Assembly (NCBI GenBank): GCA_020343595.1
Contig: CP070802.1
Location: 132,989 to 196,988, forward strand
Length of the DNA stretch: 64,000 bases
Source: a candidate division WOR-3 bacterium
GTDB taxonomy: Bacteria; Hydrothermota; Tepidihabitantia; SM23-42
Direction: 5' to 3'
Notes under the pieces: generated by a model
Database searches by the model: none
What the model saw: only the letters and a program-made list of their open reading frames with translations
Told to the model about the DNA's origin: nothing
In this document: piece after piece, positions 1-64,000 of the stretch
Layout: the number at the start of each line of letters is the position of its first letter
How positions within the stretch are numbered: position 1 is the first letter of the stretch
Position numbers and translations under genes: made by a program

Positions 1-326
1 TTCTCAAGCACCTTCTGAAGAAAATCGATCCTGTAGGGACGAAGGAGCAACCCTGCCACTCCGGCAAAAATAGCTTTTTCGAGGTTCATAACCGCATTCC
101 GATCAGCGACAAGTATGATAGGAACTTCCTCATGCTGTTTTCTCAACTGATCGAGTATCGTCAATGCCGTTATGTCAAGGATACACAGATCGCATCTTTT
201 CTTCCTAACGGCCTTGCGCAATTCGCCAATGCTCGACACTTTAGTATTGCTTAACCCCAGTTGACTTAGATGACGGGAAAGAGTAGTGAGCCTAAGGCGG
301 TCCGGGTCGAAAACTAATGCTTCCAT
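1..326 (-). CDS. Response regulator receiver (CheY-like REC) domain protein, partial (C-terminal part lies beyond window start)
   Basis: ORF not in the supplied track. The reverse complement of 1-326 translates as MEALVFDPDRLRLTTLSRHLSQLGLSNTKVSSIGELRKAVRKKRCDLCILDITALTILDQLRKQHEEVPIILVADRNAVMNLEKAIFAGVAGLLLRPYRIDFLQKVLE. It has REC-like motifs: a CILDI acceptor Asp, PIILVADRN, and xxLLRPY. Its ATG (324-326) overlaps the TGA of the upstream cyclase gene (ATGA), implying translational coupling. Confidence 0.55.
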   Translation of the reverse strand, partial: MEALVFDPDRLRLTTLSRHLSQLGLSNTKVSSIGELRKAVRKKRCDLCILDITALTILDQLRKQHEEVPIILVADRNAVMNLEKAIFAGVAGLLLRPYRIDFLQKVLE

Positions 327-2593
327 CAAAGAGTCAAGACTTCATATAGCATCTTAATTCTCTTGTTATCTGTATCATACATGTTGTGGCGGTCATCTAT
401 GATGAAATCGTCGATACGCGCATCGACTATCGCCTTATTCTTGTTCAACTCGCCAAGCAAATGCGCGCCCTTCGGCACAACTGACACTTTGAGGTCAGAA
501 AAATTATAACCGTGCGTTGTCTCACGTAACTCCCGTAGGAGTTTGCAGTATTTCTCATAACTGCTTTCTTCAATGGGATACTCGAAGTTATCCGCATTGA
601 GGACGAGGTTTATCAATGTGGGAAGGTCACATATGATGACCGAACGGCCCGGTTGTCTCTCTCTTGAATACAGATTGGCATCGGCCAGGATCGGACCTAC
701 CAGGTCGGGATCCCCGTAGGAGTTGGGCGCGAAGATAACATCCTGGTCTGGCACTCCCGAAGCGATACCGACGCCGATCCGGAAAAGACTCTTGAACTCA
801 GGCGGCAGCAGCGCATAGGTTATACCATCCAGTTCGAGCGTTCGCTCGGCGACGTCGGCAAACCATTCCCGGTAATGCACGAAATTCGCCCGGATGAACT
901 CCTCCGCTCTCTGTACGATGTCACGCGCGCACAGAATCGCACGCTTTGCCGCGTCCACTGCAGGAATTATGTCGCACTCGCCACCCGAACATATTGAATA
1001 ACGAAGTTTCGTTCCCTTGCCGGTAACCGATTCGGTGTATAGATAGTTGTAGAGAGATCCTGAATTCTCGGAAAACCAGACCAGTCCTCCGTCACCGGTA
1101 TCCTTGAGCAGAAAACCATCATATCTCTTCACAACCTGTGCCATTTCCCTGGCAAATTTGTGCTTTATCCGTTGCTCCTTGACCGCATCGTTCAACTTGA
1201 TGCCCATGTACGATGAGCCCCGTATGTCGTACACCAATGTCGTCACGCATTTCCGATATCTACCCGCGTACTCTATGATCTCCCGCGGCTTTTCAGCCGC
1301 CTTTCCTCCCAGTTCAAGAACATTATTGCCGGTCAGAAAAACGGTCTTCAGATTCGCCAGATCAACAGTGACCCTCGGCGCTTCGTTCTCATCCGGCGGC
1401 AGGCAGCTGACAAGATTCAATAAACACTGGCCCATATGATCGGGGAGGATAGTTCTCTTCATGAACGAGTTGTATGCATCGATAAGCCGATCAATTTCTA
1501 ACTCGACCGAGATGAGTCCACGCTTCTCGAATTTTCTCAGCACGGAAACACTACGACTCTTTTTGCGATAGATCTCCTCCAGCTCCTGTGTAACAGACTT
1601 AGTGAAGTTCCTGTGTTCATCCTTTGTCAACGGCCCGAATCTGTACATGAAAACATATTCAGCAAATATCTCGCTTACCGGTTTCGTGACGTCCAACGAT
1701 CGTGTCTCTGCATAATGCTTGAGATTCTCTTCTTGTTGGAGGTTATCGATTATTTCCTTCTTCTTCCGTTGATAATCCTTGAGGTGATAGATATTGCCGA
1801 GGAACATCCGATCGAGCCTCGAGAAGAGATTGGAAACCTTCTGGGTAATCACGTTCGTATCAGCATCGTGCACCACATCCTTATCGAGGATATCATGCAG
1901 CCCCTGATTCGTCTCCGCGAAGAGACCTTCGAGTTGCTCCTTGATCCGGAATGAATACATATCAATTGTCTTGAGCTCCTCTTCAGACTTGCTTCGGACA
2001 TCGCGGAGGATTACCGATAGCTTCCTGATCAGTTTGGTGAGGGATGTTGCCGACAGATAGTTCAGATATATCGCCGGTATTTTCTCGACCGCATCTTTCA
2101 TACCGGAAATACCGAGACGCTCGACATCGGAAAGGAAATCAGGTAGCAGGGTCTCAACCCGTGCTCCGATGATACTCTTGTGCACAGCCAGGAATATATC
2201 GTGCGCAAGTGAAACCTCCCGCATGTCTTTGTTGTATTCATTTATCTTTTTCCGGGTGGTCGATTTTTCGATCATCTCGACCAGCTCCTTCGGGCACTTC
2301 TCAACGAGGGCTTCTGGTATGGGCATGCCCCGTTTTTTGTGACCAATAAACAGCGGTAATTCGAAACCCTCGTATTCACTGATCTTATGCCCCAGTTCGA
2401 GTATGAAATTACGCCGATTCTGGAAAACCTTGACCGGCGCCTTCGAAATGCCAAGACATGCCAGACCCTGTTCGATCGCCGAAAGACATTCTGCGTATCG
2501 TTGCTCACTGACAAATCTCTGCCCGATCATCTTGTAGTAATTGCTCTGCTCCTCCACGTGATCCTGCAGTACATTCATCCTGTGCGTGTTCAT
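326..2593 (-). CDS. Large cytoplasmic protein with a C-terminal class III nucleotidyl cyclase (adenylate/guanylate cyclase homology, CHD)-like domain (755 aa)
   Basis: Motifs read from the translation: TLVYDIRGSSYMG (like F-DIvGFT, metal Asp), LKDTGDGGLVWF (like KtiGDaym, second Asp), and RIGVGIASGV...GDPDLVGPILADANLYSRE (like rIGihtG...G..vN.AsR, with Asn and Arg retained). The ~430-aa N-terminal region is helical with no TM segment. It overlaps the upstream paralog by 4 nt. Confidence 0.6.
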   Translation of the reverse strand: MNTHRMNVLQDHVEEQSNYYKMIGQRFVSEQRYAECLSAIEQGLACLGISKAPVKVFQNRRNFILELGHKISEYEGFELPLFIGHKKRGMPIPEALVEKCPKELVEMIEKSTTRKKINEYNKDMREVSLAHDIFLAVHKSIIGARVETLLPDFLSDVERLGISGMKDAVEKIPAIYLNYLSATSLTKLIRKLSVILRDVRSKSEEELKTIDMYSFRIKEQLEGLFAETNQGLHDILDKDVVHDADTNVITQKVSNLFSRLDRMFLGNIYHLKDYQRKKKEIIDNLQQEENLKHYAETRSLDVTKPVSEIFAEYVFMYRFGPLTKDEHRNFTKSVTQELEEIYRKKSRSVSVLRKFEKRGLISVELEIDRLIDAYNSFMKRTILPDHMGQCLLNLVSCLPPDENEAPRVTVDLANLKTVFLTGNNVLELGGKAAEKPREIIEYAGRYRKCVTTLVYDIRGSSYMGIKLNDAVKEQRIKHKFAREMAQVVKRYDGFLLKDTGDGGLVWFSENSGSLYNYLYTESVTGKGTKLRYSICSGGECDIIPAVDAAKRAILCARDIVQRAEEFIRANFVHYREWFADVAERTLELDGITYALLPPEFKSLFRIGVGIASGVPDQDVIFAPNSYGDPDLVGPILADANLYSRERQPGRSVIICDLPTLINLVLNADNFEYPIEESSYEKYCKLLRELRETTHGYNFSDLKVSVVPKGAHLLGELNKNKAIVDARIDDFIIDDRHNMYDTDNKRIKMLYEVLTL

Positions 2594-5007
2594 CTCAAGG
2601 TCTCCGTGTAGATCTCAAAAAGCAATTTAGACCGTTCTACCTTCTCAAGTTGGATATCAGCGCTTTCATCGATCACTATATCATTGTCGTCGAGCACGAT
2701 CTTCAGTTTTTCCGTATCCGCCATCTCCCGTCCGAACTTGGCGGCGAATATTTTGTGCAGATCAAAGATAAACCCCTTGCGCGTTGCCCGCTGCCTGATC
2801 CAGTACTCCAATCCCTGCTGGATATTCAACTGCACGGGATCAATCCGCAAGCCGGCTTCGCTGAGGAACGAAAATCGCTCAACATTGAGCAGCGTATTGT
2901 ACACTGTTGCGTCATCACAGATGATAGTGGACTTGCCCTTTGCTTTAACCGTTGAATAGAGGTTCGCCTCCCGGACAAGCATCCCGGTCAAATCGTATTC
3001 ACCAAAAGCATTCTTCTCCAGATACAACTCACGCGGATAATGACCCGAGGCAATACCGATGCCTACTTGAAAGATTGTCTGATAGGAAGGCGGTAATGTC
3101 GCATAGGTCGCTCCTTCAAAATCGATCTCGCGTTCTTCCGCTTCACGGAACCAATCATGATATCGATGTAGGTTCCTTTGGACAAACAGCCCGGCTTCCT
3201 GGACCATTTCTATCGCACAGCGGACTGCTCCCAGCATATTGCCCGACTCCGGTTCTAATGTCTTCTCGTCCTTTATGTCATAGTGGTTCTTGGCAAAGAA
3301 TATAACACCACCATCGCCGGTATCTTTAACAGGAATGCCACCATACTTCTCGGCAACATAAAGCATCGATTCCTGGAAGAGATTCCTTATCGCACTTTCC
3401 TTTTCGGCGTTCTTCAATTTCGCACCCATGAAGGTCGAACCCCGTATATCGTACACCAAGACTGACACGAGATTCTTATAGCGCTCTACGTTGACATCCG
3501 AAACGGTACCATCGGATGGTACAATGTTCACATCCTTTTCAATCATCGAAACACGACCACAAAGTGCCTCCTCTCCGAGGTAACGGATACCCTCGGGGGT
3601 CATCATGTCCGAAAGCTTCGGATAGTAATCAACCAACTCCTCCAGCAGGATGCACTTCACAAGCGGCGTAATGATCTCATCGACGATCTTGGTGAACTTA
3701 CCGATAATGAGCCGGCTGTCATATTTTTCCTTCAGCAGTCCAGGCGTTTTGTATTGGCTCATCAACTGCTGAGCGGCCTCATCGTTCTTCAGATCGTTCA
3801 AGGCATCCCGGATTATCAACTGCAGCTGTTCCTCACCAATTTTATCGTGTCTGTGCAGCACTTGCATTACGCACGGATCCCACTCGTCCTTAACGACCAG
3901 CCGGCCGAGATCAGCCGGCTTATAGCGCATAACCTCCTTAAGATTGTTCTCCCGGTCTAGACATTCCTGATACTCCCATTTCAATATCTTCAGATCATAT
4001 GCATTACCGATCACCGAGCGATGCAATCTTTTCACCATGTTCTCGATGGCCTCCTCGGTCGAGAAATCTTCGGCAAGATTGATGAGACTGTCGCTCATTA
4101 TATTCGTCGTCTCGCTTATCTTCCTCCGAATACTCTGCATCTTTTCGTTGATCGACCTCTTCTTTTCCGAAATATCAGCCATCAATCGGCGTCCGCGCAT
4201 CTGCAGTGCATCGATGATGAGCGTCAGCGCGCTCTCGTCGGGAAAGAAAAACCTGGATCTCAAAATATCACCGATCGCTTTTTTGTTGAGCGCTGGTAGT
4301 TTGCCCAGGGCATCCATGATCCTTTTTGTTTCATCAGTGTAGTAGTAGCGTATCATTCCCTTCATTATTGCGGTGAACACCGGTTCCGGGAGACCCTTCT
4401 TCATGAAGGTGGGATTCAGGACCTTCATCATATCAACATAACTCGTCTTCGGCACAAAAGGCACGTGTTCGTATGAATCAATTATTATATTGTCAACGAC
4501 AACTGTTCGCCTGGTCAGCGAGTTTCTGATATAACTGAACAGTTGATTGACGACTGCCCCGAACCTTTCCGACAAAACAATCTTTGTTTCTGCGGACTCG
4601 GGGAGCAGCTTGCGGGTGAGGATATCACGCAGTAACTTCCGATTAGCGATTTCAAATACCACAACATTAGAACTGATACCTTGGACAAAATCCTGATATA
4701 TGTTGAATATATGTTTGCTATACCGTTCAAAAAACTGTTCCCATTGATCTATCTGAGATTCATCCCCAAGAAACTTTATATAATTAGAAATAAAGTCGCC
4801 CTGCAGCGTGAAAATCCTTCGACCTAGATAGACAAGTTCCTTGCCGTTGTTGTGCTCCAACTTCTCAATGAACGGATCGCGCCTCGTGATCTTCTTCAGT
4901 ACCGAAAAGTAACGTGTGAAATTCGCGTTATCGCGATATGTGGCGTGTAGTTTCTCGTAGTATGGTGTCTCGTGAATTACCTTATCCTCGATATCCTTGT
5001 CGATCAT
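2590..5007 (-). CDS. Paralogous CHD-like nucleotidyl cyclase domain protein (805 aa); Arg of the C-terminal N..R pair replaced (ANLYSTV)
   Basis: Motifs VLVYDIRGSTFMG, VKDTGDGGVIFFAK and QVGIGIASG...GEYDLTGMLVREANLYST. Same architecture as the 755-aa neighbour. Its start ATG overlaps the mltG stop (ATGA at 5004-5007). Confidence 0.6.
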   Translation of the reverse strand: MIDKDIEDKVIHETPYYEKLHATYRDNANFTRYFSVLKKITRRDPFIEKLEHNNGKELVYLGRRIFTLQGDFISNYIKFLGDESQIDQWEQFFERYSKHIFNIYQDFVQGISSNVVVFEIANRKLLRDILTRKLLPESAETKIVLSERFGAVVNQLFSYIRNSLTRRTVVVDNIIIDSYEHVPFVPKTSYVDMMKVLNPTFMKKGLPEPVFTAIMKGMIRYYYTDETKRIMDALGKLPALNKKAIGDILRSRFFFPDESALTLIIDALQMRGRRLMADISEKKRSINEKMQSIRRKISETTNIMSDSLINLAEDFSTEEAIENMVKRLHRSVIGNAYDLKILKWEYQECLDRENNLKEVMRYKPADLGRLVVKDEWDPCVMQVLHRHDKIGEEQLQLIIRDALNDLKNDEAAQQLMSQYKTPGLLKEKYDSRLIIGKFTKIVDEIITPLVKCILLEELVDYYPKLSDMMTPEGIRYLGEEALCGRVSMIEKDVNIVPSDGTVSDVNVERYKNLVSVLVYDIRGSTFMGAKLKNAEKESAIRNLFQESMLYVAEKYGGIPVKDTGDGGVIFFAKNHYDIKDEKTLEPESGNMLGAVRCAIEMVQEAGLFVQRNLHRYHDWFREAEEREIDFEGATYATLPPSYQTIFQVGIGIASGHYPRELYLEKNAFGEYDLTGMLVREANLYSTVKAKGKSTIICDDATVYNTLLNVERFSFLSEAGLRIDPVQLNIQQGLEYWIRQRATRKGFIFDLHKIFAAKFGREMADTEKLKIVLDDNDIVIDESADIQLEKVERSKLLFEIYTETLR

Positions 5008-5960
5008 TGGTATCGCTCCTTTGCCAGAGCGTGCTCTCGGTATGTCCGGGAGAAGTGATGGCGTCCATCACCCTTTGCCACGAAGTAGAGATAATCAACA
5101 TCGGCTGGACTCACCGTGGCCATTATGGAACTCTCACCCGGCGAACATATTGGCCCGGGAGGAAGACCAAGGTGCAAATATGTATTATACGGCGAGTTCA
5201 CCATGAGATCCTGGTCGGTCAACTTCTGCTTGGAAACTGGATGCTCAGCTGTCTTCAATATGTAGAAGATGGTCGCGCATGATTCCAGCGGTCTCTTCGA
5301 CTTCATCCGGTTCAAAAAAACACGGGCGATGATCGGCCGTTCATCCTCATATTTTGCCTCCCTTTCCACAATCGATGCGATTATGACCGCCCGGTGCAGC
5401 GAATCGTCATTCTCAAGGCCGTATTTCGGAATCCTGCGCTGGAAGTTACGGACCATCATTGCGATCACCGATTCCTCGTTCTGCATTGTGCTCATAGAAT
5501 AGGTATCAGGGAAGAGATAACCCTCGAGCGACCCACGGTCAAGGCCGAGTGCATGGATCAAACTGTCATCGCTGCATAATTCCACGAACCGCACATAATC
5601 CACCAATCCATGAGCGGCAAGGACCTGTCCGGTTTCGTATATCGTCGAACCCTCCGGTATCGTAACAATAACCTCAGATCTTCCACCACTTCTTAGTTGG
5701 TTTATCAAGTACAGAGGGTTCTTGTATTTGTATAGTTCATAGATGCCGGCTTTCAGCTCTCTTTCCTGCCCCGACACCTTCAGTAGAAGCAGAAATTCAT
5801 CTACATTCCTTACGATCTCATGCTCGGCAAGGAAAACCGCGATCTCCCGCGCGTTCGCATTGTCCGGGATCGTTACCTCGGTTCGTCCAAGATTCAGGGG
5901 CTGCCACCATACCACAACGATGACCAAGATGAGTCCAAATATCAGTAATTTCCTGTTCAT
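5004..5960 (-). CDS. mltG: Endolytic murein transglycosylase MltG (YceG family)
   Basis: N-terminal TM helix and YceG-like motifs (VIIASIVEREA, SPYNTYLHLGLPPGPICSPG). Overlaps ruvX by 4 nt. Confidence 0.85.
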   Translation of the reverse strand: MNRKLLIFGLILVIVVVWWQPLNLGRTEVTIPDNANAREIAVFLAEHEIVRNVDEFLLLLKVSGQERELKAGIYELYKYKNPLYLINQLRSGGRSEVIVTIPEGSTIYETGQVLAAHGLVDYVRFVELCSDDSLIHALGLDRGSLEGYLFPDTYSMSTMQNEESVIAMMVRNFQRRIPKYGLENDDSLHRAVIIASIVEREAKYEDERPIIARVFLNRMKSKRPLESCATIFYILKTAEHPVSKQKLTDQDLMVNSPYNTYLHLGLPPGPICSPGESSIMATVSPADVDYLYFVAKGDGRHHFSRTYREHALAKERYQ

Positions 5961-6367
5961 GACTGCCTTTTGAGCAGGTACTCTTCAAGCATGAGCGAAG
6001 CCGCAACACGGTCAATATCTTCCTTCTTTGCGCTCAAACCGGCTTCTTTGAATTTGTTGACCGCAAATTTGCTCAGGTAACGTTCATCCCATTTCTGAAC
6101 TTCGATGTCGAGCTGTTGCTTCAACCTCTCTATGAACCGTTCGATCTTCCGACTGAACTCAGTAGGTTCACCCCGCAAAGAGACCGGATTACCCACAATA
6201 ATCAAGCCTACGTTGTTCTCACTGGCGATACACTTAAGTCGCTTAATTAAATCAGCAATCGACTTCGGCCTTATCGTTACCAATGGCTGAGGTATAGTAC
6301 ACAACGGATCGGTTATTGCCACGCCAACCCTTTTCTGTCCATAATCGACTGCCATAATTCTCGTCAT
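5957..6367 (-). CDS. ruvX: Putative pre-16S rRNA nuclease / Holliday junction resolvase-like YqgF (RuvX)
   Basis: MTRIMAVDYGQKRVGVAITD...GLIIVGNPVSLRGEPTEF matches YqgF. The start was moved from the tool's 6451 to the ATG at 6367 (conserved MxxDxG N-terminus). A TTGACA-N16-TATAAT promoter lies 10 nt upstream. Confidence 0.75.
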   Translation of the reverse strand: MTRIMAVDYGQKRVGVAITDPLCTIPQPLVTIRPKSIADLIKRLKCIASENNVGLIIVGNPVSLRGEPTEFSRKIERFIERLKQQLDIEVQKWDERYLSKFAVNKFKEAGLSAKKEDIDRVAASLMLEEYLLKRQS

Positions 6368-6377
6368 GTTTTCACAA

Positions 6378-6405
6378 ATTATACCGATATATTTATTTCT
6401 GTCAA
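6378..6405 (-). promoter_or_regulatory. Sigma70-like promoter for ruvX-mltG-cyclase operon (TTGACA-N16-TATAAT on minus strand)
   Basis: The plus strand shows tgtcaa (6400-6405) and attata (6378-6383). The -10 box ends 10 nt before the ruvX ATG, giving a near-leaderless transcript. Confidence 0.5.
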
Positions 6406-6411
6406 TATTTA

Positions 6412-6439
6412 TTGACTTTGAACGCTTATTTTGTAGAAT
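6412..6439 (+). promoter_or_regulatory. Sigma70-like promoter (TTGACT-N16-TAGAAT) for ubiA-family gene, divergent from ruvX promoter
   Basis: ttgact at 6412-6417 and tagaat at 6434-6439. Its -35 is part of the near-palindrome tgtcaatatttattgact that it shares with the opposing promoter. Confidence 0.45.
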
Positions 6440-7257
6440 ATGTAGTGGCATATTTGCACATAATTCGCCCGGTGAACTGTATCATAACCTCGATTTCCGT
6501 ACTGGTTGGTGCGTGGATAGCAAGGCAAATAACACTTTCAAGCACTCTGGTCATCGCCGCGCTCATTGGTTTTACCGTATGTGCCTTTGGTAATCTCATA
6601 AATGACATCAAGGATATTGAAATTGACCGGATCAATAATCCAATGCGTCCTCTTCCGTCAGGCAAAGTCAAAAAGAATATCATCTGGTTCATGGCGTTCG
6701 CGTGCATGGTAATCTCCTCAACGGCTTCCTTCTTTCTTGGTAGAATTCCGTTTCTCATCGTAATTGCCGCACTCGTCATGCTCATATTCTATTCCGTATT
6801 TCTAAAGAAAACGGTTTTTGGCAATATCACCGTGGCTCTAATAGCAGGACTGAGCTTCATTTTCGGCGGTGTCGTTTCCAGCAACATGCTGGCTGTCATA
6901 CCAGCAATATTCGCGATACTGATACACATGCCGCGCGAAATCGTGAAAGATGTGATGGACATGAAGGGCGACAGAATGACCGGTGCCGTTACCATTCCAA
7001 TAATGCTTGGCCCCTCACGGGCATACAGCATCAGTGCCATCTTCCTCGGCCTCTTGTGTCTGGTGCTTCCCATACCCTATATCGCTGGCATGCTGGGCAC
7101 TGCTTATATCATTATCGTCCTTGCCGGAGCCTATCCTCTTCTCGGCTATATGATATGGCTGCTTCTGAGAAAACCACCCGCCACTACCCTACCCCTCATT
7201 AGCAATCTCATAAAAGCATCGATGATCGTGGGGTTGCTGGCAATGATCATTTCATGA
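6412..7257 (+). CDS. UbiA family prenyltransferase (integral membrane)
   Basis: NDIKDIEIDRINNPMRPLPSG matches the NDxxDxxxD prenyl-diphosphate binding motif, and the protein has multiple TM helices. The tool start is a TTG at 6412; the true start is uncertain and may be the GTG at 6445 (MAYLHIIRPVN), which would be leaderless. Confidence 0.7.
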   Translation: MTLNAYFVEYVVAYLHIIRPVNCIITSISVLVGAWIARQITLSSTLVIAALIGFTVCAFGNLINDIKDIEIDRINNPMRPLPSGKVKKNIIWFMAFACMVISSTASFFLGRIPFLIVIAALVMLIFYSVFLKKTVFGNITVALIAGLSFIFGGVVSSNMLAVIPAIFAILIHMPREIVKDVMDMKGDRMTGAVTIPIMLGPSRAYSISAIFLGLLCLVLPIPYIAGMLGTAYIIIVLAGAYPLLGYMIWLLLRKPPATTLPLISNLIKASMIVGLLAMIIS

Positions 7258-8006
7258 TCGAAACCGTAATATTGGGGATCGTCCAAGGACTCACCGAGTT
7301 CCTGCCCGTTTCGAGCTCGGGCCACCTGGCCGTGCTTGAAAACATGCTGGGTATCGCCGAACCGATGACACTCGCCGTCTTTCTGCATTTCGGTACGTTC
7401 CTTGCCGTCATCGCTTTCTTCTTCAAACCACTCTTAGATCTATTTCGAGGAATCTTCACCGGTGATCGTCCGAGCACAGTATATGTAGGCAAGATCCTCG
7501 TCGGTACCATCCCAATCGTGGTTGCAGGGATACTCTTAAGATCATTGGTTATCCAGACCTTCAATAATATGAATATTGTGGCTATCCTACTCGGTTTCAC
7601 AGGTGCCGTCGTACTGCTCACCGGTGTAGTGCCAAAGAGAAATAAACAGGTAACTCTTGTCTCAGCGGTTTTGATCGGTATCGCTCAGGTGCTCGCGATC
7701 CTGCCCGGCATATCCAGATCCGGCATGACCATTTCAGCCGGATTATTCAATAGAACAGATCCGGAACAAGCTTTCCGTTTCTCTTTTCTGTTATCGATAC
7801 CAGCCGTCCTCGGCGCCAATCTCCTCGAACTGCAAAATCTCTCGGGAATCACAAACCTTCCGGTGCTGATCGTGGGAATGCTCTGCAGCTTTGTTAGCGG
7901 GCTGATCGCCCTTGCAGTCCTGCGGCGCGCAGTCTACAGAAAATTCCATTTCTTCGGAGTCTACTGCCTGATAATCAGTGCAATATTATTAATAATTCAA
8001 ACATGA
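7254..8006 (+). CDS. uppP: Undecaprenyl-diphosphatase UppP (BacA)
   Basis: GLTEFLPVSSSGHL and PGISRSGMTISAGL signature motifs. Confidence 0.9.
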   Translation: MIETVILGIVQGLTEFLPVSSSGHLAVLENMLGIAEPMTLAVFLHFGTFLAVIAFFFKPLLDLFRGIFTGDRPSTVYVGKILVGTIPIVVAGILLRSLVIQTFNNMNIVAILLGFTGAVVLLTGVVPKRNKQVTLVSAVLIGIAQVLAILPGISRSGMTISAGLFNRTDPEQAFRFSFLLSIPAVLGANLLELQNLSGITNLPVLIVGMLCSFVSGLIALAVLRRAVYRKFHFFGVYCLIISAILLIIQT

Positions 8007-9946
8007 AGATAATTCAAATAAGTGTATTGATCATTTTCTTGGCAGCCATGTCCACGGGAGATGTTCACCGCCACCGAAAGGATAACCTGCTGCTGGAGAA
8101 CATCCCTGAAATACCCGTCTCGGTTGCATCCCGCCTGCAGCCCTACCAGAACGTACGGGCGGCATCGTTCCGTGACTGGCTACCGCAGGACGCGGGGATA
8201 TTGATACGAACAAGGTTTGGCGAGTCTGCCCAGATCCACGTTGTCGAATCACCCGGCGGCATGCGCCGCCAGATCACGTTCTTTGACGAGCCGGTCGGCG
8301 AATGCAAGGTCTGCCCTGACCCGAAAAAAGCGGTACTGCTGCTCACCAAAGATACGGGTGGTAATGAGGTCGATCAAATATACGAATACAACTACGCAAC
8401 CGGTGCCTACAGAATGCTTAGTGATGGAGAAACAAAGAACAATGCTGTAGTATGGTCGAGAAAAGGCGATATCTTCGCCTTTCGTTCCGACGAGCGCAAC
8501 CGGAGAGACTATGATATCTACCTCGGCGACCTGCGCGGGAGAAAGAGTTTCCGTTGTATACTGAAGGAAGGAGGCTACTGGTACCCGGTTGAATTCTCGC
8601 CCGACGACCGCAAATTACTGGTCAAGAAATATGTCTCATCGGACGAGTCGTATTACTACATCATCGATCTGAAGAACCAAAAGACTACACCCATATATCA
8701 TGATACGAGCAAGATATCATATGGAACCGCCCGCTGGTCCCCGGACATGAAAGGAGTTTACGTTGTCTCGGACAAGTTTAGCGATTTCAAACAGCTGTTA
8801 TACCTCGATCTCCAAACCGGGAACTTCGAAATACTTACAAAACAAATCACCTGGGATATTGGTGAAGTCAAAATTTCGCCGGCCGGGACCGAACTTGTTT
8901 TCACCAGCAATGAGAACGGCTTCAGCCGGCTATACATAATGGACATCAAAACCCGCAGTCTCAGCCGGGTCAGCCTGCCGGATGCACAGATCTATAACCT
9001 GGCGTTCAAACCTGACGGTAACGAACTCGCGATCACATTGAACCGACCGACTCAGCCCGGCGATGTCTACACCCTGAACCTGAGGACGAAGAAATTTATG
9101 CGCTGGACGTACAGCGAGATCGGAGGGCTGGACACACTATCATTCGTACCGCCGAGACTGATACACTATGAAACATTCGACAGCATCCAGGGAAAACCCC
9201 GTAGCATTCCTGCGTACTACTACGAACCCAGGAAATTCAAGCCGCCCTACCCTGTTCTGATCGAATGCCACGGAGGTCCGGCAGTACAGGAAAAACCCTA
9301 TTTTTCGTATTTGTTCCAGTTCTTTCTCAATGACATGGGCATTGCGGTAATCGCACCGAACATCCGCGGCTCAACTGGTTACGGAAGGGAATATATGCTG
9401 CTCGACAATGGCTACAACAGAGAGAACTCGGTGAAGGATATCGGCGCACTGCTTGACTGGATAAAGAAACAGCCGCAGCTCAACAGCCGGCGTGTCGCAA
9501 TAGGCGGCTCTTCATACGGCGGCTACATGGCACTCGCAGCAATGGTGCACTACGGGGACCGGCTTGCCTGCGGCATCGACATGCTCGGTATCAGCAATTT
9601 TGTAACGTTCCTCCAAAATACGGGCAAATACCGCCAGGACCTCCGCCGCGAGGAGTACGGCGACGAACGAGATCCGGCAATGCGCGAGTTCCTAACACGC
9701 ATATCACCACTCACCAGTGCGGACCTCATAAAGAAACCCATGTTCATTGTCCAGGGGCTCAACGATCCGCGAGTCCCGGCCTCCGAGGCTGAGCAAATCG
9801 TCAAGGCAGTACGCAAGAACAACGTCGAAGTCTGGTATCTCTTGGCCGAGGATGAGGGTCACGGTTTCGGCAAGAAATCGAACCGGAACTTCTTCCAGCA
9901 GGCAATGGTCCTGTTCCTGGAGAAATATCTACTCGGAAAGAAATAA
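8003..9946 (+). CDS. S9 family serine peptidase (prolyl oligopeptidase/acylaminoacyl-peptidase type) with N-terminal beta-propeller
   Basis: Signal peptide, a propeller region, and a C-terminal alpha/beta hydrolase domain with GGSSYGGYM (GxSxG nucleophile). Confidence 0.8.
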   Translation: MKIIQISVLIIFLAAMSTGDVHRHRKDNLLLENIPEIPVSVASRLQPYQNVRAASFRDWLPQDAGILIRTRFGESAQIHVVESPGGMRRQITFFDEPVGECKVCPDPKKAVLLLTKDTGGNEVDQIYEYNYATGAYRMLSDGETKNNAVVWSRKGDIFAFRSDERNRRDYDIYLGDLRGRKSFRCILKEGGYWYPVEFSPDDRKLLVKKYVSSDESYYYIIDLKNQKTTPIYHDTSKISYGTARWSPDMKGVYVVSDKFSDFKQLLYLDLQTGNFEILTKQITWDIGEVKISPAGTELVFTSNENGFSRLYIMDIKTRSLSRVSLPDAQIYNLAFKPDGNELAITLNRPTQPGDVYTLNLRTKKFMRWTYSEIGGLDTLSFVPPRLIHYETFDSIQGKPRSIPAYYYEPRKFKPPYPVLIECHGGPAVQEKPYFSYLFQFFLNDMGIAVIAPNIRGSTGYGREYMLLDNGYNRENSVKDIGALLDWIKKQPQLNSRRVAIGGSSYGGYMALAAMVHYGDRLACGIDMLGISNFVTFLQNTGKYRQDLRREEYGDERDPAMREFLTRISPLTSADLIKKPMFIVQGLNDPRVPASEAEQIVKAVRKNNVEVWYLLAEDEGHGFGKKSNRNFFQQAMVLFLEKYLLGKK

Positions 9947-10078
9947 CCGCACCTGCGGAGACGAGAACAGTATTCAAGGCTGTCGATCGGCATTCCAACC
10001 CTGTAGTATGTACATATCACGTGTTTATGAATTTTAGGTATTTATTCTATAGGCATTTAATCTATTTATGGAGGTCAT

Positions 10079-10555
10079 ATGAAAATTCTGGTAGGTTACT
10101 ATTCACGCAGCGGCAATACAAGGAAGATGGCACAGGCAATCGCCAAAGGCGTTGCTGAAGAAAATGTGGCATGTGATGTGAAAGAGGTCTCGGATATCAA
10201 AGTTGACGAACTGCTGCAATACGAAGGACTCATCTTTGGTTCGCCTACCTACTACGGTCTGATGGCGGCGGAACTGAAGAAACTCTTCGATGACAGTGTA
10301 AAATACCACGGAAAACTAACTGGCAAGGTCGGCGGTGCTTTCACTTCGAGCGGCATGATGGGCGGTGGTGGTGAAACAACAATCTTCAGCATCTTCGAAG
10401 CCCTGCTCATCCACGGCATGATCATTGTCGGCGATGCAAAGATGCAGCACTACGGACCGCTCGCGGTCGGTGCACCGGACAAGGATGCCGAGAACACCTG
10501 CATGAAATACGGCAAAAAAATCGCCGCACTGACGAGGAAGATCCAGGGAGCATAG
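10079..10555 (+). CDS. Flavodoxin-like fold protein (flavodoxin / NAD(P)H-dependent FMN reductase family)
   Basis: MKILVGYYSRSGNTRKMA is a flavodoxin-type FMN-binding N-terminus. RBS GGAGGT lies upstream. Confidence 0.65.
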   Translation: MKILVGYYSRSGNTRKMAQAIAKGVAEENVACDVKEVSDIKVDELLQYEGLIFGSPTYYGLMAAELKKLFDDSVKYHGKLTGKVGGAFTSSGMMGGGGETTIFSIFEALLIHGMIIVGDAKMQHYGPLAVGAPDKDAENTCMKYGKKIAALTRKIQGA

Positions 10556-10571
10556 AGACAGGGCAATTGAA

Positions 10572-10597
10572 TGAAAATACTCCCGCACTTCCTGTCA
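10572..10597 (+). terminator. Hairpin terminator candidate after flavodoxin gene
   Basis: Perfect 9-bp stem cccgcactt/aagtgcggg with an 8-nt loop, but only a weak T tract follows. Confidence 0.4.
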
Positions 10598-10776
10598 AAA
10601 GTGCGGGACACTGAATTTTGCAACCAGATCGAAGATCTGGGCAAAATTCGCGAGGACAAGACGACTTTTTGGGATTTACCTGGATTTTGAGATTTGTGGT
10701 TTGGAATTTTGGCTGTTGGGGTTTATTTGGATTTTGTGATTTGTAGCTTGGAATTTGCTTTGTCATATGCCTCTGC

Positions 10777-10804
10777 TTGACGCTGCGTGTTTTCTGGATA
10801 TAAT
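10777..10804 (+). promoter_or_regulatory. Sigma70-like promoter TTGACG-N16-TATAAT upstream of tdh
   Basis: ttgacg at 10777-10782 and tataat at 10799-10804. A phased T-tract block at 10671-10766 precedes it. Confidence 0.5.
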
Positions 10805-10819
10805 AGGGGCGGAGTCTGA

Positions 10820-11860
10820 ATGCCAACAATGAAAGCAGTAGCAAAGACAAAACCCGAACCTGGTGCGGAAATCATCGACATAGACATACCCACGCCCGGC
10901 CCTGATGACGTTCTGGCTAAGGTTCTCGCGACTTCGATCTGCGGGACAGATCTGCATATCTATGAATGGAATGAGTGGGCACAGGGTCGGATCAAGAATA
11001 TACCGCAGATCATGGGGCACGAACTCTGCGGTGAGATCGTTGAAACAGGTAAGAACGTCAAGAATTTGAAGAAAGGCGACATTATCTCGGCGGAAACCCA
11101 CATTGCCTGCGGACATTGTTACCTTTGCCACACAGGCAACGCCCATATTTGCGTCAACGGCAGCATATTCGGGGTCGACATCAATGGTGTATTTGCCGAA
11201 TACGCCGTAGTACCGGCACCGAACGCGTGGATACTCGACAGCCGGATCCAAAAGGACTTCGCGTCGGTGATGGAACCGCTCGGCAACGCAGTGCATACGG
11301 TTCTGGCCGGCGAGATCACCGGCAACACGGTCCTGGTCACCGGATGCGGTCCTATCGGGCTCATGAGCATCTCGGTGGCGCGCATCTGCGGTGCAACGAA
11401 AATAATCGCCACGGAAATAAATGACTTCCGTATCGGTCTGGCAGGAAAAGTCGGCGCCGATGTCGTGCTCAACCCGACGAAAGACAAAATCGTATCGAGG
11501 GTGCTGGAAGAAACCGCGGGACTCGGTGTTGACGTTGTCCTGGAAATGTCGGGTAATCCGACAGCCATGATCGATGCCTTCGGAGCTCTGAGGCCCGGCG
11601 GACGCTACTCGATCCTCGGCATACCCGACAAACCGATGGAAATAGACATAGGAAAACACATCGTCTTCAAATATGCTACGGTTCAAGGCATCAACGGCCG
11701 GTTGATGTTCTCAACATGGCACAAGACGGCAAGATTCCTGAGCTCCGGCCGTCTCGATCTCGAGCCCATCATAACTCATCGATTACGCCTCGACGAATAC
11801 GAAAAAGGAATGGATTTGATGAGGCAGGGTAACTGCGGCAAGATATTGTTGTATCCGTAG
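10820..11860 (+). CDS. tdh: L-threonine 3-dehydrogenase (zinc-dependent MDR family)
   Basis: End-to-end similarity to Tdh, including ICGTDLHIYEWNEWAQ, GHELCGEIVE, and a GxGxxG Rossmann fold. Confidence 0.85.
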   Translation: MPTMKAVAKTKPEPGAEIIDIDIPTPGPDDVLAKVLATSICGTDLHIYEWNEWAQGRIKNIPQIMGHELCGEIVETGKNVKNLKKGDIISAETHIACGHCYLCHTGNAHICVNGSIFGVDINGVFAEYAVVPAPNAWILDSRIQKDFASVMEPLGNAVHTVLAGEITGNTVLVTGCGPIGLMSISVARICGATKIIATEINDFRIGLAGKVGADVVLNPTKDKIVSRVLEETAGLGVDVVLEMSGNPTAMIDAFGALRPGGRYSILGIPDKPMEIDIGKHIVFKYATVQGINGRLMFSTWHKTARFLSSGRLDLEPIITHRLRLDEYEKGMDLMRQGNCGKILLYP

Positions 11861-11872
11861 TCTGGCGCCAGC

Positions 11873-12256
11873 ATGATTAAAGGGGTGGGCATTGACATTT
11901 CGAAGGTCGAACGATTCAATGCATTGAAAGACAAGAACGCATTCATCCATGAAGTACTAACGCCTGGCGAGATCACTGCTGTCGGGAGTGGACCGGACAC
12001 TACGGGTTCACTCGCTCTTCTATTTTCAATAAAAGAAGCGTTCATAAAAGCTTTGCGCTGCGGACTTCATCTTGGACATTTCTGGAGGCAGATTAACATC
12101 GATCCCCGCCTTGAGGTCGATGCCTCGGGGCGCATACGGGACCTTATCAACGAGAAATCTATCAGTAAATTGCATATCTCTGCTGCGCGAACGAAAAAGA
12201 ACGCGGTGGGTATTGTCGTAATGGAATCCGAGGATCAATTTCAGGAGGTGCTTTAA
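11873..12256 (+). CDS. acpS: Holo-[acyl-carrier-protein] synthase (4'-phosphopantetheinyl transferase, AcpS type)
   Basis: ~127 aa, with GIDISKVERF and IKEAFIKAL AcpS motifs. Confidence 0.7.
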   Translation: MIKGVGIDISKVERFNALKDKNAFIHEVLTPGEITAVGSGPDTTGSLALLFSIKEAFIKALRCGLHLGHFWRQINIDPRLEVDASGRIRDLINEKSISKLHISAARTKKNAVGIVVMESEDQFQEVL

Positions 12257-13956
12257 TGAGTAACATCGATTCCTACGAAGAACGGTATTCGAATTTTGAC
12301 TGGAAGATATCGGCCGAGGAACTTGAGTATGGCAAGAATGGGATGTACAATATCGGGTTCTACTGCAGCGACCGGATCGTGGAAAAAGGATTCGGTGACA
12401 GAACCGCCCTGATATGGCAGGGATTCAAGGGTGATGTAAAGGAATTCACCTACAATGACATCCGCATCTACAGCAACGTCGTCGCAAAATTCCTTATAGA
12501 TAAGGGCGTCAAGAGCGGAGACCGTGTCTGCATCTTCATGGATCGCATCCCCGAATTGTACATATCGTTCGTCGGCATTTTGAAAATGGGCGGAATAACC
12601 CAACCACTTTTTTCAGCCTTCGGTGAAGAAGCGCTTTTCACCCGGCTCGAGGATGCGAAGACCAAAGCGGTCATCACCACTAAGAAACATGCCGGCAAGA
12701 TCCGCAGGATCCGGGACCGGCTTCCCGCCCTTGAGAAGGTCATCATCGTCGATGTCGAAGAACAGGCTCTCAAGCCGGGCGAGATCTCCTTCAACATGGA
12801 GAAATCGACACCCGTTGAGAACTTTGAAATCGAAAAAGTGGGTCCGGAAGTACCTTCGGTCCTCCATTACACCTCGGGCACGACTGGAAAACCCAAAGGT
12901 GCGTTACACGTGCATTCTTCCATCATTGCCCAGTATATAACAGCAAAATGGGTCCTGGATATCACAAGCGGCGATATCTACTGGTGCACTGCAGACCCAG
13001 GTTGGGTGACCGGCACTAGTTACGGCATAATCGGCCCCTGGGCGTGCGGCGTTACCCAGACCGTGCTCGATTCAGGATTCAACACCGAGAAATGGTATCA
13101 ATTCATTGAAAAACACAAAATCACCGTTTGGTATACTGCACCAACCGCTATCCGCCTCCTTATGAAAGACGGGACGAGTGCCGTTCAAAAATACGACCTC
13201 AGCTGTCTCCGGCATCTAATCAGTGTTGGCGAACCTCTCAATGCCGAGGGCGTGATCTGGTCCGAACAGGCGTTCGGCAAGCCATTTCACGATTCCTACT
13301 GGCAGACCGAAACCGGATCGATCGTCATCACCAACTATCCGGGGATGAAGGTCAAGCCGGGGTCGATGGGCAAACCCTTTCCAGGAATAACAGCCACGGT
13401 TCTCGACCAGAAGACATTCGGACCCATCACCACTCCAGGCAAGGTAGGGCTCATCGCGCTCAAACCGGGCTGGCCATCGATGTTCCGTGCCTACTGGGAA
13501 AATAAGGAAATGTATGACAGTAAATTCAAGAACGGCTGGTACATCTGCGGTGACCGCTCGAGTATTGATAGTGAAGGTTACTTCTGGTTCGTCGGCCGCG
13601 ACGATGACGTAATAAACACGGGCGGGCACCTGGTCGGCCCCTTCGAGATCGAATCGGCACTGCTCGAACACGAAGCCGTCGCCGAATCAGCAGCGGTTGG
13701 TAAACCGGATGCCGTCAACATGGAAGTAGTTAAGGCCTTTGTCGCGCTCAAACCAGGATACGAGGCAAATGCCGATCTGGAGCTCAGCATAATGAATTTT
13801 ATTCGTAAGAAATTGTCCCCGCTGGCAATGCCACAGGAGATCGAATTCGTCGAATCTCTGCCAAAAACCCGAAGCGGCAAGATCATGCGTCGCTTGCTAC
13901 GGGCAAAGGAATGGGGACAGGAAATAGGTGACACATCAACATTAGAGAACGATTGA
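12256..13956 (+). CDS. AMP-forming acyl-CoA/acyl-ACP synthetase (acetyl-CoA synthetase family)
   Basis: AMP-binding motif YTSGTTGKPKG, plus the Acs-type YWQTETG motif and a C-terminal PKTRSGKIMRR. Confidence 0.8.
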   Translation: MSNIDSYEERYSNFDWKISAEELEYGKNGMYNIGFYCSDRIVEKGFGDRTALIWQGFKGDVKEFTYNDIRIYSNVVAKFLIDKGVKSGDRVCIFMDRIPELYISFVGILKMGGITQPLFSAFGEEALFTRLEDAKTKAVITTKKHAGKIRRIRDRLPALEKVIIVDVEEQALKPGEISFNMEKSTPVENFEIEKVGPEVPSVLHYTSGTTGKPKGALHVHSSIIAQYITAKWVLDITSGDIYWCTADPGWVTGTSYGIIGPWACGVTQTVLDSGFNTEKWYQFIEKHKITVWYTAPTAIRLLMKDGTSAVQKYDLSCLRHLISVGEPLNAEGVIWSEQAFGKPFHDSYWQTETGSIVITNYPGMKVKPGSMGKPFPGITATVLDQKTFGPITTPGKVGLIALKPGWPSMFRAYWENKEMYDSKFKNGWYICGDRSSIDSEGYFWFVGRDDDVINTGGHLVGPFEIESALLEHEAVAESAAVGKPDAVNMEVVKAFVALKPGYEANADLELSIMNFIRKKLSPLAMPQEIEFVESLPKTRSGKIMRRLLRAKEWGQEIGDTSTLEND

Positions 13957-13974
13957 AACAAATAAGGAGGTCGT

Positions 13975-14229
13975 ATGAACCAAGACATTAAGAATTTGAT
14001 AATAGACTACGTCAAGAAAGAATATCTGGAGGAAGATGCGGAACAAGAAGTCAATGAGACCACACCATTGATATCGAGTGGCATAGTTGATTCGTTCTCA
14101 ATGGTTTCATTGAAGACTTTTCTCGAGAAGAAATTCAACATCAAAATCCCGGATGAAAAAGCAACTCCTGAGGCATTCGATAGTGTTAACAACATAATCA
14201 ATCTGCTCAAGGAATTTAACGTCACATAG
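13975..14229 (+). CDS. Small carrier protein (acyl/D-alanyl carrier protein-like, phosphopantetheine attachment)
   Basis: 84 aa and acidic, with GIVDSFSMVSL resembling the DltC/ACP Ser attachment site (DS[LM]xxVxL). A strong GGAGGT RBS precedes it. Confidence 0.55.
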   Translation: MNQDIKNLIIDYVKKEYLEEDAEQEVNETTPLISSGIVDSFSMVSLKTFLEKKFNIKIPDEKATPEAFDSVNNIINLLKEFNVT

Positions 14230-14236
14230 GAGGTCC

Positions 14237-15487
14237 GTGATGGCCTACAGTAATAAGGCAAGAGGCTTCTTTGCGAACGAACTGACCGGTATCAGGGAAG
14301 CAGGAACCTTCAAGGAGGAAAGATTCATAGAATCACCCCAGGCCGCCAACATCAAAGTGGAATTCCCGGCCGGATCACCGCCAAAAGAAGTTCTCAACTT
14401 CTGCGCAAACAACTACCTTGGTTTATCGAGTCATCCAGAAGTTGTGACCGCAGCGCATGACGGTCTGAAGGAACGTGGTTACGGTATGTCGTCAGTGCGT
14501 TTCATCTGCGGTACCCAGGACATTCATCGGGAACTCGAAGAGAAGTTGACGAAATTCCTGGGCACCGAGGACACCATCCTCTTTCCTTCATGCATGGATG
14601 CCAATGCCGGCGTGTTCGATGTTGTCTTGGGCAAAGAAGATGCCATGATCGCGGACCGTCTCGTTCACGCCTCCATCGTCGATGGAATGAGACTGTGCAA
14701 GGCGCAATTATTCAATTACAAGCATTCAAATATGGAGCACCTCGAGGAGAAATTGAAGGAGAGCCAGGACTGCCGCTTCAGGCTCGTGATCACCGACGGC
14801 GTATTCTCCATGGACGGCGATGTCGCCAAACTAGATGAGATATGCAACCTTGCCGAAAAATATGATGCCATGGTGCTCGTCGATGACTCCCACGCCACCG
14901 GCTTCATGGGCAAGACCGGAAGAGGCACGCACGAACACTGCGGTGTGCTCGGACGCATTGATATCATAACGACAACCATGGGCAAGGCGCTGGGTGGCGC
15001 GTCGGGTGGATGCGTCAGTGGACGCAAAGAGATTGTCGACCTGTGCCGCCAGCGTGCCCGACCTTACTTGTTCTCGAACACGGTACCGCCGGTTATTGTC
15101 GCCGCTGCCAGTAAAGTACTCGACATTATCAGCAAGACGACCGACCGCCGCGACAAGCTCGAGGCGAATACCGTATTCTTTAGAGAAAAAATGACGGCCG
15201 CAGGATTTGACATTAAGGAAGGCGTGCATCCGATAGTACCGATCATGCTTTACAATGCAAAACTTGCACAGGACATGGCCCGTGATCTTTATAATGAAGG
15301 TATCTATGTAATAGGTTTTTCGTTCCCGGTCGTGCCCAAGGGCCAGGCCCGTATCAGAGTGCAAATCTCTGCCGGACATGAGCAAGCGCATATTGAACGT
15401 GCGATCGCAGCATTCACGAAGATAGGCGAGAAATACAAGATACTGGGCAAGAAGAAGAACGAGATAATCGATATGTATGGACTATGA
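14237..15487 (+). CDS. kbl: 2-amino-3-ketobutyrate CoA ligase (glycine C-acetyltransferase), PLP-dependent alpha-oxoamine synthase
   Basis: High similarity to E. coli Kbl along its whole length (NFCANNYLGL, ITDGVFSMDGD, TTTMGKALGG with the Lys). The likely true start is the ATG at 14240, 6 nt after GGAGGT. Confidence 0.85.
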   Translation: MMAYSNKARGFFANELTGIREAGTFKEERFIESPQAANIKVEFPAGSPPKEVLNFCANNYLGLSSHPEVVTAAHDGLKERGYGMSSVRFICGTQDIHRELEEKLTKFLGTEDTILFPSCMDANAGVFDVVLGKEDAMIADRLVHASIVDGMRLCKAQLFNYKHSNMEHLEEKLKESQDCRFRLVITDGVFSMDGDVAKLDEICNLAEKYDAMVLVDDSHATGFMGKTGRGTHEHCGVLGRIDIITTTMGKALGGASGGCVSGRKEIVDLCRQRARPYLFSNTVPPVIVAAASKVLDIISKTTDRRDKLEANTVFFREKMTAAGFDIKEGVHPIVPIMLYNAKLAQDMARDLYNEGIYVIGFSFPVVPKGQARIRVQISAGHEQAHIERAIAAFTKIGEKYKILGKKKNEIIDMYGL

Positions 15488-15612
15488 ACCATCGACGATG
15501 GAAAAATCAAATCTCAATATCCAAATACCAAACGATTTCAAGAACCAAATATCCAAATTGGGTATTGGGATTTTAGCATTATTTGTAATTTGATGCTTGG
15601 TGTTTGAGATTT

Positions 15613-16748
15613 ATGTCATCCGCGGAGAGGACATCTGACGTTATTGTGATCGGTGGTGGCATCATTGGCTGTGCTACTGGTTACTACCTGGCAAAGAAGG
15701 GGCTGAAAGTCAATCTCCTGGAAAGGGACTACCTAACCTCAGGTTCCACAGGCCGCTGTATCGGAGGAATCCGACAGCAATTCTCAACTCCCCTCAGTAT
15801 AAGAGTCGCGATGGAATCGATGAAGAAGTTCGCCGCGATGAATGATGAACTGGGTCAAGCCGTTGAGTTCCATCAAGGCGGATATCTATTTCTTGCGCAC
15901 AGCGAGGAAAAGAAACAAACATACCTGAAACTCATTGAAATCCAGCGGAAAATGGGGCTCGATGTCGAATTCATAGACGTTGGCGAGGTCGAAAAACTGG
16001 TGCCGGGCATCGACACGGAGGACCTCCTGGGCGGTGCCTACTGTGCGAGCGACGCGCAGGCGAACCCGTTTCTGATCGTTGACGGCTATGCACGGAAGAT
16101 AAAGGAAAAAGGACATGTCTTCACACATAAGGAAGTTACGCGGATAAATGTCGAGAACGGAAAGATCGTTTCGGTCAGCACGCGTGACAACGAAGATTTC
16201 CACGCGCCGATCGTGGTCAATGCGGCCGGACCCTTTGCCCGTGACGTCGCTCAGATGGTCAACATCGATATACCGGTCTATCCTGAACGGCATGAAGCAA
16301 TGATCACCGAACAGATGGAGCGGTTCTTCGACATGATGATCGTTGATTACCGACCGGACGGATGCTATTTCAACCAGAAGTGGCCACATGGAAGCATTAT
16401 TGGATGCTACACCCCGATACCGAATGTCCCCGGATATGATCTGGGCACGTCATTTGAATTTGCCAAGGAAATGGGTCGCCGGATGGGACGGCTAATACCA
16501 AGATTGAGTGATACAAAGATCATACGGCAATGGTCGGGAAGCTATGAAATGACGCCGGATGGTAATCCGATCCTTGATGAATCCGACGTTGCCGGTTTCT
16601 GGATCGTGGGCGGTATGTGTGGTCACGGATTCATGTTGGGGCCGGAGATCGCTTGGCTTGCTGCCGAATACATCGCCGAAGGAAAACCCCCATATGACAT
16701 CACGGAATTCGCCCTGCACCGTGATTTCGTCGGTAAAGAGGTGATGAA

Positions 16749-16752
<4 letters not shown>
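15613..16752 (+). CDS. FAD-dependent oxidoreductase (DAO family; glycine/D-amino-acid/sarcosine oxidase-like)
   Basis: VIVIGGGIIGCATGYYLAKKG dinucleotide-binding motif. The start was trimmed from the tool's TTG (15604) to the ATG at 15613. Confidence 0.7.
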
Positions 16753-17857
<1,105 letters not shown>

Positions 17858-17956
17858 ACCAGCAAGCATAATAATTTGATCCGTCGTTTTCTGCACAATA
17901 AGTAGCATGAGAGTCATGTAAAATAGTGTTTATACAGTAATTTCTAAACATCGCTC

Positions 17957-17984
17957 TTGACACAAAATGAATTATATATATAAT
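17957..17984 (+). promoter_or_regulatory. Sigma70-like promoter TTGACA-N16-TATAAT for pilMNOPQ
   Basis: ttgaca at 17957-17962 and tataat at 17979-17984, sitting in an AT-rich intergenic region. Confidence 0.5.
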
Positions 17985-18013
17985 TACACAATTAAATGTG
18001 AAAAGGAGTCAAC

Positions 18014-19054
18014 ATGTTCGGGAGAAAGAAAAAAGTACTTGGTCTTGATATTGGGTCAAGCCAAACAAAAATAGTTGAACTTAGCGCAGGTAAGAGCAAG
18101 AAGTTATTAAATTTTGGGATATCTAAGGTCTTACCTGACGCTATAGTTGAAGGTGAAATAATCGATCGGGAGGCAGTTCTGGACTCCGTCAGAACATTGA
18201 TTGAAACCAAAGGCTTTTCCACAAAAGACGTTGTCCTCGGTATTGCGGGCAGAGACGTCATCATAAAGAGGATCACAATGGACCGCATGAGTGAGGCTGA
18301 TACCAGGGAGCAGATCAAATGGGAAGCCGAGCAGTATGTGCCCTTTGATATCAACGAAGTATCACTCGATTTCGACGTCGTTAACCCGAACTTCGGAGAT
18401 AATCAACAGGAAGTCATTCTTGTCGCCGCGAAAAATGAACTCATCAACAACCTCACTTCTCTCTTGAAAGACCTTAATCTCACACCGATCATCATTGACA
18501 CCACTGCCTTTGCAATTCAGCACGTCTACGAACACAGCTACGAAGTGGTCACCGATGAAATCATCTGTCTCATCCACCTCGGCGCGGGAATGACGGTTAT
18601 CAATGTCATAAAAGGCGGTTCGAGTCTGTCGGCACGTGATGTCTACTATGGCGTTAATGCATACATAAGCAAGCTCCAAAAGGAAGTCGGATTCAACTAC
18701 GAGGATGCTGCGAATGCGGCCAAAGGGACTGTGCCGCCGGGCGTGTCTCAAGATTCAATCCAGGGTGTCTTCGAATCCTTCGTGAGTGATCTTGGTACCC
18801 ACATCGAGAGAAGCCTGCAATTTCTCTCGACGGTAACCGGAGAGGAAAAGGTCGGCCGCATGTACATTTCGGGTGGTGGTTCTTTGATACCGAATCTCAC
18901 TGACTACCTCAAGAGGCGCTTTGGAATACCGATCGAGGCACTCAATCCCTTCAAGAACATCGTTTATGATCCGAATATTTTCGTACCTATGGGCGCGGAT
19001 GCAGCCGGGCCGATCCTGGCTCAGGCTGTTGGTCTGGCATTAAGGGGGGAATAA
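18014..19054 (+). CDS. pilM: Type IV pilus assembly protein PilM (actin-like ATPase fold)
   Basis: LGLDIGSSQTKIVEL N-terminus and typical PilM length. RBS AAAAGGAG precedes it. Confidence 0.85.
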   Translation: MFGRKKKVLGLDIGSSQTKIVELSAGKSKKLLNFGISKVLPDAIVEGEIIDREAVLDSVRTLIETKGFSTKDVVLGIAGRDVIIKRITMDRMSEADTREQIKWEAEQYVPFDINEVSLDFDVVNPNFGDNQQEVILVAAKNELINNLTSLLKDLNLTPIIIDTTAFAIQHVYEHSYEVVTDEIICLIHLGAGMTVINVIKGGSSLSARDVYYGVNAYISKLQKEVGFNYEDAANAAKGTVPPGVSQDSIQGVFESFVSDLGTHIERSLQFLSTVTGEEKVGRMYISGGGSLIPNLTDYLKRRFGIPIEALNPFKNIVYDPNIFVPMGADAAGPILAQAVGLALRGE

Positions 19055-19653
19055 TGATTAAAATTAATCTGGCCCCAATCACGAAGAAAGGCCGTGCTCC
19101 TAAAGCAAGGGCACCTAGAGCTCCACGTCCAGGAATAAAGATCCCACCCATTCAGACCGCGATCGTGTACATCGCAGGCATTGTTATCGTAGCTTTGATC
19201 GTCATCGTTCTCCTTGTAACCCAGAATATACAGATGCGTAACTATAACGCCAATATCACTCAGCTGAATGCCAAACTCGACGAATTGAAGATCTACAAAG
19301 CGGCGGTCGATAGCCTCGAGACGCGAGAAAGGGAACTTGCAGCACTCATTTCGCCAATCAAACAGCTCAATAAAAACAGGTTCTTCATCGCGCATATCCT
19401 GGATGAGGTTTCAGCCCGCGTTCCGGATTTCACCTGGCTCACAATGCTTAACGCGGATTCTACAAACCTGGACATAAAAGGGATCGCTGCCTCAAATCTA
19501 CTCGTCGCCGATTTTATGAACCGACTCGAAGAATCACCCTACATATATAACGTTGACCTCTCTGTTCTTGAGAAAAAGGTAATCGAAAAACAGGAAATGA
19601 TGGAATTCACTCTGACGGCAAACGTCGGTCTTGACCCGGTAATCAGGAGGTAA
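19054..19653 (+). CDS. pilN: Type IV pilus assembly protein PilN
   Basis: Bitopic protein with one TM helix, in the PilM-PilO position. Its start overlaps the pilM stop. Confidence 0.7.
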   Translation: MIKINLAPITKKGRAPKARAPRAPRPGIKIPPIQTAIVYIAGIVIVALIVIVLLVTQNIQMRNYNANITQLNAKLDELKIYKAAVDSLETRERELAALISPIKQLNKNRFFIAHILDEVSARVPDFTWLTMLNADSTNLDIKGIAASNLLVADFMNRLEESPYIYNVDLSVLEKKVIEKQEMMEFTLTANVGLDPVIRR

Positions 19654-19655
19654 GC

Positions 19656-20231
19656 ATGAATCTAAGAGATCGAAAAACGCAGCAAATGGTAGTCTTCCTT
19701 GTCATACTTGTGGTGATACTCATTCTGTTCTTCCGGTTCCCGTACAAGGCGAACAGCGACAAAGTGGACATGCTTAAATCACGGCGCGATTCACTGCAGG
19801 TCGAAGTCCAGAAGGCGGAAGCGGCAAAGATCCGGTTGCCCGAGCTGCAGGAGAAGATTGCACGGCTTGAAGTTGAATGGGAAAGAGCAAAAGAGATGTT
19901 ACCCAAAGAAAAAGAGATACCTTCGCTCATACAACAGATATCAAATTCCGGGGCGAAGGCAGGTGTGAGTTTTCTGCTATTCAAGCCAAGCACAATAGTT
20001 CAGAAAATTAACTATTCCGAGATCCCGGTTCAGATCAGGGTCACGTGTGGCTACCATCAGTTGGGTAAATTCCTATCCAATGTCGGTAACCTGGCACGAA
20101 TCGTGAACGTTCCTGCGATAAGAATAACGGTAGGCAAAGATCGTGCCGTCGAAGCAGAGTTGAGAACACAGACTTATACTGTGGCAAAGGGAAAGGGGGT
20201 GCAAAGTGGTGTGCCAAGTCGTCGTCGGTAG
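19656..20231 (+). CDS. pilO: Type IV pilus assembly protein PilO
   Basis: Single TM helix followed by a coiled-coil region, in the conserved operon position. Confidence 0.65.
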   Translation: MNLRDRKTQQMVVFLVILVVILILFFRFPYKANSDKVDMLKSRRDSLQVEVQKAEAAKIRLPELQEKIARLEVEWERAKEMLPKEKEIPSLIQQISNSGAKAGVSFLLFKPSTIVQKINYSEIPVQIRVTCGYHQLGKFLSNVGNLARIVNVPAIRITVGKDRAVEAELRTQTYTVAKGKGVQSGVPSRRR

Positions 20232-20613
20232 TCTTCTATCTATTTTGTTAATCAATCAAACGCCAACTACACCACCTGCAGATACGTTATTCCCTGTTGA
20301 AAAATGGCAATACAATGTTAAAGGGAGACGTGATCCATTTGTGCCTCTGATAGGCACTGACTTATCCCCAGGCGGAAAGGCAAGTCACCTGAGCGTCGAG
20401 AATCTTACCCTCATCGGAATTCTGTGGGGCGAACGCGGATACTACGCGCTGGTCAAGGACGGCGTGAATCAAGGGTATATTCTCAAGAGAGGTGATCGTG
20501 TTGTCGGCGGAAAAGTCTCAGAGATCGTACGTGATGGAGTGATATTCGATCTGACACAAGCTGGGGTTGTAACCAAATATGAACTGAGACTTCAAGAAAA
20601 GGAAAGGAGGTAA
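20206..20613 (+). CDS. pilP: Type IV pilus assembly protein PilP-like
   Basis: Small protein placed between pilO and pilQ. GTG start 5 nt after GGGGGT. Confidence 0.5.
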   Translation: MVCQVVVGSLLSILLINQTPTTPPADTLFPVEKWQYNVKGRRDPFVPLIGTDLSPGGKASHLSVENLTLIGILWGERGYYALVKDGVNQGYILKRGDRVVGGKVSEIVRDGVIFDLTQAGVVTKYELRLQEKERR

Positions 20614-20616
20614 GAA

Positions 20617-22218
20617 ATGAGGAACGCAGTTGTCCTCGCTTTGTTAATTTCCCTGGCAAGCGGTGCGGTAATCAGCGATATTGTCATAACCCCAGAAGAC
20701 GTCAATACCAAGGTTATCATCAAAGCTGATGCACCATTTGTCGCCAATTCCTTTGCCCTAAAGGATCCATCGAGGATTGTGATCGATTGTTCGGGAGCTT
20801 CGAGCCCGCTGGTCGGTAAGAAATTCGCAGTGAACCGCGGCGGTATAAAGCAAATGTCGGTCACCGGATTCACAGAACAACCGGATCTCGTTCGAGTGGT
20901 CACGACCCTGGATCAAGATTATTCCTTCCTGACATCGACCGAAGGTAATGACTTCGTGCTGACGCTGCTCTCCGGAGGGTTGAATCCATTCACGGAATGG
21001 CAGGCAGGCGCAGCTGCTCCAGCTGCGACAATGGCGGGTGAAGAACCACAGCCGCCCATTCTACCAACACCAAAACCCACCTCCACGGTAACCGGACGCC
21101 CGATATCCTGTGATTTCGAAGATGCCGATATTCTCACCATACTGCGCGCCTTGTCCGAATACGCCGGTGTGAATATCGTTGCCGGAAAAGACGTTTCTGG
21201 CACGGTCACTGTCAGGCTGCATAATGTTCCCTGGCGTAAAGCGCTCGAAATCATTCTTCGCGCATCGGGCTACGCTTATCGAGAGGATCCGGGCGTGATC
21301 CGTGTCGACACCGCGGAAAATCTCGATAAACAGGACTACGATCTCCCGGTGAGTGCAAAGATCTACAAGTTGGAGTTCGCAGACCCTACCAGAATGCTCG
21401 ACAAGATAACGGCTATGCTCTCCCCTAAAGGTAAAGCGAATGTCGACATACGTACGAACTCAATTGTGGTAACCGAGGTTGCTCCGATACACGACCGCAT
21501 TACGCAACTTGTGAAATTACTCGATACACCGACGCCGCAGGTCGAGATCATGGTGCGTGTAGTGGACATGGATGCGACGATAACAAGATCATTGGGTATC
21601 CAATGGACACTGCAGGGACTCGAGAGCAGGATTCTGCGGGCTGATGTGCAAGCCAACCCTACACCGCAGGTGGCGGGTTTCGGTGTCTTCAACATCGGCA
21701 CGGTGCCATCATTCGCACAGGTCTCCGCAACTATCAACATGCTCGAGGAAACCGGGAAGGCTAACACTGTATCGGCTCCCCGTGTCTCGGCCATCGATAA
21801 CGAACCGGCATCAGTACTCGGTGGTCAGCGATTCGGTATTCCGACACTGGATATCTCGGGTAATACTGTGATCCAATTCTATGAAGTCGGCACCAAGTTA
21901 GAAGTTACGCCGCACATCAATTCACTTGAAGAGATCACAATGGATATTCATGCCGAGGTCAGTGAACTCGATCGTGCTTCGGCACTCGCCGGACGGCCGA
22001 TCATCACAACTTCTGAAGCCGAGTCAAAGGTTCTCGTTGCGGACGGTAATACGGTAGTAATCGGCGGTTTCATAAGAAGGAGAGAGACAAAGCAAGTACG
22101 CGGCATACCGATACTGAAAAGCATACCCATTCTGGGGGCGCTATTCAGAGAAACGACAACGGCAGTTGAGGACCGCGAATTGCTTATCTTTATTACACCG
22201 ACGATCATCCGGGGCTGA
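20617..22218 (+). CDS. pilQ: Type IV pilus secretin PilQ (AMIN domain + secretin)
   Basis: Signal peptide and AMIN-like N-terminal domain. C-terminal secretin motifs VVIGGFIRRRETKQVRGIPILKSIPILGALF. Confidence 0.85.
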   Translation: MRNAVVLALLISLASGAVISDIVITPEDVNTKVIIKADAPFVANSFALKDPSRIVIDCSGASSPLVGKKFAVNRGGIKQMSVTGFTEQPDLVRVVTTLDQDYSFLTSTEGNDFVLTLLSGGLNPFTEWQAGAAAPAATMAGEEPQPPILPTPKPTSTVTGRPISCDFEDADILTILRALSEYAGVNIVAGKDVSGTVTVRLHNVPWRKALEIILRASGYAYREDPGVIRVDTAENLDKQDYDLPVSAKIYKLEFADPTRMLDKITAMLSPKGKANVDIRTNSIVVTEVAPIHDRITQLVKLLDTPTPQVEIMVRVVDMDATITRSLGIQWTLQGLESRILRADVQANPTPQVAGFGVFNIGTVPSFAQVSATINMLEETGKANTVSAPRVSAIDNEPASVLGGQRFGIPTLDISGNTVIQFYEVGTKLEVTPHINSLEEITMDIHAEVSELDRASALAGRPIITTSEAESKVLVADGNTVVIGGFIRRRETKQVRGIPILKSIPILGALFRETTTAVEDRELLIFITPTIIRG

Positions 22219-22259
22219 TTTAAAAGAGAACCGTTGTTCAAGAAGCGGTTTAGTTTCTG

Positions 22260-22796
22260 ATGCGCATTGTTGGAGGGGCGTGTAAGAAACGCTCTTTGAA
22301 AGTACCCAAAAAGGGCATAAGACCGACCAAGGGTATTGTCCGCAGTGCAATATTCAACATTCTCGGTGAACAACATATGAACGCTGAAGTTCTCGATGTT
22401 TTTGCCGGCAGCGGTGCGCTGGGCATTGAGGCGATCTCGCGCGGAGCCAGGCACTGCATATTCGTGGAAAAAAAACCGCGCCATCTGCGTATGAACTTGA
22501 GCAAGCTCATATCTAAAAGCCAGGCGAGAATAGTCGCTGAAGATTTCCGCCGGGCCTTACGCAGACTCAAGAATCAAGAATTCGACGTGATCTTTGCCGA
22601 TCCTCCCTACAACAAGAACTACGTGCAGCTAACGTTGAACGAGATAGTCCGCTACGATTTACTGGCGCGCGAAGGCGTGGTCGTCATCGAACATTCACCA
22701 TCCGAGGAATTTACGATACCCGATACCCTCGAAAAGATCAAGCAGAGGAAATATGGTGATACTGCAATATCATTCTTTAAACACAGAAGGCACTGA
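22260..22796 (+). CDS. rsmD: 16S rRNA (guanine966-N2)-methyltransferase RsmD
   Basis: LDVFAGSGALGIEAISRGA and ADPPY motifs. Confidence 0.85.
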   Translation: MRIVGGACKKRSLKVPKKGIRPTKGIVRSAIFNILGEQHMNAEVLDVFAGSGALGIEAISRGARHCIFVEKKPRHLRMNLSKLISKSQARIVAEDFRRALRRLKNQEFDVIFADPPYNKNYVQLTLNEIVRYDLLAREGVVVIEHSPSEEFTIPDTLEKIKQRKYGDTAISFFKHRRH

Positions 22797-22874
22797 AATG
22801 ACGGACACTTGTAACACAGAAGGAATTCGGAACCCTGGACGTGGTTGCGATTCAATGCAGGGGTTGATAATGTT

Positions 22875-23354
22875 ATGAGTAAAGCAATATACGCAGGAAC
22901 TTTTGATCCCATTACCTATGGTCATATCGATGTGATATCACGTGCGACCAAATTCTTCGATCATGTCGTTGTCGGGGTCAGCGCCGGCCCGAAGACCACT
23001 CTTTTCACACACCGGGAAAGAACAGAATTGGTCAAGGCGGTATTCAAGGATGACAGCAATATCGAGGTGATCGGGTTCTCATCACTGCTCGTTGATTTCG
23101 CACGGAGCATCGGAGCGCAAGTGATTGTCCGCGGCATGCGCGCCGTTTCCGATTTTGACTACGAATTGCAGTTGACCCTCATGAACAGGAATCTGGAGCC
23201 GAAGATCGAAACCATCTTCTTGATGCCCGCGGAGAAATACATCTTTGTCAGCTCCTCCCTTGCCAAGGAAATCGCCGGACTGGAGGGCGACATTTCGAAG
23301 CTGGTTCCTCCCCTTGTAGCAAAAGCATTACACAAGAAGATCTTCAAGAAGTAG
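22875..23354 (+). CDS. coaD: Phosphopantetheine adenylyltransferase CoaD
   Basis: MSKAIYAGTFDPITYGHIDV carries the T/HxGH motif. The start was trimmed from 22845 to the ATG at 22875. Confidence 0.9.
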   Translation: MSKAIYAGTFDPITYGHIDVISRATKFFDHVVVGVSAGPKTTLFTHRERTELVKAVFKDDSNIEVIGFSSLLVDFARSIGAQVIVRGMRAVSDFDYELQLTLMNRNLEPKIETIFLMPAEKYIFVSSSLAKEIAGLEGDISKLVPPLVAKALHKKIFKK

Positions 23355-23361
23355 CTGCTCT

Positions 23362-23485
23362 GGGGTTAGATCTTGACTATTGACAAAAGCTGAGAGTAGA
23401 TAACCAGCAAAGTCTTCATATTCGGAAGCTCTGACGAACTTAACAAGTCCAGACCCAGTATTGTCAATAGTCAAGATCTAACCCC
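23362..23485. repeat. Palindromic element copy 1: perfect 25-bp terminal inverted repeats (GGGGTTAGATCTTGACTATTGACAA / reverse complement) flanking a 74-bp core
   Basis: IR-L at 23362-23386 and IR-R at 23461-23485 are exact reverse complements. A second copy with a different core sits at 61550-61677. Confidence 0.7.
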
Positions 23486-23542
23486 ACGGCTGATTTTCGA
23501 ATCGAAGTTGACTTCACGCCTATATTCGTTATACTTCACAGT

Positions 23543-24493
23543 ATGAAATTCGTCGATGAAGCAACCATTTTTGTTACCTCCGGAGCAGGTGGCAATGGTT
23601 GTATTTCATTCCGTCGTGAAAAATTCGTGCCCAGGGGCGGCCCCGACGGTGGTAACGGCGGCGACGGGGGGTCGGTATATCTGATGGGCAATAAAAAACT
23701 CGCAACGCTGTATGACCTCAAACTACGCCCGCATTACCGCGCCGGCCGTGGTCGGCACGGTAAAGGCAAGAATATGCACGGCAGGACAGGTGAAGATGTC
23801 TGTATTCAGGTTCCGCTTGGCGTTGCGGTTTTTGACAACGGCAGACTGATCGGCGAGGTAGTCGAAGCCGGCCAGAAGATCACTGTCGCCCAAGGGGGCA
23901 TTGGCGGCCGTGGTAACGCCCACTTTGTGACTTCGACTAATAGGGCACCGAGAGATGCCGAGGAAGGCCGCCCCGGCGACACGAAAAAGTTGAAGATCGT
24001 GCTGAAGATAATCTCTGATATCGGCATCGTTGGACTGCCAAATGCCGGTAAGTCGACGCTCCTGAAAGCCATGACCAATGCAAGACCAAAGATCGACAAC
24101 TACCCCTTCACAACGCTCAGTCCCAACCTGGGCGTCTTGCGTGATAACAAGAAGAATATCGTGCTCGCCGACATGCCGGGGATCATTGAAGGCGCACATC
24201 AAGGTAGAGGGATCGGGCTCCAATTTCTCAGACATATCGAGAGGACACACTTGCTGATACTGGTGGTTGACGCATCGGAAGCGGATCCGGTCGGTCAGTA
24301 TCGAGCGCTGATCAATGAATTCAGACAATACGATCCCAATCTGCTGAAGAAACCACGTATTCTGGTTTTCAATAAGATCGATCTTCTTGACCATAAGCCC
24401 ACTGTCCGGCTGAAGGAGAAGGTATTCTTCGTCTCTGCATTAGCGGGAACGGGCATCGATCGCCTGATTGACTATATTAGAAATGAGAATTAA
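23543..24493 (+). CDS. obg: GTPase Obg (ObgE/CgtA), short form lacking C-terminal extension
   Basis: MKFVDEATIFVTSGAGGNGCISFRREKFVPRGGPDGGNGGDGGSVY Obg fold, plus G1 GLPNAGKST and G3 DMPGIIEGA. Confidence 0.9.
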   Translation: MKFVDEATIFVTSGAGGNGCISFRREKFVPRGGPDGGNGGDGGSVYLMGNKKLATLYDLKLRPHYRAGRGRHGKGKNMHGRTGEDVCIQVPLGVAVFDNGRLIGEVVEAGQKITVAQGGIGGRGNAHFVTSTNRAPRDAEEGRPGDTKKLKIVLKIISDIGIVGLPNAGKSTLLKAMTNARPKIDNYPFTTLSPNLGVLRDNKKNIVLADMPGIIEGAHQGRGIGLQFLRHIERTHLLILVVDASEADPVGQYRALINEFRQYDPNLLKKPRILVFNKIDLLDHKPTVRLKEKVFFVSALAGTGIDRLIDYIRNEN

Positions 24494-25019
24494 ACTAAAA
24501 CACGACAAGGATTCCGTACTCAAAATACTGAAGTCCAATGATATAGAAAGAAAGCTGAAACTACTCGACAGAATCGACGGCGTTGATCCGAAAGAAAGTA
24601 TCAAGATCCTGATGAAGATGCTCGAAGATCAATCCTGGTCCATGCGCGAGCGAGCAGCCCGGAAACTTGTCACTTACGGTCGGAGGGTCTCGTCACGTCT
24701 GCAGCGCCTTCTCAATAAGGGCTACTGGTATACCCGCGCATCAGCTTGCCTTGCTCTTGGTGAAATCGGCGACCTGCGAACCCTGGAACCCGTCATACGG
24801 GTATTCCTCGATGACGAAAATCCCACGGTGATCAAGGAAGCGGGCGATGCGCTGGTCAAATTCGCCCGTAAGAAACCTGAAAAATTCGCCAAAAAACTTC
24901 TCGTCATCGAACTCCAGCCCAGTGAATTGCGAACCGTTCTTTTCACGTTGGAAAGAAATGATATCGAACTGTACAGTGAGATCAAAGAACTGGTCATGGA
25001 TGAAAGACGAGATATTTGA
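24483..25019 (+). CDS. HEAT-repeat (PBS lyase HEAT-like) protein
   Basis: Repeated LLxDxxWxVRxxAxxAL-like units. Overlaps the obg 3' end. Confidence 0.45.
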   Translation: MRIKLKHDKDSVLKILKSNDIERKLKLLDRIDGVDPKESIKILMKMLEDQSWSMRERAARKLVTYGRRVSSRLQRLLNKGYWYTRASACLALGEIGDLRTLEPVIRVFLDDENPTVIKEAGDALVKFARKKPEKFAKKLLVIELQPSELRTVLFTLERNDIELYSEIKELVMDERRDI

Positions 25020-26082
25020 AATACTACATCTTCTTTCCATCGATAAGCTGAAAATATCTGATCTACACACACTTATCAATAATTTTGGTTCATGTAGAGA
25101 TGTTGTGTGCGCATCCAAAAAAGATCTGCGCAAGATTGTTGGAGAAATAAGTGCAGCAGCGATCAGCGCTTTCGAAATTTCGGAGAGGCTACGCTTAAGG
25201 AAGCGCCAGCTTACCGAGATGGATGTTAGTATCGTACCTTATTATTCACCGCAATATCCCGGATGGCTAACATCGATAGATCATTTCCCTCCAGTGCTCT
25301 TCATACGCGGAAGCGTTCTGCAGCAGGACGAGCTTTCCGTTGCCGTCATCGGCACGAGAGGGGCAACCGTATACGGGAAGGAAATCGCCTGCAATTTCGC
25401 GGCCGAATTCGCGCTCGCCGGTCTTACCGTGGTCAGCGGAATGGCACGCGGCATCGATACCGAAGCACATCGCGGTGCTCTGCAGAACAGTGGGCGTACA
25501 ATAGCGGTTTTGGGATGCGGTGTTGATAGGTGTTACCCGCCGGAGAACAAAGCGCTAATGACCGAGATAATCTCATCCGGCGCCGTCATTTCCGAATTCA
25601 TTATCGGAACCCCACCCCTCGCTCATAACTTTCCGAGGCGCAACCGAATAGTGTCCGGACTAGCAAAAGCTGTGGTCGCAATTGAGGCAAAAGAAAAATC
25701 CGGCGTCATGAATACGGTGAAATGGGCGCTCGATCAAAATAAAGAAGTTTTTGCGGTCCCGGGTAACATATTTGCGAAGACCTCATATGGTACGAACCAG
25801 TTGATCAAAGAAGGAGCAACACCGGTTACCTCGCCCCACGAAGTGCTCGAATATCTCGGTGTGAAAAAATCGCAGAGGGAACCGGCTGCCAGGAAGATCT
25901 CCCTTGATGAAACCGAGAACATCATCTGGGAGGCCTTATCCTGTGAACCGATATTCCTCGATGCGCTCGCTGAAAAGCTCGATCAACCGACCAGCCGGAT
26001 TCTGAATATTCTGCTAAAGCTTGAGCTCAAAGGTTATATAAAGCAATTACCGGGTATGTCGTTCGTAAGGAAGTTCGAGTAG
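25000..26082 (+). CDS. dprA: DNA processing protein DprA (Smf)
   Basis: Rossmann-like DprA core (VAVIGTRGATVYG, VVSGMARGIDTEAHRGAL, PGNIF...). The start was trimmed to the ATG at 25000. Confidence 0.8.
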   Translation: MKDEIFEILHLLSIDKLKISDLHTLINNFGSCRDVVCASKKDLRKIVGEISAAAISAFEISERLRLRKRQLTEMDVSIVPYYSPQYPGWLTSIDHFPPVLFIRGSVLQQDELSVAVIGTRGATVYGKEIACNFAAEFALAGLTVVSGMARGIDTEAHRGALQNSGRTIAVLGCGVDRCYPPENKALMTEIISSGAVISEFIIGTPPLAHNFPRRNRIVSGLAKAVVAIEAKEKSGVMNTVKWALDQNKEVFAVPGNIFAKTSYGTNQLIKEGATPVTSPHEVLEYLGVKKSQREPAARKISLDETENIIWEALSCEPIFLDALAEKLDQPTSRILNILLKLELKGYIKQLPGMSFVRKFE

Positions 26083-26130
26083 ACTCCTCACATATACGTA
26101 CTACTATAACTAATTGAAATACAGGAAGAT

Positions 26131-27384
26131 CTATGTCCCCATCTTCCACGAAGACAGATAACGACGCTGTTCCGGCGTGAGCGTGTCAAATTTGATCCCC
26201 ATCGATTTCAACTTGAGACCTGCTATTTCCTGGTCTATTTCATCCGGCAGGCAATATACGCGCGTTTGGAGATCTGGCCGGGTCAAGATGTATTCAACTG
26301 CGAGTGCCTGATTAGCGAAAGACATATCCATTACCATTGCGGGGTGACCCTCAGCCGCAGCAAGATTGACCAGTCTTCCTTCGGCGAGGAGGTATATTCT
26401 CCTGCCGTTTTTCAACACGTGTTCTTCGCATGAATTTCGAATCTTACGTTTACGTTTCGTGATCTTTTTCAAAGCCTTCTTGTCTATTTCTACATCAAAA
26501 TGTCCCGAATTCGCGATGATCGCGCCGTCTTTCATTCTGAGCATGTGTTCTTTTCTGATTACGTTGATATCGCCGGTTACGGTGATGAAAATATCGCCTG
26601 ACCTGGCAGCATCAGACATTGGCAGAACCGTGTAGCCATCCATGCGAGCCTCGAGGGCTTTAACCGCATCCACTTCGGTCACGATCACGTGAGCACCCAT
26701 ACCCCTGGCCCGGAGCGCGAGGCCGCGGCCACACCAACCGTACCCAGCGACGACGAAGTTACTGCCGCTGATAAGGATATTCGTTGCCCGCAGGATACCG
26801 TCGAGCGTCGACTGGCCAGTTCCGTAACGGTTATCAAACAAGTGCTTGGTGAGTGAATCGTTGACCGCGATGATCGGGAATTGTAGAACGTCGTCTTTTT
26901 CCATCTGTTTCAGACGTATCACGCCGGTCGTCGTCTCTTCCGTTCCCCCGAGTATTCCACGCCTTCTCTTCTTATGTACCGTCGAAATAAGATCTGCACC
27001 GTCATCGATAAGAACTTCAGGTCTTCGTGCCAGCACCTTGTTCATGTTGAAGTAATACTCCTTACGAGAGTCGCCTCGACAGGCGTATACACTTATGTTT
27101 TCCTTTACCAGTGCAGCCGCAACGTCGTCCTGCGTGGACAGAGGATTGGATGCACATAATGCAACCTCGGCACCACCATCCCTCAGTGTCCTCATCAGAT
27201 TTGCCGTCTCGCTGGTAACGTGCAGACAGCAACCAATACGCCGGTTCCTGAGTGTCCTGGACTTCCTCATCCTCCTGCGGATCAATCCGAGCACTGGCAT
27301 CTTGGCATCTGCCCAGTCGATCCGTCGCTGACCTTCCGGAGCAAGCTTCGCGTTACGAATGTTATGGTTTACCATTTTTCTCAC
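26131..27384 (-). CDS. ahcY: Adenosylhomocysteinase
   Basis: Similar along its whole length, including the NAD-binding AGYGWCGRG motif. GTG start. Confidence 0.9.
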
Positions 27385-28526
27385 TTTCTACCCACCTCAT
27401 GTTTTATCGCTTCAGCCATATCGCACAATTCCCAGTTGAACCCCTCCTCCTCACGACCGAAATGCCCGTAGCACGCGGTTCGCCGGTATATCGGACGCCG
27501 CAGATTGAGTTTATCAATCATACCCTGTGGTGTGAAATCGAACAGCTTACGGACCACTGATATTATCAATGCGTCATCCACCGATGAGGTTCCGAAGGTG
27601 TTGACAGAGATCACAGTCGGCTCAGCTACTCCGATGGCATAGGACATAGATATCTCGGCCTTGTTGCATATTCCAGAGGCAACGATGTTCTTTGCGACAT
27701 ATCTAGCCATGTAGGCAGCAGACCGATCAACCTTTGTCGGATCCTTTCCCGAAAAACACCCGCCTCCATGATGACTAATACCGCCGTACGTATCGACCAT
27801 TATCTTCCGTCCGGTCAATCCTGTATCACCTTGCGGGCCACCCACAACAAAGCGCCCGGTCGGATTTATCAGTATCTTTGTCTTTTCATCAATTAGCTTG
27901 CCGGAAATGACGTCTTCAATTACCAGTTTCTTCATATCAGAATGCAGCTTTTCGTTGCTGACATCAGGATGATGCTGAGCCGATAGGATTACGGTGTCGA
28001 TCCTGAATGGCTTGCCGTTCCTGTATTCGACCGTGATCTGTGACTTGCCATCCGGATGCAGATAATCGACAACGTTCGTCTTTCTTATCTCGCTAAGTCT
28101 TCGCACGAGGTCGTGCGCGATGGCGATAGGCGCGGGCATGAACTGCGGAGTTTCATCGGTCGCATACCCGTACATCATGCCCTGATCACCCGCCCCGCCT
28201 ATATTGACACCCATGGCGATATCGCTCGACTGTTCCTGAATTGCAGATATGACCGAGCATGTGTTGGCGTCAATGCCCATATCAGAATCTGTGTAACCTA
28301 TTTCGAATAGCAGAGCACGTACGATCTCCGGGATATCTACGTAACAATTCGTCGAGATCTCACCGGCGACAAATATCATACCACGGGTCGCCAGCGTCTC
28401 GCAAGCAACACGGCCAAACGGATCTTTTTCAAGGATCGCGTCCAGGATAGCATCTGAAACCTGGTCGCAGATCTTATCTGGATGCCCCTCAGTAACTGAT
28501 TCAGATGTAACAAAAAAGTTCTCCAT
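27381..28526 (-). CDS. metK: S-adenosylmethionine synthetase
   Basis: [25 protein letters not shown] and [16 protein letters not shown] signatures. RBS GGAGGAAA precedes it. Confidence 0.95.
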
Positions 28527-28827
28527 TTTCCTCCTTACTCATGTATTATAGACAAATCTTCCGCGAATTCAAGGTCCTATCTGTTACCCGTGTTTCAAAG
28601 ATCTACATGCTTGGATGTTAAGCAGGGCAGACAATGGTAACTCAGACTCCAGGCCAATACATGCATTGACATATCACCGATTTCGATTAATCTCAGCAAA
28701 TCGCGTATTAACAAGATTCCCGTTGAAATACCTCGAACGATGAGCGGTGTGAGAATGGATGTGAGAAGTTATTGATACAGTCCATTACCATATGCTAGAC
28801 AAATGTTCGATTGAAAAGGGGGAGATA

Positions 28828-31350
28828 ATGATCTACATATGTGTCGGAATGATCTTTCTTACCAGTATCGGAGGCAAGATACAGGGCAATGTGACCGATG
28901 CGGCTAGTGGTGAGCCAATACAAAACGCCAACGTCCTCGTTCTCGAGACAGATATTGGCTCAGCCACCGATGCAACTGGAGATTTCTTCATTCTTAATGT
29001 CGCGCCGGGCAGGTATGTCGTTGAAGTTTCATGCCTAGGCTACGGTACCAAACGCATCTCGAACGTAAGCGTACAACACGATGAAACGGCACGGCTGAGC
29101 GTTACCCTCGAGCCAACAGCGATCGAAATATCACCCGTCACTGTAACGAGTGAGCGCCCGGCAGTATCCAAGGAAATGGTCGGCACAACTTATCTCGTTC
29201 GGAAGGAAGATATCTCTGCGCTGCCGGTCGATTATACCGTCGACCTGGTGGCTTTTCAAGCCTCAGTCGCCCGCCGGGATACAGCACTGCACGTAAGGGG
29301 CGGCCGCGCCACCGAAGTTCAGTATATGATCGATAATGTTTCGATCATCGATCCACAAACCGGAGAGGTTGCGATCAATCTCACTAAGGGCGTAATCGAT
29401 GAGGTCATCTTCCTGCCCGGCGGCTTCAATGCCGAATACGGACGTGCCATGTCAGGAATCATCAACATGATAACATCGTACCCGGCCGATCACCTGAGCA
29501 CACGGATCAAGGGAAAAACCGAACGCATCATGTCGGATGAGCAGGATTTCGGCTACGAGAACGTACAGACGTCTCTCCATCTTCCTTTCAACCGCAGGTT
29601 GAAAGGCTATTTAGCCTTGGACATCATGCATACGGATGACTGGGATCCCCGCATGTCAATTCTTCCCCACAAAGAGCGCGACGACTATTCCGTCTATGGT
29701 AAGTGGTTATACGACGCATCTGCCAAATTCAAACTGGCATTGAGTGGCGCAATGTCACGCAGCCAGTTCGATCGGTACGAAACTCTGTGGAAATTCCATC
29801 TCGACCACTACCGTTCCGACCTCGAAAGAGGCAATCTCCAGACCCTGAATTTGACATACCTTCCCGATACCCGGAAATTCTTTCAACTGACACTCAGCCG
29901 CCTACATTCCCACAAGACGTATGGCGTACGTGAAGATTCAAATTACGGCATTTTCGAAGATTTCGTATTCCGCCCGTACAGCTCACTGGAGTGGCTGAGG
30001 CCGAGCAGCGATAATCCGTACGGCGCTTACGTATGGAGACCTTACAGCGCAGGTGATTATCCTGAATACGGAGATAAGACTTCGAACGTAATGAAGGCTA
30101 CGTTCAATACAGATCTGCAGATCCACCGACACCATCAGATGAAAGCAGGGTGTGAATATGTTTTGCAGGATTTCAGCAGCCTTACTTATTTCATTAGCGA
30201 CAGCACGAGTCAGCTCCTGGATGAGTACGATTATCAACCAACAGAATACTCGATCTATGTCCAGGACAACATCGACTTCAAGGGTGTCTACGCCAAACTG
30301 GGCTGCCGTTATGACTATTTCTCCAGTGACATAGAAGGTGTCGAACCGAAGCACTATCTTTCACCGCGCCTCGGAGTCTCATTCGAAGTAACCGAGAAGT
30401 TCATTTTCCGAGCGAACCTCGGCCAGTACGCACAGCCTCCCTTATATGATTATATGTACAGCTACTACAGCCTCCTGCCGCTTCCTTCGTACCTCTTTGG
30501 ATACGTTCCGATCATCGGTAATCCTGAACTGACACCAGAAAAGACAGTGAGCTACGAACTCGGTCTTCAGGGTGAAATCAGCGCCAATCTGAGCACTACG
30601 CTCAACGCGTTCTACAAGGATGTCACCGACCTCATCGGCACGCGTCAAGTGCGGCTTCTCCCCTTACACCACGAGTATTTTCAGTACGTGAACATTGAAT
30701 ATGCAAATATCAAAGGTATCGAGACGATTCTCGAAGTGAACCATGGTCCTTTTACTGGCAGGATTTCCTATACCCTCTCGTGGGCGAAAGGAACGAGTTC
30801 CTACGCTGCGGAATTTGGTGACACCATCTACGAAAGACCAGCCAGTGATTATTATCTTGATTTTGATCAGAGGCACCGCCTTTTTGTCCAAGGGACATTT
30901 CGCCTACCCATGATGTCACAATTGCATGTCTTTGGATACTTTGGCAACGGGTTCCCCTATACGCCTCCCGACCCTGAAGGGAAATACGAAGAGAGGAACT
31001 ACGCGAGGCTCCCGTTTCAAAAACAGATCGATTGTTTACTCTCCAAGACCTTCAAGATCGCCGGCGCGGCACTGAGTCTTGATCTTGAAATCATCAATCT
31101 CCTGAATCATCAGTACGAAATCACAACCCACCTCCCGCTGATAAGAGAACCCCATCTTTCCGACTTCGATGATTATGTTACGTTCCACAGTGACTACTAC
31201 AATCCAGCGGCCGATGCAAATCACGACGGTGTAATCGCGCCTTTCGAGGATTATTGGTCTTATGTGGCGATCAGGGAAGCCACCGATGATGTTGTCTACG
31301 CCACAAGTGCACCGAGGAGGATGAGGATAGGCGTTTCGTTTAGTTATTGA
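28828..31350 (+). CDS. TonB-dependent receptor-like outer membrane protein (CarboxypepD_reg-like N-domain + plug + beta-barrel), paralog 1
   Basis: Signal peptide, GKIQGNVTD...YGTKRI (CarbopepD_reg), a plug (VTVTSERP..., QYMIDNVSIIDP), and a C-terminal ...RIGVSFSY strand. A DANHDGVI calcium-binding-like loop sits near the C-terminus. The start was trimmed to the ATG at 28828 after AAGGGGGAG. Confidence 0.65.
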   Translation: MIYICVGMIFLTSIGGKIQGNVTDAASGEPIQNANVLVLETDIGSATDATGDFFILNVAPGRYVVEVSCLGYGTKRISNVSVQHDETARLSVTLEPTAIEISPVTVTSERPAVSKEMVGTTYLVRKEDISALPVDYTVDLVAFQASVARRDTALHVRGGRATEVQYMIDNVSIIDPQTGEVAINLTKGVIDEVIFLPGGFNAEYGRAMSGIINMITSYPADHLSTRIKGKTERIMSDEQDFGYENVQTSLHLPFNRRLKGYLALDIMHTDDWDPRMSILPHKERDDYSVYGKWLYDASAKFKLALSGAMSRSQFDRYETLWKFHLDHYRSDLERGNLQTLNLTYLPDTRKFFQLTLSRLHSHKTYGVREDSNYGIFEDFVFRPYSSLEWLRPSSDNPYGAYVWRPYSAGDYPEYGDKTSNVMKATFNTDLQIHRHHQMKAGCEYVLQDFSSLTYFISDSTSQLLDEYDYQPTEYSIYVQDNIDFKGVYAKLGCRYDYFSSDIEGVEPKHYLSPRLGVSFEVTEKFIFRANLGQYAQPPLYDYMYSYYSLLPLPSYLFGYVPIIGNPELTPEKTVSYELGLQGEISANLSTTLNAFYKDVTDLIGTRQVRLLPLHHEYFQYVNIEYANIKGIETILEVNHGPFTGRISYTLSWAKGTSSYAAEFGDTIYERPASDYYLDFDQRHRLFVQGTFRLPMMSQLHVFGYFGNGFPYTPPDPEGKYEERNYARLPFQKQIDCLLSKTFKIAGAALSLDLEIINLLNHQYEITTHLPLIREPHLSDFDDYVTFHSDYYNPAADANHDGVIAPFEDYWSYVAIREATDDVVYATSAPRRMRIGVSFSY

Positions 31351-31412
31351 TTTGTAGTGATCTTACTTCTTTGAAAATCTATTAGCTGTACCTGTAGTCT
31401 GGGAGGTTTGAA

Positions 31413-33938
31413 ATGATTCATGTCATGATGGCGGTTATCCTGTTTGGCAGTGTTACCGGTAAGATCCAGGGCAGGATTGTTGACGGCAAAACGGACGAGC
31501 CCATTGCATATGCCAACGTCACCGTGCTCGACACCGAACTCGGCGCGGCGACCGATGACGCCGGCTATTTCTTCATCCTCAACGTACCCCCGGGTGAATA
31601 TACCGTAGAAGTATCCTTTATCGGTTACCAGACAAAAAATATCGCGAATGTGATCGTCGAGTATGATAAGACCGTCCGCCTCGAGGTCAGCCTGATGCCT
31701 TCGGCAATCGAGCTTTCACCGGTTACCGTGACCAGTGAACGGCCGGCAGTGTCCAAAGACATGGTTGGTACCACCTATCTCATTCGCAAGACCGAGCTTC
31801 CCTATTTGCCGGTTGATTATACGATCGAGCTGGTGGCGTTCCAGGCTGCAGTTGCCCGTACTGACACGGCGCTTCATGTGCGCGGCGGCCGCGCTACCGA
31901 AGTCCAGTATATGATCGACAATGTTCCGATCATCGATCCCCAGACCGGCGATGCGGCAATAACCATCTCCAAGGGTGTGGTTGACGAGGTCATATTCCTG
32001 CCCGGTGGTTTCGATGCCGAATACGGCCGCGCCATGTCCGGTATTATCAATATGATAACGGCCTATCCGGCTGGCGATTTGAAGATGAAAGGTTACGGCA
32101 AGACCGAGAAGATCATGCCCGAGTATTATGATTTTGGTTACCAGAACGTCCAATCCTCAATACATTTACCAGTGACCAGGAAGTTCAAAGGATTTTTCTC
32201 CTTCGACGCGATGGTAACCGATGACTGGGACCCACGCCTGTATCTGATCTCACATAAGCAGCGACAGGATTATTCAATCTATGGCAAGTGGCTATATGCA
32301 CCGTCAGGAAAGATCAAATTCGGAATCAGCGGTGCGAAGTCGAGAAGTCAGTTCGACCGTTACGAAACACTCTGGAAATTCCGGCTTAATCACTACCGCT
32401 CAGACTTGATGAACGGCGATCTCCAGGCTTTTAACATAAACTTCTTGCCAGATTCGCGCCGGTTTTTCGACTTGACCCTGAGCCGTCTGTATACCGCAAC
32501 GACATACGGTGTGCGCAATCCAGGACCATACGATTTGCTTGATGACTATACTTTCCGTGATTATCAAACCTATGAGTACCCATGGATCGGGATCATGAAC
32601 CCGTTCGGCGTATACCTACGCAAGCCTTACAGTGAAGGTGATTATCCAAGGTATCAGGATAAATCCTCAGAAATATACCGGGCAACACTGCGAGCAAACA
32701 TGCAGATCCACAAGAACCACGAATTGAGAACCGGAGGTGAGTATGTCTATCACGATATCTATAACCTGACCTACTTCACGAGCGATTCGATCGACCCGGT
32801 TTTGGATGAGTATCAATATAACCCGACAGAATACTCTATCTATGTCCAGGATAATCTCGATTATGAAGGTATATACCTTAAACTGGGCTGTCGTTACGAT
32901 TATTTTTCAAATGATATCGTAGGTGCGGAGGCGAACACGGCGATTTCGCCACGGCTCGGTGTTTCCTTTCTCGTCACCGATAAATTCCTCTTCCGCGCCA
33001 ACATAGGCCGGTATGCCCAGCCTCCATTATTCAACCAGATGTACGATTACTATAACATCCTGCCGCTCCCGCTCTATGTTCTGTCCCGACCCGATGAATG
33101 GCCGGTCGTCGGCAATCCGAATCTCCAGCTCGAGCAGACAACCAGTTATGAGATCGGTCTGCAAGGCGAGATACGTGAAAACTTGAGCGCCACGGTAAAT
33201 GCTTTCTATAAAGATGTTTCAAATCTTATCGGCACGCGTCATGTTGAAGCGCTGCCGTACGATTATGACCAATATGTTAATATAGACTATGCAAATATTA
33301 AGGGGATCGAAACGATCCTGGAATTCGTGAATTCAATATTCTCGGGCAAGATATCTTACACACTTTCCTGGACCCAGGGTACGAGTTCATACGCAGGGGA
33401 GTACCTTGATCCAGATATCCCGAGGCCCACGACCGAATACTACCTCGATTTTGACCAGCGGAACCGGATCTTTATCCAGGGTCTGATCCACCTTCCCTTT
33501 GAGTCTCAATTCTACGTGTTTGGCTATTTTGGCGATGGTTTTCCCTACGTGCCGCCCGGCCCTGAAGGTAAGTATGAAGAGCGCGGGGTCTTGCGGTTAC
33601 CATCCCAGAAGCAGATCGATTGTGTGCTTGCCAAATCTATTAACATAGCCAACCTCACTTTCAGCCTGAGCTTTGAGGTGCTGAACCTCCTCGACGAAAG
33701 ATACCTGGTTGCACCCCATGCACCGCTGATAGAAGAGCAACAGCGCTGGGATTTCCATGATTACTACACGTTTAAACACCGTTACTACAGTCCGGCAGCC
33801 GATGCGAACCATGACGGTCTACTGACACCTTCTGAGGCATATGATGCTTACACTGCAGCTTATCATGCTACAGACGATTGGGTAAATGCATATTCACCGC
33901 CCCGCCGGGCTCGGATCGCCCTGCAGGTCAGTTTTTAA
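31413..33938 (+). CDS. TonB-dependent receptor-like outer membrane protein, paralog 2 (tandem duplicate)
   Basis: Collinear with the upstream paralog throughout, with roughly 60% identity by eye. It has the same DANHDGLL loop and a C-terminal ...RIALQVSF strand. Confidence 0.65.
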   Translation: MIHVMMAVILFGSVTGKIQGRIVDGKTDEPIAYANVTVLDTELGAATDDAGYFFILNVPPGEYTVEVSFIGYQTKNIANVIVEYDKTVRLEVSLMPSAIELSPVTVTSERPAVSKDMVGTTYLIRKTELPYLPVDYTIELVAFQAAVARTDTALHVRGGRATEVQYMIDNVPIIDPQTGDAAITISKGVVDEVIFLPGGFDAEYGRAMSGIINMITAYPAGDLKMKGYGKTEKIMPEYYDFGYQNVQSSIHLPVTRKFKGFFSFDAMVTDDWDPRLYLISHKQRQDYSIYGKWLYAPSGKIKFGISGAKSRSQFDRYETLWKFRLNHYRSDLMNGDLQAFNINFLPDSRRFFDLTLSRLYTATTYGVRNPGPYDLLDDYTFRDYQTYEYPWIGIMNPFGVYLRKPYSEGDYPRYQDKSSEIYRATLRANMQIHKNHELRTGGEYVYHDIYNLTYFTSDSIDPVLDEYQYNPTEYSIYVQDNLDYEGIYLKLGCRYDYFSNDIVGAEANTAISPRLGVSFLVTDKFLFRANIGRYAQPPLFNQMYDYYNILPLPLYVLSRPDEWPVVGNPNLQLEQTTSYEIGLQGEIRENLSATVNAFYKDVSNLIGTRHVEALPYDYDQYVNIDYANIKGIETILEFVNSIFSGKISYTLSWTQGTSSYAGEYLDPDIPRPTTEYYLDFDQRNRIFIQGLIHLPFESQFYVFGYFGDGFPYVPPGPEGKYEERGVLRLPSQKQIDCVLAKSINIANLTFSLSFEVLNLLDERYLVAPHAPLIEEQQRWDFHDYYTFKHRYYSPAADANHDGLLTPSEAYDAYTAAYHATDDWVNAYSPPRRARIALQVSF

Positions 33939-33951
33939 ACAAGGAGGCGTA

Positions 33952-34401
33952 ATGCTTTTCAGAATAAATATCGGTACGCGCCTCAAGAGCACCGTGTTCC
34001 ACGCTATGATCATTGCGCTGACTTTTGTCCTCATCGCCGTCGGCTGCAAGGATCCCGATGAGTATGATCCAAACGAACCGCTAGACCCGCCACCCGGTCC
34101 GCCGAATCTTCTCTTTCCGTTGCCAGATACAAATCTGTGCAGTTCTTCGGTTTTTCAGAACGTCTTTTTTGACTGGAATATTGTGGGCGGCTCTGAAGTT
34201 TACCAGATCCAGGTCGATAGTCTAATCACCTTTGAGACGGCTGAGCTACTTCAATATTATTATCCGCCGACGTATATTCAGTTATACCGTTACGACAGTA
34301 GAGCGACTTACTATGCGCGAATACGAGCCGGCAGTCACCGGTGGACCAATTATACTGACTGGTCCGAGGTTCGGAGATTCTACCTGCGACCCGACCCATA
34401 G
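33952..34401 (+). CDS. Small lipoprotein (lipobox LIAVGC), Pro-rich linker + beta-rich domain, paralog A
   Basis: Start ATG 33952 after AAGGAGG. Sequence ...AVGCKDPDEYDPNEPLDPPPGPP...YYARIRAGSHRWTNYTDWSEVRRFYL. Confidence 0.55.
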   Translation: MLFRINIGTRLKSTVFHAMIIALTFVLIAVGCKDPDEYDPNEPLDPPPGPPNLLFPLPDTNLCSSSVFQNVFFDWNIVGGSEVYQIQVDSLITFETAELLQYYYPPTYIQLYRYDSRATYYARIRAGSHRWTNYTDWSEVRRFYLRPDP

Positions 34402-34497
34402 TGTGCTCCTGAGTGCGCATGCTGAGTATATAGACCTGATTCGTCACGGGATATTATCTATTGCAAAAGATACCATTGCGTGTAATATATAGTAGAA

Positions 34498-34920
34498 ATG
34501 TTCAATCGCACATTCAATTTTCTATCCATCCTTACTCTAATCTCGGTCTTTGTGCTGCTGGCAAGAATTTCCTGTACCGATCCTGACGAATACAATCCTC
34601 AAATACAAAAAATCCCTCCTCCGGATCCTCCCGAAGTCATAAACCCACTGCTTGATACTGTCATTTGTGGTGGTCCGGTCTTCTTCGACTGGACAGTACC
34701 AGCAGGCTCCGAGATATTCCAGATTCAGACTGACACGACGCCTTCATTCAATACCGCGGAAATGTTCCAAACCTTCGCGTCAGCAGCGATCCTGGGCCTG
34801 GAATACTACGGAACGAGGAGAATCACGTATTACGCAAGAATACGCGCCGGTAGTTCAGGCTGGTCAGATTACACGGTTTGGTCCGATATCAGACGATTCT
34901 ACCTCTGGCAAGAATCCTGA
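34498..34920 (+). CDS. Small lipoprotein paralog B (lipobox LARISC)
   Basis: CTDPDEYNPQ...PPPDPP...YYARIRAGSSGWSDYTVWSDIRRFYL, collinear with paralog A. Confidence 0.55.
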   Translation: MFNRTFNFLSILTLISVFVLLARISCTDPDEYNPQIQKIPPPDPPEVINPLLDTVICGGPVFFDWTVPAGSEIFQIQTDTTPSFNTAEMFQTFASAAILGLEYYGTRRITYYARIRAGSSGWSDYTVWSDIRRFYLWQES

Positions 34921-34921
34921 C

Positions 34922-35791
34922 ATGAAAAACTTCTTTAAAAGCATTGAGATCGGCCAGCCCGTTTTCCTCAGAAACCTTTTGATCCATCCGATCTCCGGTC
35001 CCTCAGGGAACGGCATCGAGATCTCATCGCTTGAAGATATTCTGAGTGATTCCAGGGGTGAATTCAGCGAACTGGAGCCGCCCGACATCAACCGGATCTC
35101 ATTTTTCAACAACGCGGATTCCGCAGTACTCATGCTGGACGGTGAAGAAGTCATCGGCTCTCTGCAGAACCGTATCCTCGCCGGCTCAACATTGGTCATG
35201 CCCCGGGCAAGGACCGAAATGCCGGTCATCTGCGCCGAAGAGGGCAGGTGGGAAAGCATCGGCTCGTTTGGAACAGGATACTGCTCATACCCCACAATCC
35301 GCGCCATTCTCTCGCGGCGCGGCAGGGGGTCGAACGGGTTGCAGAAGAAGATCTGGCATGAGATCGAACGTAAACTGACAGTCACAAAAACTCTCAGCAC
35401 AACCTCTTCGATGCACGATATATACAATAATCTTGATGATGAAGTCACGCGCTATCTCGAGGATTTTCAGGGTCTGGGTCCTGACACCATCGGCTTTATC
35501 GGCATCGCCGGAAAGAAGATTTTGGGCTGCGATATGTTCCTGAGCAATGCCGTCTACCGTAGATTTGAGAATAAACTCATACGCAGTTATGCGCTCGATG
35601 CCATCGAATACCGCAGGACATCGGGCGACAGGATCGATGCCCATGCCTTCCTTGAGGGTATAATCAGCTCGGTAAACAAGAAAAGATTGCCTCGAGACAC
35701 TCATCATTTTACCATGAAAGACAGCAGAGCAACCGGACAGGGATCTTTTGCCGATGGCCGCGTAGTACATCTTTCAGTCTTCCCAAAATAG
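34922..35791 (+). CDS. Hypothetical protein (289 aa), translationally coupled to downstream kinase-helicase fusion
   Basis: The tool ORF 34652-35791 overlaps the lipoprotein gene in another frame. The start was trimmed to the ATG at 34922, 1 nt after the lipoprotein stop. No recognisable domain. It ends 3 nt before the GTG start of the kinase-helicase gene. Confidence 0.5.
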   Translation: MKNFFKSIEIGQPVFLRNLLIHPISGPSGNGIEISSLEDILSDSRGEFSELEPPDINRISFFNNADSAVLMLDGEEVIGSLQNRILAGSTLVMPRARTEMPVICAEEGRWESIGSFGTGYCSYPTIRAILSRRGRGSNGLQKKIWHEIERKLTVTKTLSTTSSMHDIYNNLDDEVTRYLEDFQGLGPDTIGFIGIAGKKILGCDMFLSNAVYRRFENKLIRSYALDAIEYRRTSGDRIDAHAFLEGIISSVNKKRLPRDTHHFTMKDSRATGQGSFADGRVVHLSVFPK

Positions 35792-35794
35792 TCT

Positions 35795-38317
35795 GTGCTG
35801 CTCAAGAAATTAGGTAAATACGAGATCATAGAATGGCTCGGGGGAGGCAGATTCGGCGATGTCTTCCTTGCCCGTGATACGATCATCGATAAGAACTTCG
35901 CGCTGAAGATCTCCCGTATGCGGCGTGAAGAAATTGCCATGCTGAAAGACGAAGCAATTCTGCTTTCGTCCCTGAATCATCCGAACATTGTACGTTTCTA
36001 TAACATTGACTTCATCGACAATAAATTCGTGCTGGTGATGGAATACGTCGAAGGAAATAATCTGCGTGATATCATTACCGAAGGCGGTATCGATATCAGG
36101 ACAACGATAACGATACTTAACCAGATCATCGACGCCCTCTCCTATGCACACGGTGCCAAAGTGCTTCACAGGGATCTCAAACCCGAAAACATCCTGGCAG
36201 CGAAGAAAAAGAAGGACATATCAATAAAGATCACCGATTTTGGCCTCGCAAAGTTCATCCGCGCTGATTCGATATCGGCGTCGAGCGCCGGCACCCCGAT
36301 CTACATGGCACCGGAATCCTGGGCGGGAAGCTACAGCGAGAAATCTGACATATGGAGTCTGTGTGTAATCCTCTATGAGATGCTTACTGGAACCCCACCT
36401 TTTCTTGATGACAACCTGGACGGGCTCAAGAGAAAGATCGAGAAGTCCAAATTCACCTCACCGGCGATTCTGAGACACAACATTCCGGAACAGCTCGAGA
36501 AGATGATCATGTCAGGACTTACACCCGACCCGTTGACTCGGCCCGGCATAGCAGAGATCATGGATTACGTCAGCCAAATCGGCAAAGGCATCCGGGGTGA
36601 GAGAGTACGTGTAATGAGAGAGAAACCCGGCGCTATAAAACTCACGCCCGTGCAGAAAGAAATCATCGACTCCCTGTCCGGCGCGGTGCTCGTGCTGGGC
36701 CAGGCGGGCTGCGGAAAAACCACAACCCTTACCGAGGCCGTGAATACACTGATTGGCAAAGGAGTCCCGATCGCCCGCATACTGGTATGTACTTTCACCA
36801 ATAAGGCAGCAAATGACATACATGAGAGATTGACGAAGACGAATCGGTTCGACGTCCATGATCTGTGGCTGGGCACCCTGCACACGCTGGGATTTCGCAT
36901 CCTGCGCCGCGATGCCGAACGATTGGACATCGACCCCGATTTTACGATAGAAGATTCAAAGAGCATCGTCCGGGCAATCGGGATTGATGTTGGAAAGTTC
37001 CGTATCAACGTAGTGTTGAGATTCATTGAGATGCTGAAATCAAAGGGCGTAACGGCTAAGGATTTCGAACCCAGGAATAAGTGGGAAGAAACGTGTTCGG
37101 ATGTCTACAACAAATACGAAACCTACACGAGGGAGAGCAACATACTCGACTACGATGATTTGATCCTTCTTTCGATTAGATTGCTTGAAGACAACGTTGA
37201 TATCAGACAGGAGTACCAGAACATGTTCGACCACATCTTCGTCGATGAGCTTCAAGATATCAACCCTGCGCAGTACGATTTGATCAGGCTTATATATAAG
37301 GAAAGAATTTTCTTCACGGGCGATGGCGATCAGGCGATCTACGGTTGGCGTGGTGCGCAAAAGGAACTAATCCACCGCGTTCCGAAGGATTATCCGGCCG
37401 TCAAAATGTTCCAGCTCAATCAGAGCTTCCGTCTCGCTCAGGGTATCATCGATATCGCAAACAGCCTCATGCACCGGGAGCCGACCGTTATCCCAACAGG
37501 GCAAAAGAGTGATGTATTCGTATACGCCGCAAAATCCGAAGAAGACGAGGTTAGGTTCCTGACTAAGGAGATAGCCAAACTCAGGAAAGAAGATTTCAGC
37601 TACCGGGATATCGTTGTCCTGTGTCGCATGAACCAGCTCGCACGCGTCTATCAAGAAGCAATGGCAAAAGCGCGCATACCACATGCATTGATCAGCGGTG
37701 CATCCCTATATGAACGCAGCGAAGTAAAACCCATCATCGATTACCTTGAGACGCTGAAAGAATGTCAGCTGACGGAAAAACCACCTCCTAATTTCGCCGC
37801 TCGAATGAACAACCTACTGAGGATACCAAAGCGGAAAGCCCGACGTGCGCAAGGAGTCTATGAACACCATCTGGCTAATTTGATGATGCTCGAACCGAAG
37901 AAGATCATAGATGACATAATTGAATTGATCGGTTTGCACGGTGTCGAAACAGAAGAACTCCGGAACCTGGCAAGGGAGCTGACTTCCAATAATCTCGTTA
38001 ATTTCCTGAATCAGGTGCGACTCGCACGAGAACTTGACCTGGCCGGCTGGAGCAAAGACCTGGTTAAGGTTATGACCGTTCATAGTGCAAAGGGATTGGA
38101 ATTTCCGGTCGTATTTGTTGTCGATCTGGTAGAAAATATCTTCCCTCTTACCAGAAAGATATCTTCTCAGAAGGAAATCGATGAGGAACGTAGATTGTGT
38201 TATGTCGCATTGACGCGGGCTCAGAAGAAACTATACTTGTTATACCCGAAGTGGCGTCACGGCCGGTATCAGAAACCATCCCGGTTTCTGGTCGATATGT
38301 TCAAGACCGACCTCTAA
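35795..38317 (+). CDS. Fusion protein: N-terminal Hanks-type Ser/Thr protein kinase domain + C-terminal UvrD/PcrA/Rep-type SF1 DNA helicase (840 aa)
   Basis: Kinase motifs: GGGRFGDV (Gly loop), FALKI (VAIK), HRDLKPENI, DFG, MAPE. Helicase motifs: I GQAGCGKTTT, Ia TFTNKAANDI, II FVDELQD, III GDGDQAIYGWRGA, VI VHSAKGLEFPVVFVV and VALTRAQKKLYL. Confidence 0.8.
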   Translation: MLLKKLGKYEIIEWLGGGRFGDVFLARDTIIDKNFALKISRMRREEIAMLKDEAILLSSLNHPNIVRFYNIDFIDNKFVLVMEYVEGNNLRDIITEGGIDIRTTITILNQIIDALSYAHGAKVLHRDLKPENILAAKKKKDISIKITDFGLAKFIRADSISASSAGTPIYMAPESWAGSYSEKSDIWSLCVILYEMLTGTPPFLDDNLDGLKRKIEKSKFTSPAILRHNIPEQLEKMIMSGLTPDPLTRPGIAEIMDYVSQIGKGIRGERVRVMREKPGAIKLTPVQKEIIDSLSGAVLVLGQAGCGKTTTLTEAVNTLIGKGVPIARILVCTFTNKAANDIHERLTKTNRFDVHDLWLGTLHTLGFRILRRDAERLDIDPDFTIEDSKSIVRAIGIDVGKFRINVVLRFIEMLKSKGVTAKDFEPRNKWEETCSDVYNKYETYTRESNILDYDDLILLSIRLLEDNVDIRQEYQNMFDHIFVDELQDINPAQYDLIRLIYKERIFFTGDGDQAIYGWRGAQKELIHRVPKDYPAVKMFQLNQSFRLAQGIIDIANSLMHREPTVIPTGQKSDVFVYAAKSEEDEVRFLTKEIAKLRKEDFSYRDIVVLCRMNQLARVYQEAMAKARIPHALISGASLYERSEVKPIIDYLETLKECQLTEKPPPNFAARMNNLLRIPKRKARRAQGVYEHHLANLMMLEPKKIIDDIIELIGLHGVETEELRNLARELTSNNLVNFLNQVRLARELDLAGWSKDLVKVMTVHSAKGLEFPVVFVVDLVENIFPLTRKISSQKEIDEERRLCYVALTRAQKKLYLLYPKWRHGRYQKPSRFLVDMFKTDL

Positions 38318-38318
38318 G

Positions 38319-38936
38319 CTACAAACCCTTGCGATACCGCGAACGTTTTCTGTAGTATATTACTGCCAGAATGACAATAACTGCCGCCAATACGGAGGCA
38401 GCGATTACGGTATAATTCCTCAGAAAGAGTGATGCTTCATCCCATGACGCACCAACATAAAAACCCACAGCGATCAAAAATGCATTCCACACGAGCACGC
38501 TGATAGCACTGAAGATAAGGAACTTTCCCCTCGCGATCCCGGACATGCCTGCCGCGAAGCTGATCGGCGCGCGCATGCCGGGCAGGAACCGGTTAAGAAT
38601 CAAAATCAGATCCCCGCGTTCGCGGAATCTCTTTCTCGCCCGCTCCACGAGACGCAAGGGGAAGATGCGGCGCAGAAAACTGCGGGAAATGAATGCCAGC
38701 AGACCATCCCCGTGCTTCTTGCCGATCACGTAGAGAAGCATGATACCGCTGATGCTGCCCAGAACAGTTAACGCAAACAATAAGTACGGATCATAGTATC
38801 CGCGTCCTGCAAGGAACGAGAAGACCAGGACAAAGGCATCTGAGGGGTAAGGCGGAAAGACACTCTCGAACATCGCATTGAAGAAGAGAAATATATAGAT
38901 AAGAAGTAAACCCTGTCTGCTTATCCACTCAAACAT
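38319..38936 (-). CDS. DedA family (SNARE-associated/TVP38) membrane protein
   Basis: Multi-TM protein with a DedA-like core (FLAGRGYYDPY..., LNRFLPGMRAPISFAAGM). Confidence 0.75.
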   Translation of the reverse strand: MFEWISRQGLLLIYIFLFFNAMFESVFPPYPSDAFVLVFSFLAGRGYYDPYLLFALTVLGSISGIMLLYVIGKKHGDGLLAFISRSFLRRIFPLRLVERARKRFRERGDLILILNRFLPGMRAPISFAAGMSGIARGKFLIFSAISVLVWNAFLIAVGFYVGASWDEASLFLRNYTVIAASVLAAVIVILAVIYYRKRSRYRKGL

Positions 38937-38947
38937 GTTCTTCCCGG

Positions 38948-40675
38948 CTACAAGATGAAGTCAATTTGCCCACCTACGTGTTTATTAGTGACGGTATCCC
39001 GGCTCACACTGGAGTATTTCATGCTCAATTTGAGCTTCTGCAATGGACGCAGTGATAGGTAGATGAACCAGTACTCTCCCTCGCCATATAGCATGCGATT
39101 ATTGACCACGCCTTGCATATCGATCTCGTATGCATATATGCGTGCTGCGTATGTATCGGTATTGAAAATTCCATACCTCGCCCTTATGTCCAACCGTTTG
39201 AAATCCAGGCCCAATTCAAGAGCAGCAAATATGCCTCTTTCTGTTTCTTCCTTATATAGCGACTTCTCCTCGAAGCGTAAATCAAAGAACAGAAATCTTG
39301 TTGCCTTAATCCTTAGCAGAACCTCAGAGCCTGCCAACTCCACATCATCAGACCTGAATCTCCTCCTGAAACTCACCCGGGCATCAAGAATTCCGAGCCT
39401 CTTGCCAAGGTTCAACTTCAAATCCTGCTTCGTCGTATCCTCATCCAGCCGGTTGTCGAGCGTAAGGCTCAGACCGGCATCGACGATACGGGAACGATGC
39501 ACGACGTCGAGGGTGCCGATGGCGCGGTTCGCCTCTGCCTCAATGCCCTTCGGTGAATAGAATCCCGCAGGAAAGTACTTGCCGGCCAGGTTAAAATCGA
39601 CAAAAGGAAAAACGGCGCTGAAACCGAAAAGACCCCCAACATGATTCTTCCAGGAACGGGCGATCTCGCTGAATACGACGAACGATTCGCTGAAGTGTCT
39701 GAATTCCACGCTCGTCAAGAAGAAATTAGATCCGTAGAACTTCGTCACCGAATCGGACACGGCAAAAGAAGGTTCATAGGTACACAGATAAGAACGGTTG
39801 GCGACCAGCACATCCGATCTTCGATACCTTAATTCGTATCCGAATATCTCCTCGTTAACCTGATCCTTGCGGCTCAGTGATAATGAATCGGTATGTTCTC
39901 CGGACAAATCGAGCGAACGGGCGAATCCCAACGAATCGATCAAACCGTCGAGTTTCTGGTTGGAGTAGAAAATAGTGTAATCGAGAAAAAAGGAATCGCT
40001 CAAAGCAGCACCGAAGAAGCCGCTACTCTCGAGCGTCGAGGTGTAGGGAATGAGACCACGTTCATTGAGCATTATCCTGAAGTCGACCCCCCGAAAAAAC
40101 GAACCGACTGACGATAGCACAGCACCCGAACCCAGGTCAAGATTGTATTTCCCCATTGCGAATTTTCGCCTACCGTCACCGATGAGTACCCCAGCCGCGT
40201 AATGATCAAGAAGATCTTTCTCGTACGGATCCCGTTCAGTTATCCAGTACACTCTATAATCACTCAATCGACCGACCCCTCTCGAATAGTATTCAAGGGA
40301 TTGCTCTTCAGATGGAATGTCCGTACGCGCGCGCAACCTAATATTTAACGCCTTTTTAATATACTTCATTTCACCTACGGTCAGGAGTGGTCTGATTATC
40401 TGGAGCAGGTCAGCGCTGATCAGTCTTGCGTCAGCGAGTTCGTCGACTGAGTCAAATGGTCCATGCAGCTGCCGGTATTCGATGATCCTCATTATCTCGT
40501 TCGATGAAAAAAAAGGAATCTTTGCGAACTGTTCGATGGTGGCCGTGTTTATATTAACAGGATTATCACGTAGATATTCAAGGTCCCTTAACACTATTTC
40601 AAAATCGATATTCTGCTCGGTTTTGAACAATACATCTTCTGTGATGGTAAGAAAAAATATCAGAATGAACGTCAT
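38948..40675 (-). CDS. Hypothetical outer-membrane-type protein with N-terminal ComEA-like helix-hairpin-helix DNA-binding motif
   Basis: NINTATIEQFAKIPFFSSNEIMRIIEYRQLHGPF matches the ComEA HhH. The remaining ~480 aa have an amphipathic beta-strand character ending in aromatic residues. Confidence 0.45.
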   Translation of the reverse strand: MTFILIFFLTITEDVLFKTEQNIDFEIVLRDLEYLRDNPVNINTATIEQFAKIPFFSSNEIMRIIEYRQLHGPFDSVDELADARLISADLLQIIRPLLTVGEMKYIKKALNIRLRARTDIPSEEQSLEYYSRGVGRLSDYRVYWITERDPYEKDLLDHYAAGVLIGDGRRKFAMGKYNLDLGSGAVLSSVGSFFRGVDFRIMLNERGLIPYTSTLESSGFFGAALSDSFFLDYTIFYSNQKLDGLIDSLGFARSLDLSGEHTDSLSLSRKDQVNEEIFGYELRYRRSDVLVANRSYLCTYEPSFAVSDSVTKFYGSNFFLTSVEFRHFSESFVVFSEIARSWKNHVGGLFGFSAVFPFVDFNLAGKYFPAGFYSPKGIEAEANRAIGTLDVVHRSRIVDAGLSLTLDNRLDEDTTKQDLKLNLGKRLGILDARVSFRRRFRSDDVELAGSEVLLRIKATRFLFFDLRFEEKSLYKEETERGIFAALELGLDFKRLDIRARYGIFNTDTYAARIYAYEIDMQGVVNNRMLYGEGEYWFIYLSLRPLQKLKLSMKYSSVSRDTVTNKHVGGQIDFIL

Positions 40676-41388
40676 TGCGAAAAACCCAAGCCCAAATTGT
40701 GGGTCAAACCAAGCTGCCGATGCCGGTTTCCCGAGTAGCAGACGAACATCTTTCCGAACGCCACCTTGAGCCCATACTCTATCATCATCGGCTTGGTGTT
40801 GACACCAAGACTCAATAGCGAAATCTTGTGGGGAGCGAAAATGATTCCAAATCTGTAAAATGGTAATTCAGTCTCTACGCCGGATACTGACAAACAAAAA
40901 TCAAGATTACCGCGCGCCCGATAATCAACACAAAGGGAATAACTAATGGGGGAGTAATCGAGCGAGGAAATTCGTGGGACATTCAAATTATTGATCCATA
41001 TACCTACGGCAAAGGGGGCAGATTCGAACCGACCTCCAGCCTTTATCGCATAGGTAAACTCATTACTGACATCCCTGACCCAGCTGTTCAGCCCGGCAAT
41101 GTTAATGCCAGCCGAGTATTTCTCGCCAAGCGGAAATCCGAAACCGAATTCCAAAAAGTTTTCCCGGTACAGTTCATTGCCGAAGCTGGCGAGTCCAATA
41201 CTATAGGTATTAACTTGAGAACGTACATAATATGTACGAAGAGCGGAGAGTTCATACCGTACTTCAGTGCCAAGAATTAATTCATACCTGCTGTCGCGGA
41301 GCTGAGCGGGATTGAAATCTGCTTCGTGCAACACACTTCGCGGGAAAAGAAACGATTCGAAGAACCCAACAAGCAATAATATCTTCAA
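40672..41388 (-). CDS. Hypothetical outer membrane beta-barrel protein
   Basis: Signal-peptide-like N-terminus and alternating beta-strand pattern. Overlaps the upstream gene by 4 nt. Confidence 0.4.
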   Translation of the reverse strand: MKILLLVGFFESFLFPRSVLHEADFNPAQLRDSRYELILGTEVRYELSALRTYYVRSQVNTYSIGLASFGNELYRENFLEFGFGFPLGEKYSAGINIAGLNSWVRDVSNEFTYAIKAGGRFESAPFAVGIWINNLNVPRISSLDYSPISYSLCVDYRARGNLDFCLSVSGVETELPFYRFGIIFAPHKISLLSLGVNTKPMMIEYGLKVAFGKMFVCYSGNRHRQLGLTHNLGLGFSQ

Positions 41389-41411
41389 CGGAAAAATCTT
41401 CTATTAACTAC

Positions 41412-42659
41412 CTAATCCATGACTTCTACTTTGAGGGTCATACCCTCAACACCAATGACGCGTACCTGCTGTCCTCGCTTTATCAATTTTTCGCTGGCTG
41501 CATTCCAGAACTCTCCGTGAACATAGACCGTCCCCCCATCGTCTTTGATGTCGGTCTTCGCAGTTCCGATCTCACCTACCATTCCGTCGCTGCCGGTTGC
41601 GCGTTTTCTAAATTGTGCTCTTACACCGAGAGCAAGAATGAAAATGACAAAACCCGCGACGATTATCACAGCATACATAATAACCTCCCACGACACACGC
41701 AAATAAGGAACATCACTCTCGAAAAGGATCAGGGAACCAAAAACCAGGGCAACAATACCACCGATCGTCAAGAGCCCCTGTGAAGTAATGTATATTTCCA
41801 ATATAAAAAGAATCGCCGAAAGAATGATTAATGCCAGGCCTGCATAATTGACCGGCAACACGTGCAGTGAATAAAAACCAAGTATCAAACATATACCTCC
41901 GACCACCCCGGGAAATATCATGCCCGGATTCTGCAATTCGAAGAATAAGCCATATATGCCTAATAACAGTAGAACATAGGCAATGTTGGGATTGGTCAAA
42001 AGCAATAGAAGACGCTCCCGGAGTGTCATTCTGACTTCCCTCAGGGTTCGGCCGCTTGCAGTAAGCACCATCTCCTCGTCGCCTAAGACGATCTTTCGCC
42101 CATCAAGCTTCTCGATGAGTTCATTCTCGTCTCCCGCGATGATCTCGCACACACCCAACTGCAGGGCCGTTTCAGCATCTACCGAGGCACTTTCTCTTAC
42201 CGACTTTTCCGCCCACTCTTCATTTCTACCTCTTTCCTTGGCGAGCGCCCTTAAATACGCAACAGCATCGTTAGTTACCTTCTCGATCATTACGCTATCC
42301 ATCTGTCCGCCACCCATACTGACCGGATGTGCAGCACCAACGTTCGTGCCGGGAGCCATTGCGGCCACGTGGCTCGCGTACAAAATGAATACGCCCGCAG
42401 ACGCGGCGCGCGCGCCCTTGGGTGCGACATAAACTACAACAGGGATCTTTGCGTTGAGAATTCCCTTTGTGATCTCGCGCATCGAAACATCAAGACCACC
42501 AGGCGTGTCGATCTTGAAAATCAGACAGGCCGCATCCTCTTTTTCAGCAACATCGACGACTCGTACTAGATAAGAACTGCTTGCGGGGCTTATTACTCCA
42601 TCCAAATCGGCAATCAAAATTTCATTTACACTAAGCAACAATAATAGAAGAGTAAACAT
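41412..42659 (-). CDS. NfeD-like membrane-bound serine protease (ClpP-class) with C-terminal OB-fold
   Basis: ClpP/crotonase-like N-terminal domain (KIDTPGGLDVSMREI..., GARAASAGVFI), TM helices, and a C-terminal NfeD OB domain. Confidence 0.75.
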   Translation of the reverse strand: MFTLLLLLLSVNEILIADLDGVISPASSSYLVRVVDVAEKEDAACLIFKIDTPGGLDVSMREITKGILNAKIPVVVYVAPKGARAASAGVFILYASHVAAMAPGTNVGAAHPVSMGGGQMDSVMIEKVTNDAVAYLRALAKERGRNEEWAEKSVRESASVDAETALQLGVCEIIAGDENELIEKLDGRKIVLGDEEMVLTASGRTLREVRMTLRERLLLLLTNPNIAYVLLLLGIYGLFFELQNPGMIFPGVVGGICLILGFYSLHVLPVNYAGLALIILSAILFILEIYITSQGLLTIGGIVALVFGSLILFESDVPYLRVSWEVIMYAVIIVAGFVIFILALGVRAQFRKRATGSDGMVGEIGTAKTDIKDDGGTVYVHGEFWNAASEKLIKRGQQVRVIGVEGMTLKVEVMD

Positions 42660-42737
42660 AAAAGAGAATACCCATATCCAAGGTCAAGTCAATAGCTTAC
42701 CTGGTGCAAAATGTTATGCTACACATCAACTTAGGTC

Positions 42738-42765
42738 TTGACAAAAATTAAATAATGATTATAAT
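42738..42765 (+). promoter_or_regulatory. Consensus sigma70 promoter TTGACA-N16-TATAAT for Lys-rich peptide gene
   Basis: ttgaca at 42738-42743 and tataat at 42760-42765. Confidence 0.55.
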
Positions 42766-42784
42766 CGCACAAAAGGAGGTAAGA

Positions 42785-42904
42785 ATGCCTGCAAAAAAGA
42801 AAGCTAAGAAGAAGAAGGTTACCAAGAAAAAGAAAAAGAAGAAGGTAACCAAGAAGAAGAAGACAACAAAGAAGAAAGCAAAGAAAAAGAAGAAGAAGAG
42901 ATAG
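42785..42904 (+). CDS. Small extremely Lys-rich basic peptide (39 aa: MPAKKKAKKKKVTKKKKKKVTKKKKTTKKKAKKKKKKR)
   Basis: Not in the tool track (<60 aa). It has a perfect RBS (AAAAGGAGGT, 5 nt spacer), a consensus promoter, and a downstream 10-bp GC hairpin with T6 terminator. The tool's minus-strand poly-Phe ORF 42748-42966 is its antisense artifact. Confidence 0.5.
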   Translation: MPAKKKAKKKKVTKKKKKKKVTKKKKTTKKKAKKKKKKR

Positions 42905-42914
42905 TGTTTCGTCA

Positions 42915-42942
42915 GAAGGGGGAGCAATCCCCCTTCTTTTTT
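42915..42942 (+). terminator. Rho-independent terminator (stem agaaggggga/tcccccttct, then TTTTT)
   Basis: Lies directly after the Lys-rich peptide ORF. Confidence 0.7.
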
Positions 42943-42972
42943 ATGCAAAATGCATGCGACAACCATATTCTA

Positions 42973-43000
42973 TTGACTGAACCAATCTACTACATATAAT
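42973..43000 (+). promoter_or_regulatory. Sigma70-like promoter TTGACT-N16-TATAAT placed 5 nt before ATG 43006 (leaderless)
   Basis: ttgact at 42973-42978 and tataat at 42995-43000. Confidence 0.45.
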
Positions 43001-43005
43001 AACAA

Positions 43006-43425
43006 ATGGACCCCCATACCTTCGAATCACTTCAGGAGAACATGAAGAAGAATATAATGGAAGTAAAGTCCATCATAAACAACCCTAACGCTCTTGAACC
43101 TTCGGACGGTGCAACATTCGACCGTGGTGTCTATCTTTTTCAAAGTGTGATAAAATCCTTGATCGCAATAGGTAACGATATTATCATCGAAAACGATTTC
43201 CGCACGCCCCTGAATCCAGCTGACGTCTTCATCAGCCTGGCCGAACAAAGATTGATATCGGCATCGATAGTTCCGGCATTGAAAAAGGCAGCAATTGCGA
43301 TGCCCCGGATATCGAGTTCCACGAAGCCCGAGCTCATGGAGATGATGACCGAATGCATCAGCAATTTCAGCCAGTGCCTTAATTCATATTCCGAATACTT
43401 TGCCTCAAAGAAGGACGGGGCTTAG
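43006..43425 (+). CDS. Hypothetical protein (139 aa)
   Basis: No confident family assignment; vaguely like a HepT/DUF86 helical protein. No RBS, and the promoter -10 ends 5 nt upstream of the start. Confidence 0.35.
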   Translation: MDPHTFESLQENMKKNIMEVKSIINNPNALEPSDGATFDRGVYLFQSVIKSLIAIGNDIIIENDFRTPLNPADVFISLAEQRLISASIVPALKKAAIAMPRISSSTKPELMEMMTECISNFSQCLNSYSEYFASKKDGA

Positions 43426-43427
43426 AA

Positions 43428-44198
43428 TTGCATTTCCCCTATTACATCTTCGCTTTTGCCTTTGGATCGGCAGTTGGTAGCTTCTTGAATGTCTTGATTT
43501 ATCGATTGCCTAGGCAGCTATCGATAGTCGCTCCCCATTCGTTCTGCCCCAAGTGCCGGAAAGCGATACGCTGGTATGAGAACATTCCGATCATAAGCTT
43601 TATTGGCCTTCGAGGCAAGTGCTCAGGATGTAGCAGTCGGATATCGCTGCGTTATCCCGTAATCGAAGCCCTTACCGGCTTGCTCTTCGTCTACACACTG
43701 AGCAGGTTTGGGTTTGGCATTAACTTCCTTTTCATAGCATACTTCTTCTGTGGTCTGATCGTAATCACTTTCATCGACTTTTCTTTCCAGGTGATCCCCG
43801 ATATGATATCGATACCCGGTATATTTTTTGGGATCGCATTCCAGGCTATCAACGGAAATTTTTTCGCCGGCTTGTTCGGCATGCTGTTCGGTGGCGGCCT
43901 GATATTATTCATAAGGGTGATCGGGGGCAAAGTCTACAAGAAAGAAGTAATGGGACTCGGTGATGTTTACCTTACAGCGATGATCGGTGCTTTCGTAGGA
44001 TTTCCATTCATCCTGCCAGCAATTTTCTTAGGTGCGCTGATCGGTGCGATTCTCGGGATCCTGTACATCACTTCGACCCACCAGAACCGGGAGAGTCCGA
44101 TCCCATTCGGACCCTTTCTTAGCCTCGGTGGTGCATCAGTAGTTATTTTCGAGCCTTACATCTACAAACTATTCACTCTTCTCGGCATTTACTTGTGA
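43428..44198 (+). CDS. pilD: Prepilin peptidase (A24 family), PilD
   Basis: N-terminal CxxC...CxxC zinc motif (FCPKCRK...CSGC) and multi-TM A24 catalytic region (DMISIPG, GLGDVYLTAMIGAF). Confidence 0.85.
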   Translation: MHFPYYIFAFAFGSAVGSFLNVLIYRLPRQLSIVAPHSFCPKCRKAIRWYENIPIISFIGLRGKCSGCSSRISLRYPVIEALTGLLFVYTLSRFGFGINFLFIAYFFCGLIVITFIDFSFQVIPDMISIPGIFFGIAFQAINGNFFAGLFGMLFGGGLILFIRVIGGKVYKKEVMGLGDVYLTAMIGAFVGFPFILPAIFLGALIGAILGILYITSTHQNRESPIPFGPFLSLGGASVVIFEPYIYKLFTLLGIYL

Positions 44199-44327
44199 CA
44201 CCGTTTCTCGAATTCGTGACATGATCCAATTCACGAGTACGATCAACGACCCACCTGTACCTTCCACAGCGTATCATAAATCCGGTACGAACACGACTCA
44301 CGAAAGACGAATACGCATTGCTGCCTC

Positions 44328-45245
44328 ATGGCAATCCTAACCATCATAGGTCCAACCGCCGTCGGCAAAACAGATGTTGCTATGTTGATAGCCGAAAAAA
44401 TTTCGGGTGAGATCGTATCGGCGGATTCGAGACAGATCTACAAGCACCTCAATATTGGCACGGCGAAACCATCCAAAGCGCAAAGAAGGAAAATCCCGTT
44501 CCATTTAATCGACTTCATTGAACTGGAAGAAGAATATTCTTGTGGTCAGTTCGCGCGTGATGCGGAGGAGAAAATTGACAAGATCCTCACAAGAAAGAAA
44601 ATCCCCATTGTCTGCGGCGGCACAGGTTTGTACATAAGGGCTCTATTCCACCCCCTCGATAACCTTCCACGCTCAAGTGCCAGGACCAAAGAGAAGTTGA
44701 GGAAAATGCTCCAGCGACACGGCATAGAGTATATGTACAGAAAATTGCAGCGCATTGACCCGCTGTGGGCAGGAAGAATAAAATCCCGGGACAAGCAACG
44801 GATACTAAGAGGTATGGAAGTATTTGAACTCACCGGGAAACCGATATCCGCAATGATGGGCAAGAAAAAAACACGCGCCAAGTTCCCACCTCACTATGTC
44901 GGCCTACGCCTGCAGCGTGATGCTCTCTATTCCCGCATCAATACTCGTTTTGAACAGATGCTCAGCAATGGGTTGGTCAAAGAAACCGAAGCTCTCCTTA
45001 AAGAGGGATTCGATCCCGGGTTGAGTGCACTCCGGACAATCGGCTACAAGGAAATCACCGCTTATCTGCAAGGAACCATGAGCTTCGATGAAGCAGTTGA
45101 AAGAGCAAAGCGCCGGACGCGCAACTACGCAAAACGCCAGATGACATGGTTTAGCAAACTACCATCGGTTGTCTGGTATGATGCTACCGATCCAGAGTTG
45201 GTCAACAAGATCATCTCTTCACTCAAGCAAGAAACAATGAACTGA
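44328..45245 (+). CDS. miaA: tRNA dimethylallyltransferase MiaA
   Basis: IGPTAVGKTDVAM P-loop, SADSRQIYKHLNIGTAKP. Confidence 0.9.
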   Translation: MAILTIIGPTAVGKTDVAMLIAEKISGEIVSADSRQIYKHLNIGTAKPSKAQRRKIPFHLIDFIELEEEYSCGQFARDAEEKIDKILTRKKIPIVCGGTGLYIRALFHPLDNLPRSSARTKEKLRKMLQRHGIEYMYRKLQRIDPLWAGRIKSRDKQRILRGMEVFELTGKPISAMMGKKKTRAKFPPHYVGLRLQRDALYSRINTRFEQMLSNGLVKETEALLKEGFDPGLSALRTIGYKEITAYLQGTMSFDEAVERAKRRTRNYAKRQMTWFSKLPSVVWYDATDPELVNKIISSLKQETMN

Positions 45246-45322
45246 CAGTAACTCCGGCGGCAAGGTAGGAATGCGCCGCCGCGTTCCGATACACTCAACG
45301 GCAACGTGCAACAACTTTTGGA

Positions 45323-46018
45323 TTATGATGGTTCGGGGGCAGCCAGGCGTTTTTCGACGATGGCCTTTACCTGTTCTATTTCCTCCTCGATGGTGAGGTT
45401 CGTTGTATCCACGACTATTGCATCATTGGCTCTTCGCAGAGGCGAGTGTTCTCTCTCCGAATCGTACTTATCACGGAATCTTATGTTCTCCATGACCTCG
45501 TTCTCATCAGCATTCATGTGCTTTTCACCCAGTTCTCTAAGCCTGCGCGCTGCTCTTACCTCAACCTCCGCCACCATGAAGATCTTGACCTGAGCATCCG
45601 GGAAGACGACCGTACCGATGTCACGACCCTCGCATACGACATTCTTACCCTCGGCTACCTCTCGCTGCCTTTTCACCATCCAATCACGCACTTCTGATAT
45701 AGCTGAAACCTGGGACACGAAGTCACTGACTTCCGGAGTTCTGATCGCCAGGGACACATCCTCATTGTCGAGGTAGACCTTCATCTCATTATCTTCCTTG
45801 CGCAGGTCAACCGTTGTGTCTCTTAGTAGCCTTCGGATCAGGTCGATGTCGACCTTCCTGCTACCTGAACCGCTACTGCGTAAATACTTGAGGGTAAAGG
45901 CACGGTACATTGCTCCGGTATCTATGTAGAAAAAATCCAGACGTTTGGCAACGCCTTTTGCTGTAGTGCTCTTGCCAGAGCCTGCGCCGCCGTCAATTGC
46001 TACGACAAATCTCGCCAT
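45323..46018 (-). CDS. cmk: Cytidylate kinase
   Basis: VVAIDGGAGSGKSTTAKGVAKRL, YIDTGAMYRA. Confidence 0.9.
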   Translation of the reverse strand: MARFVVAIDGGAGSGKSTTAKGVAKRLDFFYIDTGAMYRAFTLKYLRSSGSGSRKVDIDLIRRLLRDTTVDLRKEDNEMKVYLDNEDVSLAIRTPEVSDFVSQVSAISEVRDWMVKRQREVAEGKNVVCEGRDIGTVVFPDAQVKIFMVAEVEVRAARRLRELGEKHMNADENEVMENIRFRDKYDSEREHSPLRRANDAIVVDTTNLTIEEEIEQVKAIVEKRLAAPEPS

Positions 46019-47144
46019 GGAGAATGCGGATTATCTCTTCGTACCTCTGTGAGAAATTGATACCTCTACGCTTCATTACTATCCGGGCTGTGTGCAGTGC
46101 TTTATGGAGATCGTATTCTTCTTTTCTACTGCCCACAATCCACTGAAAATCCCGCACCGATACATCCATCATGCCTCCGCCTGCGAAGTTCACGAAACTC
46201 CCTATCACAGCACCGGTTGGGATGAGCGTTCCTATCCCCAGTTTGCTGTGATCACCGACAAAACACCCGAGCTTCGTCATCCCGGTTTCATGAACCTCGC
46301 TGCCGACGTGAATTCGCACCGGCCCATAATTGTTCTTCAAATCGGAATTAGTTGTAAGGGCACCAAGATTGACCCACTCGCCAATAAACGCGTGCCCGAT
46401 GAAGCCATCATGATGTTTGTTCGAGTACCCCTGAAAGATGCTGTTCTCGACTTCCCCTCCGATCCGGCACTGAGGACCTATGCTTGACCCCACAACCTTT
46501 GCCTGGTCGATTATCGAGCCTTCTCCAATATACGAAGGCCCCACCACGCTCGAGAATGGCAGCAATTCGGCATTGCGGTCGATATATATCGGACCCTCTG
46601 TAGCGTCTAGAAAGACCAACTTGTGAATACGCGCACCCCTCGCTACGTGAATGCTCTTTCCCCTCACATAAGCATTCCTGATCACCCTGCCCTTTCTTCG
46701 CACCGCAACGTAGTGTCTGCCAAGCATCGTATGGTTCAATGCGATAAGGTCCCACGCGTGCTTAACGACCATACCGTTGATCTTCCTTGTTACCCTTATC
46801 CTGCTGAGTGTGTCTTTTATTTCGTCGAGCGTACGGGGAAAAGGTGGATCCTTTTTGAAAAAACCAACGGTATCAGCGTCTACCACAAATCTCACATCCG
46901 TTCTGGGCAGTGCAATGCCGGAAGTCATAAGCAGGCGACCGGAGAGATAAATTGCTGGCTCAGTCGATCTCGCCATTACCATACCAAACCTTTCACGACA
47001 GACAAGATTCACCTTACAGCGCCTGAAGAAAGAAGCGCTGTTTTCTGCGATCGTCCTGGCACCTACCCGGAGATTGAATTGAGGGACCAGATTCGTCAAT
47101 GGGTAGAGTTTATCGTGATTTTCTTCGTATATTACTACTCTCAT
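45993..47144 (-). CDS. Sugar-phosphate nucleotidyltransferase-like N-domain + left-handed beta-helix (hexapeptide repeat) protein
   Basis: N-terminus resembles GlmU/RmlA (LYPLTNLVP), followed by hexapeptide-like repeats (IGEGSIID, VVGSSIGP, RIGGEV). Confidence 0.45.
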   Translation of the reverse strand: MRVVIYEENHDKLYPLTNLVPQFNLRVGARTIAENSASFFRRCKVNLVCRERFGMVMARSTEPAIYLSGRLLMTSGIALPRTDVRFVVDADTVGFFKKDPPFPRTLDEIKDTLSRIRVTRKINGMVVKHAWDLIALNHTMLGRHYVAVRRKGRVIRNAYVRGKSIHVARGARIHKLVFLDATEGPIYIDRNAELLPFSSVVGPSYIGEGSIIDQAKVVGSSIGPQCRIGGEVENSIFQGYSNKHHDGFIGHAFIGEWVNLGALTTNSDLKNNYGPVRIHVGSEVHETGMTKLGCFVGDHSKLGIGTLIPTGAVIGSFVNFAGGGMMDVSVRDFQWIVGSRKEEYDLHKALHTARIVMKRRGINFSQRYEEIIRILHGEICRSN

Positions 47145-47542
47145 ATGCTCAGCAAAACAGCCGCCAGGATCGCCAGGACAATACCTATGATCCTGACCGG
47201 TGTTACGGGTTCTTTCAACACGACGAATCCGAATACTACGGGGAGGATAACATAAAGATTGGTCAGGGGCAAAACGACGGATGACGGCCCGATCTTCAGG
47301 GCTTTATAGAAACAGATAATCGCAACAAGCGACACGAGCCCGACCGGGATCGAGTAGAAGACGTATTTGCTAAACATCAGATTCTTTCGGAAAATCATGA
47401 AAAGGGTCAGGAACAAGATCGACCAGAAGGAAATCCAGAAGGTGGTGCTCAATGTGTTGAAATAACGAGTCAACAATTTGCTGCCGATCGCCCAAAAACC
47501 CCAGCCCATCAAAGCAATGAACGCATATTTTACATAATCCAC
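47141..47542 (-). CDS. EamA-like (DMT superfamily) small membrane protein
   Basis: Four predicted TM helices with an EamA-domain-like pattern. Confidence 0.5.
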   Translation of the reverse strand: MDYVKYAFIALMGWGFWAIGSKLLTRYFNTLSTTFWISFWSILFLTLFMIFRKNLMFSKYVFYSIPVGLVSLVAIICFYKALKIGPSSVVLPLTNLYVILPVVFGFVVLKEPVTPVRIIGIVLAILAAVLLSI

Positions 47543-47666
47543 CGAGCATTATAGTAGAATAACATGATGAAGTCAAGAAGACAGAAGAAACCGTCTCCAT
47601 CACTGCAAATCTGCAAAATCAAAGGTATTCTGGAGCGTTCTCCGCTTCTGTTATCGGGTATTCATC

Positions 47667-47694
47667 TTGACAAATATGAAAAACAACCTATAAT
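47667..47694 (+). promoter_or_regulatory. Sigma70 promoter TTGACA-N16-TATAAT ending 6 nt before thrS ATG (leaderless transcript predicted)
   Basis: ttgaca at 47667-47672 and tataat at 47689-47694. There is no RBS between the -10 box and ATG 47701. Confidence 0.5.
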
Positions 47695-47700
47695 TGCAGT

Positions 47701-49599
47701 ATGATAAAAGTTACGATAAACAGCGAGGTCATCGAAATAGAGGGTGGAAAACGCATTTCAGACCTGACAAAGGACAACCGATACTTTGCGGCGCGCGTGA
47801 ATGGTGCGTTGGTTGATTTAAGTACCGAAATCACGGAAGATTGTGCGATTGAATTCATAGATTTCTCGAAAGATGAAGGCAAGAAGATCTACTGGCATTC
47901 CTCATCGCATGTCATGGCAATGGCTGTGAAGCAGTTATTCCCTGATGCAAAACTGGCAATTGGGCCAGCAATCGACCAGGGTTTCTACTATGATTTCGAT
48001 ACGAAAAAACCCTTCTCGCCGGAGGACCTCACAAGAATTGAAAACAGAATGAAACAGCTTATCGAACAGGATATCCCATTCCAACGTGTAAGCATGAAGA
48101 GACAGGCTGCGATCAGTCTGTTTGAAAAAAAGGATGAACCGTATAAGGTTAACTTGATAGAAGATATTGAAGACACCGACATAAGTCTCTATCAGAATGG
48201 AGATTTTACTGACCTCTGCCGCGGTCCTCATTTGCCAAGTACCGGGTACGTCAAGAATTTCAAGCTATTGAATCTTGCAGGAGCTTACTGGCGTGGGGAT
48301 ATCAATCAGCCGATGCTCTCACGTATATACGGAATTGCATTCCCTGATGCTGCGGAGTTAAACGATTACCTTAAGAAGATCGAAGAAGCGAAGAAGCGTG
48401 ATCATCGAAAATTGGGCGTCGAGCTTGAACTCTTTTCAATATTCCAGGAAGCCGGCGCAGGTTTGGTTTACTGGCATCCAAAGGGCGCAACGCTGAGACG
48501 AATCATCGAGGAATACTGGATGAAAGAACACCTCGAGGCCGGATATCAGATAAATACAACGCCTCATATTGCCCGCGGACACCTGTGGCACCAATCAGGA
48601 CATTATGACTTTTACAAAGAAAACATGTACTTGCTGCCCGTGGAAAATGAGGAATACGTTCTCAAGCCAATGAATTGCCCCGGTCACATCCTGATCTACA
48701 AATCACGAGTACGTAGTTACCGAGAATTACCGTTGAAGTATGCCGAACTCGGTACGGTCTACCGCAATGAATTATCGGGCACCCTTCATGGGTTGCTTCG
48801 AGTGCGCGGGCTCACAATCGATGACGCCCACATATTCTGCACGCCTGAACAGATCGAAGACGAACTCGTGAAAGTGCTCGATTTAGCAAGGAAATTCATG
48901 AACCAATTCGGTTTCTACGATTTTCGCGTCGAGCTGTCGGTCCGTGATCCAAACGAAAAAGCAAAGTACCTGGGAACCGATGAAGATTGGGAAAGAGCGG
49001 AAAAGGGATTGATTGCCGCGCTCGCACGAGTCGGAGTTGAGTACCGGCGCATGGAAGGCGAAGCGGTATTCTACGGGCCCAAGATCGATATCAAACTGGT
49101 GGATGCCCTGGGTAGACCATGGCAGGCAACGACCGTGCAATTCGACTTCAATCTCCCGGGTCGTTTCGACATTGAATATATGGACAAGGACGGCAAGCAT
49201 AAGCAGGTCGTCGTCATACACCGCGCAATATACGGTTCGCTCGAACGCTTCATTGGCTGTCTCATTGAACACTACGCAGGGTCATTTCCGTTATGGCTTG
49301 CGCCGGTACAGGTTGTTATCATGCCGATAACGGATAAAGAGAACCGGTACGCCGAACAGATATTGAAAAGATGCCGCAAGCAGGGGCTACGTGCTGAACT
49401 GAACAACAGATCTGAGAAGATAAACTACCGGATCAGAGAAGTCGAGGTCAGCAAGGTTCCTTATATGCTTATATTGGGACAGCGTGAGGTGGTCGACAAA
49501 AATGTATCTGTAAGAAAACACAAGGAAGGGAATTTGGGGCAAATGACATTAAAGGAATTTTTTGCTTTGTTGAAATCAGAACAAGGAGGTGAAAATTAA
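47701..49599 (+). CDS. thrS: Threonyl-tRNA synthetase
   Basis: TGS N-domain, editing domain, class II catalytic core, and anticodon-binding domain. Confidence 0.95.
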   Translation: MIKVTINSEVIEIEGGKRISDLTKDNRYFAARVNGALVDLSTEITEDCAIEFIDFSKDEGKKIYWHSSSHVMAMAVKQLFPDAKLAIGPAIDQGFYYDFDTKKPFSPEDLTRIENRMKQLIEQDIPFQRVSMKRQAAISLFEKKDEPYKVNLIEDIEDTDISLYQNGDFTDLCRGPHLPSTGYVKNFKLLNLAGAYWRGDINQPMLSRIYGIAFPDAAELNDYLKKIEEAKKRDHRKLGVELELFSIFQEAGAGLVYWHPKGATLRRIIEEYWMKEHLEAGYQINTTPHIARGHLWHQSGHYDFYKENMYLLPVENEEYVLKPMNCPGHILIYKSRVRSYRELPLKYAELGTVYRNELSGTLHGLLRVRGLTIDDAHIFCTPEQIEDELVKVLDLARKFMNQFGFYDFRVELSVRDPNEKAKYLGTDEDWERAEKGLIAALARVGVEYRRMEGEAVFYGPKIDIKLVDALGRPWQATTVQFDFNLPGRFDIEYMDKDGKHKQVVVIHRAIYGSLERFIGCLIEHYAGSFPLWLAPVQVVIMPITDKENRYAEQILKRCRKQGLRAELNNRSEKINYRIREVEVSKVPYMLILGQREVVDKNVSVRKHKEGNLGQMTLKEFFALLKSEQGGEN

Positions 49600-50113
49600 G
49601 CACCTACCAAAGGTAAACCGCGAAATCAGAGCGCAGAGAGTTAAGATTGTGGATGAAGACGGAACAATGCTCGGCGAATTCAACATTAAGGAAGCAATGC
49701 GCATGGCGCGGTCAAAGGAACTCGATCTCGTTGAGGTTGCACCAAATGCCAAACCTCCAGTCTGTCGCTTCATGGATTTTGGCCGTTATGTCTATGAAAA
49801 GAAACGCCAGGAGCGTGAATCACGAAAACATCAACACAGGACGACGGCGCGCGGCATGCGGTTCTCACTCAAGATCAGCGAACATGACTATCAGGTGAAA
49901 CTTGCCAAGGTTAAGGAATTCCTGATGGACGGCGATCGCGTGAAGATTTCATTGCGGCTGAGGGGAAGAGAAATGGTGCATGCCGACATGGCTATAAAGA
50001 TGCTGCAGAAGATGCAGGTCGACCTGGAGGGTCTTGGCAAGCCTGAGGCAGATCCTAGGAAGGAGAACAATATCTTTATGGTAACTTTCTTGCCCGAGAA
50101 AAAGAGGAGATAA
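49589..50113 (+). CDS. infC: Translation initiation factor IF-3
   Basis: Similar to IF-3 along its whole length. The tool start is a GTG at 49589; an in-frame ATT at 49595 sits 4 nt after GGAGGT, and AUU is the classic autoregulatory infC start. Confidence 0.9.
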   Translation: MKIKHLPKVNREIRAQRVKIVDEDGTMLGEFNIKEAMRMARSKELDLVEVAPNAKPPVCRFMDFGRYVYEKKRQERESRKHQHRTTARGMRFSLKISEHDYQVKLAKVKEFLMDGDRVKISLRLRGREMVHADMAIKMLQKMQVDLEGLGKPEADPRKENNIFMVTFLPEKKRR

Positions 50114-50117
50114 TCCA

Positions 50118-50306
50118 ATGGCAAAGCAGAAGACGAAGCGCGGCGCTGCAAAACGACTGAAAGTCAAGAAAAGTGGTGTTATTATGCGCAGTAGGGCAGG
50201 CAGGAGGCATATACTGTCCTCCAAGTCGCGGAAGAGGAAGAGAAGACTTCGTAAACCTGCAAAGGTATCGAAGTCCGACCTGAAAAGAACAAAACCGTTG
50301 ATTTAA
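50118..50306 (+). CDS. rpmI: 50S ribosomal protein L35
   Basis: MAKQKTKRGAAKRLKVKKSG... is a basic 62-aa protein matching L35. Confidence 0.9.
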   Translation: MAKQKTKRGAAKRLKVKKSGVIMRSRAGRRHILSSKSRKRKRRLRKPAKVSKSDLKRTKPLI

Positions 50307-50427
50307 CGAGAGTTTTCGTTTACGCAGAAATCAAGGCGTTCCGTCCCTACGGGGCGTAGTTACTGGTGGAGTATAGTCCGTCAAGCAGACACATAACCCA
50401 ACCGTATCGCGCGTTTCTGCGAAAACA

Positions 50428-50455
50428 TTGACAGAAAATTAGAAATGATTATAAT
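50428..50455 (+). promoter_or_regulatory. Sigma70 promoter TTGACA-N16-TATAAT upstream of rplT
   Basis: ttgaca at 50428-50433 and tataat at 50450-50455. It lies inside a structured rpmI-rplT spacer. Confidence 0.5.
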
Positions 50456-50477
50456 TTGAGAAGAAAGGAGTCTGAAC

Positions 50478-50867
50478 ATGCCAAGAACGAAAAATGTCCC
50501 CCAGACACGCAAAAGGCGAAAAAAGTGGCTGAAACAGGCAAAAGGCTACTGGGGCGGGAAGCACCGCCTCTACAAGACGGCGCGGATTGCTGTTATGAAG
50601 GCCTGGATCTCGGCATATCGCGAGAGAAGACGAAAAAAACGTACATATAGAGCACTGTGGATAACCAGAATAAATGCTGCACTCCGGGCCAGGGGCATGA
50701 AATATTCACAGTTTATCCACATTCTAAAGAAGAATAATATTGACCTCGATCGTAAAACTCTGGCCAGCATTGCATATGAATATCCTGAGCAGTTCGACAA
50801 ACTGATTGAGATCTGCCAGGCTGAGGACCAGAAAGGTAAGAAAAAGAATGCAGGAAAAACTGAATAG
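50478..50867 (+). CDS. rplT: 50S ribosomal protein L20
   Basis: MPRTKNVPQTRKRRKKWLKQAKGYWGG... Confidence 0.9.
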   Translation: MPRTKNVPQTRKRRKKWLKQAKGYWGGKHRLYKTARIAVMKAWISAYRERRRKKRTYRALWITRINAALRARGMKYSQFIHILKKNNIDLDRKTLASIAYEYPEQFDKLIEICQAEDQKGKKKNAGKTE

Positions 50868-51849
50868 TCTGGAAAAAGAGATCCGTCTCGCCCTTAAACA
50901 GGCACAGGATCCTGCCCAATTAGAAGACTTGAGGATCAAGTATCTTGGCCGAAAAGGGGCGATCAACAGGCTATTCAAAGAGCTTGCACAACTCCCGCCT
51001 GAGGGAAAAAAGGCATATGGCGAAGTGATCAACAGGCTGAAGAACACTGTCGCCGGTGAATTGAATTCAAGGCTGGAAGGACTCAAGGTAGGATCGAAAA
51101 ACGAGTTTGAATTGCTGTTACCCGGGAAAATTCCACCGGTCGGTCATCTGCATCCACTGACCAAGGTTTTTGACGAGATAGTGACGTTCTTCAAAAGTTA
51201 TGGCTTCACGGTTGAGACCGGGCCCGAAATCGAATATGACTGGTACAATTTTGGCGCCCTGAACATGGCAAAGGACCATCCAGCCCGGGATATGTTCTCG
51301 AGTTTCTTCATAAAAGAAGACCTGCTACTTAGAAGCCACACATCACCGGTTCAAATAAGGACGATGGAGAAACAGAAGCCCCCAGTCAAAATAATCTGCC
51401 CGGGGCGCTGCTACAGATACGATGCCTTCGATGCAAGCCATTCACCTGTTTTTCACCAGGTCGAAGCCCTTTATGTTGACAAGGGTGTTTCCTTTGGTGA
51501 ACTCAAGTGGATTCTTGGTGAGTTCGTAACCTATGTTTTCGGCGCGCAAACAAGATACCAAATACGTCCATCTTTTTTCCCCTTCACAGAGCCGTCCGGT
51601 GAATTGGCTGTAGGCTGCATGGTCTGCGGGGGAACCGGCTGTTCGGTATGCGGGAGCAGCGGATGGTTAGAAGTTCTCGGATGTGGCATGGTTCATCCAA
51701 ACGTCCTGAAGAACGTGAAGATCTCTCCGAAGAAATACTCCGGATATGCCCTCGGCATGGGCGTAGAACGTGTGGCGATGATCAAGTACGTAATCGACGA
51801 CATCAGGGTTTTCTACAATAACGATGTAAGATTTTTGGCGCAATTCTAA
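50848..51849 (+). CDS. pheS: Phenylalanyl-tRNA synthetase alpha subunit
   Basis: FFPFTEPS and class II motifs. The start was trimmed to the ATG at 50848 (MQEKLNSLEKEIR...). Confidence 0.9.
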   Translation: MQEKLNSLEKEIRLALKQAQDPAQLEDLRIKYLGRKGAINRLFKELAQLPPEGKKAYGEVINRLKNTVAGELNSRLEGLKVGSKNEFELLLPGKIPPVGHLHPLTKVFDEIVTFFKSYGFTVETGPEIEYDWYNFGALNMAKDHPARDMFSSFFIKEDLLLRSHTSPVQIRTMEKQKPPVKIICPGRCYRYDAFDASHSPVFHQVEALYVDKGVSFGELKWILGEFVTYVFGAQTRYQIRPSFFPFTEPSGELAVGCMVCGGTGCSVCGSSGWLEVLGCGMVHPNVLKNVKISPKKYSGYALGMGVERVAMIKYVIDDIRVFYNNDVRFLAQF

Positions 51850-51987
51850 TGAACGGAGTTCATTTGATTACGGAGATAATAAACAAGATGACAGAGATAG
51901 ACCAGAAGAAGGCGGGGATAGAATATCGCTCTAATCTATCTGTTCATCGTTGTAATCAACGCGACAGAGTCGCGGAGCGAGGTAGGG

Positions 51988-54318
51988 GTGTTATTCTCGA
52001 TCAAGTGGCTTGAGGAATTCCTGCGGACACGGCTGGACATTACCAGACTTGAGAAGGTTTGTCTGAATCTTGGACTTGAAATAGAAGACAGGGCTAACTA
52101 CGCGCCGCAGGATATCGTTATCGGGAAGATCACTTCGATCGAACCACACTCCCGGCAGAAGGATCTGGATATCCTGAATGTCAAGACCAGACGCGATACT
52201 ACGATCGTGACCGCAGCGAAGAATATCAAGCAGGGGGATTTCGTCCTTGTTGTCGCTGCCGGTTCAAAGCTCAACGAAACCCTGGTCACCGAGAAGAAGT
52301 TCGCCGGCATCAAATCTGAAGGTGTATTGGTCAGCGAGCAGGAATTGGGTCTCGCTGAATCGTCAACCGGCGTCATTGTAGTCGATCGGGGTAAACCCGG
52401 TGCACCGTTCTTTAAATATTTTGACGACCTGGTCGTCGATATCAGCGCAACACCTAATCGCCCTGATTGGCTTTCCCTGGAGGGCGTCGCCCGCGAGATA
52501 TCGGGCAGTCTTGGCATCGATTATTCCAAACTGAGTTCGCTGGACCGTATGTACGCGCCAGTTCAAAGGAACAGAACAGGCGCGTTCAAGATAAAGATCG
52601 AAGACCTGGCCGGTTGCCCAAGGTATACAGGACGTGTCTTTGATCAAGTCGATGTTGGGGAATCTCCGTTCTGGATAAAATGGCGCCTCCATTGTATGGG
52701 CATGAATGGGATAAACAAAATAGTGGACATTACCAACCTCATCATGCTCCTGACCGGACAACCCTTACACCCCTTTGATGCCGACCTGCTACGGGGAGGT
52801 ATATTTATCCGCAAAGCAAAAGAGGGCGAGAGATTCGTTACCCTCGACGGGACCATCCTAAAGCTCTCAGCCGAAGATCTGGTCATCGCTGATCGCGAAG
52901 GACCGATTGCACTTGCCGGTATCATCGGCGCGAAACGTGCTCAGATATCCCGTACCACGAAGCGAGTGGTGCTCGAGAGCGCCTACTTCGACCCCAAGCG
53001 AATCGGACACACGGCGCGAAGGCTCGGCATAATGACCGATGCATCAACGCGATTTGAACGCGGCGGAGACATCGCCGTGGTCGATTCGGCATCATCCATG
53101 GCCGGTGCACTTTTCATCCAGCATACAGGTTGCAGGGAAATTGAATTCATCGGTCAGGGCAAGAAATTCTTGCCAAAGACGGTACGTTTCTCCCTTCCCC
53201 GGCTGAATGAAATACTTTCCCTCGATCTGAGCTCCAAAGAGGTCAAAGAAATTCTGAGGAAGATCAACATCCGGGTCTCTGGTTCCTCTTCGCTTGTCGC
53301 GAAGATCCCCCACTACCGACGCGACATACATATCGAGGAGGATCTGTTTGAAGAGGTCGCACGTGTCTATGGTTATGAAAGAATTCCCGAAACCGAACCC
53401 AAAAGATGCTCTGGGCGCGTACAGATCAGCAGAAGCAGCGTCTATGAAGAGAAGTTAAGGAACTATCTGGTTGGACAGGGGTTCGACGAAACATATAATC
53501 TTTCGTTGATGTCTGGCAAACTGCTCAAGGATACCGGGTATGAACAGTTTGTAAAGATCAAGAATCCGCTAAACGAGCGGTTCGATGCACTTAGACCAAC
53601 ACTCTTGTTTGGGTTGTTGGATGCTTTGAACTACAATCTGTCCAAAGGGAATAGATCCCTTAGGTTATTTGAAATGGGAAATGTACTTCTAACCAAACCA
53701 CCTTATCAGGAACGCCGTTTAGGTTTGATACTGGGTGGCGACCGCAACCAAGACTTCTGGCAGAAGGAAGAAGACATGCTGGATTTCTTCGACGCAAAGG
53801 GGGTAGTAGAAAGCGTCTTCGAAATACTTCACATATCGGACATCAATTTCAAACCTGCAGCGAGAAGAGGATTCGATCACGGATTGATGATTCACGTCGG
53901 AGGCAAGGAGCTTGGCTGCCTCGCTTCCCTCGGCAAGGAATTATGTAAGGACCCGTACTACTTCTTTGAGCTGTCACTTGAGCCTCTGTGGGATATGATC
54001 GAAGATGCGTTCTATATGCCTCCACCCAGGTTTCCGGCAAATACGCGAGACTTATCCTTCGTTACCGACAACGAAGTGCAAATTCCCGATATGGTCAATG
54101 TAATATCCAGGATCGGAGGTCCGGTCCTGGAGCAAGTTGTGCTTTTTGATTACTATAAAGGGGATAGTTTAGGCCCCACGAAGAAAAGCTTAGGATTCCG
54201 TCTGCACTTTCGGGCACCAGACCGAACCCTTACGGATAGAGAAGTGGATGTCTTCGTCAAGAAGATCACTCAAGATGTGCTAAAGACATTCAATGCAAGT
54301 CTAAGAACAAAGGAGTAG
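51988..54318 (+). CDS. pheT: Phenylalanyl-tRNA synthetase beta subunit
   Basis: MLFSIKWLEEFL N-terminus plus B3/4, B5 and FDX-ACB domains. GTG start. Confidence 0.9.
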   Translation: MLFSIKWLEEFLRTRLDITRLEKVCLNLGLEIEDRANYAPQDIVIGKITSIEPHSRQKDLDILNVKTRRDTTIVTAAKNIKQGDFVLVVAAGSKLNETLVTEKKFAGIKSEGVLVSEQELGLAESSTGVIVVDRGKPGAPFFKYFDDLVVDISATPNRPDWLSLEGVAREISGSLGIDYSKLSSLDRMYAPVQRNRTGAFKIKIEDLAGCPRYTGRVFDQVDVGESPFWIKWRLHCMGMNGINKIVDITNLIMLLTGQPLHPFDADLLRGGIFIRKAKEGERFVTLDGTILKLSAEDLVIADREGPIALAGIIGAKRAQISRTTKRVVLESAYFDPKRIGHTARRLGIMTDASTRFERGGDIAVVDSASSMAGALFIQHTGCREIEFIGQGKKFLPKTVRFSLPRLNEILSLDLSSKEVKEILRKINIRVSGSSSLVAKIPHYRRDIHIEEDLFEEVARVYGYERIPETEPKRCSGRVQISRSSVYEEKLRNYLVGQGFDETYNLSLMSGKLLKDTGYEQFVKIKNPLNERFDALRPTLLFGLLDALNYNLSKGNRSLRLFEMGNVLLTKPPYQERRLGLILGGDRNQDFWQKEEDMLDFFDAKGVVESVFEILHISDINFKPAARRGFDHGLMIHVGGKELGCLASLGKELCKDPYYFFELSLEPLWDMIEDAFYMPPPRFPANTRDLSFVTDNEVQIPDMVNVISRIGGPVLEQVVLFDYYKGDSLGPTKKSLGFRLHFRAPDRTLTDREVDVFVKKITQDVLKTFNASLRTKE

Positions 54319-54320
54319 AG

Positions 54321-54500
54321 TTGGACGAATTGACTAAGCTTGAAGAAAGAATCGACAAGTTGGTTTCTTTGATCCGCGAGTTGAGACAGAAGGTTGAGGA
54401 TCTGGAAGAAAACAACGGTCGTTTGCAGAATACAAAACAAGAGGTTAAGAAAAGGGTTGATGGCTTGATCGAGAAGGTTGATAATCTGTTAATATAGGAG
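54321..54500 (+). CDS. Small coiled-coil protein (59 aa), ZapB-like cell division factor candidate
   Basis: TTG start 9 nt after AAGGAG. Translation LDELTKLEERIDKLVSLIRELRQKVEDLEENNGRLQNTKQEVKKRVDGLIEKVDNLLI shows a heptad coiled coil. It lies directly upstream of zapA. Confidence 0.4.
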
Positions 54501-54505
54501 ATAAG

Positions 54506-54793
54506 TTGAAGAAAACTGAGGTTATCGTTAGCATCTTTGGAAATGACTATCGTGTCATCTCCGATGATGTGGATACCGAACGAATAAAGGAAGTCGCCGA
54601 GATCGTCGATGCCAAGATGAAAGAGATCCATCGCGAATTTCCCTTGCCTTCGACTACAAAGATCGCTGTTCTTGCGTGTCTGAACTTGGTTGACGACTAT
54701 CTTCAACGTGAGAATCAACAGAGCAAGAAGTTGTCCGATATGGAAGAGAGGATAAGGTCTCTTATCCTCAAGATAGACGAAGCAGTTCCTTGA
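54506..54793 (+). CDS. zapA: Cell division protein ZapA
   Basis: VSIFGNDYRVISDD...KIAVLACLNLVDDY matches ZapA. RBS AGGAGA; TTG start. Confidence 0.7.
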   Translation: MKKTEVIVSIFGNDYRVISDDVDTERIKEVAEIVDAKMKEIHREFPLPSTTKIAVLACLNLVDDYLQRENQQSKKLSDMEERIRSLILKIDEAVP

Positions 54794-54796
54794 TTC

Positions 54797-54950
54797 GTTC
54801 CCTGCAGTGCCCGTGATCGGTATGAAGTCTTGAGCCAACACCCATCTTAAGGGAGCCAAGTTCGATCAGGGATTTTACCCGAATTCGACTGGCGCCCACC
54901 TTAACCTTGGGTTCAAAGACTTTTTACCACACGGCACTTGCGGGGAGCTT
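54797..54950 (+). ncRNA. ssrS: Candidate 6S RNA (ssrS) between zapA and rny
   Basis: ~150-nt non-coding gap with long-range complementarity between its ends (gaagtctt/aagacttt; gtgcccgtg/cacggcac) closing a central unpaired region. The zapA-ssrS synteny is known from E. coli. Boundaries are approximate. Confidence 0.3.
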
Positions 54951-54985
54951 TAAAAAATTGCCTCCGGGGGAGGTAAGGAGTCTTT

Positions 54986-56542
54986 ATGATAACCTATACG
55001 TTTATCGCAATCGCCATTCTAGTTGTGGCGGTCGTTTCAGCAATTTTTCTGTATCTACGCTTTGGCAAGTCAAAATTAGCAAGTGCTTCACACGAAGCGA
55101 CCCGCATAATAGAAGAAGCAAAGAGAGACGCTGAAAACAGCCGCAAGGCAGCCGATATTGCTGCCAAGGAGCATTGGTATCAAGAAAAAGTCAAGTTTGA
55201 GAAAGAAACGTCCTCACGGCGCAAAGAGATCGACCGTGCCGACAAAAGACTTTCAGAGAAAGAACGTGTTCTGGACAGACATGAACATCTGATCGTCGAC
55301 CGTGAAAAAGAGTTGATGACGATGCAGCATGATCTGCAGAACAAGGAAAGAATAATCCACGCAAAATCCGAGAGATTCGACCAGATGATCCGCGAGCAGA
55401 ATGAAGCGCTGCAGAAGATCGCTAACCTGTCGAAAGAGGAAGCAAAGGCCATGCTCATGCGAAATCTCGAAGCTGAGGCGAGACACGAAGCGGCATCCTT
55501 GATCAACCAGATAAAGGAAGAGGCAAAGTCAAAAGCCGAAGAAAGCTCCCGGGAAGTGCTACTTCAGGTTATCCAGCGCTGTGCGACGGCACATACTGCA
55601 GATACAACAATATCGGTGGTCCCGATACCTTCGGACGAAATGAAGGGACGCATAATCGGTCGTGAAGGAAGAAACATACGCGCCTTCGAAAATCTCACCG
55701 GTGTCGAGGTCGTGATTGACGATACACCGGAAATGATATCACTATCCTGTTTTGACCCAATAAGGAGAGAGGTGGCCCGCATTTCCATGGAGAAACTGAT
55801 CACGGATGGCCGGATACACCCTTCACGGATCGAGGATGTTGTGCAGACCGCTCGCAAAGAAATAGAGGGTATCATAAAAAATACTGGCGAGGAAGTCGTC
55901 CTCGAACTCGGCATCATCGGTGTCGCGCCCGAGATCGTAAAGTACCTCGGTAAGATGAAATATCGCACCAGTTACGGTCAGAACCTTCTGCAGCATTCAA
56001 GAGAGGTCGCTTCTTTGTCCGCACTGCTTGCCCAGGAATTAGGCTTGGACCAAACAACCGCGAAGCGCGCAGGCTTATTACACGATCTGGGCAAGGTCGC
56101 CGACGGTACATTCGATGGCTCTCACGCCCACATCGGCGCTGACATTGCCGGGAAGTTCGGAGAGGGCGATATAGTTGCCAACGCGATTGCCGCTCACCAT
56201 GAAGAGGTCAGGCCATTATCACCGTACGCGGCGATTGTCGAAATTGCCGATTCGATTTCGGGGTCCAGACCAGGTGCGCGCCGTGAAACGATCGAAGCTT
56301 ACATAAAGAGACTCAACACGCTCGAAGAACTCGCATCGTCATTCGATGGGGTCGAGCGGGTATTCGCAATACAGGCGGGGCGCGAAATACGGGTCATGGT
56401 CCATCCGGAGAAGATCTCCGATATCGAAGCAGAGAGCCTCGCCCACGATATCGCGCGGCGTATCGAGAAGGAAACACAATATCCCGGGCAGATAAAGGTT
56501 ACCGTGATACGCGAAAAGAGGGTAGTCGAAACGGCGAAATAA
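54986..56542 (+). CDS. rny: Ribonuclease Y (TM anchor + KH + HD domains)
   Basis: N-terminal TM helix, coiled coil, KH domain (IIGREGRNIRAFE), and HD domain (LLHDLGK...H). Confidence 0.9.
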   Translation: MITYTFIAIAILVVAVVSAIFLYLRFGKSKLASASHEATRIIEEAKRDAENSRKAADIAAKEHWYQEKVKFEKETSSRRKEIDRADKRLSEKERVLDRHEHLIVDREKELMTMQHDLQNKERIIHAKSERFDQMIREQNEALQKIANLSKEEAKAMLMRNLEAEARHEAASLINQIKEEAKSKAEESSREVLLQVIQRCATAHTADTTISVVPIPSDEMKGRIIGREGRNIRAFENLTGVEVVIDDTPEMISLSCFDPIRREVARISMEKLITDGRIHPSRIEDVVQTARKEIEGIIKNTGEEVVLELGIIGVAPEIVKYLGKMKYRTSYGQNLLQHSREVASLSALLAQELGLDQTTAKRAGLLHDLGKVADGTFDGSHAHIGADIAGKFGEGDIVANAIAAHHEEVRPLSPYAAIVEIADSISGSRPGARRETIEAYIKRLNTLEELASSFDGVERVFAIQAGREIRVMVHPEKISDIEAESLAHDIARRIEKETQYPGQIKVTVIREKRVVETAK

Positions 56543-56624
56543 ACTTCTATACGCAGAACCGCAGTATCACATTGTTCGCAGGATCATCTGCCAGCGGCAG
56601 ACTCGGCACACACAACATAGTTTC

Positions 56625-56714
56625 CTGAAGACATATCCTATGGATTGAAGACATGCTGCGCTGAAGTCACGTCGCTCCGCTCCTGAAGACACGCTACGCT
56701 GAGAAACGGCGACA
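56625..56714 (+). repeat. Five imperfect tandem repeats of TGAAGACAYGCTRCGC-like units (16-22 nt)
   Basis: Units begin at 56625, 56645, 56661, 56683 and 56699, just downstream of rny. Confidence 0.45.
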
Positions 56715-56850
56715 AGGGGGCTGGCTCTGTAAGGTGCCTGTCCCCGGCAAATCCGTTAAATCTCAAATCCTAAGCATCAAATACCAAATAAATTTCAATA
56801 CTCAAATCCAAATGGCTAAAACAGATACTGAAACATTGGTTACGTTTATT

Positions 56851-56954
56851 GGTTACGATGCCCGTATCGACTAAAAAGGCAACGTTCCACGTTACGAAAC
56901 CGAAGCCGTGTCTCGATAACGTACCGCTTTTCGAGACCGCGGGACGATGTCTTC
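56851..56954. repeat. Intergenic repeat copy A (two segments, 54 nt + 34 nt) flanking CPBP protease gene
   Basis: 56851-56904 is ~87% identical to 57775-57828, and 56921-56954 matches 57954-57987. Confidence 0.6.
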
Positions 56955-57009
56955 ATTCGCTCCGTCGTCATAGCAATATTAACGAACCTAACGAAATTAA
57001 CGTATTTTG

Positions 57010-57699
57010 CTACATCAGTATCCCCATCACATCAGCAGTAAGGAGTATCAAATAGTGTAAAATTATACAAGGCAAAAAACTGCGTGCCCGCAGAGCGATC
57101 AGCCCCAGGAACACACCTGCAATAACCGCGCCGTAAGCTTCGAGTTGCGGTTTTCTAAAGTGCGCTAAACCGAAGGCAATCGCCTGCACAAGTACACTCA
57201 TGCGGCCGAAACTCCGCTCCATTCCGAAAAGCATGAAACCCCTGAAGAAAAACTCCCAGCCTATCATGTACCAGAGCTGAATCATCTGGTATAAGAAGAA
57301 ATACTCCATGCCTTGCGTTGCCTTACGATAAAGAGGGTAGATGTTCTTGAGGTTTGTAAATTTAAAGGCGATGAAGAGAATGACGAGGAATATCAGATAG
57401 AAGAAAACAACATCCTTGAGCCATACTTTCGGGTTGCCCAAGGCAATACCGTAATCTCTTGGCGTCCGCCTGAAAGCAAGGAGAATAACAAAAGGGGAGA
57501 TCCCGTAGAGCGTACCCACAACGAGCAGCCTCTCCATAAATACATCCCTTGGAAGAATGAAATGGGTACGCCGCATGAACATGGCATAAAGCAGTATCGT
57601 CGTGGAATAAACTGCTATGACCAGCACCTCGCGGTCAATATTCTTCAATTCCTTCGCATAATTCCTGATCACCTGCAGCATGGATTCATTATACACCAC
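57010..57699 (-). CDS. CPBP family (CAAX protease-like) intramembrane metalloprotease
   Basis: Multi-TM protein with WEFFFRGFM (EExxxR-like), FGLAHF (FxxxH) and ILHYLILLTAD motifs. Confidence 0.65.
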   Translation of the reverse strand: MVYNESMLQVIRNYAKELKNIDREVLVIAVYSTTILLYAMFMRRTHFILPRDVFMERLLVVGTLYGISPFVILLAFRRTPRDYGIALGNPKVWLKDVVFFYLIFLVILFIAFKFTNLKNIYPLYRKATQGMEYFFLYQMIQLWYMIGWEFFFRGFMLFGMERSFGRMSVLVQAIAFGLAHFRKPQLEAYGAVIAGVFLGLIALRARSFLPCIILHYLILLTADVMGILM

Positions 57700-57774
57700 T
57701 CACTACAAGAATCAAGGTGCCTCGGTGAGAACATGATCAACCGGTAGGGTAAAACCAAATTGGTAACGTCCCAC

Positions 57775-57987
57775 GGTTACGAGGCCCGTATCGGCTGAAA
57801 AGGTTACGTCCCACGTTACGAAACCGAATGACAGTTCCTGCAAATTCCAAATCACAAACAACAAATACCAAATAAATCCCAATATCCAAATAACAAAACA
57901 CAAAATAGAAAAACGTTGCATGCTGTTCCGATATTTGGAATTTCATCGAAAATGTACCGCTTTTCGAAACCGAACAACGATGTTCTC
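57775..57987. repeat. Intergenic repeat copy B (54-nt segment, A-tract block, 34-nt segment)
   Basis: See copy A. This copy contains a ccaaat-rich phased A-tract block at 57841-57912 between the two shared segments. Confidence 0.6.
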
Positions 57988-58173
57988 GGCCGCACGTATG
58001 GTTCTTGGTTGTACGTTTTACGGTTCCAAATCCAGCGACAATACGGACAGCAGAAACGCCTTTCCGTAGTGTCCCACGAATACGATTTACGAGCACGAAA
58101 TACGTTTATCGTGCATAGTCCCTTGATTTCTGCTCTCTTTTGTCTACAATTTCGCGTGAAGGTAGTATTGATA

Positions 58174-58527
58174 ATGTTTATACTGACACAAGCACCCCAC
58201 GAAACAAATCCTGTAAAGATCGTCACAGATGCGTGCCTGAATTTGTATCAAACAATGATCTCCCCCTCTCAGGGTGATGTCTGCAACTTCTCGCCTTCGT
58301 GCTCGCACTTCGCCCGCCAGTCGATCGAGAACCACGGCATCTTCTGGGGTTCGCTCATGGCTTCTGACCGGCTGCTCCGCTGTAACCCTTGGGTTCATCA
58401 ATCTTTTGACAAATACTATGTAGGAATCAAAGATCGCAAATTCTACGACCCGATCGAAGATAACTTCGTGCTTGGACCGATCCAGAGACACCTACGCAAA
58501 GATACAGCAGCACGGATACGATACTGA
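58174..58527 (+). CDS. yidD: Membrane protein insertion efficiency factor YidD
   Basis: MISPSQGDVCNFSPSCSHFARQSIENHG...RLLRCNPW is the YidD/DUF37 signature. The start was trimmed to the ATG at 58174. Confidence 0.7.
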   Translation: MFILTQAPHETNPVKIVTDACLNLYQTMISPSQGDVCNFSPSCSHFARQSIENHGIFWGSLMASDRLLRCNPWVHQSFDKYYVGIKDRKFYDPIEDNFVLGPIQRHLRKDTAARIRY

Positions 58528-58543
58528 AAAACGATCAGGAGTC

Positions 58544-59263
58544 ATGGTAATCTTACTATTCATTATTATCGGACAGGGAGAACTGTTTGAAACCGGTAAC
58601 ATCCAGAAGTTTGCCGATTATCTCTACAGCCGGGAAGATTACGCAGCTGCGCTGGCAGAATACCGCAGATATCAATTTCTCAGCGATTCAGTAGAAGAAT
58701 ATGTCCACGAAAGGATCATTGACTGTCTGACACGCTTGGAGAGATACGACGAAGCGATCGTCGCTGCAGATAATTTGACCGATATTAATAAACGTAATTT
58801 AACAATCGGGTTGGTTTATTTCACATCCGGAGCCATGGACTCTTCGCGTATGTATCTCCAAAGAGTTGATATTCCTTACGACACTGATGCCCGAAGGCTC
58901 ATCGGCCTGGGGTATGCGTACGAATTTGATTTCGGTCAGGCCGCTACTTATATCCAACTCCCCGAGAGCCCGCCTTCCTATAAGCAGCCAGCACTTGGTG
59001 CTCTTTTTTCGGTCGTCCCGGGTGGCGGTCACTTTTATACCGGCCGAATTGGTGATGGAATCTATTCCTTCCTGGTCGTCGGTACTGCTGCATTACTTTC
59101 ATATTACTACTATGACAGGGATGAAAAAGTCAAATTCGGCTTGTCGCTCAGCGCTGCAATACTTTTCTACGCCGGCAATATCTACGGCGGGATCAATTCA
59201 GTGCGTAACTACAACTACCATGAAAATGAAAAATATCTGCAGCGGATAGTCATCAACGAATAA
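58544..59263 (+). CDS. Hypothetical membrane protein (TPR-like N-region; C-terminal VVPGGGHFYTG motif + TM), paralog 1
   Basis: Start ATG 58544 after CAGGAG. The C-terminal 2-TM region carries a PGxGxxYxG motif. Confidence 0.45.
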   Translation: MVILLFIIIGQGELFETGNIQKFADYLYSREDYAAALAEYRRYQFLSDSVEEYVHERIIDCLTRLERYDEAIVAADNLTDINKRNLTIGLVYFTSGAMDSSRMYLQRVDIPYDTDARRLIGLGYAYEFDFGQAATYIQLPESPPSYKQPALGALFSVVPGGGHFYTGRIGDGIYSFLVVGTAALLSYYYYDRDEKVKFGLSLSAAILFYAGNIYGGINSVRNYNYHENEKYLQRIVINE

Positions 59264-59275
59264 CTCTGTTCTGCA

Positions 59276-60034
59276 ATGATGTTCCTTTTACTAACACTGC
59301 TTTCTCAACTTTCTCTGGCCGATTCCCTTTTTGCGCACGGTTGTCACGATGCTGCGCGTATCGAGTATCTGAGGTGTTTTTTCTTCTACCCTGAACTGAA
59401 GCAGGAACTGAACCCGAGGTTGAAGTACGCGATATCCCTCTTTGCCAGCGATAAAATAAGTGGCATCGAAGAACTGTACGGAGTCGTCAATGATTTCCCG
59501 GAGATACCAGATAGCGTTCGAGCAGCGATCGCTATGAAGTATATGGCAGCCGGCCGGTATTATCTGGCGATAAATCTGCTCGAAAACGAAGAAGAAAACG
59601 CTCTGCTTGGAATTGCATATCTCCGTGACAACCAGTTCATCAATGCACGAAATGTTTTCCTCCGGAACGGAGATTATGAAACGGCGGCAAGGATCGAGGA
59701 ATACCTGCAGCAACCTATAAAGTCAGAAAAAACCGCTCTCCTGCTTTCGCTCTTCTTACCCGGCTCAGGCCAAATCTATGCTGGCAATTTCCGTCAGGGA
59801 CTAATGGATTTTCTTGTCAACCTGGGCTCTGGATATCTCTTTTATAATGCTCTAAAGCAACAAAAATACGTCGATGCGAGTCTGATCTTCTTCTTCCTCA
59901 TCAACCGGTTCTACCTCGGCTCCCTGAATAACGCCCAGAAATCAGCCATCGAACACAATGAGAAGCAGCGGATAGAATGGTTGCAAGCCTTTTTACGGGC
60001 ATATTACGACAGCATCGACCCTGCAATTGATTGA
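59276..60034 (+). CDS. Hypothetical membrane protein paralog 2 (LPGSGQIYAG motif)
   Basis: Same architecture as the upstream paralog, duplicated in tandem. Confidence 0.45.
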   Translation: MMFLLLTLLSQLSLADSLFAHGCHDAARIEYLRCFFFYPELKQELNPRLKYAISLFASDKISGIEELYGVVNDFPEIPDSVRAAIAMKYMAAGRYYLAINLLENEEENALLGIAYLRDNQFINARNVFLRNGDYETAARIEEYLQQPIKSEKTALLLSLFLPGSGQIYAGNFRQGLMDFLVNLGSGYLFYNALKQQKYVDASLIFFFLINRFYLGSLNNAQKSAIEHNEKQRIEWLQAFLRAYYDSIDPAID

Positions 60035-60123
60035 AAAACTGACACAATTACCAATTCATACTTTACATACCATCATTGTAATCAGGTATTCTATCGTTGT
60101 AATCATCCAGCGAAGCTGGAGTC

Positions 60124-60151
60124 TTGACAAAAACTGAGTAGTGTATATAAT
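60124..60151 (+). promoter_or_regulatory. Sigma70 promoter TTGACA-N16-TATAAT upstream of tRNA-Ile
   Basis: ttgaca at 60124-60129 and tataat at 60146-60151. Confidence 0.5.
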
Positions 60152-60208
60152 GGGCAAATTGGCATTTGCTCGGATTTTGGAGTATAAATCTATGTTTCGC
60201 GGGCAAAC

Positions 60209-60282
<74 letters not shown>

Positions 60283-60418
60283 TGACCGGACCATTAGAAA
60301 GTTTGTTTCTGTTTTCTATATCCGGCACAAAGGAGTTGCATCCATTACGGTGCAACTTAAGAATACATGGTAGGGGCAGTAGATTTTGCCCTTGGTAGTG
60401 TTAGAAAAAGGAGGAATT

Positions 60419-60694
60419 ATGATTAGGATAGCAACACTACTGGTAATAGTTGCCTGCCTGACAGTGATCGGTTGCCAACCTCCAGAAGGTATGGCAGGTC
60501 CGACAAAAGAGGAATTCGACGCTCTGAAGATGCAGGTTGAGGAACTGCAGACAAATGTTGCAGATATGCAGGCTGCAATGGACTCTTTCATCGAGCAATA
60601 CAATATGCATATTGAAAAACACCACAAAGGCGGCGCAACAGTAACCAAACCAACCACACCAAGCGGTGGTGTTAAACCCCCGACCCAAAAGTAA
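60419..60694 (+). CDS. Small lipoprotein (lipobox LTVIGC) with coiled-coil segment
   Basis: Start ATG 60419 after AAAAGGAGG. Confidence 0.5.
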   Translation: MIRIATLLVIVACLTVIGCQPPEGMAGPTKEEFDALKMQVEELQTNVADMQAAMDSFIEQYNMHIEKHHKGGATVTKPTTPSGGVKPPTQK

Positions 60695-60703
60695 GGAGGA
60701 GAT

Positions 60704-61489
60704 ATGAAAAAGCTGATAGGCATTACTCTTGCGGTGTCGGCACTTCTGATTCTCGTCGGCTGCGAAGGTGAAGGAGATGGACTAGTAGCTCCAGACGTGA
60801 CATATACTGTAACCGACGACGGCGCAACCCTCGCGCTGGAGTGGAATGCAGTAGATGGTGCTGACGGCTATTACATATATGCAGACGGCATCCTGATCGA
60901 CTCGACCACAGGATTATTCTACGATGCGACGGTACCCGCAGGGTTCTACGGTGTCGCGGCGTATGCTGGCGATGAAGAAAGTGCCACCGACGAGGTAGAT
61001 TGTACGCCGGTCGAAACAGCCAGCATTACTGTTTACGGCAATAGTGACCCAGCTCCGGATCATCCGAGTGGCATCGGCTTTACAGCAGCCGGAGCCTGTG
61101 TGACCCTGGCTCTCAGCGAACAGACTAATTGGCCAGACATCGATTTCTATTTTGACGATGCTAACTTCGCGCAGTTGACTATCGTCTCTCCAGGCGACCA
61201 TGTACCGCCCTATAACGATGAAGAGAACGCGACGGCCGCCAGCGGCACTGATTACGATGCCCTCGAAATCGCTGCCGGTATGGGCAATTATATCACGCAA
61301 AGAACATTGGCAGAAAATGCCGTTCTGTCCTTCTGGATCGACCCGGATGGAGACGGCTGGGGTGATGCAAACGACCACTTCGGCAAAATGAAGATCGTGA
61401 GCATAACCGGTGCTGCGGCACCTTACACTGCCGTGATCGATTGTGCTTATCAACCAATTGCCGGTCTGCGTTGGGTAGTCACGCAATAG
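60704..61489 (+). CDS. Surface lipoprotein, GCEGEGDG family, paralog 1
   Basis: Signal peptide and lipobox LILVGC, followed by EGEGDG. Acidic, Asp/Gly-rich, with DPDGDGWGD calcium-binding-like motifs. RBS AAGGAGGAG. Confidence 0.55.
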   Translation: MKKLIGITLAVSALLILVGCEGEGDGLVAPDVTYTVTDDGATLALEWNAVDGADGYYIYADGILIDSTTGLFYDATVPAGFYGVAAYAGDEESATDEVDCTPVETASITVYGNSDPAPDHPSGIGFTAAGACVTLALSEQTNWPDIDFYFDDANFAQLTIVSPGDHVPPYNDEENATAASGTDYDALEIAAGMGNYITQRTLAENAVLSFWIDPDGDGWGDANDHFGKMKIVSITGAAAPYTAVIDCAYQPIAGLRWVVTQ

Positions 61490-61510
61490 TACAAATCCTT
61501 TTGGAGAAAA

Positions 61511-61539
61511 GGGCGGGCAATGCCCGCCCTTTTTGTTTG
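61511..61539 (+). terminator. Rho-independent terminator (gggcgggc-aat-gcccgccc then TTTTT)
   Basis: 8-bp GC stem with a 3-nt loop and a T-run. Confidence 0.75.
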
Positions 61540-61549
61540 CACGTGTCAT

Positions 61550-61677
61550 GGGATCAGATCTTGACTATTGACAAATCCCACCACCAATCCAATATGCTAC
61601 TGCTGATTGAATCAACAAACAACCAAAGAAACAATCCGTGCATCACAAGCAATTGTCAATAGTCAAGATCTGACCCC
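61550..61677. repeat. Palindromic element copy 2: 25-bp inverted repeats (GGGATCAGATCTTGACTATTGACAA ... TTGTCAATAGTCAAGATCTGACCCC; 1 mismatch) flanking an unrelated 78-bp core
   Basis: IR-L at 61550-61574 and IR-R at 61653-61677. Its ends match copy 1 (23362-23485) at 24 of 25 positions. Confidence 0.7.
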
Positions 61678-61801
61678 AGTATCGATTTAGCCAACAACAT
61701 CGGCCAAATTTGCTGATAGAATAAACACGTCGCAGGTCACTCCGTTGACTTCAACCCCAATTACATATATAATTTACGCGAAGAAGAACAGAGGAGGCAT
61801 T

Positions 61802-62650
61802 GTGAAGCAATTTCTTAGATTATTAGCCGTTAACATAGTCACTGTTGCCATCGCCATATTGTCAGGATGCGAAGGTGAGGGTGATGGTAGCGCACCGCAG
61901 AATCTCGTGCTCGGTGGCACCAACTACGGCCAGGAAGTACTGCTTTCCTGGGAAGAATCGTCCGGAGGTCCGCCCGGCAATTACTTGATCTACTTCCGGC
62001 AGATTGACACGACGGATTTCGTCCTCGGTGCGACGATCAGCGGCGATACGCTGGAATATACCCATGATCCTCAAGGCATGACCGGAGACTACTATGTTGC
62101 CGCAAGATTCGGTGGTACTGAATACAGCTCAGATACCCTCACAACCATCCCCGTGCATACTGATATAGCGCAACTTTCGGAATTGAACGCAGCCGGAGAA
62201 TCAGGATACGGGTGGGCTCTCGCTGGAGATTTCAGCGGCAGTGTCTATGCCATGACCAATGCTTCAAATGCTCCGCTTGTTGATTTTTACGTCACTAACT
62301 TCGCGAACGATTCCGTGAGCGGACCATGGCCTGCTCCTTGGTATATTGCGAGCCCGGACACCGCGGTTGATGATCCAGGCGGCACGTCGGTTCCGCAGGC
62401 TGACTGGCGCGCGACCTGGTTTTCAGACCCGCTGCTCGACCCGCAGGCAATACTGCCTAATTTTGGGCCGACCACCTATTTTGAGTACATGAGTGGCATA
62501 CAGGCCGATACAATATATATTGGCGTATACCTGGAAGCAGAACAGCATTATGCCTTGGCTAAATTCTTTGGTGCGGACACAACGACCGGCACGATGCAGG
62601 TTGAAACCTGGTTCCAGAGCGTGCCGGATCTGCGTCTCTTAGCCCATTAA
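61802..62650 (+). CDS. Surface lipoprotein, GCEGEGDG family, paralog 2
   Basis: GTG start 61802, 5 nt after GAGGAGG. Lipobox ILSGC followed by EGEGDG. A TTGACT-N17-TATAAT promoter sits at 61745-61773. Confidence 0.5.
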   Translation: MKQFLRLLAVNIVTVAIAILSGCEGEGDGSAPQNLVLGGTNYGQEVLLSWEESSGGPPGNYLIYFRQIDTTDFVLGATISGDTLEYTHDPQGMTGDYYVAARFGGTEYSSDTLTTIPVHTDIAQLSELNAAGESGYGWALAGDFSGSVYAMTNASNAPLVDFYVTNFANDSVSGPWPAPWYIASPDTAVDDPGGTSVPQADWRATWFSDPLLDPQAILPNFGPTTYFEYMSGIQADTIYIGVYLEAEQHYALAKFFGADTTTGTMQVETWFQSVPDLRLLAH

Positions 62651-62702
62651 CCGGCAATGGGATCACCCATTATCCATGTATAATAGCATCTCAGGAGGTT
62701 TC

Positions 62703-63314
62703 ATGAAAAGAGTGATATTCTTGATGTTCACGGTATTAGTGTTTTCATATGCACAGTGTTTGTCGGCACCAATAAGCACGCGGGTGGGCGTAAAATTCGG
62801 ATTCAACCCGGGAACATATAACCTTGATGACGGACTCGATGAATTCAAGGGGACGGGTGTACACTTCGGTTTTGGAATGGGAACTGATATCCTGAACTTG
62901 ATAGCCATCGATATGGGGGCACAGTTCAGAACCACGAGTTACAGCCGTGAGGTTTTATCGGTCAAACACACTATTTCCTATAGTAATCTCTATTTTCCCT
63001 TCTTTCTTTCGCTAAAAGCAGGTATGCTACCATTGATTTCTCCTTATATTGGCGCCGGACTTGGGCTCAACGTGCAGTTCAACGGGACGAGCAGCCTCGA
63101 GTCTAACGGTCTCGTCGTAGAGACGCCGATCGAAGGCTCTAACACTAATTTCTTCTTGATACTCGGAATCGGTGCCGAAGTAAAACTACTGAAATTCAGA
63201 ATAATGCCTGAATTCACGGCTAATATCAATGCCCAGGCCGATGATGAAGCAACCGAAGCGACCGAAGAGAACGTTGACTATCATATTTCGGTAGGTTTTT
63301 ATTACGCACCTTAA
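62703..63314 (+). CDS. Outer membrane beta-barrel protein (OmpW/OmpA-like small porin family)
   Basis: Signal peptide, alternating beta-strands, and a C-terminal ...VGFYYAP with aromatic terminus. Start ATG 62703 after CAGGAGG. Confidence 0.55.
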   Translation: MKRVIFLMFTVLVFSYAQCLSAPISTRVGVKFGFNPGTYNLDDGLDEFKGTGVHFGFGMGTDILNLIAIDMGAQFRTTSYSREVLSVKHTISYSNLYFPFFLSLKAGMLPLISPYIGAGLGLNVQFNGTSSLESNGLVVETPIEGSNTNFFLILGIGAEVKLLKFRIMPEFTANINAQADDEATEATEENVDYHISVGFYYAP

Positions 63315-63322
63315 GCTTATAG

Positions 63323-64000
63323 ATGCACGAATACGGCATTGACATTGGCTCGGTAAGTATCAAACTCGCCGAATTTACCGATGGCCATCTCGTTAAGACC
63401 CGGTACATAAAACACCACGGGCAGCCATACAATCTGCTGCTCAATATCTTAAAGTCTGCAGAAGAGATCGACCGGCTCGTCATGACCGGCAGCCTCGTTC
63501 TGCCCCTCACCGATCTGCTCCGCGCAGTTCGTATCAACGAGGTTGAAGCGACTGCAGCCGCAGTCATGCACTTCCATCCTGATGTGAGATCGATCATCGA
63601 AATCGGCGGCGAAGATTCCAAACTGATCAATGTCAACGGCGGAATACGGGATTTCGCATCAAATACCATATGTGCCGCCGGGACCGGTATTTTCCTTGAC
63701 CAGCAGGCACGCAGGTTGCGCTACGACATAAACGATCTGGGGGATGTCGCATTAAGGGCGCAGAAGCCCGCCCGCATCGCTGGCCGCTGTTCGGTCTTTG
63801 CCAAGAGCGACATGATCCATTTACAGCAGATCGGCACCAAACCGGACGACCTGATTGCCGGCCTGTGTCTTGCCCTGGCCCGGAATTTCAAGAGTGTGAT
63901 CGCCAAAGGACGAAGGATTGAAACGCCTGTGGCATTTGTCGGCGGTGTCGCCGCAAACAATGGTATGATCAAGGCATTCCACGATACACTCGAAATCTCG
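63323..64000 (+). CDS. BadF/BadG/BcrA/BcrD-type ATPase (CoA-substrate-specific enzyme activase), 3'-truncated by window end
   Basis: Not in the tool track (no stop in window). Translation MHEYGIDIGSVSIKLAEF... has the acetate/sugar-kinase-fold N-terminus typical of this family and ...CAAGTGIFLDQQ... Confidence 0.55.
   Translation, partial: MHEYGIDIGSVSIKLAEFTDGHLVKTRYIKHHGQPYNLLLNILKSAEEIDRLVMTGSLVLPLTDLLRAVRINEVEATAAAVMHFHPDVRSIIEIGGEDSKLINVNGGIRDFASNTICAAGTGIFLDQQARRLRYDINDLGDVALRAQKPARIAGRCSVFAKSDMIHLQQIGTKPDDLIAGLCLALARNFKSVIAKGRRIETPVAFVGGVAANNGMIKAFHDTLEIS

Follow-up and report, generated by a model that had tools for sequence, protein, structure and literature searches.

To our knowledge, head-to-tail dimerisation via the cyclase domains is common to all class III cyclases. 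The AC C1/C2 and sGC alpha/beta pairs consist of two diverged paralogous cyclase domains, presumed to be arranged head-to-tail, and the mammalian C2 domain is devoid of the metal-binding Asp pair. On the receiving side of such signals, Lcd1 of Leptospira interrogans is a cAMP-activated GAF-GGDEF diguanylate cyclase. A divergent class III-like bacterial family, DUF2652, has been recognised computationally; its Asp pair is conserved and its transition-state residues are partly lost (PMC4886424).

The two genes described here, A and B, originate from a WOR-3 bacterium and resemble each of these systems in part. Like AC C1/C2 and sGC alpha/beta, they encode two diverged paralogous cyclase domains with a reciprocal asymmetry of active-site-facing residues (R605 and a degenerate alpha4 in B; Q647, R679 and N682 in A). 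However, the putative A/B heterodimer would be formed by two polypeptides from overlapping genes, the metal Asp and Lys/Asp pairs are kept in both of them, and the asymmetric residues are non-canonical. In comparison to CyaB of P. aeruginosa (3r5g) and CyaC of Spirulina (1wc1), identity is only 12-22%; the initial annotation had also described the pair as strongly divergent from canonical cyclases. The A/B family also differs from CyaB and CyaC in being unseen by Pfam PF00211, in lacking both the alpha4 Arg and the beta4 Arg, in its insertions (a beta-hairpin at B 519-540, which A does not have, and a long alpha3/arm region), in a helical N-terminal region without a known relative, and in its two paralogous flavours. 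The likeness to DUF2652 concerns the divergent class III-like domain, the retained Asp pair and the partial loss of transition-state residues, whereas DUF2652 proteins are single-domain, about 250 aa long, come from Actinobacteria, Bacteroidetes and Proteobacteria, and are unrelated to A/B, neither of which matched Pfam DUF2652 at E ≤ 1. Our literature searches found no paper on the A/B family or on WOR-3 cyclases.

The window is the whole stretch of 64,000 nt that was analysed, and all coordinates are positions within it. The gene string lies entirely on the minus strand and comprises the following features.

6378..6405, minus strand: sigma-70-type promoter TTGACA-16 nt-TATAAT, matching the consensus at 12/12 positions, just ahead of ruvX
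5957..6355, minus strand: ruvX (YqgF-type Holliday junction resolvase-like), Pfam RuvX 8.9e-33
5004..5960, minus strand: mltG (YceG-like endolytic transglycosylase), 318 aa, Pfam YceG 1.1e-78
2590..5007, minus strand: gene A, open reading frame of 805 aa
3493..5007, minus strand: gene A, N-terminal ~505 residues, soluble and all-helical
2590..3492, minus strand: gene A, C-terminal ~300 residues, predicted divergent class III cyclase domain, 'A-like'
Key residues of A: metal Asp pair D520, D565; base-specifying K561, D672; beta4 Q647; alpha4 R679, N682, T686
326..2593, minus strand: gene B, open reading frame of 755 aa
1274..2593, minus strand: gene B, N-terminal ~440 residues, helical region with homology to its counterpart in A, no Pfam match
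326..1273, minus strand: gene B, C-terminal ~315 residues, predicted divergent class III cyclase domain, 'B-like'
Key residues of B: metal Asp pair D456, D501; base-specifying K497, D630; beta4 R605; alpha4 A637, N640, R644
1..326, minus strand: partner gene, first 108 codons, cut by the window edge; degenerate receiver domain, Pfam Response_reg 3.3e-9

The genes overlap by 4-nt ATGA sequences at 5957-5960 (ruvX/mltG), 5004-5007 (mltG/A) and 2590-2593 (A/B), and the promoter (6405..6378 in the reading direction) is the sole 12/12 site in 1..7400. ruvX, mltG, A, B and the partner gene are thus closely packed and translationally coupled, with a consensus promoter ahead of them. The initial annotation had described A and B as paralogous cytoplasmic proteins of these positions and lengths, joined by a 4-nt overlap and preceded by a consensus promoter, ruvX and mltG, and all of this was confirmed: A and B share 26% identity over 623 aa in BLASTP (E 2e-54), and neither has a transmembrane segment (maximum Kyte-Doolittle 19-mer values 1.28 and 1.48). 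The overlap of the partner gene, also given there as ATGA, is in fact TGATG, that is, 1 nt with the start at 326.

The motifs in which a class III scaffold had been recognised (YDIRGS, KDTGDGG, IGxGIASG and ANLYS) occur in A and B alike, and structure and profile comparison support such a scaffold in both C-terminal regions. The AlphaFold model of the C-terminal domain of B (pLDDT 84, pTM 0.85) retrieved only class III cyclases among its top 50 Foldseek PDB matches, the best at 5e-8. The family profile matched CyaB (3r5g) marginally at E 5e-4, and a PF00211 protein, P0276, matched the A/B family profile, again marginally, at E 7e-4. As modelled, the C-terminal regions of both A and B adopt the class III cyclase (CHD) catalytic-domain fold. 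The initial annotation had, at the same time, named the failure to score as CHD or GGDEF-like nucleotidyl cyclases as evidence against its own proposal, and formally this is what we observed, as Pfam PF00211 Guanylate_cyc matched neither A nor B even at E ≤ 1 and was not recurrent among 46 diverse family members scanned individually. Pfam, NCBIfam and PADLOC domain scans of A and B gave no significant match, with only PycC appearing at E 0.029, and single-sequence PDB searches with A and B returned only CyaB at E 0.25 plus coiled-coil noise. The homology of A/B to cyclases is detectable only with profiles and structure. If A/B are active, they extend the class III cyclase sequence space into a region missed by curated models.

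To evaluate the active site, we counted residue conservation over 36 family representatives (16 A-like and 20 B-like clusters). The metal Asp pair of A and B aligned to the canonical Asp residues in both HMMER and hhalign and is conserved in 35/36 representatives; the base-specifying Lys (K497/K561, within K-x-x-G-D) is likewise kept in 35/36, and the base-specifying Asp (D630/D672, within D-x-x-G) in all 36. The alignment of metal-binding and base-specifying residues, which the initial annotation had put forward as a check, thus finds the complete set in A and in B. The transition-state residues are different. Both hhalign and the helix boundaries of the AlphaFold models place the canonical Asn position at G+4, occupied by A637 in B and R679 in A, and Asn is found there in 13 of the 36 representatives, all of them B-like. 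The canonical Arg position, G+8, is Leu in both proteins and hydrophobic in 36/36 (Leu, Ile, Phe or Val in 32/36; never Arg or Lys), and the canonical beta4 Arg position aligns to an invariant Gly, G607 in B, so both the alpha4 Arg and the beta4 Arg are missing family-wide. With the alpha4 Arg position hydrophobic and the beta4 Arg replaced by Gly, catalytic competence is therefore not to be assumed.

This raises the question of whether A/B bind ATP-Mg without cyclising it and instead sense nucleotides or the energy state, or form a scaffold controlling the GAF-GGDEF partner through direct contact; the GAF of the partner would then have another ligand. A precedent is 6yii of P. aeruginosa, a protein with a class III-like fold whose depositors did not call it a cyclase but a class III adenylyl cyclase-like ATP-binding protein; however, 6yii is structurally less similar to A/B than active cyclases are and is part of a transcriptional regulator, whereas A/B keep all four metal and base residues. 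The near invariance of these four residues over several candidate phyla exceeds the usual need of nucleotide binding, and the family has invariant basic residues of its own (R458, and R605 or an Arg at G+4) that could stand in for the missing ones. Moreover, the transition-state Asn is dispensable in Rv1900c (PMC4886424), and the conserved partner has a cNMP-type GAF. We therefore consider a non-cyclising A/B rather unlikely. If the domains are inactive, the family would be informative too, as a pseudo-cyclase that is well conserved alongside a diguanylate cyclase; if A/B are active, they would show that a residue elsewhere can take the place of the alpha4 Arg, which is supposed to be essential.

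The residues on which the initial annotation had placed the catalytic Arg need a different reading. ANLYSRE in B, the downstream copy, and ANLYSTV in A, the upstream copy, are both present as reported, but the equation of ANLYS[R/T] with the canonical VNlAS[R] is out of register by three residues and puts R644 of B at G+11. The ANLYSR register would require three residues to be inserted ahead of the helix, after the invariant D-x-x-G. It is contradicted by ungapped hhalign alignments of the whole family, of B alone and of the single-copy group (the A-only alignment broke down over alpha4), and by the B-like relatives whose G-x-L-V-N-E-A corresponds to the canonical tVNlA exactly in the ungapped register. 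The R-versus-T difference after ANLYS is not conserved either, the position being mostly Met in B orthologs and mostly Lys in A orthologs, and few evolutionary events account for the G+11 swap. R605 was also considered as the canonical beta4 Arg and rejected, the canonical position being G607; two residues before it, R605 sits on the same face of the strand.

Judging from the Lys/Asp specificity pair, an active A/B dimer would convert ATP to cAMP. A cyclase making another product (cGMP, a pyrimidine cNMP of the Pycsar kind or a different signal derived from a nucleotide) is improbable in our judgement: the Lys/Asp pair is the adenine signature, guanylyl cyclases having Glu plus Cys/Ser and similar (PMC4886424), and the neighbours include no Pycsar-type effector or defence context. 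We rejected a Pycsar defence system as such, the insignificant PADLOC PycC match concerning B and none being found for A, with a gene context of housekeeping and signalling genes (ruvX, mltG, GAF-GGDEF, CBS and antiporters).

The window ends after codon 108 of the partner gene, and its GAF and GGDEF domains were therefore examined in a relative with a 97% identical gene A (L001). The full partner is a REC-GAF-GGDEF protein of 463 aa (GAF 7e-16, GGDEF 8.5e-40), and so the REC-domain gene of the initial annotation was a truncated view of it. The putative receiver domain at the start of the gene is weakly matched, its Pfam score being just above the cut-off; the acceptor Asp is present, the conserved Thr is changed to Ala and the conserved Lys to Arg, and five residues are deleted after beta3. 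In another locus (L006) a second GAF stands in place of REC. The best PDB matches of the L001 GAF are all cNMP-binding GAFs (1e-25 to 1e-22), the second-best being 5w10 (E 3.5e-25), which we take to be the GAF of Lcd1. The GGDEF active-site motif RYGGDEY is conserved in four distant loci. Judged by this similarity, the partner is a diguanylate cyclase with a cNMP-type GAF closest to cAMP/cGMP-binding GAFs, and its ligand is predicted accordingly.

A genome scan gave 77 species-level loci among the matches listed (80 of 147), 37 with an A/B pair and 40 with a B-like gene only. The B-like gene is directly followed by a REC/GAF-GGDEF partner in 74/77 of these loci, across several candidate phyla, among the matches listed. 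The partner thus shares with Lcd1 the GAF-GGDEF core and the cNMP-binding type of GAF; in contrast to Lcd1, the presumed cNMP source is encoded directly upstream, and the partner carries an additional domain, a degenerate receiver or, in some lineages, a second GAF. This near-constant adjacency suggests a cAMP-to-c-di-GMP relay, in which cAMP from A/B would be bound by the GAF of the partner and would gate c-di-GMP synthesis as in Lcd1. The cyclic-nucleotide signalling role proposed in the initial annotation gains strength from the linked partner with its cNMP-type GAF, the catalytic part of that role being a matter of inference. On balance, we lean slightly towards A/B being a non-canonical, probably heterodimeric adenylyl cyclase that drives a GAF-gated c-di-GMP synthase. 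If A/B are active, the near-obligatory linkage would offer a simple case of one second messenger directly controlling the synthesis of another, and A/B with the partner would open a first way into the signalling of uncultured WOR-3, TA06 and Cloacimonadota bacteria.

The two flavours differ family-wide: B-like domains have Arg on beta4, whereas A-like domains have Gln there and an invariant Arg/Asn on alpha4. In the A and B of the window the pattern is reciprocal (R605/Q647, A637/R679 and the G+11 swap), with D, D, K and D kept by both, and it was confirmed directly for paired A/B orthologs in genome loci among the matches listed. The C1/C2-like complementary degeneration postulated earlier hence does not hold for the residues then named, and the metal Asp pair is kept in both copies, but an asymmetry exists on other residues. 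By sequence, B looks C1-like and A C2-like, opposite to the roles first assigned. The asymmetry suggests one complete composite site, formed by the Asp pair and R605 of B with K561, D672, R679 and N682 of A, the other site being degenerate.

Alternatively, A and B could be active as separate homodimers, B serving the GAF-GGDEF partner and A a paralog acting independently, with a different input or output. In prokaryotes, class III cyclases usually form homodimers (PMC4886424); D, D, K and D are retained in A as in B, and A-like genes stand alone in L007, L075 and L084. Furthermore, as 40 loci among the matches listed have a B-like gene and its partner but no A-like gene beside them, a B homodimer may suffice. 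However, the A-like gene is translationally coupled to, and directly ahead of, a B-like gene in 41/45 cases among the matches listed, the numbers of A-like and B-like clusters are similar, and L062 and L084 belong to one genome, which therefore has both flavours at separate loci. The R605/Q605 state and the G+4 state covary reciprocally, and among the matches listed the G+4 Asn of B is lost specifically where B is paired with A. Separate homodimers thus seem to us a minority reading of these data, and we retain the probable A/B heterodimer, with the cyclase domains most likely pairing head-to-tail. More tentatively, and with less than even confidence, we propose that A/B is a class III cyclase that is obligately heterodimeric, has one complete site and a second, degenerate one, and in which the catalytic Arg has moved from alpha4 G+8/beta4 to alpha4 G+4 of A. 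Such an enzyme would represent a bacterial parallel, of independent origin, to C1/C2 or sGC alpha/beta. The adjacency of the genes in several candidate phyla would hard-wire its product to a GAF-gated diguanylate cyclase, as a dedicated cAMP-to-c-di-GMP relay under a new ~500-residue helical input domain. The two-flavour architecture also provides a natural bacterial system for the evolution of homodimeric into asymmetric heterodimeric cyclases.

The N-terminal regions of A/B (~440-505 residues), for which no homolog was detected outside the A/B family, may carry the input or mediate dimerisation. In that of A, residues 258-313 and 318-360 form a long helical hairpin, and the BLASTP alignment of A with B begins at residue 167 of B. 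The soluble A and B would belong to a small and very divergent class III nucleotidyl cyclase family: an exhaustive search of 1.84 billion representative proteins yielded only 63 relatives, and among the matches listed the family is confined to WOR-3/Stahlbacteria, TA06, Edwardsbacteria, UBP2 and Cloacimonadota.

The embedding in a ruvX-mltG operon is correct for this locus but lineage-specific, as among the matches listed mltG lies directly upstream in 34/37 pair loci and in 1/40 B-like-only loci. As the linkage is confined, among the matches listed, to pair-bearing lineages, we rejected a general functional tie to ruvX/mltG. The ORF finder's ruvX (164 aa) starts at 6451, upstream of the promoter; because its orthologs have 132-135 aa, ruvX probably begins at 6355 or 6367.

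The left end of the window carries four minus-strand genes, ruvX, mltG and the paralogous A and B, which follow one another with successive 4-nt ATGA overlaps, and a fifth gene (the partner) joined to B by a 1-nt TGATG overlap. The four-gene string, the paralogy and all the motifs quoted in the initial annotation were recovered, together with its ruvX and mltG neighbours, both unambiguous by Pfam, and its consensus promoter; corrections were needed only to the type of the last overlap (given as ATGA) and to what the last gene is (given as a REC-domain gene).

Genes and promoter at the left end of the window
6405-6378, minus strand: perfect promoter TTGACA-16-TATAAT, inside the over-long ruvX of the ORF finder
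5957 to about 6355, minus strand: ruvX (Pfam 9e-33)
5004-5960, minus strand: mltG (Pfam 1e-78)
2590-5007, minus strand: gene A, 805 aa
326-2593, minus strand: gene B, 755 aa
1-326, minus strand: partner gene, starting at 326 and running past the window edge; 14682-16073 in the related locus L001 (GAF 7e-16, GGDEF 8.5e-40)

A and B are 26% identical across 623 aa (E 2e-54), and no membrane segment was found in either. The ruvX of the ORF finder (164 aa, start 6451) begins upstream of the promoter, the span 6355-6451 being in question; since orthologs are 132-135 aa long, the real start is probably 6355 or 6367. With the -10 box ending at 6378, transcription should start only about 4-16 nt from these candidates, and this spacing suggests that the ruvX leader is very short or absent.

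The initial annotation had proposed a cyclase fold for both C-termini, to be checked with profile HMMs. Pfam Guanylate_cyc did not match A or B at E ≤ 1, NCBIfam gave no match for either, their sole PADLOC match was PycC (E 0.029), and no recurrent domain match appeared among 46 diverse family members scanned. However, a 70-sequence family profile matched P. aeruginosa CyaB (3r5g) across beta1-beta3 (E 5e-4), and hhalign of the family against 105 aligned bona fide PF00211 domains covered the whole domain with 94.8% probability (E 1e-8). The AlphaFold model of the C-terminal 331 residues of B (pLDDT 84, pTM 0.85) retrieved class III adenylyl/guanylyl cyclases only in its top 50 PDB matches (best 5e-8). 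On account of this profile and structure evidence, the predicted class III cyclase fold is secure for both paralogs. A few members have been labelled automatically by public pipelines as "class 3 adenylate cyclase", "Guanylate cyclase domain-containing protein" or "adenylate/guanylate cyclase domain-containing protein"; none bears a specific name, and we found no literature on the family of A and B.

Three features define class III catalysis (PMC4886424): a pair of metal Asp residues, a pair of substrate residues, which is Lys/Asp when the substrate is ATP, and the Asn and Arg of the transition state. In its first half, the domain aligned unambiguously to canonical cyclases. According to hhalign, the canonical D-x-x-G corresponds to the invariant D630-x-x-G633 of B (D672 and G675 in A), alpha4 is ungapped, and the canonical beta4 Arg position is the invariant G607. 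Positions along alpha4 are counted from the conserved Gly.

Catalytic positions in the two paralogs
First metal Asp: B D456, A D520
Substrate Lys: B K497, A K561
Second metal Asp: B D501, A D565
Canonical Asn position, G+4 (hhalign): B A637, A R679
Canonical Arg position, G+8 (hhalign): Leu in A and B

An exhaustive search recovered 63 relatives among 1.84 billion representatives. In an alignment of the 36 representatives with at least 600 aa, D456, K497 and D501 were each conserved in 35/36 and D630 in 36/36, whereas G+8 was basic in none (0/36), 32 of them having Leu, Ile, Phe or Val there. Of the catalytic machinery, the metal and base half is thus kept family-wide, while the phosphate and transition-state half has been rebuilt. 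Many members read G-x-L-V-N-E/D-A, equivalent to the canonical tVNlA, which confirms the ungapped alpha4 register. Thus, the earlier equation of ANLYSR with VNlAsR was three residues out. At the two positions it had singled out, B orthologs carry His (19) or Asn (9) and then Met (19) or Arg (10), and A orthologs Asn (26/27) and then Lys (20) or Thr (7).

Two covarying types, A-like and B-like, were found throughout the family. In B-like proteins beta4 reads LF-R-x-G and G+4 is Asn, Asp, Ala or Ser, whereas in A-like proteins beta4 reads IF-Q-x-G, G+4 is invariably Arg, G+7 is Asn and G+11 is usually Lys. Among cyclase-domain columns conserved in distant single-copy relatives, 32 are kept uniquely in B versus 14 in A. 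Of the 41 adjacent A/B pairs in the loci listed, 38 have Ala or Ser at G+4 of B; in B-like proteins of unpaired loci this position is Asn or Asp. Each of the 41 pairs listed has a basic residue at G+11 in at least one paralog, whether Lys or Arg in A or Arg in B, and the clade of the window is the one in which B carries it; this swap goes back to a small number of evolutionary events and is no more than suggestive. When such domains dimerise head-to-tail, a site joins the Asp pair of one subunit to the Lys, Asp and alpha4 of the other. From this composition and the flavour pattern we infer that A and B fit one complete and one degenerate composite site: the former would unite D456, D501 and R605 of B with K561, D672, R679 and N682 of A, and the latter the Asp pair and Q647 of A with K497, D630 and A637 of B. 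The complementary degeneration suggested initially would survive as this reciprocal asymmetry, with different residues (R605/Q647, A637/R679) and reversed roles.

Residues 519-540 of B (window 974-1039, minus strand) form an inserted beta-hairpin of 22 residues that separates beta3 from alpha3. Most family members have it; it is deleted in WOR-3 A proteins, and in other A-like members its length varies from 0 to 22 residues.

A scan covering a single genome for each species matched 147 relatives, and those listed were confined to WOR-3/Stahlbacteria, TA06, Edwardsbacteria, UBP2, Cloacimonadota or unclassified MAGs. Linkage was counted over 78 loci of these relatives plus the earlier loci. A GAF-GGDEF gene lay within 200 nt downstream, on the same strand, of 74/77 B-like genes listed; one further case without a counted partner was an ORF-boundary artefact. 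A B-like gene directly followed 41 of the 45 A-like genes listed, and mltG was directly upstream in 34/37 pair loci versus 1/40 B-like-only loci (among those listed). These linkages imply that the conserved functional unit is the cyclase-like protein with its GAF-GGDEF partner, the ruvX-mltG embedding being a trait of the pair-bearing lineage. Solitary A-like genes occur at L007, L075 and L084. The A-like protein P0119 (734 aa; L007 4768-6972, L008 8001-10205) is encoded with rplQ, which ends the ribosomal-protein/rpoA operon, on one side and valS on the other, and has no B-like or GGDEF neighbour; in one genome a B-like gene with partner (L062) and an A-like gene (L084) are on separate contigs. 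As regards quaternary structure, a separate question, B homodimers may suffice while A acts independently, but this seems to us rather doubtful beside the reciprocal A/B asymmetry.

At L052 (2591-7755 and 7755-9900), an A-like/B-like pair of a different lineage has Asn at G+4 of B; the roughly 2 kb after it hold no ORF of 100 aa or more and no GAF-GGDEF gene. The partner gene is likewise absent at L074.

In L001, whose gene A is 97% identical, the downstream gene is full-length and encodes a 463-aa REC-GAF-GGDEF protein with RYGGDEY and an RxxD site. Its receiver is degenerate (conserved Thr replaced by Ala, conserved Lys by Arg, five residues deleted after beta3); the acceptor position is Glu in the L005 partner, the distant L006 has a second GAF instead of REC, and no histidine kinase was found near the partner gene. 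The receiver therefore looks non-phosphorylatable or atypical. The GAF is by far nearest to cyclic-nucleotide-binding GAFs (PDE10A 1.4e-25, 5w10 3.5e-25, then PDE2A, PDE5 and CyaB2 1.9e-22), GAFs for other ligands scoring 1e-10 or worse. The partner gene, reaching past the window edge and outside the view of the initial annotation, was decisive for the signalling reading: together with the class III fold, its cNMP-type GAF strengthens the predicted cyclic-nucleotide role. The main rival holds that the domains bind ATP as pseudo-cyclases and do not catalyse. The missing canonical Arg residues speak for this, as does the existence of a P. aeruginosa class III-like fold called an ATP-binding protein by its depositors (6yii); the near-invariant Asp pair and the cNMP-type GAF speak against it, and we consider it unlikely.

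We favour, with slightly more confidence than doubt, a four-step model in which the cyclase domains would dimerise, here probably as an AB heterodimer, and produce a purine cyclic nucleotide, most likely cAMP, which would bind the GAF of the co-transcribed diguanylate cyclase and thereby set its c-di-GMP output. A product other than cAMP is possible, though we give it little credence. Binding of cAMP to a GAF and the setting of c-di-GMP output are documented for Lcd1 of Leptospira (PMC8846402). At the N-terminus, both proteins have a helical region (about 440 residues long in B and about 505 in A, with a long helical hairpin at A residues 258-360) that had no detectable relatives and probably serves for input or dimerisation. 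Genes for a CBS-pair protein and two Na+/H+ exchangers come after the GAF-GGDEF gene in about half of the pair loci listed (18/37; in L001 at 16135-18959), a possible output or co-regulated ion-homeostasis link. The A/B and partner module is real, conserved and uncharacterised. It is known in kind as regards the class III fold and the cNMP-GAF control of a GGDEF enzyme, and departs from that kind in being missed by curated models and in its rebuilt catalytic helix, two-flavour paralogs and new N-terminal region.

Genes for a UbiA-family prenyltransferase, BacA/UppP (undecaprenyl-diphosphatase) and an S9 peptidase run divergently (window 6412-9946, plus strand), and two 10/12 promoter-like sites (6316-6439, plus strand) point towards them, the opposite way to ruvX. 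The same arrangement is kept in L001 and L003, so these envelope-lipid-carrier genes stand back-to-back with ruvX-mltG. Unrelated to the cyclase finding, Rfam identified a 6S/SsrS RNA (54796-54950, plus strand; 76 bits, E 3e-13) and a tRNA gene (60209-60282, plus strand).

Follow-up and report, generated by a model that had tools for sequence, protein, structure and literature searches.

The stretch of DNA analysed here (64,000 nt, referred to as the window), from a bacterium of the uncultured WOR-3 group, carries an operon that, on balance, probably encodes a carrier-protein-dependent version of the Tdh/Kbl node, working in the acetate-activating, condensing direction. This reading is drawn from sequence comparison. 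The operon would connect acetate, glycine and threonine in a manner that appears not to have been described so far, and no published account of such a link was found in the literature. A preliminary description had placed acpS, a ligase with a YWQTETG motif and an 84-aa carrier between tdh and kbl. All five genes were confirmed on the plus strand with unchanged coordinates, and they are listed below with the promoter and the gene that follows.

10777-10804, plus strand: sigma-70-like promoter (TTGACG-16-TATAAT) at the start of the operon; 11 of 12 consensus positions, 16 nt 5' of the tdh ATG
10820-11860, plus strand: Zn-dependent L-threonine 3-dehydrogenase-type enzyme, 346 aa, module-linked WOR-3 type (TIGR00692, 465.1 against a cut-off of 458.35, a marginal match; NF003808, 453.9 against 380)
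11873-12256, plus strand: AcpS-type 4'-phosphopantetheinyl transferase, 127 aa (PF01648, 54.7 against 25; TIGR00556, 57.4 against 45.35)
12256-13956, plus strand: Acs-type AMP-forming ligase, 566 aa, proposed acetate:carrier-protein ligase (NF003313, 769.6 against 729)
13975-14229, plus strand: dedicated phosphopantetheine carrier, 84 aa, acidic, with Ser40 (codon 14092-14094) as attachment site in a D39-S40 pair (weak PF00550 match)
14237/14240-15487, plus strand: Kbl-type alpha-oxoamine synthase of the carrier-linked clade "AOS1", 415-416 aa, the ATG at 14240 being the likelier start (TIGR01822, 625.1 against 493)
about 15613-16752, plus strand: DAO-family FAD amine oxidoreductase (PF01266, 234 bits; best PDB match 1Y56_B, 220 bits)

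Operon layout and expression signals

The five genes from tdh to the synthase form one operon. The spacing from tdh through acpS, ligase and carrier to the synthase is 12, -1, 18 and 7 nt, with the acpS stop codon overlapping the ligase start (TAATG). Strong AGGAGG ribosome-binding sites precede the ligase, carrier and synthase genes. Translational coupling of the operon genes is tight. The promoter at 10777-10804 is the sole strong promoter-like site ahead of pilM, and the next site of comparable quality, at 17957, precedes pilM itself. A hairpin (10581-10608) is located downstream of the flavodoxin gene that lies upstream of the operon. The check for an independent promoter or terminator, proposed in the preliminary description, found only chance-level matches within the operon, with nine promoter-like sites (9.3 expected) and eight terminator-like sites (8.0 expected).

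A conserved unit of ligase, carrier and synthase

Species-representative genomes were scanned with the carrier, using carrier peptide patterns, and more than 348 loci were retrieved, all of them from metagenome-assembled genomes. The counts and percentages given here apply to the best 80 of these. Within this set, 71 of the 72 testable loci have a Kbl-like gene immediately 3' of the carrier, and 59 of 66 have the ligase immediately 5' of it; several Aminicenantes loci are exceptions, with ligase and carrier apart. The adjacency of the three genes extends over at least 15 bacterial lineages, among them WOR-3, Ignavibacteria, Bacteroidota, Chlorobi, Zixibacteria, Aminicenantes, Acidobacteria, KSB1, Calditrichaeota, Eisenbacteria, Riflebacteria, Chrysiogenales and Bipolaricaulota. 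Since the gene order is repeated in dozens of genomes of many phyla, the arrangement is far from chance. No other recurring neighbours of the three genes were seen in the loci compared. Of 57 loci, 19 contain Tdh-like genes and 17 an acpS ahead of the ligase, and a canonical Kbl paralog stands immediately downstream of the module, in the same direction, in 30 of 72. The conserved unit is ligase-carrier-AOS1, to which individual lineages have added Tdh-like genes, acpS, a canonical Kbl or the DAO enzyme. These counts do not support the earlier picture of an insertion into a canonical tdh-kbl operon. Across phyla, the carrier-linked ligases are 64-90% identical and the AOS1 proteins 67-94%; clustering of the family at 90% identity leaves more than 7,400 clusters.

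The carrier contains a GIVDSFSM motif, the invariance of which is partly built in by the retrieval with carrier peptide patterns. Its AF2 model (mean pLDDT 84.6) has helices at residues 2-17, 40-54 and 71-80, with Ser40 opening helix II, and the protein is predicted to adopt the classic carrier fold. Carriers of this family are acidic, with a median pI of 4.4. Among solved structures, the carrier of the window is closest to type II PCPs, DltC and aminoacyl carriers and not to AcpP, and all NCBIfam matches are below cut-offs. Identification as the AcpP of fatty acid synthesis was rejected (TIGR00517, 28.2 against 70.45; all AcpP-type models below cut-off; E. coli AcpP, E=0.07), which settles the comparison with AcpP proposed in the preliminary description. 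Identification as DltC was rejected as well (NF003464, 31.6 against 68; no MBOAT or DltA in the operon of the window). The phosphopantetheinyl transferase misses the cut-off of the acpS equivalog TIGR00516 (46.1 against 59.8).

The ligase bears the motif SYWQTETG, and its closest solved relative is AcsA (9G79, 555 bits). The ligase of the window has V310, T311, V386 and W414 of the acetate pocket as well as the catalytic K609 (S. enterica numbering). Among 58 carrier-linked ligases, V310, T311, W414 and K609 are invariant, and V386 is valine in 56 and isoleucine in two. With W414 kept, the pocket is predicted to be acetate-sized. Basic residues are also kept at the equivalents of the CoA-contacting R584 and R526, which does not discriminate between acceptors; gene context suggests the carrier as the acyl acceptor. 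The preliminary description had offered two roles for the arrangement. Recycling of acetate to acetyl-CoA may occur, but it leaves the carrier unexplained; the supply of a carrier-bound acyl donor to the Kbl-type enzyme is favoured by synteny.

The synthase also passes NF005394 (605.2 against 460), and the AOS1 of another locus (L010) scores 610.9 bits with the Kbl model. Models of serine palmitoyltransferase (SPT) give 238-328 bits, short of their cut-offs of 500-670. The AOS1 of the window shares 57% of its residues with E. coli Kbl (1FC4). The 11 catalytic and substrate-cavity residues of Kbl (those of the cavity as listed in PMC9814548), namely N50, V79, H136, S185, D210, H213, T241, K244, L272, F273 and R368 in E. 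coli numbering, are invariant in all 62 AOS1 proteins. Nevertheless, in a neighbour-joining tree with E. coli Kbl, Coxiella Kbl and 26 co-resident canonical paralogs as references, AOS1 and canonical Kbl were separated in 100 of 100 bootstraps, and identity is 75% inside the clade against 56% to canonical Kbl. Seven substitutions are specific to AOS1 (N135V/I, Y108F, S109P, G116A, L264C, L298R and D334N), and they fall outside the listed cavity residues. Judging from the sequences, the gained Arg and the lost Asp would suit the docking of an acidic carrier. Because a canonical Kbl accompanies AOS1 in those 30 loci, AOS1 is not merely the Kbl of the organism, and the clade separation likewise does not support the earlier view of a canonical enzyme. 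Its near-constant adjacency to the carrier argues for the carrier thioester as the thiol partner.

It is highly improbable that the operon is an ordinary collection of genes, i.e., a general acpS, an acetyl-CoA synthetase, an accessory ACP and a normal Tdh and Kbl, with both ligase and Kbl using CoA and the carrier unrelated to them. The Tdh, ligase and synthase do exceed the NCBIfam equivalog cut-offs of the canonical enzymes, and the sequences give no proof of lost CoA use. For the ligase and AOS1, these scores, together with the retained R584-type residues, mean that CoA could still be used. Such a collection would not account for a ligase-carrier-AOS order conserved across lineages while other neighbours vary, for a separate clade coexisting with canonical Kbl, for a carrier unlike AcpP, or for the close coupling of translation. 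The breadth of the adjacency and the nature of the carrier also bear out the preliminary description in treating the three middle genes as something other than independent housekeeping genes.

Proposed reactions and their direction

In the proposed pathway, AcpS would convert the 84-aa apo-carrier into its holo form. The ligase would then adenylate acetate and hand the acetyl group to the phosphopantetheine thiol of the carrier instead of CoA; acetate is assigned from the pocket and the carrier from synteny. AOS1 would condense acetyl-S-carrier with glycine to 2-amino-3-ketobutyrate, releasing holo-carrier. Here, the chemistry is read from the unchanged Kbl active site and the thiol partner from the near-universal adjacency. 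Finally, the Tdh-type dehydrogenase would interconvert 2-amino-3-ketobutyrate and threonine with NAD(H). The net conversion of acetate, glycine, ATP and NADH to threonine, in the condensing direction, is the more likely one. A private acetyl-carrier pool, charged at the expense of ATP to AMP, would drive the unfavourable condensation regardless of the acetyl-CoA/CoA ratio.

The dehydrogenases linked to the module are divergent. The Tdh of the window is just 44% identical to a canonical Tdh (locus L036, 583 bits) and 71-91% identical to the enzymes that occupy its place in other WOR-3 loci. Homologs from Ignavibacteria, a type with an insertion of roughly 60-80 aa, score 247-290 bits and stay under both Tdh cut-offs. 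The two from Zixibacteria (357-386) are both below the TIGR00692 cut-off, and only one of them (L023) just reaches NF003808 (381.0 against 380). Overall, the module-linked enzymes are 35-48% identical to canonical Tdh. The presence of three distinct divergent Tdh types upstream in three lineages points to 2-amino-3-ketobutyrate/threonine as the metabolite.

A specialised small product in place of threonine is decidedly doubtful. Decarboxylation of 2-amino-3-ketobutyrate could lead to aminoacetone, 1-amino-2-propanol or a pyrazine-type compound, or another short acid could give a hydroxy-amino acid (propionate giving 3-hydroxynorvaline, glycolate giving 4-hydroxythreonine for vitamin B6). The divergence of the Tdh-like enzymes, most of them under the equivalog cut-off, and the Ignavibacteria insertion would be in keeping with such a product, as would the invariant N135V/I of AOS1 beside the PLP-stacking histidine, the ability of C. 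necator Kbl to bind 3-hydroxynorvaline and a glyoxalase-family gene downstream of AOS1 in one locus (L086). However, the acetate pocket of the ligase and the cavity of AOS1 are the same as in Acs and Kbl. The high cross-phylum conservation and the absence of tailoring, export and regulatory genes around the module in the loci compared fit core metabolism better, and no pdx or cob genes are linked to it in these loci.

As for the direction, two other loci are informative. In L085, a polysaccharide cluster contains a DltB-like MBOAT preceded by a ligase (59% identical to that of the window, with the same acetate pocket) and a carrier (46% identical to that of the window); in L088, a related carrier and an MBOAT alone occur in the same kind of context. 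A ligase-carrier pair beside a DltB-like MBOAT can only be a forward loading unit. Since both this pair and the AasR/AcpR/SPT system (see below) work forward, the forward direction is supported for the module of the window.

Some observations point the other way. A canonical Kbl immediately downstream, as in the 30 loci mentioned, would short-circuit biosynthesis unless separately regulated, and the amine-oxidising flavoenzyme after AOS1 in WOR-3 suits catabolism more naturally. The preliminary description was right about the position of this enzyme after kbl but not about its glycine-oxidase-like nature, as it is closer to the dye-linked proline dehydrogenase / sarcosine oxidase beta type than to ThiO. 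Its SoxB-like and ThiO-like model matches are below cut-offs. It occurs downstream of AOS1 in WOR-3-like loci only and is a WOR-3-specific appendage, with an uncertain part in the pathway.

A catabolic direction is conceivable but unlikely. Tdh would oxidise threonine, AOS1 and holo-carrier would yield glycine and acetyl-carrier, and the ligase would run in reverse, converting acetyl-carrier, AMP and PPi to acetate and ATP, so that energy is kept on a private acetyl pool. The Acs reaction is near equilibrium, and in Syntrophus aciditrophicus an AMP-forming Acs reportedly operates in reverse. The flavoenzyme at the end of the WOR-3 operon could process the glycine onward. In many Ignavibacteria, a canonical Kbl and a canonical Tdh adjoin the module, an arrangement in which parallel cleavage fits better than synthesis beside degradation. 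The host lineages are, moreover, known mostly from metagenome bins alone. On the other hand, no ANL ligase is known that physiologically unloads a carrier protein. The homologous pair beside the DltB-like MBOAT must load its carrier, and the AasR/AcpR/SPT precedent goes from acid to carrier to condensation. A private carrier would also be superfluous for catabolism because acetyl-CoA feeds the usual ATP-forming routes.

Significance and relation to known systems

Carried further, the condensing reading would describe a widespread but unrecognised central route, an extension that we put forward only tentatively. Free acetate and glycine would be turned into threonine, or at any rate into 2-amino-3-ketobutyrate, on a private carrier in uncultured bacteria that are probably anaerobic. 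Charging with ATP would thermodynamically insulate the condensation from the acetyl-CoA pool, so that Kbl and Tdh would run in reverse with a protein thiol replacing CoA. Should the carrier indeed replace CoA, protein-bound thioesters would serve in a two-carbon step of core amino acid metabolism and not in lipid or natural-product synthesis. Automated annotation labels these genes as ordinary threonine dehydrogenase, acetyl-CoA synthetase, acyl carrier protein and glycine C-acetyltransferase. As a result, metabolic reconstructions of WOR-3, Ignavibacteria, Zixibacteria, Aminicenantes and others read threonine degradation and acetate assimilation, and the carrier is overlooked. Furthermore, AOS1 and canonical Kbl have the same active site and would differ in the thiol partner, which makes them a good pair for studying the choice between CoA and carrier in oxoamine synthases.

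The closest known system is AasR/AcpR/SPT of sphingolipid synthesis in Caulobacter and other Rhodobacteria. Its ligase has been shown experimentally to charge its own carrier alone and not CoA, and its synthase to prefer the acyl-carrier (PMC9386255). Both systems encode, side by side, an ANL ligase, an alpha-oxoamine synthase and a small carrier that is dedicated to them and differs from AcpP. The comparison with carrier, acyl-ACP ligase and oxoamine synthase trios made in the preliminary description was apt. The link to sphingoid bases and aminolipids drawn there is not upheld by the predicted acetate-sized pocket and the Kbl cavity of AOS1. In contrast to AasR, the ligase of the window is Acs-type, and the synthase site is that of Kbl (glycine/acetyl) and not of SPT. 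The expected product is not a long-chain base but a four-carbon amino acid intermediate, ceramide genes are not linked to the module, and the carrier is of the DltC or type II PCP kind.

The canonical Tdh-Kbl pair (kbl-tdh in E. coli; 1FC4, 7BXP) shares both chemical steps and the active-site residues with the module, and the Tdh of the window passes the equivalog. Unlike the module, the canonical pair works with free CoA, and carrier, ligase and phosphopantetheinyl transferase are absent from it. The short AcsA type (B. subtilis AcsA, 9G79; NF003313) resembles the ligase in sequence (about 50% identity, 47% in global alignment), acetate pocket and catalytic lysine. The carrier-linked ligases form a tight group, however, always encoded beside the carrier, and their presumed acceptor is protein-bound pantetheine and not CoA. 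D-alanylation by DltA, DltC and DltB is related through the carrier, whose nearest relatives include DltC, and through the pair encoded 5' of the DltB-like MBOAT in L085; more distant carrier relatives adjoin other ANL ligases and MBOATs. In contrast to the Dlt system, the module of the window has no MBOAT, its ligase is not D-alanine-activating, and the acyl acceptor would be a soluble PLP enzyme.

Operon structure and transcription signals

The genes under study form a tight series of five, followed by a gene for a flavoenzyme.

Genes of the operon, with profile scores in bits and their cut-offs
10820-11860, co-directional: Zn-dependent threonine dehydrogenase (Tdh); TIGR00692, 465.1 against 458.35
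11873-12256, co-directional: AcpS-type phosphopantetheinyl transferase; PF01648 and TIGR00556, the latter 57.4 against 45.35
12256-13956, co-directional: Acs-type AMP-forming ligase; NF003313 "acetate-CoA ligase", 769.6 against 729
13975-14229, co-directional: 84-aa carrier; weak PF00550 match, every NCBIfam carrier model under its cut-off
14237/14240-15487, co-directional: Kbl-type alpha-oxoamine synthase; TIGR01822, 625.1 against 493
about 15613-16752, after the synthase: DAO-family flavoenzyme; PF01266

These gene calls recur on independent assemblies of the same WOR-3 organism, and the carrier is a 100% match to a candidate division WOR-3 database protein. The preliminary description had asked whether the genes between tdh and kbl are independently transcribed housekeeping genes. 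This was checked, and the signals argue against it: the spacings from tdh through acpS, ligase and carrier to the synthase are 12, -1, 18 and 7 nt, stop and start codons overlap between acpS and ligase (TAATG), and promoter- or terminator-like matches inside the operon show no excess over shuffled expectation. AGGAGG stands ahead of the ligase, carrier and synthase genes. A promoter-like site (TTGACG-16-TATAAT, 10777-10804) lies downstream of the hairpin closing the flavodoxin gene upstream of the operon. Judged by these features, the five genes probably constitute one transcription unit.

An Rfam scan of the whole window for a riboswitch or leader returned only a 6S RNA (54796-54950, + strand, 76 bits), directly 5' of the RNase Y gene (54986-56542), and a single tRNA gene (60209-60282, + strand), both far from the operon. 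A 47-nt tandem direct repeat (41 nt, 85% identity) is found just 5' of the tdh promoter, at 10669-10756. Its TTGAGATTT and TTTGGAWTTT-type motifs recur, partly inverted, in the spacer between the synthase and DAO genes (15506-15612), and the window has four copies of TTTGGAWTTT, where 0.56 would be expected. The repeat was considered as a regulator site and rejected; the motif is not conserved 5' of the operon in other WOR-3 loci and was therefore left out of the system.

Two further features of the window were recorded. The tgt gene (queuine tRNA-ribosyltransferase, 16749-17857, + strand) is divided between two ORFs that overlap in different frames: 16749-17300 (183 aa) and 17177-17857 (226 aa). 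It is also split in other WOR-3 genomes (loci L028, L079 and L081), and the WOR-3 locus L033 has an intact 376-aa Tgt; the gene may be truly split, or it may contain a conserved or a programmed frameshift. At 35795-38317 (+ strand), an 840-aa fusion joins an N-terminal Ser/Thr kinase, matching PknB, the MADS6 kinase and the BREX PglW kinase, to a UvrD/PcrA-type helicase. The three large ORFs upstream of it (28792-31350, 31413-33938 and 34652-35791) have no NCBIfam match at 1e-25. This region may be a defence island.

The conserved core across genomes

A carrier homolog alignment was used to scan GTDB species, each represented by a single genome. The scan found more than 348 loci with a relative, ascertained by the carrier peptide patterns GIVDSFSM and I[DEN]YVK[KR]EY, and the best 80 were retrieved with 10 kb flanks. 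The loci belong to WOR-3, Ignavibacteria/Kapaibacteria, Bacteroidota, Chlorobi, Zixibacteria, Aminicenantes, other Acidobacteriota, KSB1, Calditrichaeota, Eisenbacteria, Riflebacteria, Chrysiogenales and Bipolaricaulota, besides a handful of doubtfully labelled bins. All are metagenome bins, some with unreliable taxon labels, and the evidence is wholly comparative. Protein searches for a cultured host gave metagenome-derived entries only. Gene prediction was crude and broke down in GC-rich loci, so the counts were made by tblastn, out of the loci with enough flanking sequence.

Among these best 80 loci of more than 348, a Kbl-like gene lies directly 3' of the carrier in 71 of 72 (67-94% identity to that of the window). 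The ligase is directly 5' in 59 of 66, with three more nearby (64-90% identity). A Tdh-like gene is found upstream of the carrier in 19/57, AcpS in 17/57, and a second Kbl paralog, 50-65% identical, in 30/72. Clustering of the 998 ORFs of the 80 loci, with annotation of recurrent or co-directional neighbours, gave only unrelated housekeeping genes (LptF/G, Tgt, PS decarboxylase, RNase Y, RsmB, Mrp, RmuC, GH3, FtsH, histidine kinase, SDR, DUF1028), and the module therefore has no additional member. Given the adjacency counts and the lack of another recurrent partner, the conserved unit is ligase-carrier-synthase. Some loci supplement this core with Tdh, AcpS, a second Kbl or, in WOR-3 specifically, the DAO enzyme, and the initial picture of an insertion into a tdh-kbl operon is not supported. 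In some Ignavibacteria, a 179-aa zinc-ribbon/DUF2007 protein (family f66; L036 7354-7893, also L032) is encoded between ligase and carrier.

The Tdh-like enzymes linked to the module are of three different divergent types, found upstream in three lineages: 346 aa in WOR-3, about 350 aa in Zixibacteria, and 408-428 aa with an insertion in the catalytic domain in Ignavibacteria/Bacteroidota. With canonical Tdh (L036, 583 bits), each shares only 35-48% identity. That canonical Tdh and the canonical Kbl (glycine C-acetyltransferase) paralog adjoin each other next to the module in several Ignavibacteria. That Tdh-type enzymes were recruited more than once makes 2-amino-3-ketobutyrate/threonine the probable metabolite of the module. 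In the long type (L010 4467-5753, L014 4621-5847; also L005, L007, L011, L012, L015, L018 and L021), some 60-80 residues are inserted between the catalytic-zinc His-Glu motif and the structural-zinc cysteines, and Tdh profiles fit well only from about residue 134-153 on.

Ligase, carrier and synthase

The best solved relative of the window ligase is AcsA (9G79; 572 residues, 555 bits). Residue numbering of S. enterica Acs was taken from an alignment with 2P2F. Of the four residues that form its acetate pocket, V310, T311 and W414 are invariant in the carrier-linked ligases, as is the catalytic lysine (58/58); at V386, 56 of them have V and two have I. The window ligase would thus have an acetate-sized pocket. 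Position 414 can vary, as a tandem paralog illustrates: the second ligase of locus L058 (4439-6139), 5' of the carrier-linked one and 55% identical to it, has W414L and V386I in its acyl pocket and may therefore take a longer-chain acid. The CoA-contacting positions of Acs (R191, R194, R526, R584, F163-G165) do not discriminate the carrier-linked ligases; B. subtilis AcsA likewise departs from S. enterica Acs at the variable ones.

The AF2 model of the carrier (pLDDT 84.6) has the usual helices, with Ser40 starting helix II, and the family is acidic (median pI 4.4). Among solved structures, the carrier is closest to a 77-residue carrier chain (6CXT), PltL, PigG, DltC and an aminoacyl carrier protein; the match to E. 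coli AcpP reaches no better than E=0.07. The window protein appears to be a dedicated, non-FAS carrier. The family is compact, with only 61 representatives at 50% identity and E<=1e-10 among 1.84 billion proteins, and populous, with more than 7,400 clusters at 90% identity. Two leads were dropped. A search for carrier fusions with a partner gave longer homologs that belong to unrelated systems, as tandem ACPs or ACP-thioesterase didomains. The OlsH/OlsI ornithine-lipid ACP was the best NCBIfam match but reached 56 bits against a cut-off of 130, and OlsH needs neither ACP nor CoA.

The window synthase is 57% identical to E. coli Kbl, and AOS1, the copy next to the carrier, scores above the Kbl equivalog cut-offs, as does the second copy. 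All catalytic residues and the seven residues lining the substrate cavity of C. necator Kbl (PMC9814548) are kept in 62/62 AOS1 sequences. The enzyme had been said to look like a bona fide Kbl, a label that is not supported: its chemistry would be of the Kbl type, yet in 100/100 NJ bootstraps AOS1 forms a group apart from the Kbl of E. coli and Coxiella and from the co-resident paralogs. Sequences share on average 75% identity within AOS1 and 64% within the canonical set; between the two sets the mean is 56%. Seven positions are clade-specific (N135V/I, Y108F, S109P, G116A, L264C, L298R and D334N), and N135V/I adjoins the PLP-stacking His. In our reading, the glycine/acetyl chemistry would be unchanged and recognition of the thiol partner changed; the gain of an Arg and loss of an Asp would suit an acidic carrier. 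A glyoxalase/VOC-family gene lies directly 3' of AOS1 on the short contig L086 (1839-2231), whose carrier is only 58% identical to that of the window; it may be linked to aminoacetone or methylglyoxal side products.

Direction of the pathway and comparison with known systems

In the proposed mechanism, the ligase would interconvert acetate (+ATP) and acetyl-carrier, AOS1 would interconvert acetyl-carrier (+glycine) and 2-amino-3-ketobutyrate, and a Tdh-type enzyme would link the latter to threonine. We hold this carrier-dependent scheme as a whole with slightly better than even confidence, and the suggestion that the carrier feeds Kbl has gained support. The core chemistry is more certain than the direction, as the path could run either way.

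Two observations lead us to favour loading and condensation. First, in L084 (714-2463) and L085 (562-4086), an Acs-like ligase (59% identical to that of the window, with the same pocket) and a carrier (46% identical to the window carrier) are followed by a DltB-like MBOAT within a polysaccharide gene cluster, next to ATP-grasp, GT2 and PGA_cap genes. The carrier-MBOAT pair recurs in L088 (252-1524), and more distant carrier relatives adjoin other ANL ligases and MBOATs. Beside an MBOAT, only forward acyl loading makes sense; the set resembles a Dlt system, with acetyl rather than D-alanine as the group that would be passed to a polymer. Second, in the experimentally dissected AasR/AcpR/SPT trio of sphingolipid synthesis, a free acid is activated, its own carrier alone is loaded and the synthase is fed (PMC9386255). 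A private carrier would be thermodynamically sensible for an unfavourable condensation, because ATP would drive acetylation independently of acetyl-CoA/CoA. The main rival is a catabolic, ATP-conserving direction. It draws on three counterpoints: canonical Kbl occurs in 30/72 of the best-80 loci and is taken as co-transcribed with the module, the WOR-3 DAO enzyme looks degradative, and AMP-forming Acs is reversible.

Literature searches gave no description of a Kbl-carrier system or an acetate:carrier ligase, nor an account of acetyl-ACP with 2-amino-3-ketobutyrate or a fitting threonine metabolism in Ignavibacteria/WOR-3. The module is widespread and masked by routine annotation. By its sequence features, it appears to be a small-substrate (acetate and glycine) version of a carrier-dependent oxoamine-synthase system. 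It resembles AasR/AcpR/SPT in how it would work, but differs in its acetate pocket and Kbl cavity, in SPT models staying under their cut-offs and in the lack of linked ceramide genes, which speaks against the sphingoid-type framing considered earlier. With Tdh/Kbl it shares the chemistry, to which it adds a ligase, a carrier and a phosphopantetheinyl transferase, with a synthase of a distinct clade.

What the first reader, a model, noticed from the sequence alone, without database searches (positions are those of the whole stretch)
23362..23485. Palindromic element: 25-bp perfect inverted repeats around a 74-bp core between coaD and obg
GGGGTTAGATCTTGACTATTGACAA at 23362-23386 and its exact reverse complement at 23461-23485 bracket 74 bp.

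- A second copy at 61550-61677 shares the ends (24/25 identical) but has a completely unrelated core of nearly the same length.
- Conserved termini with a variable core of fixed length is unusual for a MITE, which normally keeps its core.
- The repeat itself contains a tandem TTGACT/TTGACA (-35-like) pair and a BglII palindrome.
- Both ends therefore point -35-like hexamers inward, which could give convergent transcription over the core.
- Candidate explanations are a MITE-like mobile unit, a paired operator site, or a small sense/antisense RNA locus.
Basis: seen in the sequence. Interest (0 to 1): 0.6.

Follow-up and report, generated by a model that had tools for sequence, protein, structure and literature searches.

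The report
Miniature mobile element of a tyrosine transposase
The palindromic element is a small non-coding passenger of a little-studied tyrosine-transposase system (TIRYT/RAYT type) in WOR-3 bacteria: a known kind of selfish repeat, notable mainly because its 26-bp ends stay almost unchanged across very distant genomes.

Summary
Two inverted-repeat doublets lie at 23361-23486 (26-nt arms, 100% complementary, 74-bp core) and 61549-61678 (96%, 78-bp core). Chance expectation is 0.

The arms are the terminal inverted repeats that flank a 332-aa Y1 (HUH) tyrosine transposase in related WOR-3 genomes. That transposase carries a C-terminal domain like DnaA domain IV. This matches the published TIRtron/TIRYT class (TIR consensus GGGGWSAS; TnpA_REP subclass 2.1), a cousin of REPIN/RAYT systems.

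- **Inheritance:** the transposase gene sits in the same gene neighbourhood in four genomes, so it is vertically inherited.
- **Turnover:** the coaD-obg copy is absent from four relatives. One core lineage occurs in five genomes, at two adjacent intergenic sites and in two orientations.
- **Conservation:** arms stay 50-51/52 identical where four-fold codon sites are saturated.

Cores from different lineages are unrelated, mostly unstructured, have no complete promoter and match no Rfam family, tRNA or phage. So the sRNA and convergent-transcription readings are not supported. Verdict: a new member of a known kind. The near-constant core length (74-80 bp) is unexplained.

The parts
23361..23386 (+). 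Left terminal inverted repeat of doublet 1 (TGGGGTTAGATCTTGACTATTGACAA). It consists of a GGGGW.A. head, an AGATCT palindrome and two tandem heptamers TTGACTA/TTGACAA.
   Evidence: the same arm flanks TIRYT genes in L012 and L034
23387..23460 (.). Core of doublet 1: 74 bp, unique, with no significant fold of its own (z = 0.09), no complete promoter, and no Rfam or tRNA match.
23461..23486 (-). Right terminal inverted repeat of doublet 1, the exact complement of the left arm. It carries the same non-consensus T/A (GGGGTTAG / CTAACCCC) as the left arm.
61549..61574 (+). Left terminal inverted repeat of doublet 2 (TGGGATCAGATCTTGACTATTGACAA; G->A at the 4th G).
61575..61652 (.). Core of doublet 2: 78 bp. 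It is homologous to the cores of doublets in four other WOR-3 genomes (L042, L021, L041 inverted, L014).
61653..61678 (-). Right terminal inverted repeat of doublet 2 (family consensus sequence).
62658..62665 (+). Remnant TGGGATCA of a deleted third doublet in the next intergenic region (between genes B and C). Relatives L021, L014 and L041 carry a full doublet at exactly this place. The remnant shares the GGGA variant with doublet 2's left arm.
23508..23535 (+). Context: the obg promoter-like site (TTGACT-16-TATACT). It lies outside the element, 22 bp downstream of it.
61745..61773 (+). Context: the promoter-like site of gene B (TTGACT-17-TATAAT). It lies outside the element. An intrinsic terminator of gene A at 61511-61525 precedes the element.

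Best explanation
Each doublet is a non-autonomous miniature element of a TIRtron system. It consists of two copies, in inverted orientation, of the 26-bp terminal repeat that flanks a single-copy Y1 (HUH) tyrosine transposase gene (TIRYT, TnpA_REP subclass 2.1) in this bacterial lineage, around a short non-coding core. Proposed mechanism (inferred): on single-stranded DNA the two arms pair into a 25-26 bp stem, and the transposase acts on it in trans. The Y1 domain would cut near the GGGGT head. The DnaA-domain-IV-like HTH would recognise the tandem TTSACWA heptamers. The whole unit, core included, is then copied or moved, occasionally flipped, and lost by imprecise deletion. A tentative detail is that the break lies right after TGGGGT, and that a pre-existing TGGGGT in the target supplies the outer 6 nt of one arm, as TTAC does for IS608. 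The inward TTGACA in the arm is the -35 box of the transposase's own promoter in the master copy; in the doublets it has no function as a promoter. The arms are kept nearly invariant by their interaction with the transposase (selection or concerted evolution), while core sequence is largely free to change.
For: **Shown**
- The same arms flank a 332-aa ORF in CP070705.1 (L012, 1005-bp core). That ORF matches Pfam Y1_Tnp at 1e-14, and its best NCBIfam match is REP_Tyr_transpos, below the family cutoff.
- The HUH histidines and the catalytic Tyr are invariant in 19 homologues. The C-terminus matches DnaA domain IV (3pvp, E = 3e-4).
- Orthologues at 76, 63 and 59% identity lie in the same msrAB / Por_Secre_tail neighbourhood. 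Each is flanked by the arms, and arm variants change on both sides together (GGGGTCAGGTC, GGGGTCAAATC). More distant homologues (48-49% identity; the one in L038 lies in a different gene neighbourhood) have correspondingly different arms.
- The arm starts GGGGTCAG, which fits the published TIRYT TIR consensus GGGGWSAS (PMC3733652; PMC6006769).
- Turnover: the coaD-obg copy is absent in relatives with 93, 86, 85 and 69% Obg identity.
- One core lineage is found between genes A and B (window, L042), between B and C (L021, L014), inverted between B and C (L041), as a remnant (window 62658-62665), or not at all (L043).
- Arms are 50-51/52 identical where four-fold sites of the adjacent gene are only 37-50% identical.
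- The promoter is confirmed in the master copies, and the transposase stop codon lies inside the arm.

**Suggestive for the TGGGGT break**
- The empty site in L029 retains ACCCCA exactly at the junction.
- The 15-bp tandem duplication in L042 ends at TGGGGT.
- The window remnant is TGGGAT(CA).
Against: - No transposase gene lies in the 64-kb window, and the rest of the window's own genome could not be scanned, so trans-mobilisation in this genome is inferred from relatives.
- No transposition has been observed directly. Presence/absence could partly reflect deletion.
- Copy number is low (2 doublets per 64 kb here; 3 doublets plus the TIRtron with exact arms in 2.3 Mb of CP070705.1). This is unlike typical REPIN populations.
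- Cores of different lineages are unrelated yet all 74-80 bp, which simple copy-and-diverge does not explain.
- Each arm alone is not a hairpin, unlike the substrates of characterised Y1 transposases.
- The TGGGGT break rests on three junctions, one of them ambiguous because of TCA microhomology.
Confidence: 0.8

Rival explanations
1. Domesticated regulatory or architectural sites. The arms would be operator-like binding sites for the DnaA-domain-IV HTH of the TIRYT (or a host factor), kept by the host as pairs about 100 bp apart to loop DNA or tune neighbouring promoters.
For: Arms stay 50-51/52 identical across genomes whose four-fold sites are saturated. Every doublet sits between a stop codon and the next promoter. 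The spacing is constrained to 74-80 bp. The TIRYT is vertically inherited at one locus, like a host gene. The arm overlaps the TIRYT's own -35, so binding there would autoregulate it.
Against: Copies are not tied to particular genes. The obg-upstream copy is missing in four relatives. The A/B/C-locus copy shifts site and orientation or is absent. A zero-core form also exists (L010/L023/L024). No binding data are available.
Confidence: 0.1
2. RNA-level element. Transcribed as the 3' end of the upstream gene, the 25-bp stem would act as a terminator or as a 3'-exonuclease block or RNase III site, as described for REP and MITE sequences.
For: All copies start 7-60 bp after a stop codon. The stem is very stable (-22 to -37 kcal/mol, z = -6 to -9). 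No other terminator is detected between coaD and obg. REPs downstream of genes are thought to act this way (PMC3733652).
Against: No T-run follows the stem. Doublet 2 sits after a canonical intrinsic terminator, so it would rarely be transcribed. This reading would not explain sequence-level, rather than pairing-level, conservation of the arms. It is most likely a side effect rather than the origin.
Confidence: 0.05
3. A small sense/antisense RNA locus driven by the inward-facing -35 hexamers.
For: Each arm points TTGACT/TTGACA hexamers inward. The same hexamer is a real -35 in the transposase-carrying units.
Against: The scan finds no -10 partner in either window core. Cores are unrelated between lineages and unstructured (z about 0 in 4 of 6). 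There is no Rfam or tRNA match.
Confidence: 0.03
4. An invertible switch (inverton) flipped by a site-specific recombinase acting on the inverted repeats.
For: The same core is found in opposite orientation at the same site in L041 versus L021/L014.
Against: No promoter lies in the core and no serine or tyrosine invertase gene is nearby. The arms belong to a Y1 HUH transposase. The inversion is seen between distant genomes, not within a population. A 74-80 bp segment is short for recombinase synapsis (the last point rests on my own knowledge).
Confidence: 0.02

Closest known systems
TIRtrons / TIRYT-associated TIR repeat families (Di Nocera, De Gregorio & Rocco 2013, PMC3733652; TnpA_REP subclass 2.1 of Quentin et al. 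2018, PMC6006769)
   Same: A Y1 HUH transposase of about 330 aa with a C-terminal Bac_DnaA_C/HTH domain is flanked by long terminal inverted repeats that begin GGGGWSAS. The 3' repeat overlaps the gene. Extra copies of the TIR are scattered in the genome as singles, dimers or groups, at moderate to low copy number.
   Different: This is a new phylum (WOR-3) and a new TIR sequence. Shown here, and not found in the passages of those two papers that I read: conserved synteny of the transposase; arms that stay invariant across saturated divergence; the arm's TTGACA acting as the -35 of the transposase promoter; heptamer repeats that differ between two transposases only 48% identical; and dimers with unrelated cores of 74-80 bp.
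REPIN / RAYT systems (Bertels & Rainey 2011, PMC3116915, PMC3337134)
   Same: The elements are doublets of a short repeat in inverted orientation that form a hairpin. The spacer is less conserved than the repeats, and spacings are discrete. There is a single-copy, vertically inherited Y1 transposase flanked by the same repeat, and no target-site duplication.
   Different: The arms are not themselves GTAG-tagged palindromes. Spacers here are mostly not self-complementary (z about 0 in 4 of 6), whereas REPIN spacers always form a hairpin. There are only a few copies instead of tens to hundreds. The transposase has an extra HTH domain.
IS200/IS605 family (IS608, ISDra2)
   Same: The catalytic domain is Y1 HUH. 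There is no target-site duplication. Insertion may occur next to a short specific motif that is also the cleavage site (TTAC for IS608; TGGGGT is proposed here).
   Different: IS200/IS605 elements have different subterminal hairpins at each end and no terminal inverted repeats. The transposase here is twice as long and, as far as seen, single-copy at a fixed locus.
Classical bacterial MITEs (RUP, Correia/NEMIS, ERIC, Nezha)
   Same: They are about 125 bp, non-coding, carry terminal inverted repeats, lie in intergenic regions and fold into a stable stem.
   Different: MITEs keep a conserved core derived from a DDE-type IS and make target-site duplications. Here the cores are unrelated, there is no duplication, and the partner enzyme is a tyrosine HUH transposase.

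Membership tests
TIRtron / TIRYT TIR family | The repeat is the terminal inverted repeat flanking a RAYT-like Y1 transposase gene | tested here: met
   Arms identical to the family consensus flank the gene in L012 and L034. Variant arms flank the orthologues or homologues in L035, L036, L038 and L019. The caveat is that this was shown in related genomes; no such gene lies in the 64-kb window.
TIRtron / TIRYT TIR family | The TIR carries the GGGGWSAS head motif | tested here: met
   The consensus arm and doublet 2's right arm start GGGGTCAG. Doublet 1 has GGGGTTAG (one deviation, mirrored in both arms) and doublet 2's left arm has GGGATCAG (motif from PMC3733652).
TIRtron / TIRYT TIR family | The transposase has the HUH motif, a catalytic Tyr and a C-terminal HTH (Bac_DnaA_C / HTH_23) | tested here: met
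   Y1_Tnp at 1e-14. H60, H62 and Y119 are invariant in 19 sequences. The profile matches DnaA domain IV at E = 3e-4. Weak Bac_DnaA_C and HTH_23 hits are also present.
TIRtron / TIRYT TIR family | Extra TIR copies are dispersed as singles, dimers or groups | tested here: met
   There are two dimers plus one remnant in the window. CP070705.1 has three dimers. L019 has a solo arm and L035 has tandem arms.
REPIN / RAYT | The REP unit is itself a short imperfect palindrome tagged by GTAG | tested here: not met
   There is no GTAG. By inspection of the sequence, a single arm has at most a 4-5 bp stem. Only the two arms together form the stem.
REPIN / RAYT | The spacer between the two repeats is self-complementary, so the whole doublet is one long hairpin | tested here: not met
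   Core-only folds give z = 0.09, -0.53, 0.60, 0.05 and -0.97. Only the L002 core is structured (z = -3.1).
REPIN / RAYT | A single-copy, vertically inherited transposase is flanked by the repeat | tested here: met
   The same msrAB / Por_Secre_tail neighbourhood is seen in four genomes at 59-100% identity. Single-copy status within a genome was not tested.
REPIN / RAYT | A population of tens to hundreds of closely similar doublets per genome | tested here: inconclusive
   Only four loci with an exact 18-mer were found in the 2.3-Mb CP070705.1, and cores of different lineages are unrelated. Diverged copies could not be searched genome-wide.
Classical MITE (DDE-derived) | A target-site duplication flanks the TIRs | tested here: not met
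   The flanks of 15 elements share only T before GGGG (15/15) and A (11/15) or G (4/15) after CCCC. No direct repeat is present.
Classical MITE (DDE-derived) | The core derives from the parent element by internal deletion | tested here: not met
   Cores were searched with blastn-short against all loci held at that point, including the transposase-carrying units of L012 and L019 (the other such units were fetched, so L034-L039 were also in the set). Only self matches and the orthologous pair were found.
IS200/IS605 | Insertion occurs 3' of a short specific motif that is also the cleavage site, without duplication | tested here: inconclusive
   Three junctions are compatible with a break after TGGGGT. 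No biochemical data are available.
Known RNA families / tRNA | A match to a curated covariance model or a tRNA fold | tested here: not met
   Rfam at gathering threshold finds only 6S RNA and one tRNA elsewhere in the window. ARAGORN finds only tRNA-Ile at 60209-60282.

The most novel reading that the evidence does not exclude
The doublets are not merely selfish passengers. They would be host-maintained sites of a domesticated TIRYT whose DnaA-domain-IV-like HTH binds the tandem heptamers. Sequence-level purifying selection on the arms and a constrained spacing of about 100 bp centre to centre would then reflect a function such as DNA looping, promoter insulation, or titration and autoregulation of the transposase. 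A related possibility is that TIRYTs use a TGGGGT^ target/cleavage rule, which would give this uncharacterised branch of HUH enzymes its first mechanistic model.
Probability: 0.15. Interest if true: 0.6.

Novelty: new member of a known kind. Interest (0 to 1): 0.3.

Why it matters
TIRYT-type tyrosine transposases are abundant: more than 7,400 homologues were scored at E <= 1e-10 in one capped search. Yet in the searchable library only two works (three records) use the term, and neither passage I read offers a mechanism. This WOR-3 family is a clean comparative case:
- a syntenic, vertically inherited transposase;
- arms that stay invariant over saturating divergence;
- a promoter and a stop codon embedded in the arms;
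- a traceable element lineage that hopped, flipped and was deleted within one three-gene locus.

It supplies testable predictions, namely a cleavage site at TGGGGT^ and HTH binding to the TTSACWA heptamers. For genome annotation, the result means these palindromes should be labelled as transposase-associated repeats, not as operators or sRNA genes.

Tried and rejected
- **tRNA-sized cores as tRNA-like genes:** ARAGORN finds none.
- **Known RNA family:** none at gathering threshold.
- **Cores as structured RNA or hairpin spacers:** z is about 0 for 4 of 6.
- **Cores as captured foreign DNA (spacer-like):** five cores gave no blastn hit against 50,697 phage records. The arm 18-mer is absent from viral contigs. 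The cores also have no second copy in about 0.4 Mb of related DNA.
- **Cores as deletion derivatives of the transposase unit:** no similarity.
- **Convergent promoters:** neither window copy has a complete promoter.
- **Transposase, or its syntenic neighbours msrAB and Por_Secre_tail, inside the window:** none.
- **Exact look-up of the window's Obg protein:** not on record, so relatives were reached through homologues instead.
- **Single-sequence search of solved structures with the transposase:** no hit. Only the profile found DnaA domain IV.
- **The 18-mer hits outside WOR-3** (Nostocales, Bacilli, Kordia and others): these share only the inner 18-19 bases, not the GGGGTCA head, and were treated as chance or unrelated.

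Full report
**1. Observation**

The sequence is as described. GGGGTTAGATCTTGACTATTGACAA lies at 23362-23386 and its exact reverse complement at 23461-23485. A second pair lies at 61550-61574 (2 mismatches) and 61653-61677 (1 mismatch). None is expected by chance in 100 shuffles.

The repeat finder extends the arms to 26 nt (TGGGG.../...CCCCA). They are 100% and 96% complementary, with 74 and 78 nt between them, and no other comparable inverted repeat of this family occurs in the window. The two cores are unrelated. The flanking genes are a coaD-like gene and obg.

**2. What the arms belong to**

An exact-match scan of one genome per species with the inner 18-mer found four loci in one genome, candidate division WOR-3 bacterium CP070705.1. 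Three are doublets with the same arms and different cores of 77, 79 and 78 bp (L002, L003, L014).

In the fourth (L012) the same arms lie 1005 bp apart and enclose a 332-aa ORF. The properties of that protein are:
- It matches Pfam Y1_Tnp (IS200-like) at 1e-14, and its best NCBIfam match is REP-associated tyrosine transposase, below that family's cutoff.
- In an alignment of 19 homologues the HUH histidines (H60, H62) and the Tyr of SRYxHxN (Y119) are invariant.
- A profile of the alignment matches DnaA domain IV at the C-terminus (3pvp, E = 3e-4).
- The family is large: 7,436 proteins at E <= 1e-10 in a capped search, some of them named RayT by their sources.

The literature has a name for this arrangement. 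RAYT-like genes flanked by long terminal inverted repeats rather than REP hairpins are 'TIRtrons', and they encode 'TIRYTs'. Their TIRs share GGGGWSAS and can form moderately abundant families of single, dimeric or grouped copies (PMC3733652). Quentin et al. place most TIRYTs in TnpA_REP subclass 2.1, defined by a Bac_DnaA_C/HTH C-terminal domain (PMC6006769). The arms here begin GGGGTCAG. The window's two elements are therefore TIR dimers of such a family.

**3. The transposase is inherited vertically, and its arms change with it**

Orthologues at 76, 63 and 59% identity (L034, L035, L036/L037) lie in the same neighbourhood as in CP070705.1, between an msrAB-type gene and a Por_Secre_tail/FlgD_ig gene. 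All are flanked by the arms:
- L034 has exactly the consensus arms.
- L035 has an A->G change, and L036 a G->A change, present in both arms.
- Homologues at 48-49% identity (L019, L038) have correspondingly different arms: GGGGTCAAATCTTCACAATTCACAA and GGGGTTAAATCTCGAAACTTGACAA.

Comparing L012 with L019, the inner arm is two tandem heptamers (TTGACTA TTGACAA versus TTCACAA TTCACAA) that change together. I take this as a hint that they are the site read by the HTH domain. That step is inference.

In every unit the TGA stop codon is the TGA of ...ATCTGACCCC, so the last residues (LSIVKI) are encoded by the arm. The inner TTGACA of the upstream arm is the -35 of a promoter-like site (16-nt spacer, then TAGACT or TATAAT, with the ATG 6 nt later) in L012, L034 and L038. 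In the window's doublets they have no -10 partner.

**4. Evidence for turnover**

*coaD-obg site.* The window's intergenic region is 188 bp.
- The closest relative (L029, Obg 93% identical) has 67 bp with no element, and its flanks are alignable on both sides.
- Relatives at 86, 85 and 69% Obg identity also lack the element.
- At the junction L029 reads GCTGTT-ACCCCA-TAG, so it already has, or retains, the outermost six bases of one arm.

*The three-gene locus A-B-C (window 60704-63314).* One recognisable core lineage is present in five genomes:

| Genome | Position and orientation of the element |
|---|---|
| Window (doublet 2) | between A and B |
| L042 | between A and B |
| L021 | between B and C |
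| L014 | between B and C |
| L041 | between B and C, with the core inverted |
| L043 | none at either site |

. Alignment scores for these cores (46, 13 and 9) exceed every one of 600 shuffles (maximum 8). All other core pairs score -1 or less.

The window's own B-C spacer keeps an 8-bp remnant, TGGGATCA (62658-62665), at exactly the place where L021 has the element. The deletion also removed the neighbouring -35 box. The remnant shares the GGGA variant with doublet 2's left arm.

So the unit, core included, has been duplicated or moved at least once, inverted once and deleted more than once. No target-site duplication is seen. The base before GGGG is T in 15 of 15 elements, and the base after CCCC is A in 11 and G in 4.

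**5. Conservation**

For the element lineage at the A-B-C locus I compared the arms and the core with four-fold degenerate sites of the adjacent gene B.

| Comparison | Arms | Core | Four-fold sites of gene B |
|---|---|---|---|
| Window vs L014 | 51/52 identical | 47% | 39% (saturated) |
| Window vs L042 | 50/52 identical | 73% | 50% |

Only L041's arms are decaying (41-43/52, with a 1-nt deletion). So the arms are held at the sequence level, not merely as a complementary pair, over a span in which neutral sites randomise. Either purifying selection through the transposase interaction or concerted evolution among copies would do this, and I cannot tell them apart.

**6. The cores**

- Cores of different lineages are unrelated.
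- They are mostly unstructured on their own (z = 0.09, -0.53, 0.60, 0.05, -0.97; only L002 reaches -3.1).
- They contain no tRNA or Rfam family.
- They do not resemble the transposase-carrying unit.
- Whole doublets fold into the expected 25-bp stem with a large loop (-22 to -37 kcal/mol, z = -6 to -9).

Core lengths are 74, 77, 78, 78, 78, 79, 79 and 80 bp. By contrast, another organism carries a zero-core, 43-nt perfect palindrome of the same arms (L010/L023/L024). A different TIR family in L038 forms a 175-bp doublet.

REPIN doublets show a comparable pattern of discrete spacings with non-conserved spacers, but their spacers always form a hairpin (PMC3337134). That is not so here. Why length is kept while sequence is not remains unexplained. 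I regard a constraint from the geometry of transposase binding as the most likely reason (inference).

**7. Mechanism proposed**

Shown: identity of the arms with the TIRYT TIRs; intact catalytic motifs; a DnaA-IV-like HTH; the promoter and stop codon inside the arms; vertical inheritance; gain, loss and inversion of whole units.

Inferred:
- Trans-mobilisation through a single-stranded hairpin intermediate, as for other Y1 HUH enzymes.
- HTH recognition of the heptamers.
- Autoregulation of the transposase at its own -35.

Tentative: a break after TGGGGT, with a target TGGGGT supplying one arm's outer six bases. Three junctions fit this. The L029 empty site retains ACCCCA. The L042 tandem duplication GCCGTGTCATGGGGT x2 ends at that point. 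The window remnant is TGGGAT(CA), although TCA microhomology makes it ambiguous.

**8. Rivals**

A host regulatory or architectural role for the pairs cannot be excluded, and it is the most interesting residual reading. However, the copies are not tied to given genes across relatives. A terminator or mRNA-stabiliser effect may exist as a by-product, but there is no T-run and doublet 2 already follows a canonical terminator. The sRNA/antisense and inverton readings lack their defining features.

**9. Verdict**

This is a real feature, correctly observed. It is best filed as a new (WOR-3) member of the known TIRtron/TIRYT class, functionally akin to REPIN/RAYT systems. It is of moderate-to-low surprise value to a specialist. 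It is useful as a comparative entry point to an uncharacterised branch of HUH transposases, and it leaves one unexplained property: unrelated cores of nearly constant length.

**Limits**

- The window's own genome (NCBI 2.37-Mb chromosome) could not be scanned beyond the window.
- The genome and metagenome scans were exact-match only, so diverged copies are under-counted and the conserved-arm copies are an ascertained sample.
- The orthologous comparisons in section 5 are less affected by this, because those loci were reached through the neighbouring gene, or had one arm free to vary.

Noticed in passing
window 54796-54950 (+) and 60209-60282 (+): 6S/SsrS RNA (Rfam 76.3 bits) and tRNA-Ile(GAT). 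These are the only curated RNA matches in the window.
   Followed up: no
window 23508-23545; also L012 6242-6269, L034 9967-10003: Promoter-like sites end only 6-7 nt before the ATG of obg and of the TIRYT genes, with no Shine-Dalgarno sequence. This suggests leaderless mRNAs in these WOR-3 bacteria. Gene B (61802), by contrast, has a GGAGG leader.
   Followed up: no
window 60704-63314: Three adjacent genes (A 261 aa, B 282 aa, C about 203 aa) encode lipoprotein-like or outer-membrane-like proteins. A and B share an N-terminal ...LVGCEGEGDG... lipobox region. The locus is conserved across WOR-3 genomes and is a recurrent home of one doublet lineage.
   Followed up: partly
L042 2820-2850: A 15-bp tandem duplication, GCCGTGTCATGGGGT x2, spans the flank plus the first 6 nt of the left arm. 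The unit ends exactly after TGGGGT.
   Followed up: partly
L035 9873-9939: Two arms lie in direct orientation 17 bp apart upstream of the TIRYT gene, each followed by a similar ATTACG...GCAA stretch. A further partial arm (ATTGACAA) supplies the -35 closest to the gene.
   Followed up: no
L038 19164-19338 (same in L039 16501-16675): A 175-bp doublet of a different TIR family (GGGGTCAGGTCTTTAGTTTTAA...) occurs in a genome whose nearby TIRYT has other arms. This implies more than one TIR family per genome.
   Followed up: no
L010 629-671, L023 9088-9130, L024 5569-5611: A zero-core form: the same arms are fused into a 43-nt perfect palindrome (stem of 20 bp, -21.3 kcal/mol), 9 bp after a stop codon. 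It appears in one genome assembly (L010, an uncultured bacterium) and on two metagenome contigs carrying the same locus.
   Followed up: partly
L001, L004, L008, L009: The inner 18-mer GATCTTGACTATTGACAA also occurs once each in four Nostocales genomes, in two of them (L001, L004) preceded by the same CCTGCGC, but without the GGGGTCA head. It is probably an unrelated conserved sequence.
   Followed up: partly
window 37078-37119 / 38109-38150: A 42-nt imperfect inverted repeat (71% complementary) with arms 989 nt apart. It was not examined.
   Followed up: no
L019 419-443: A solo consensus arm with no partner within about 1.2 kb lies on the same contig as a 48%-identical TIRYT that has its own variant arms. 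So two arm types co-occur in one organism.
   Followed up: no
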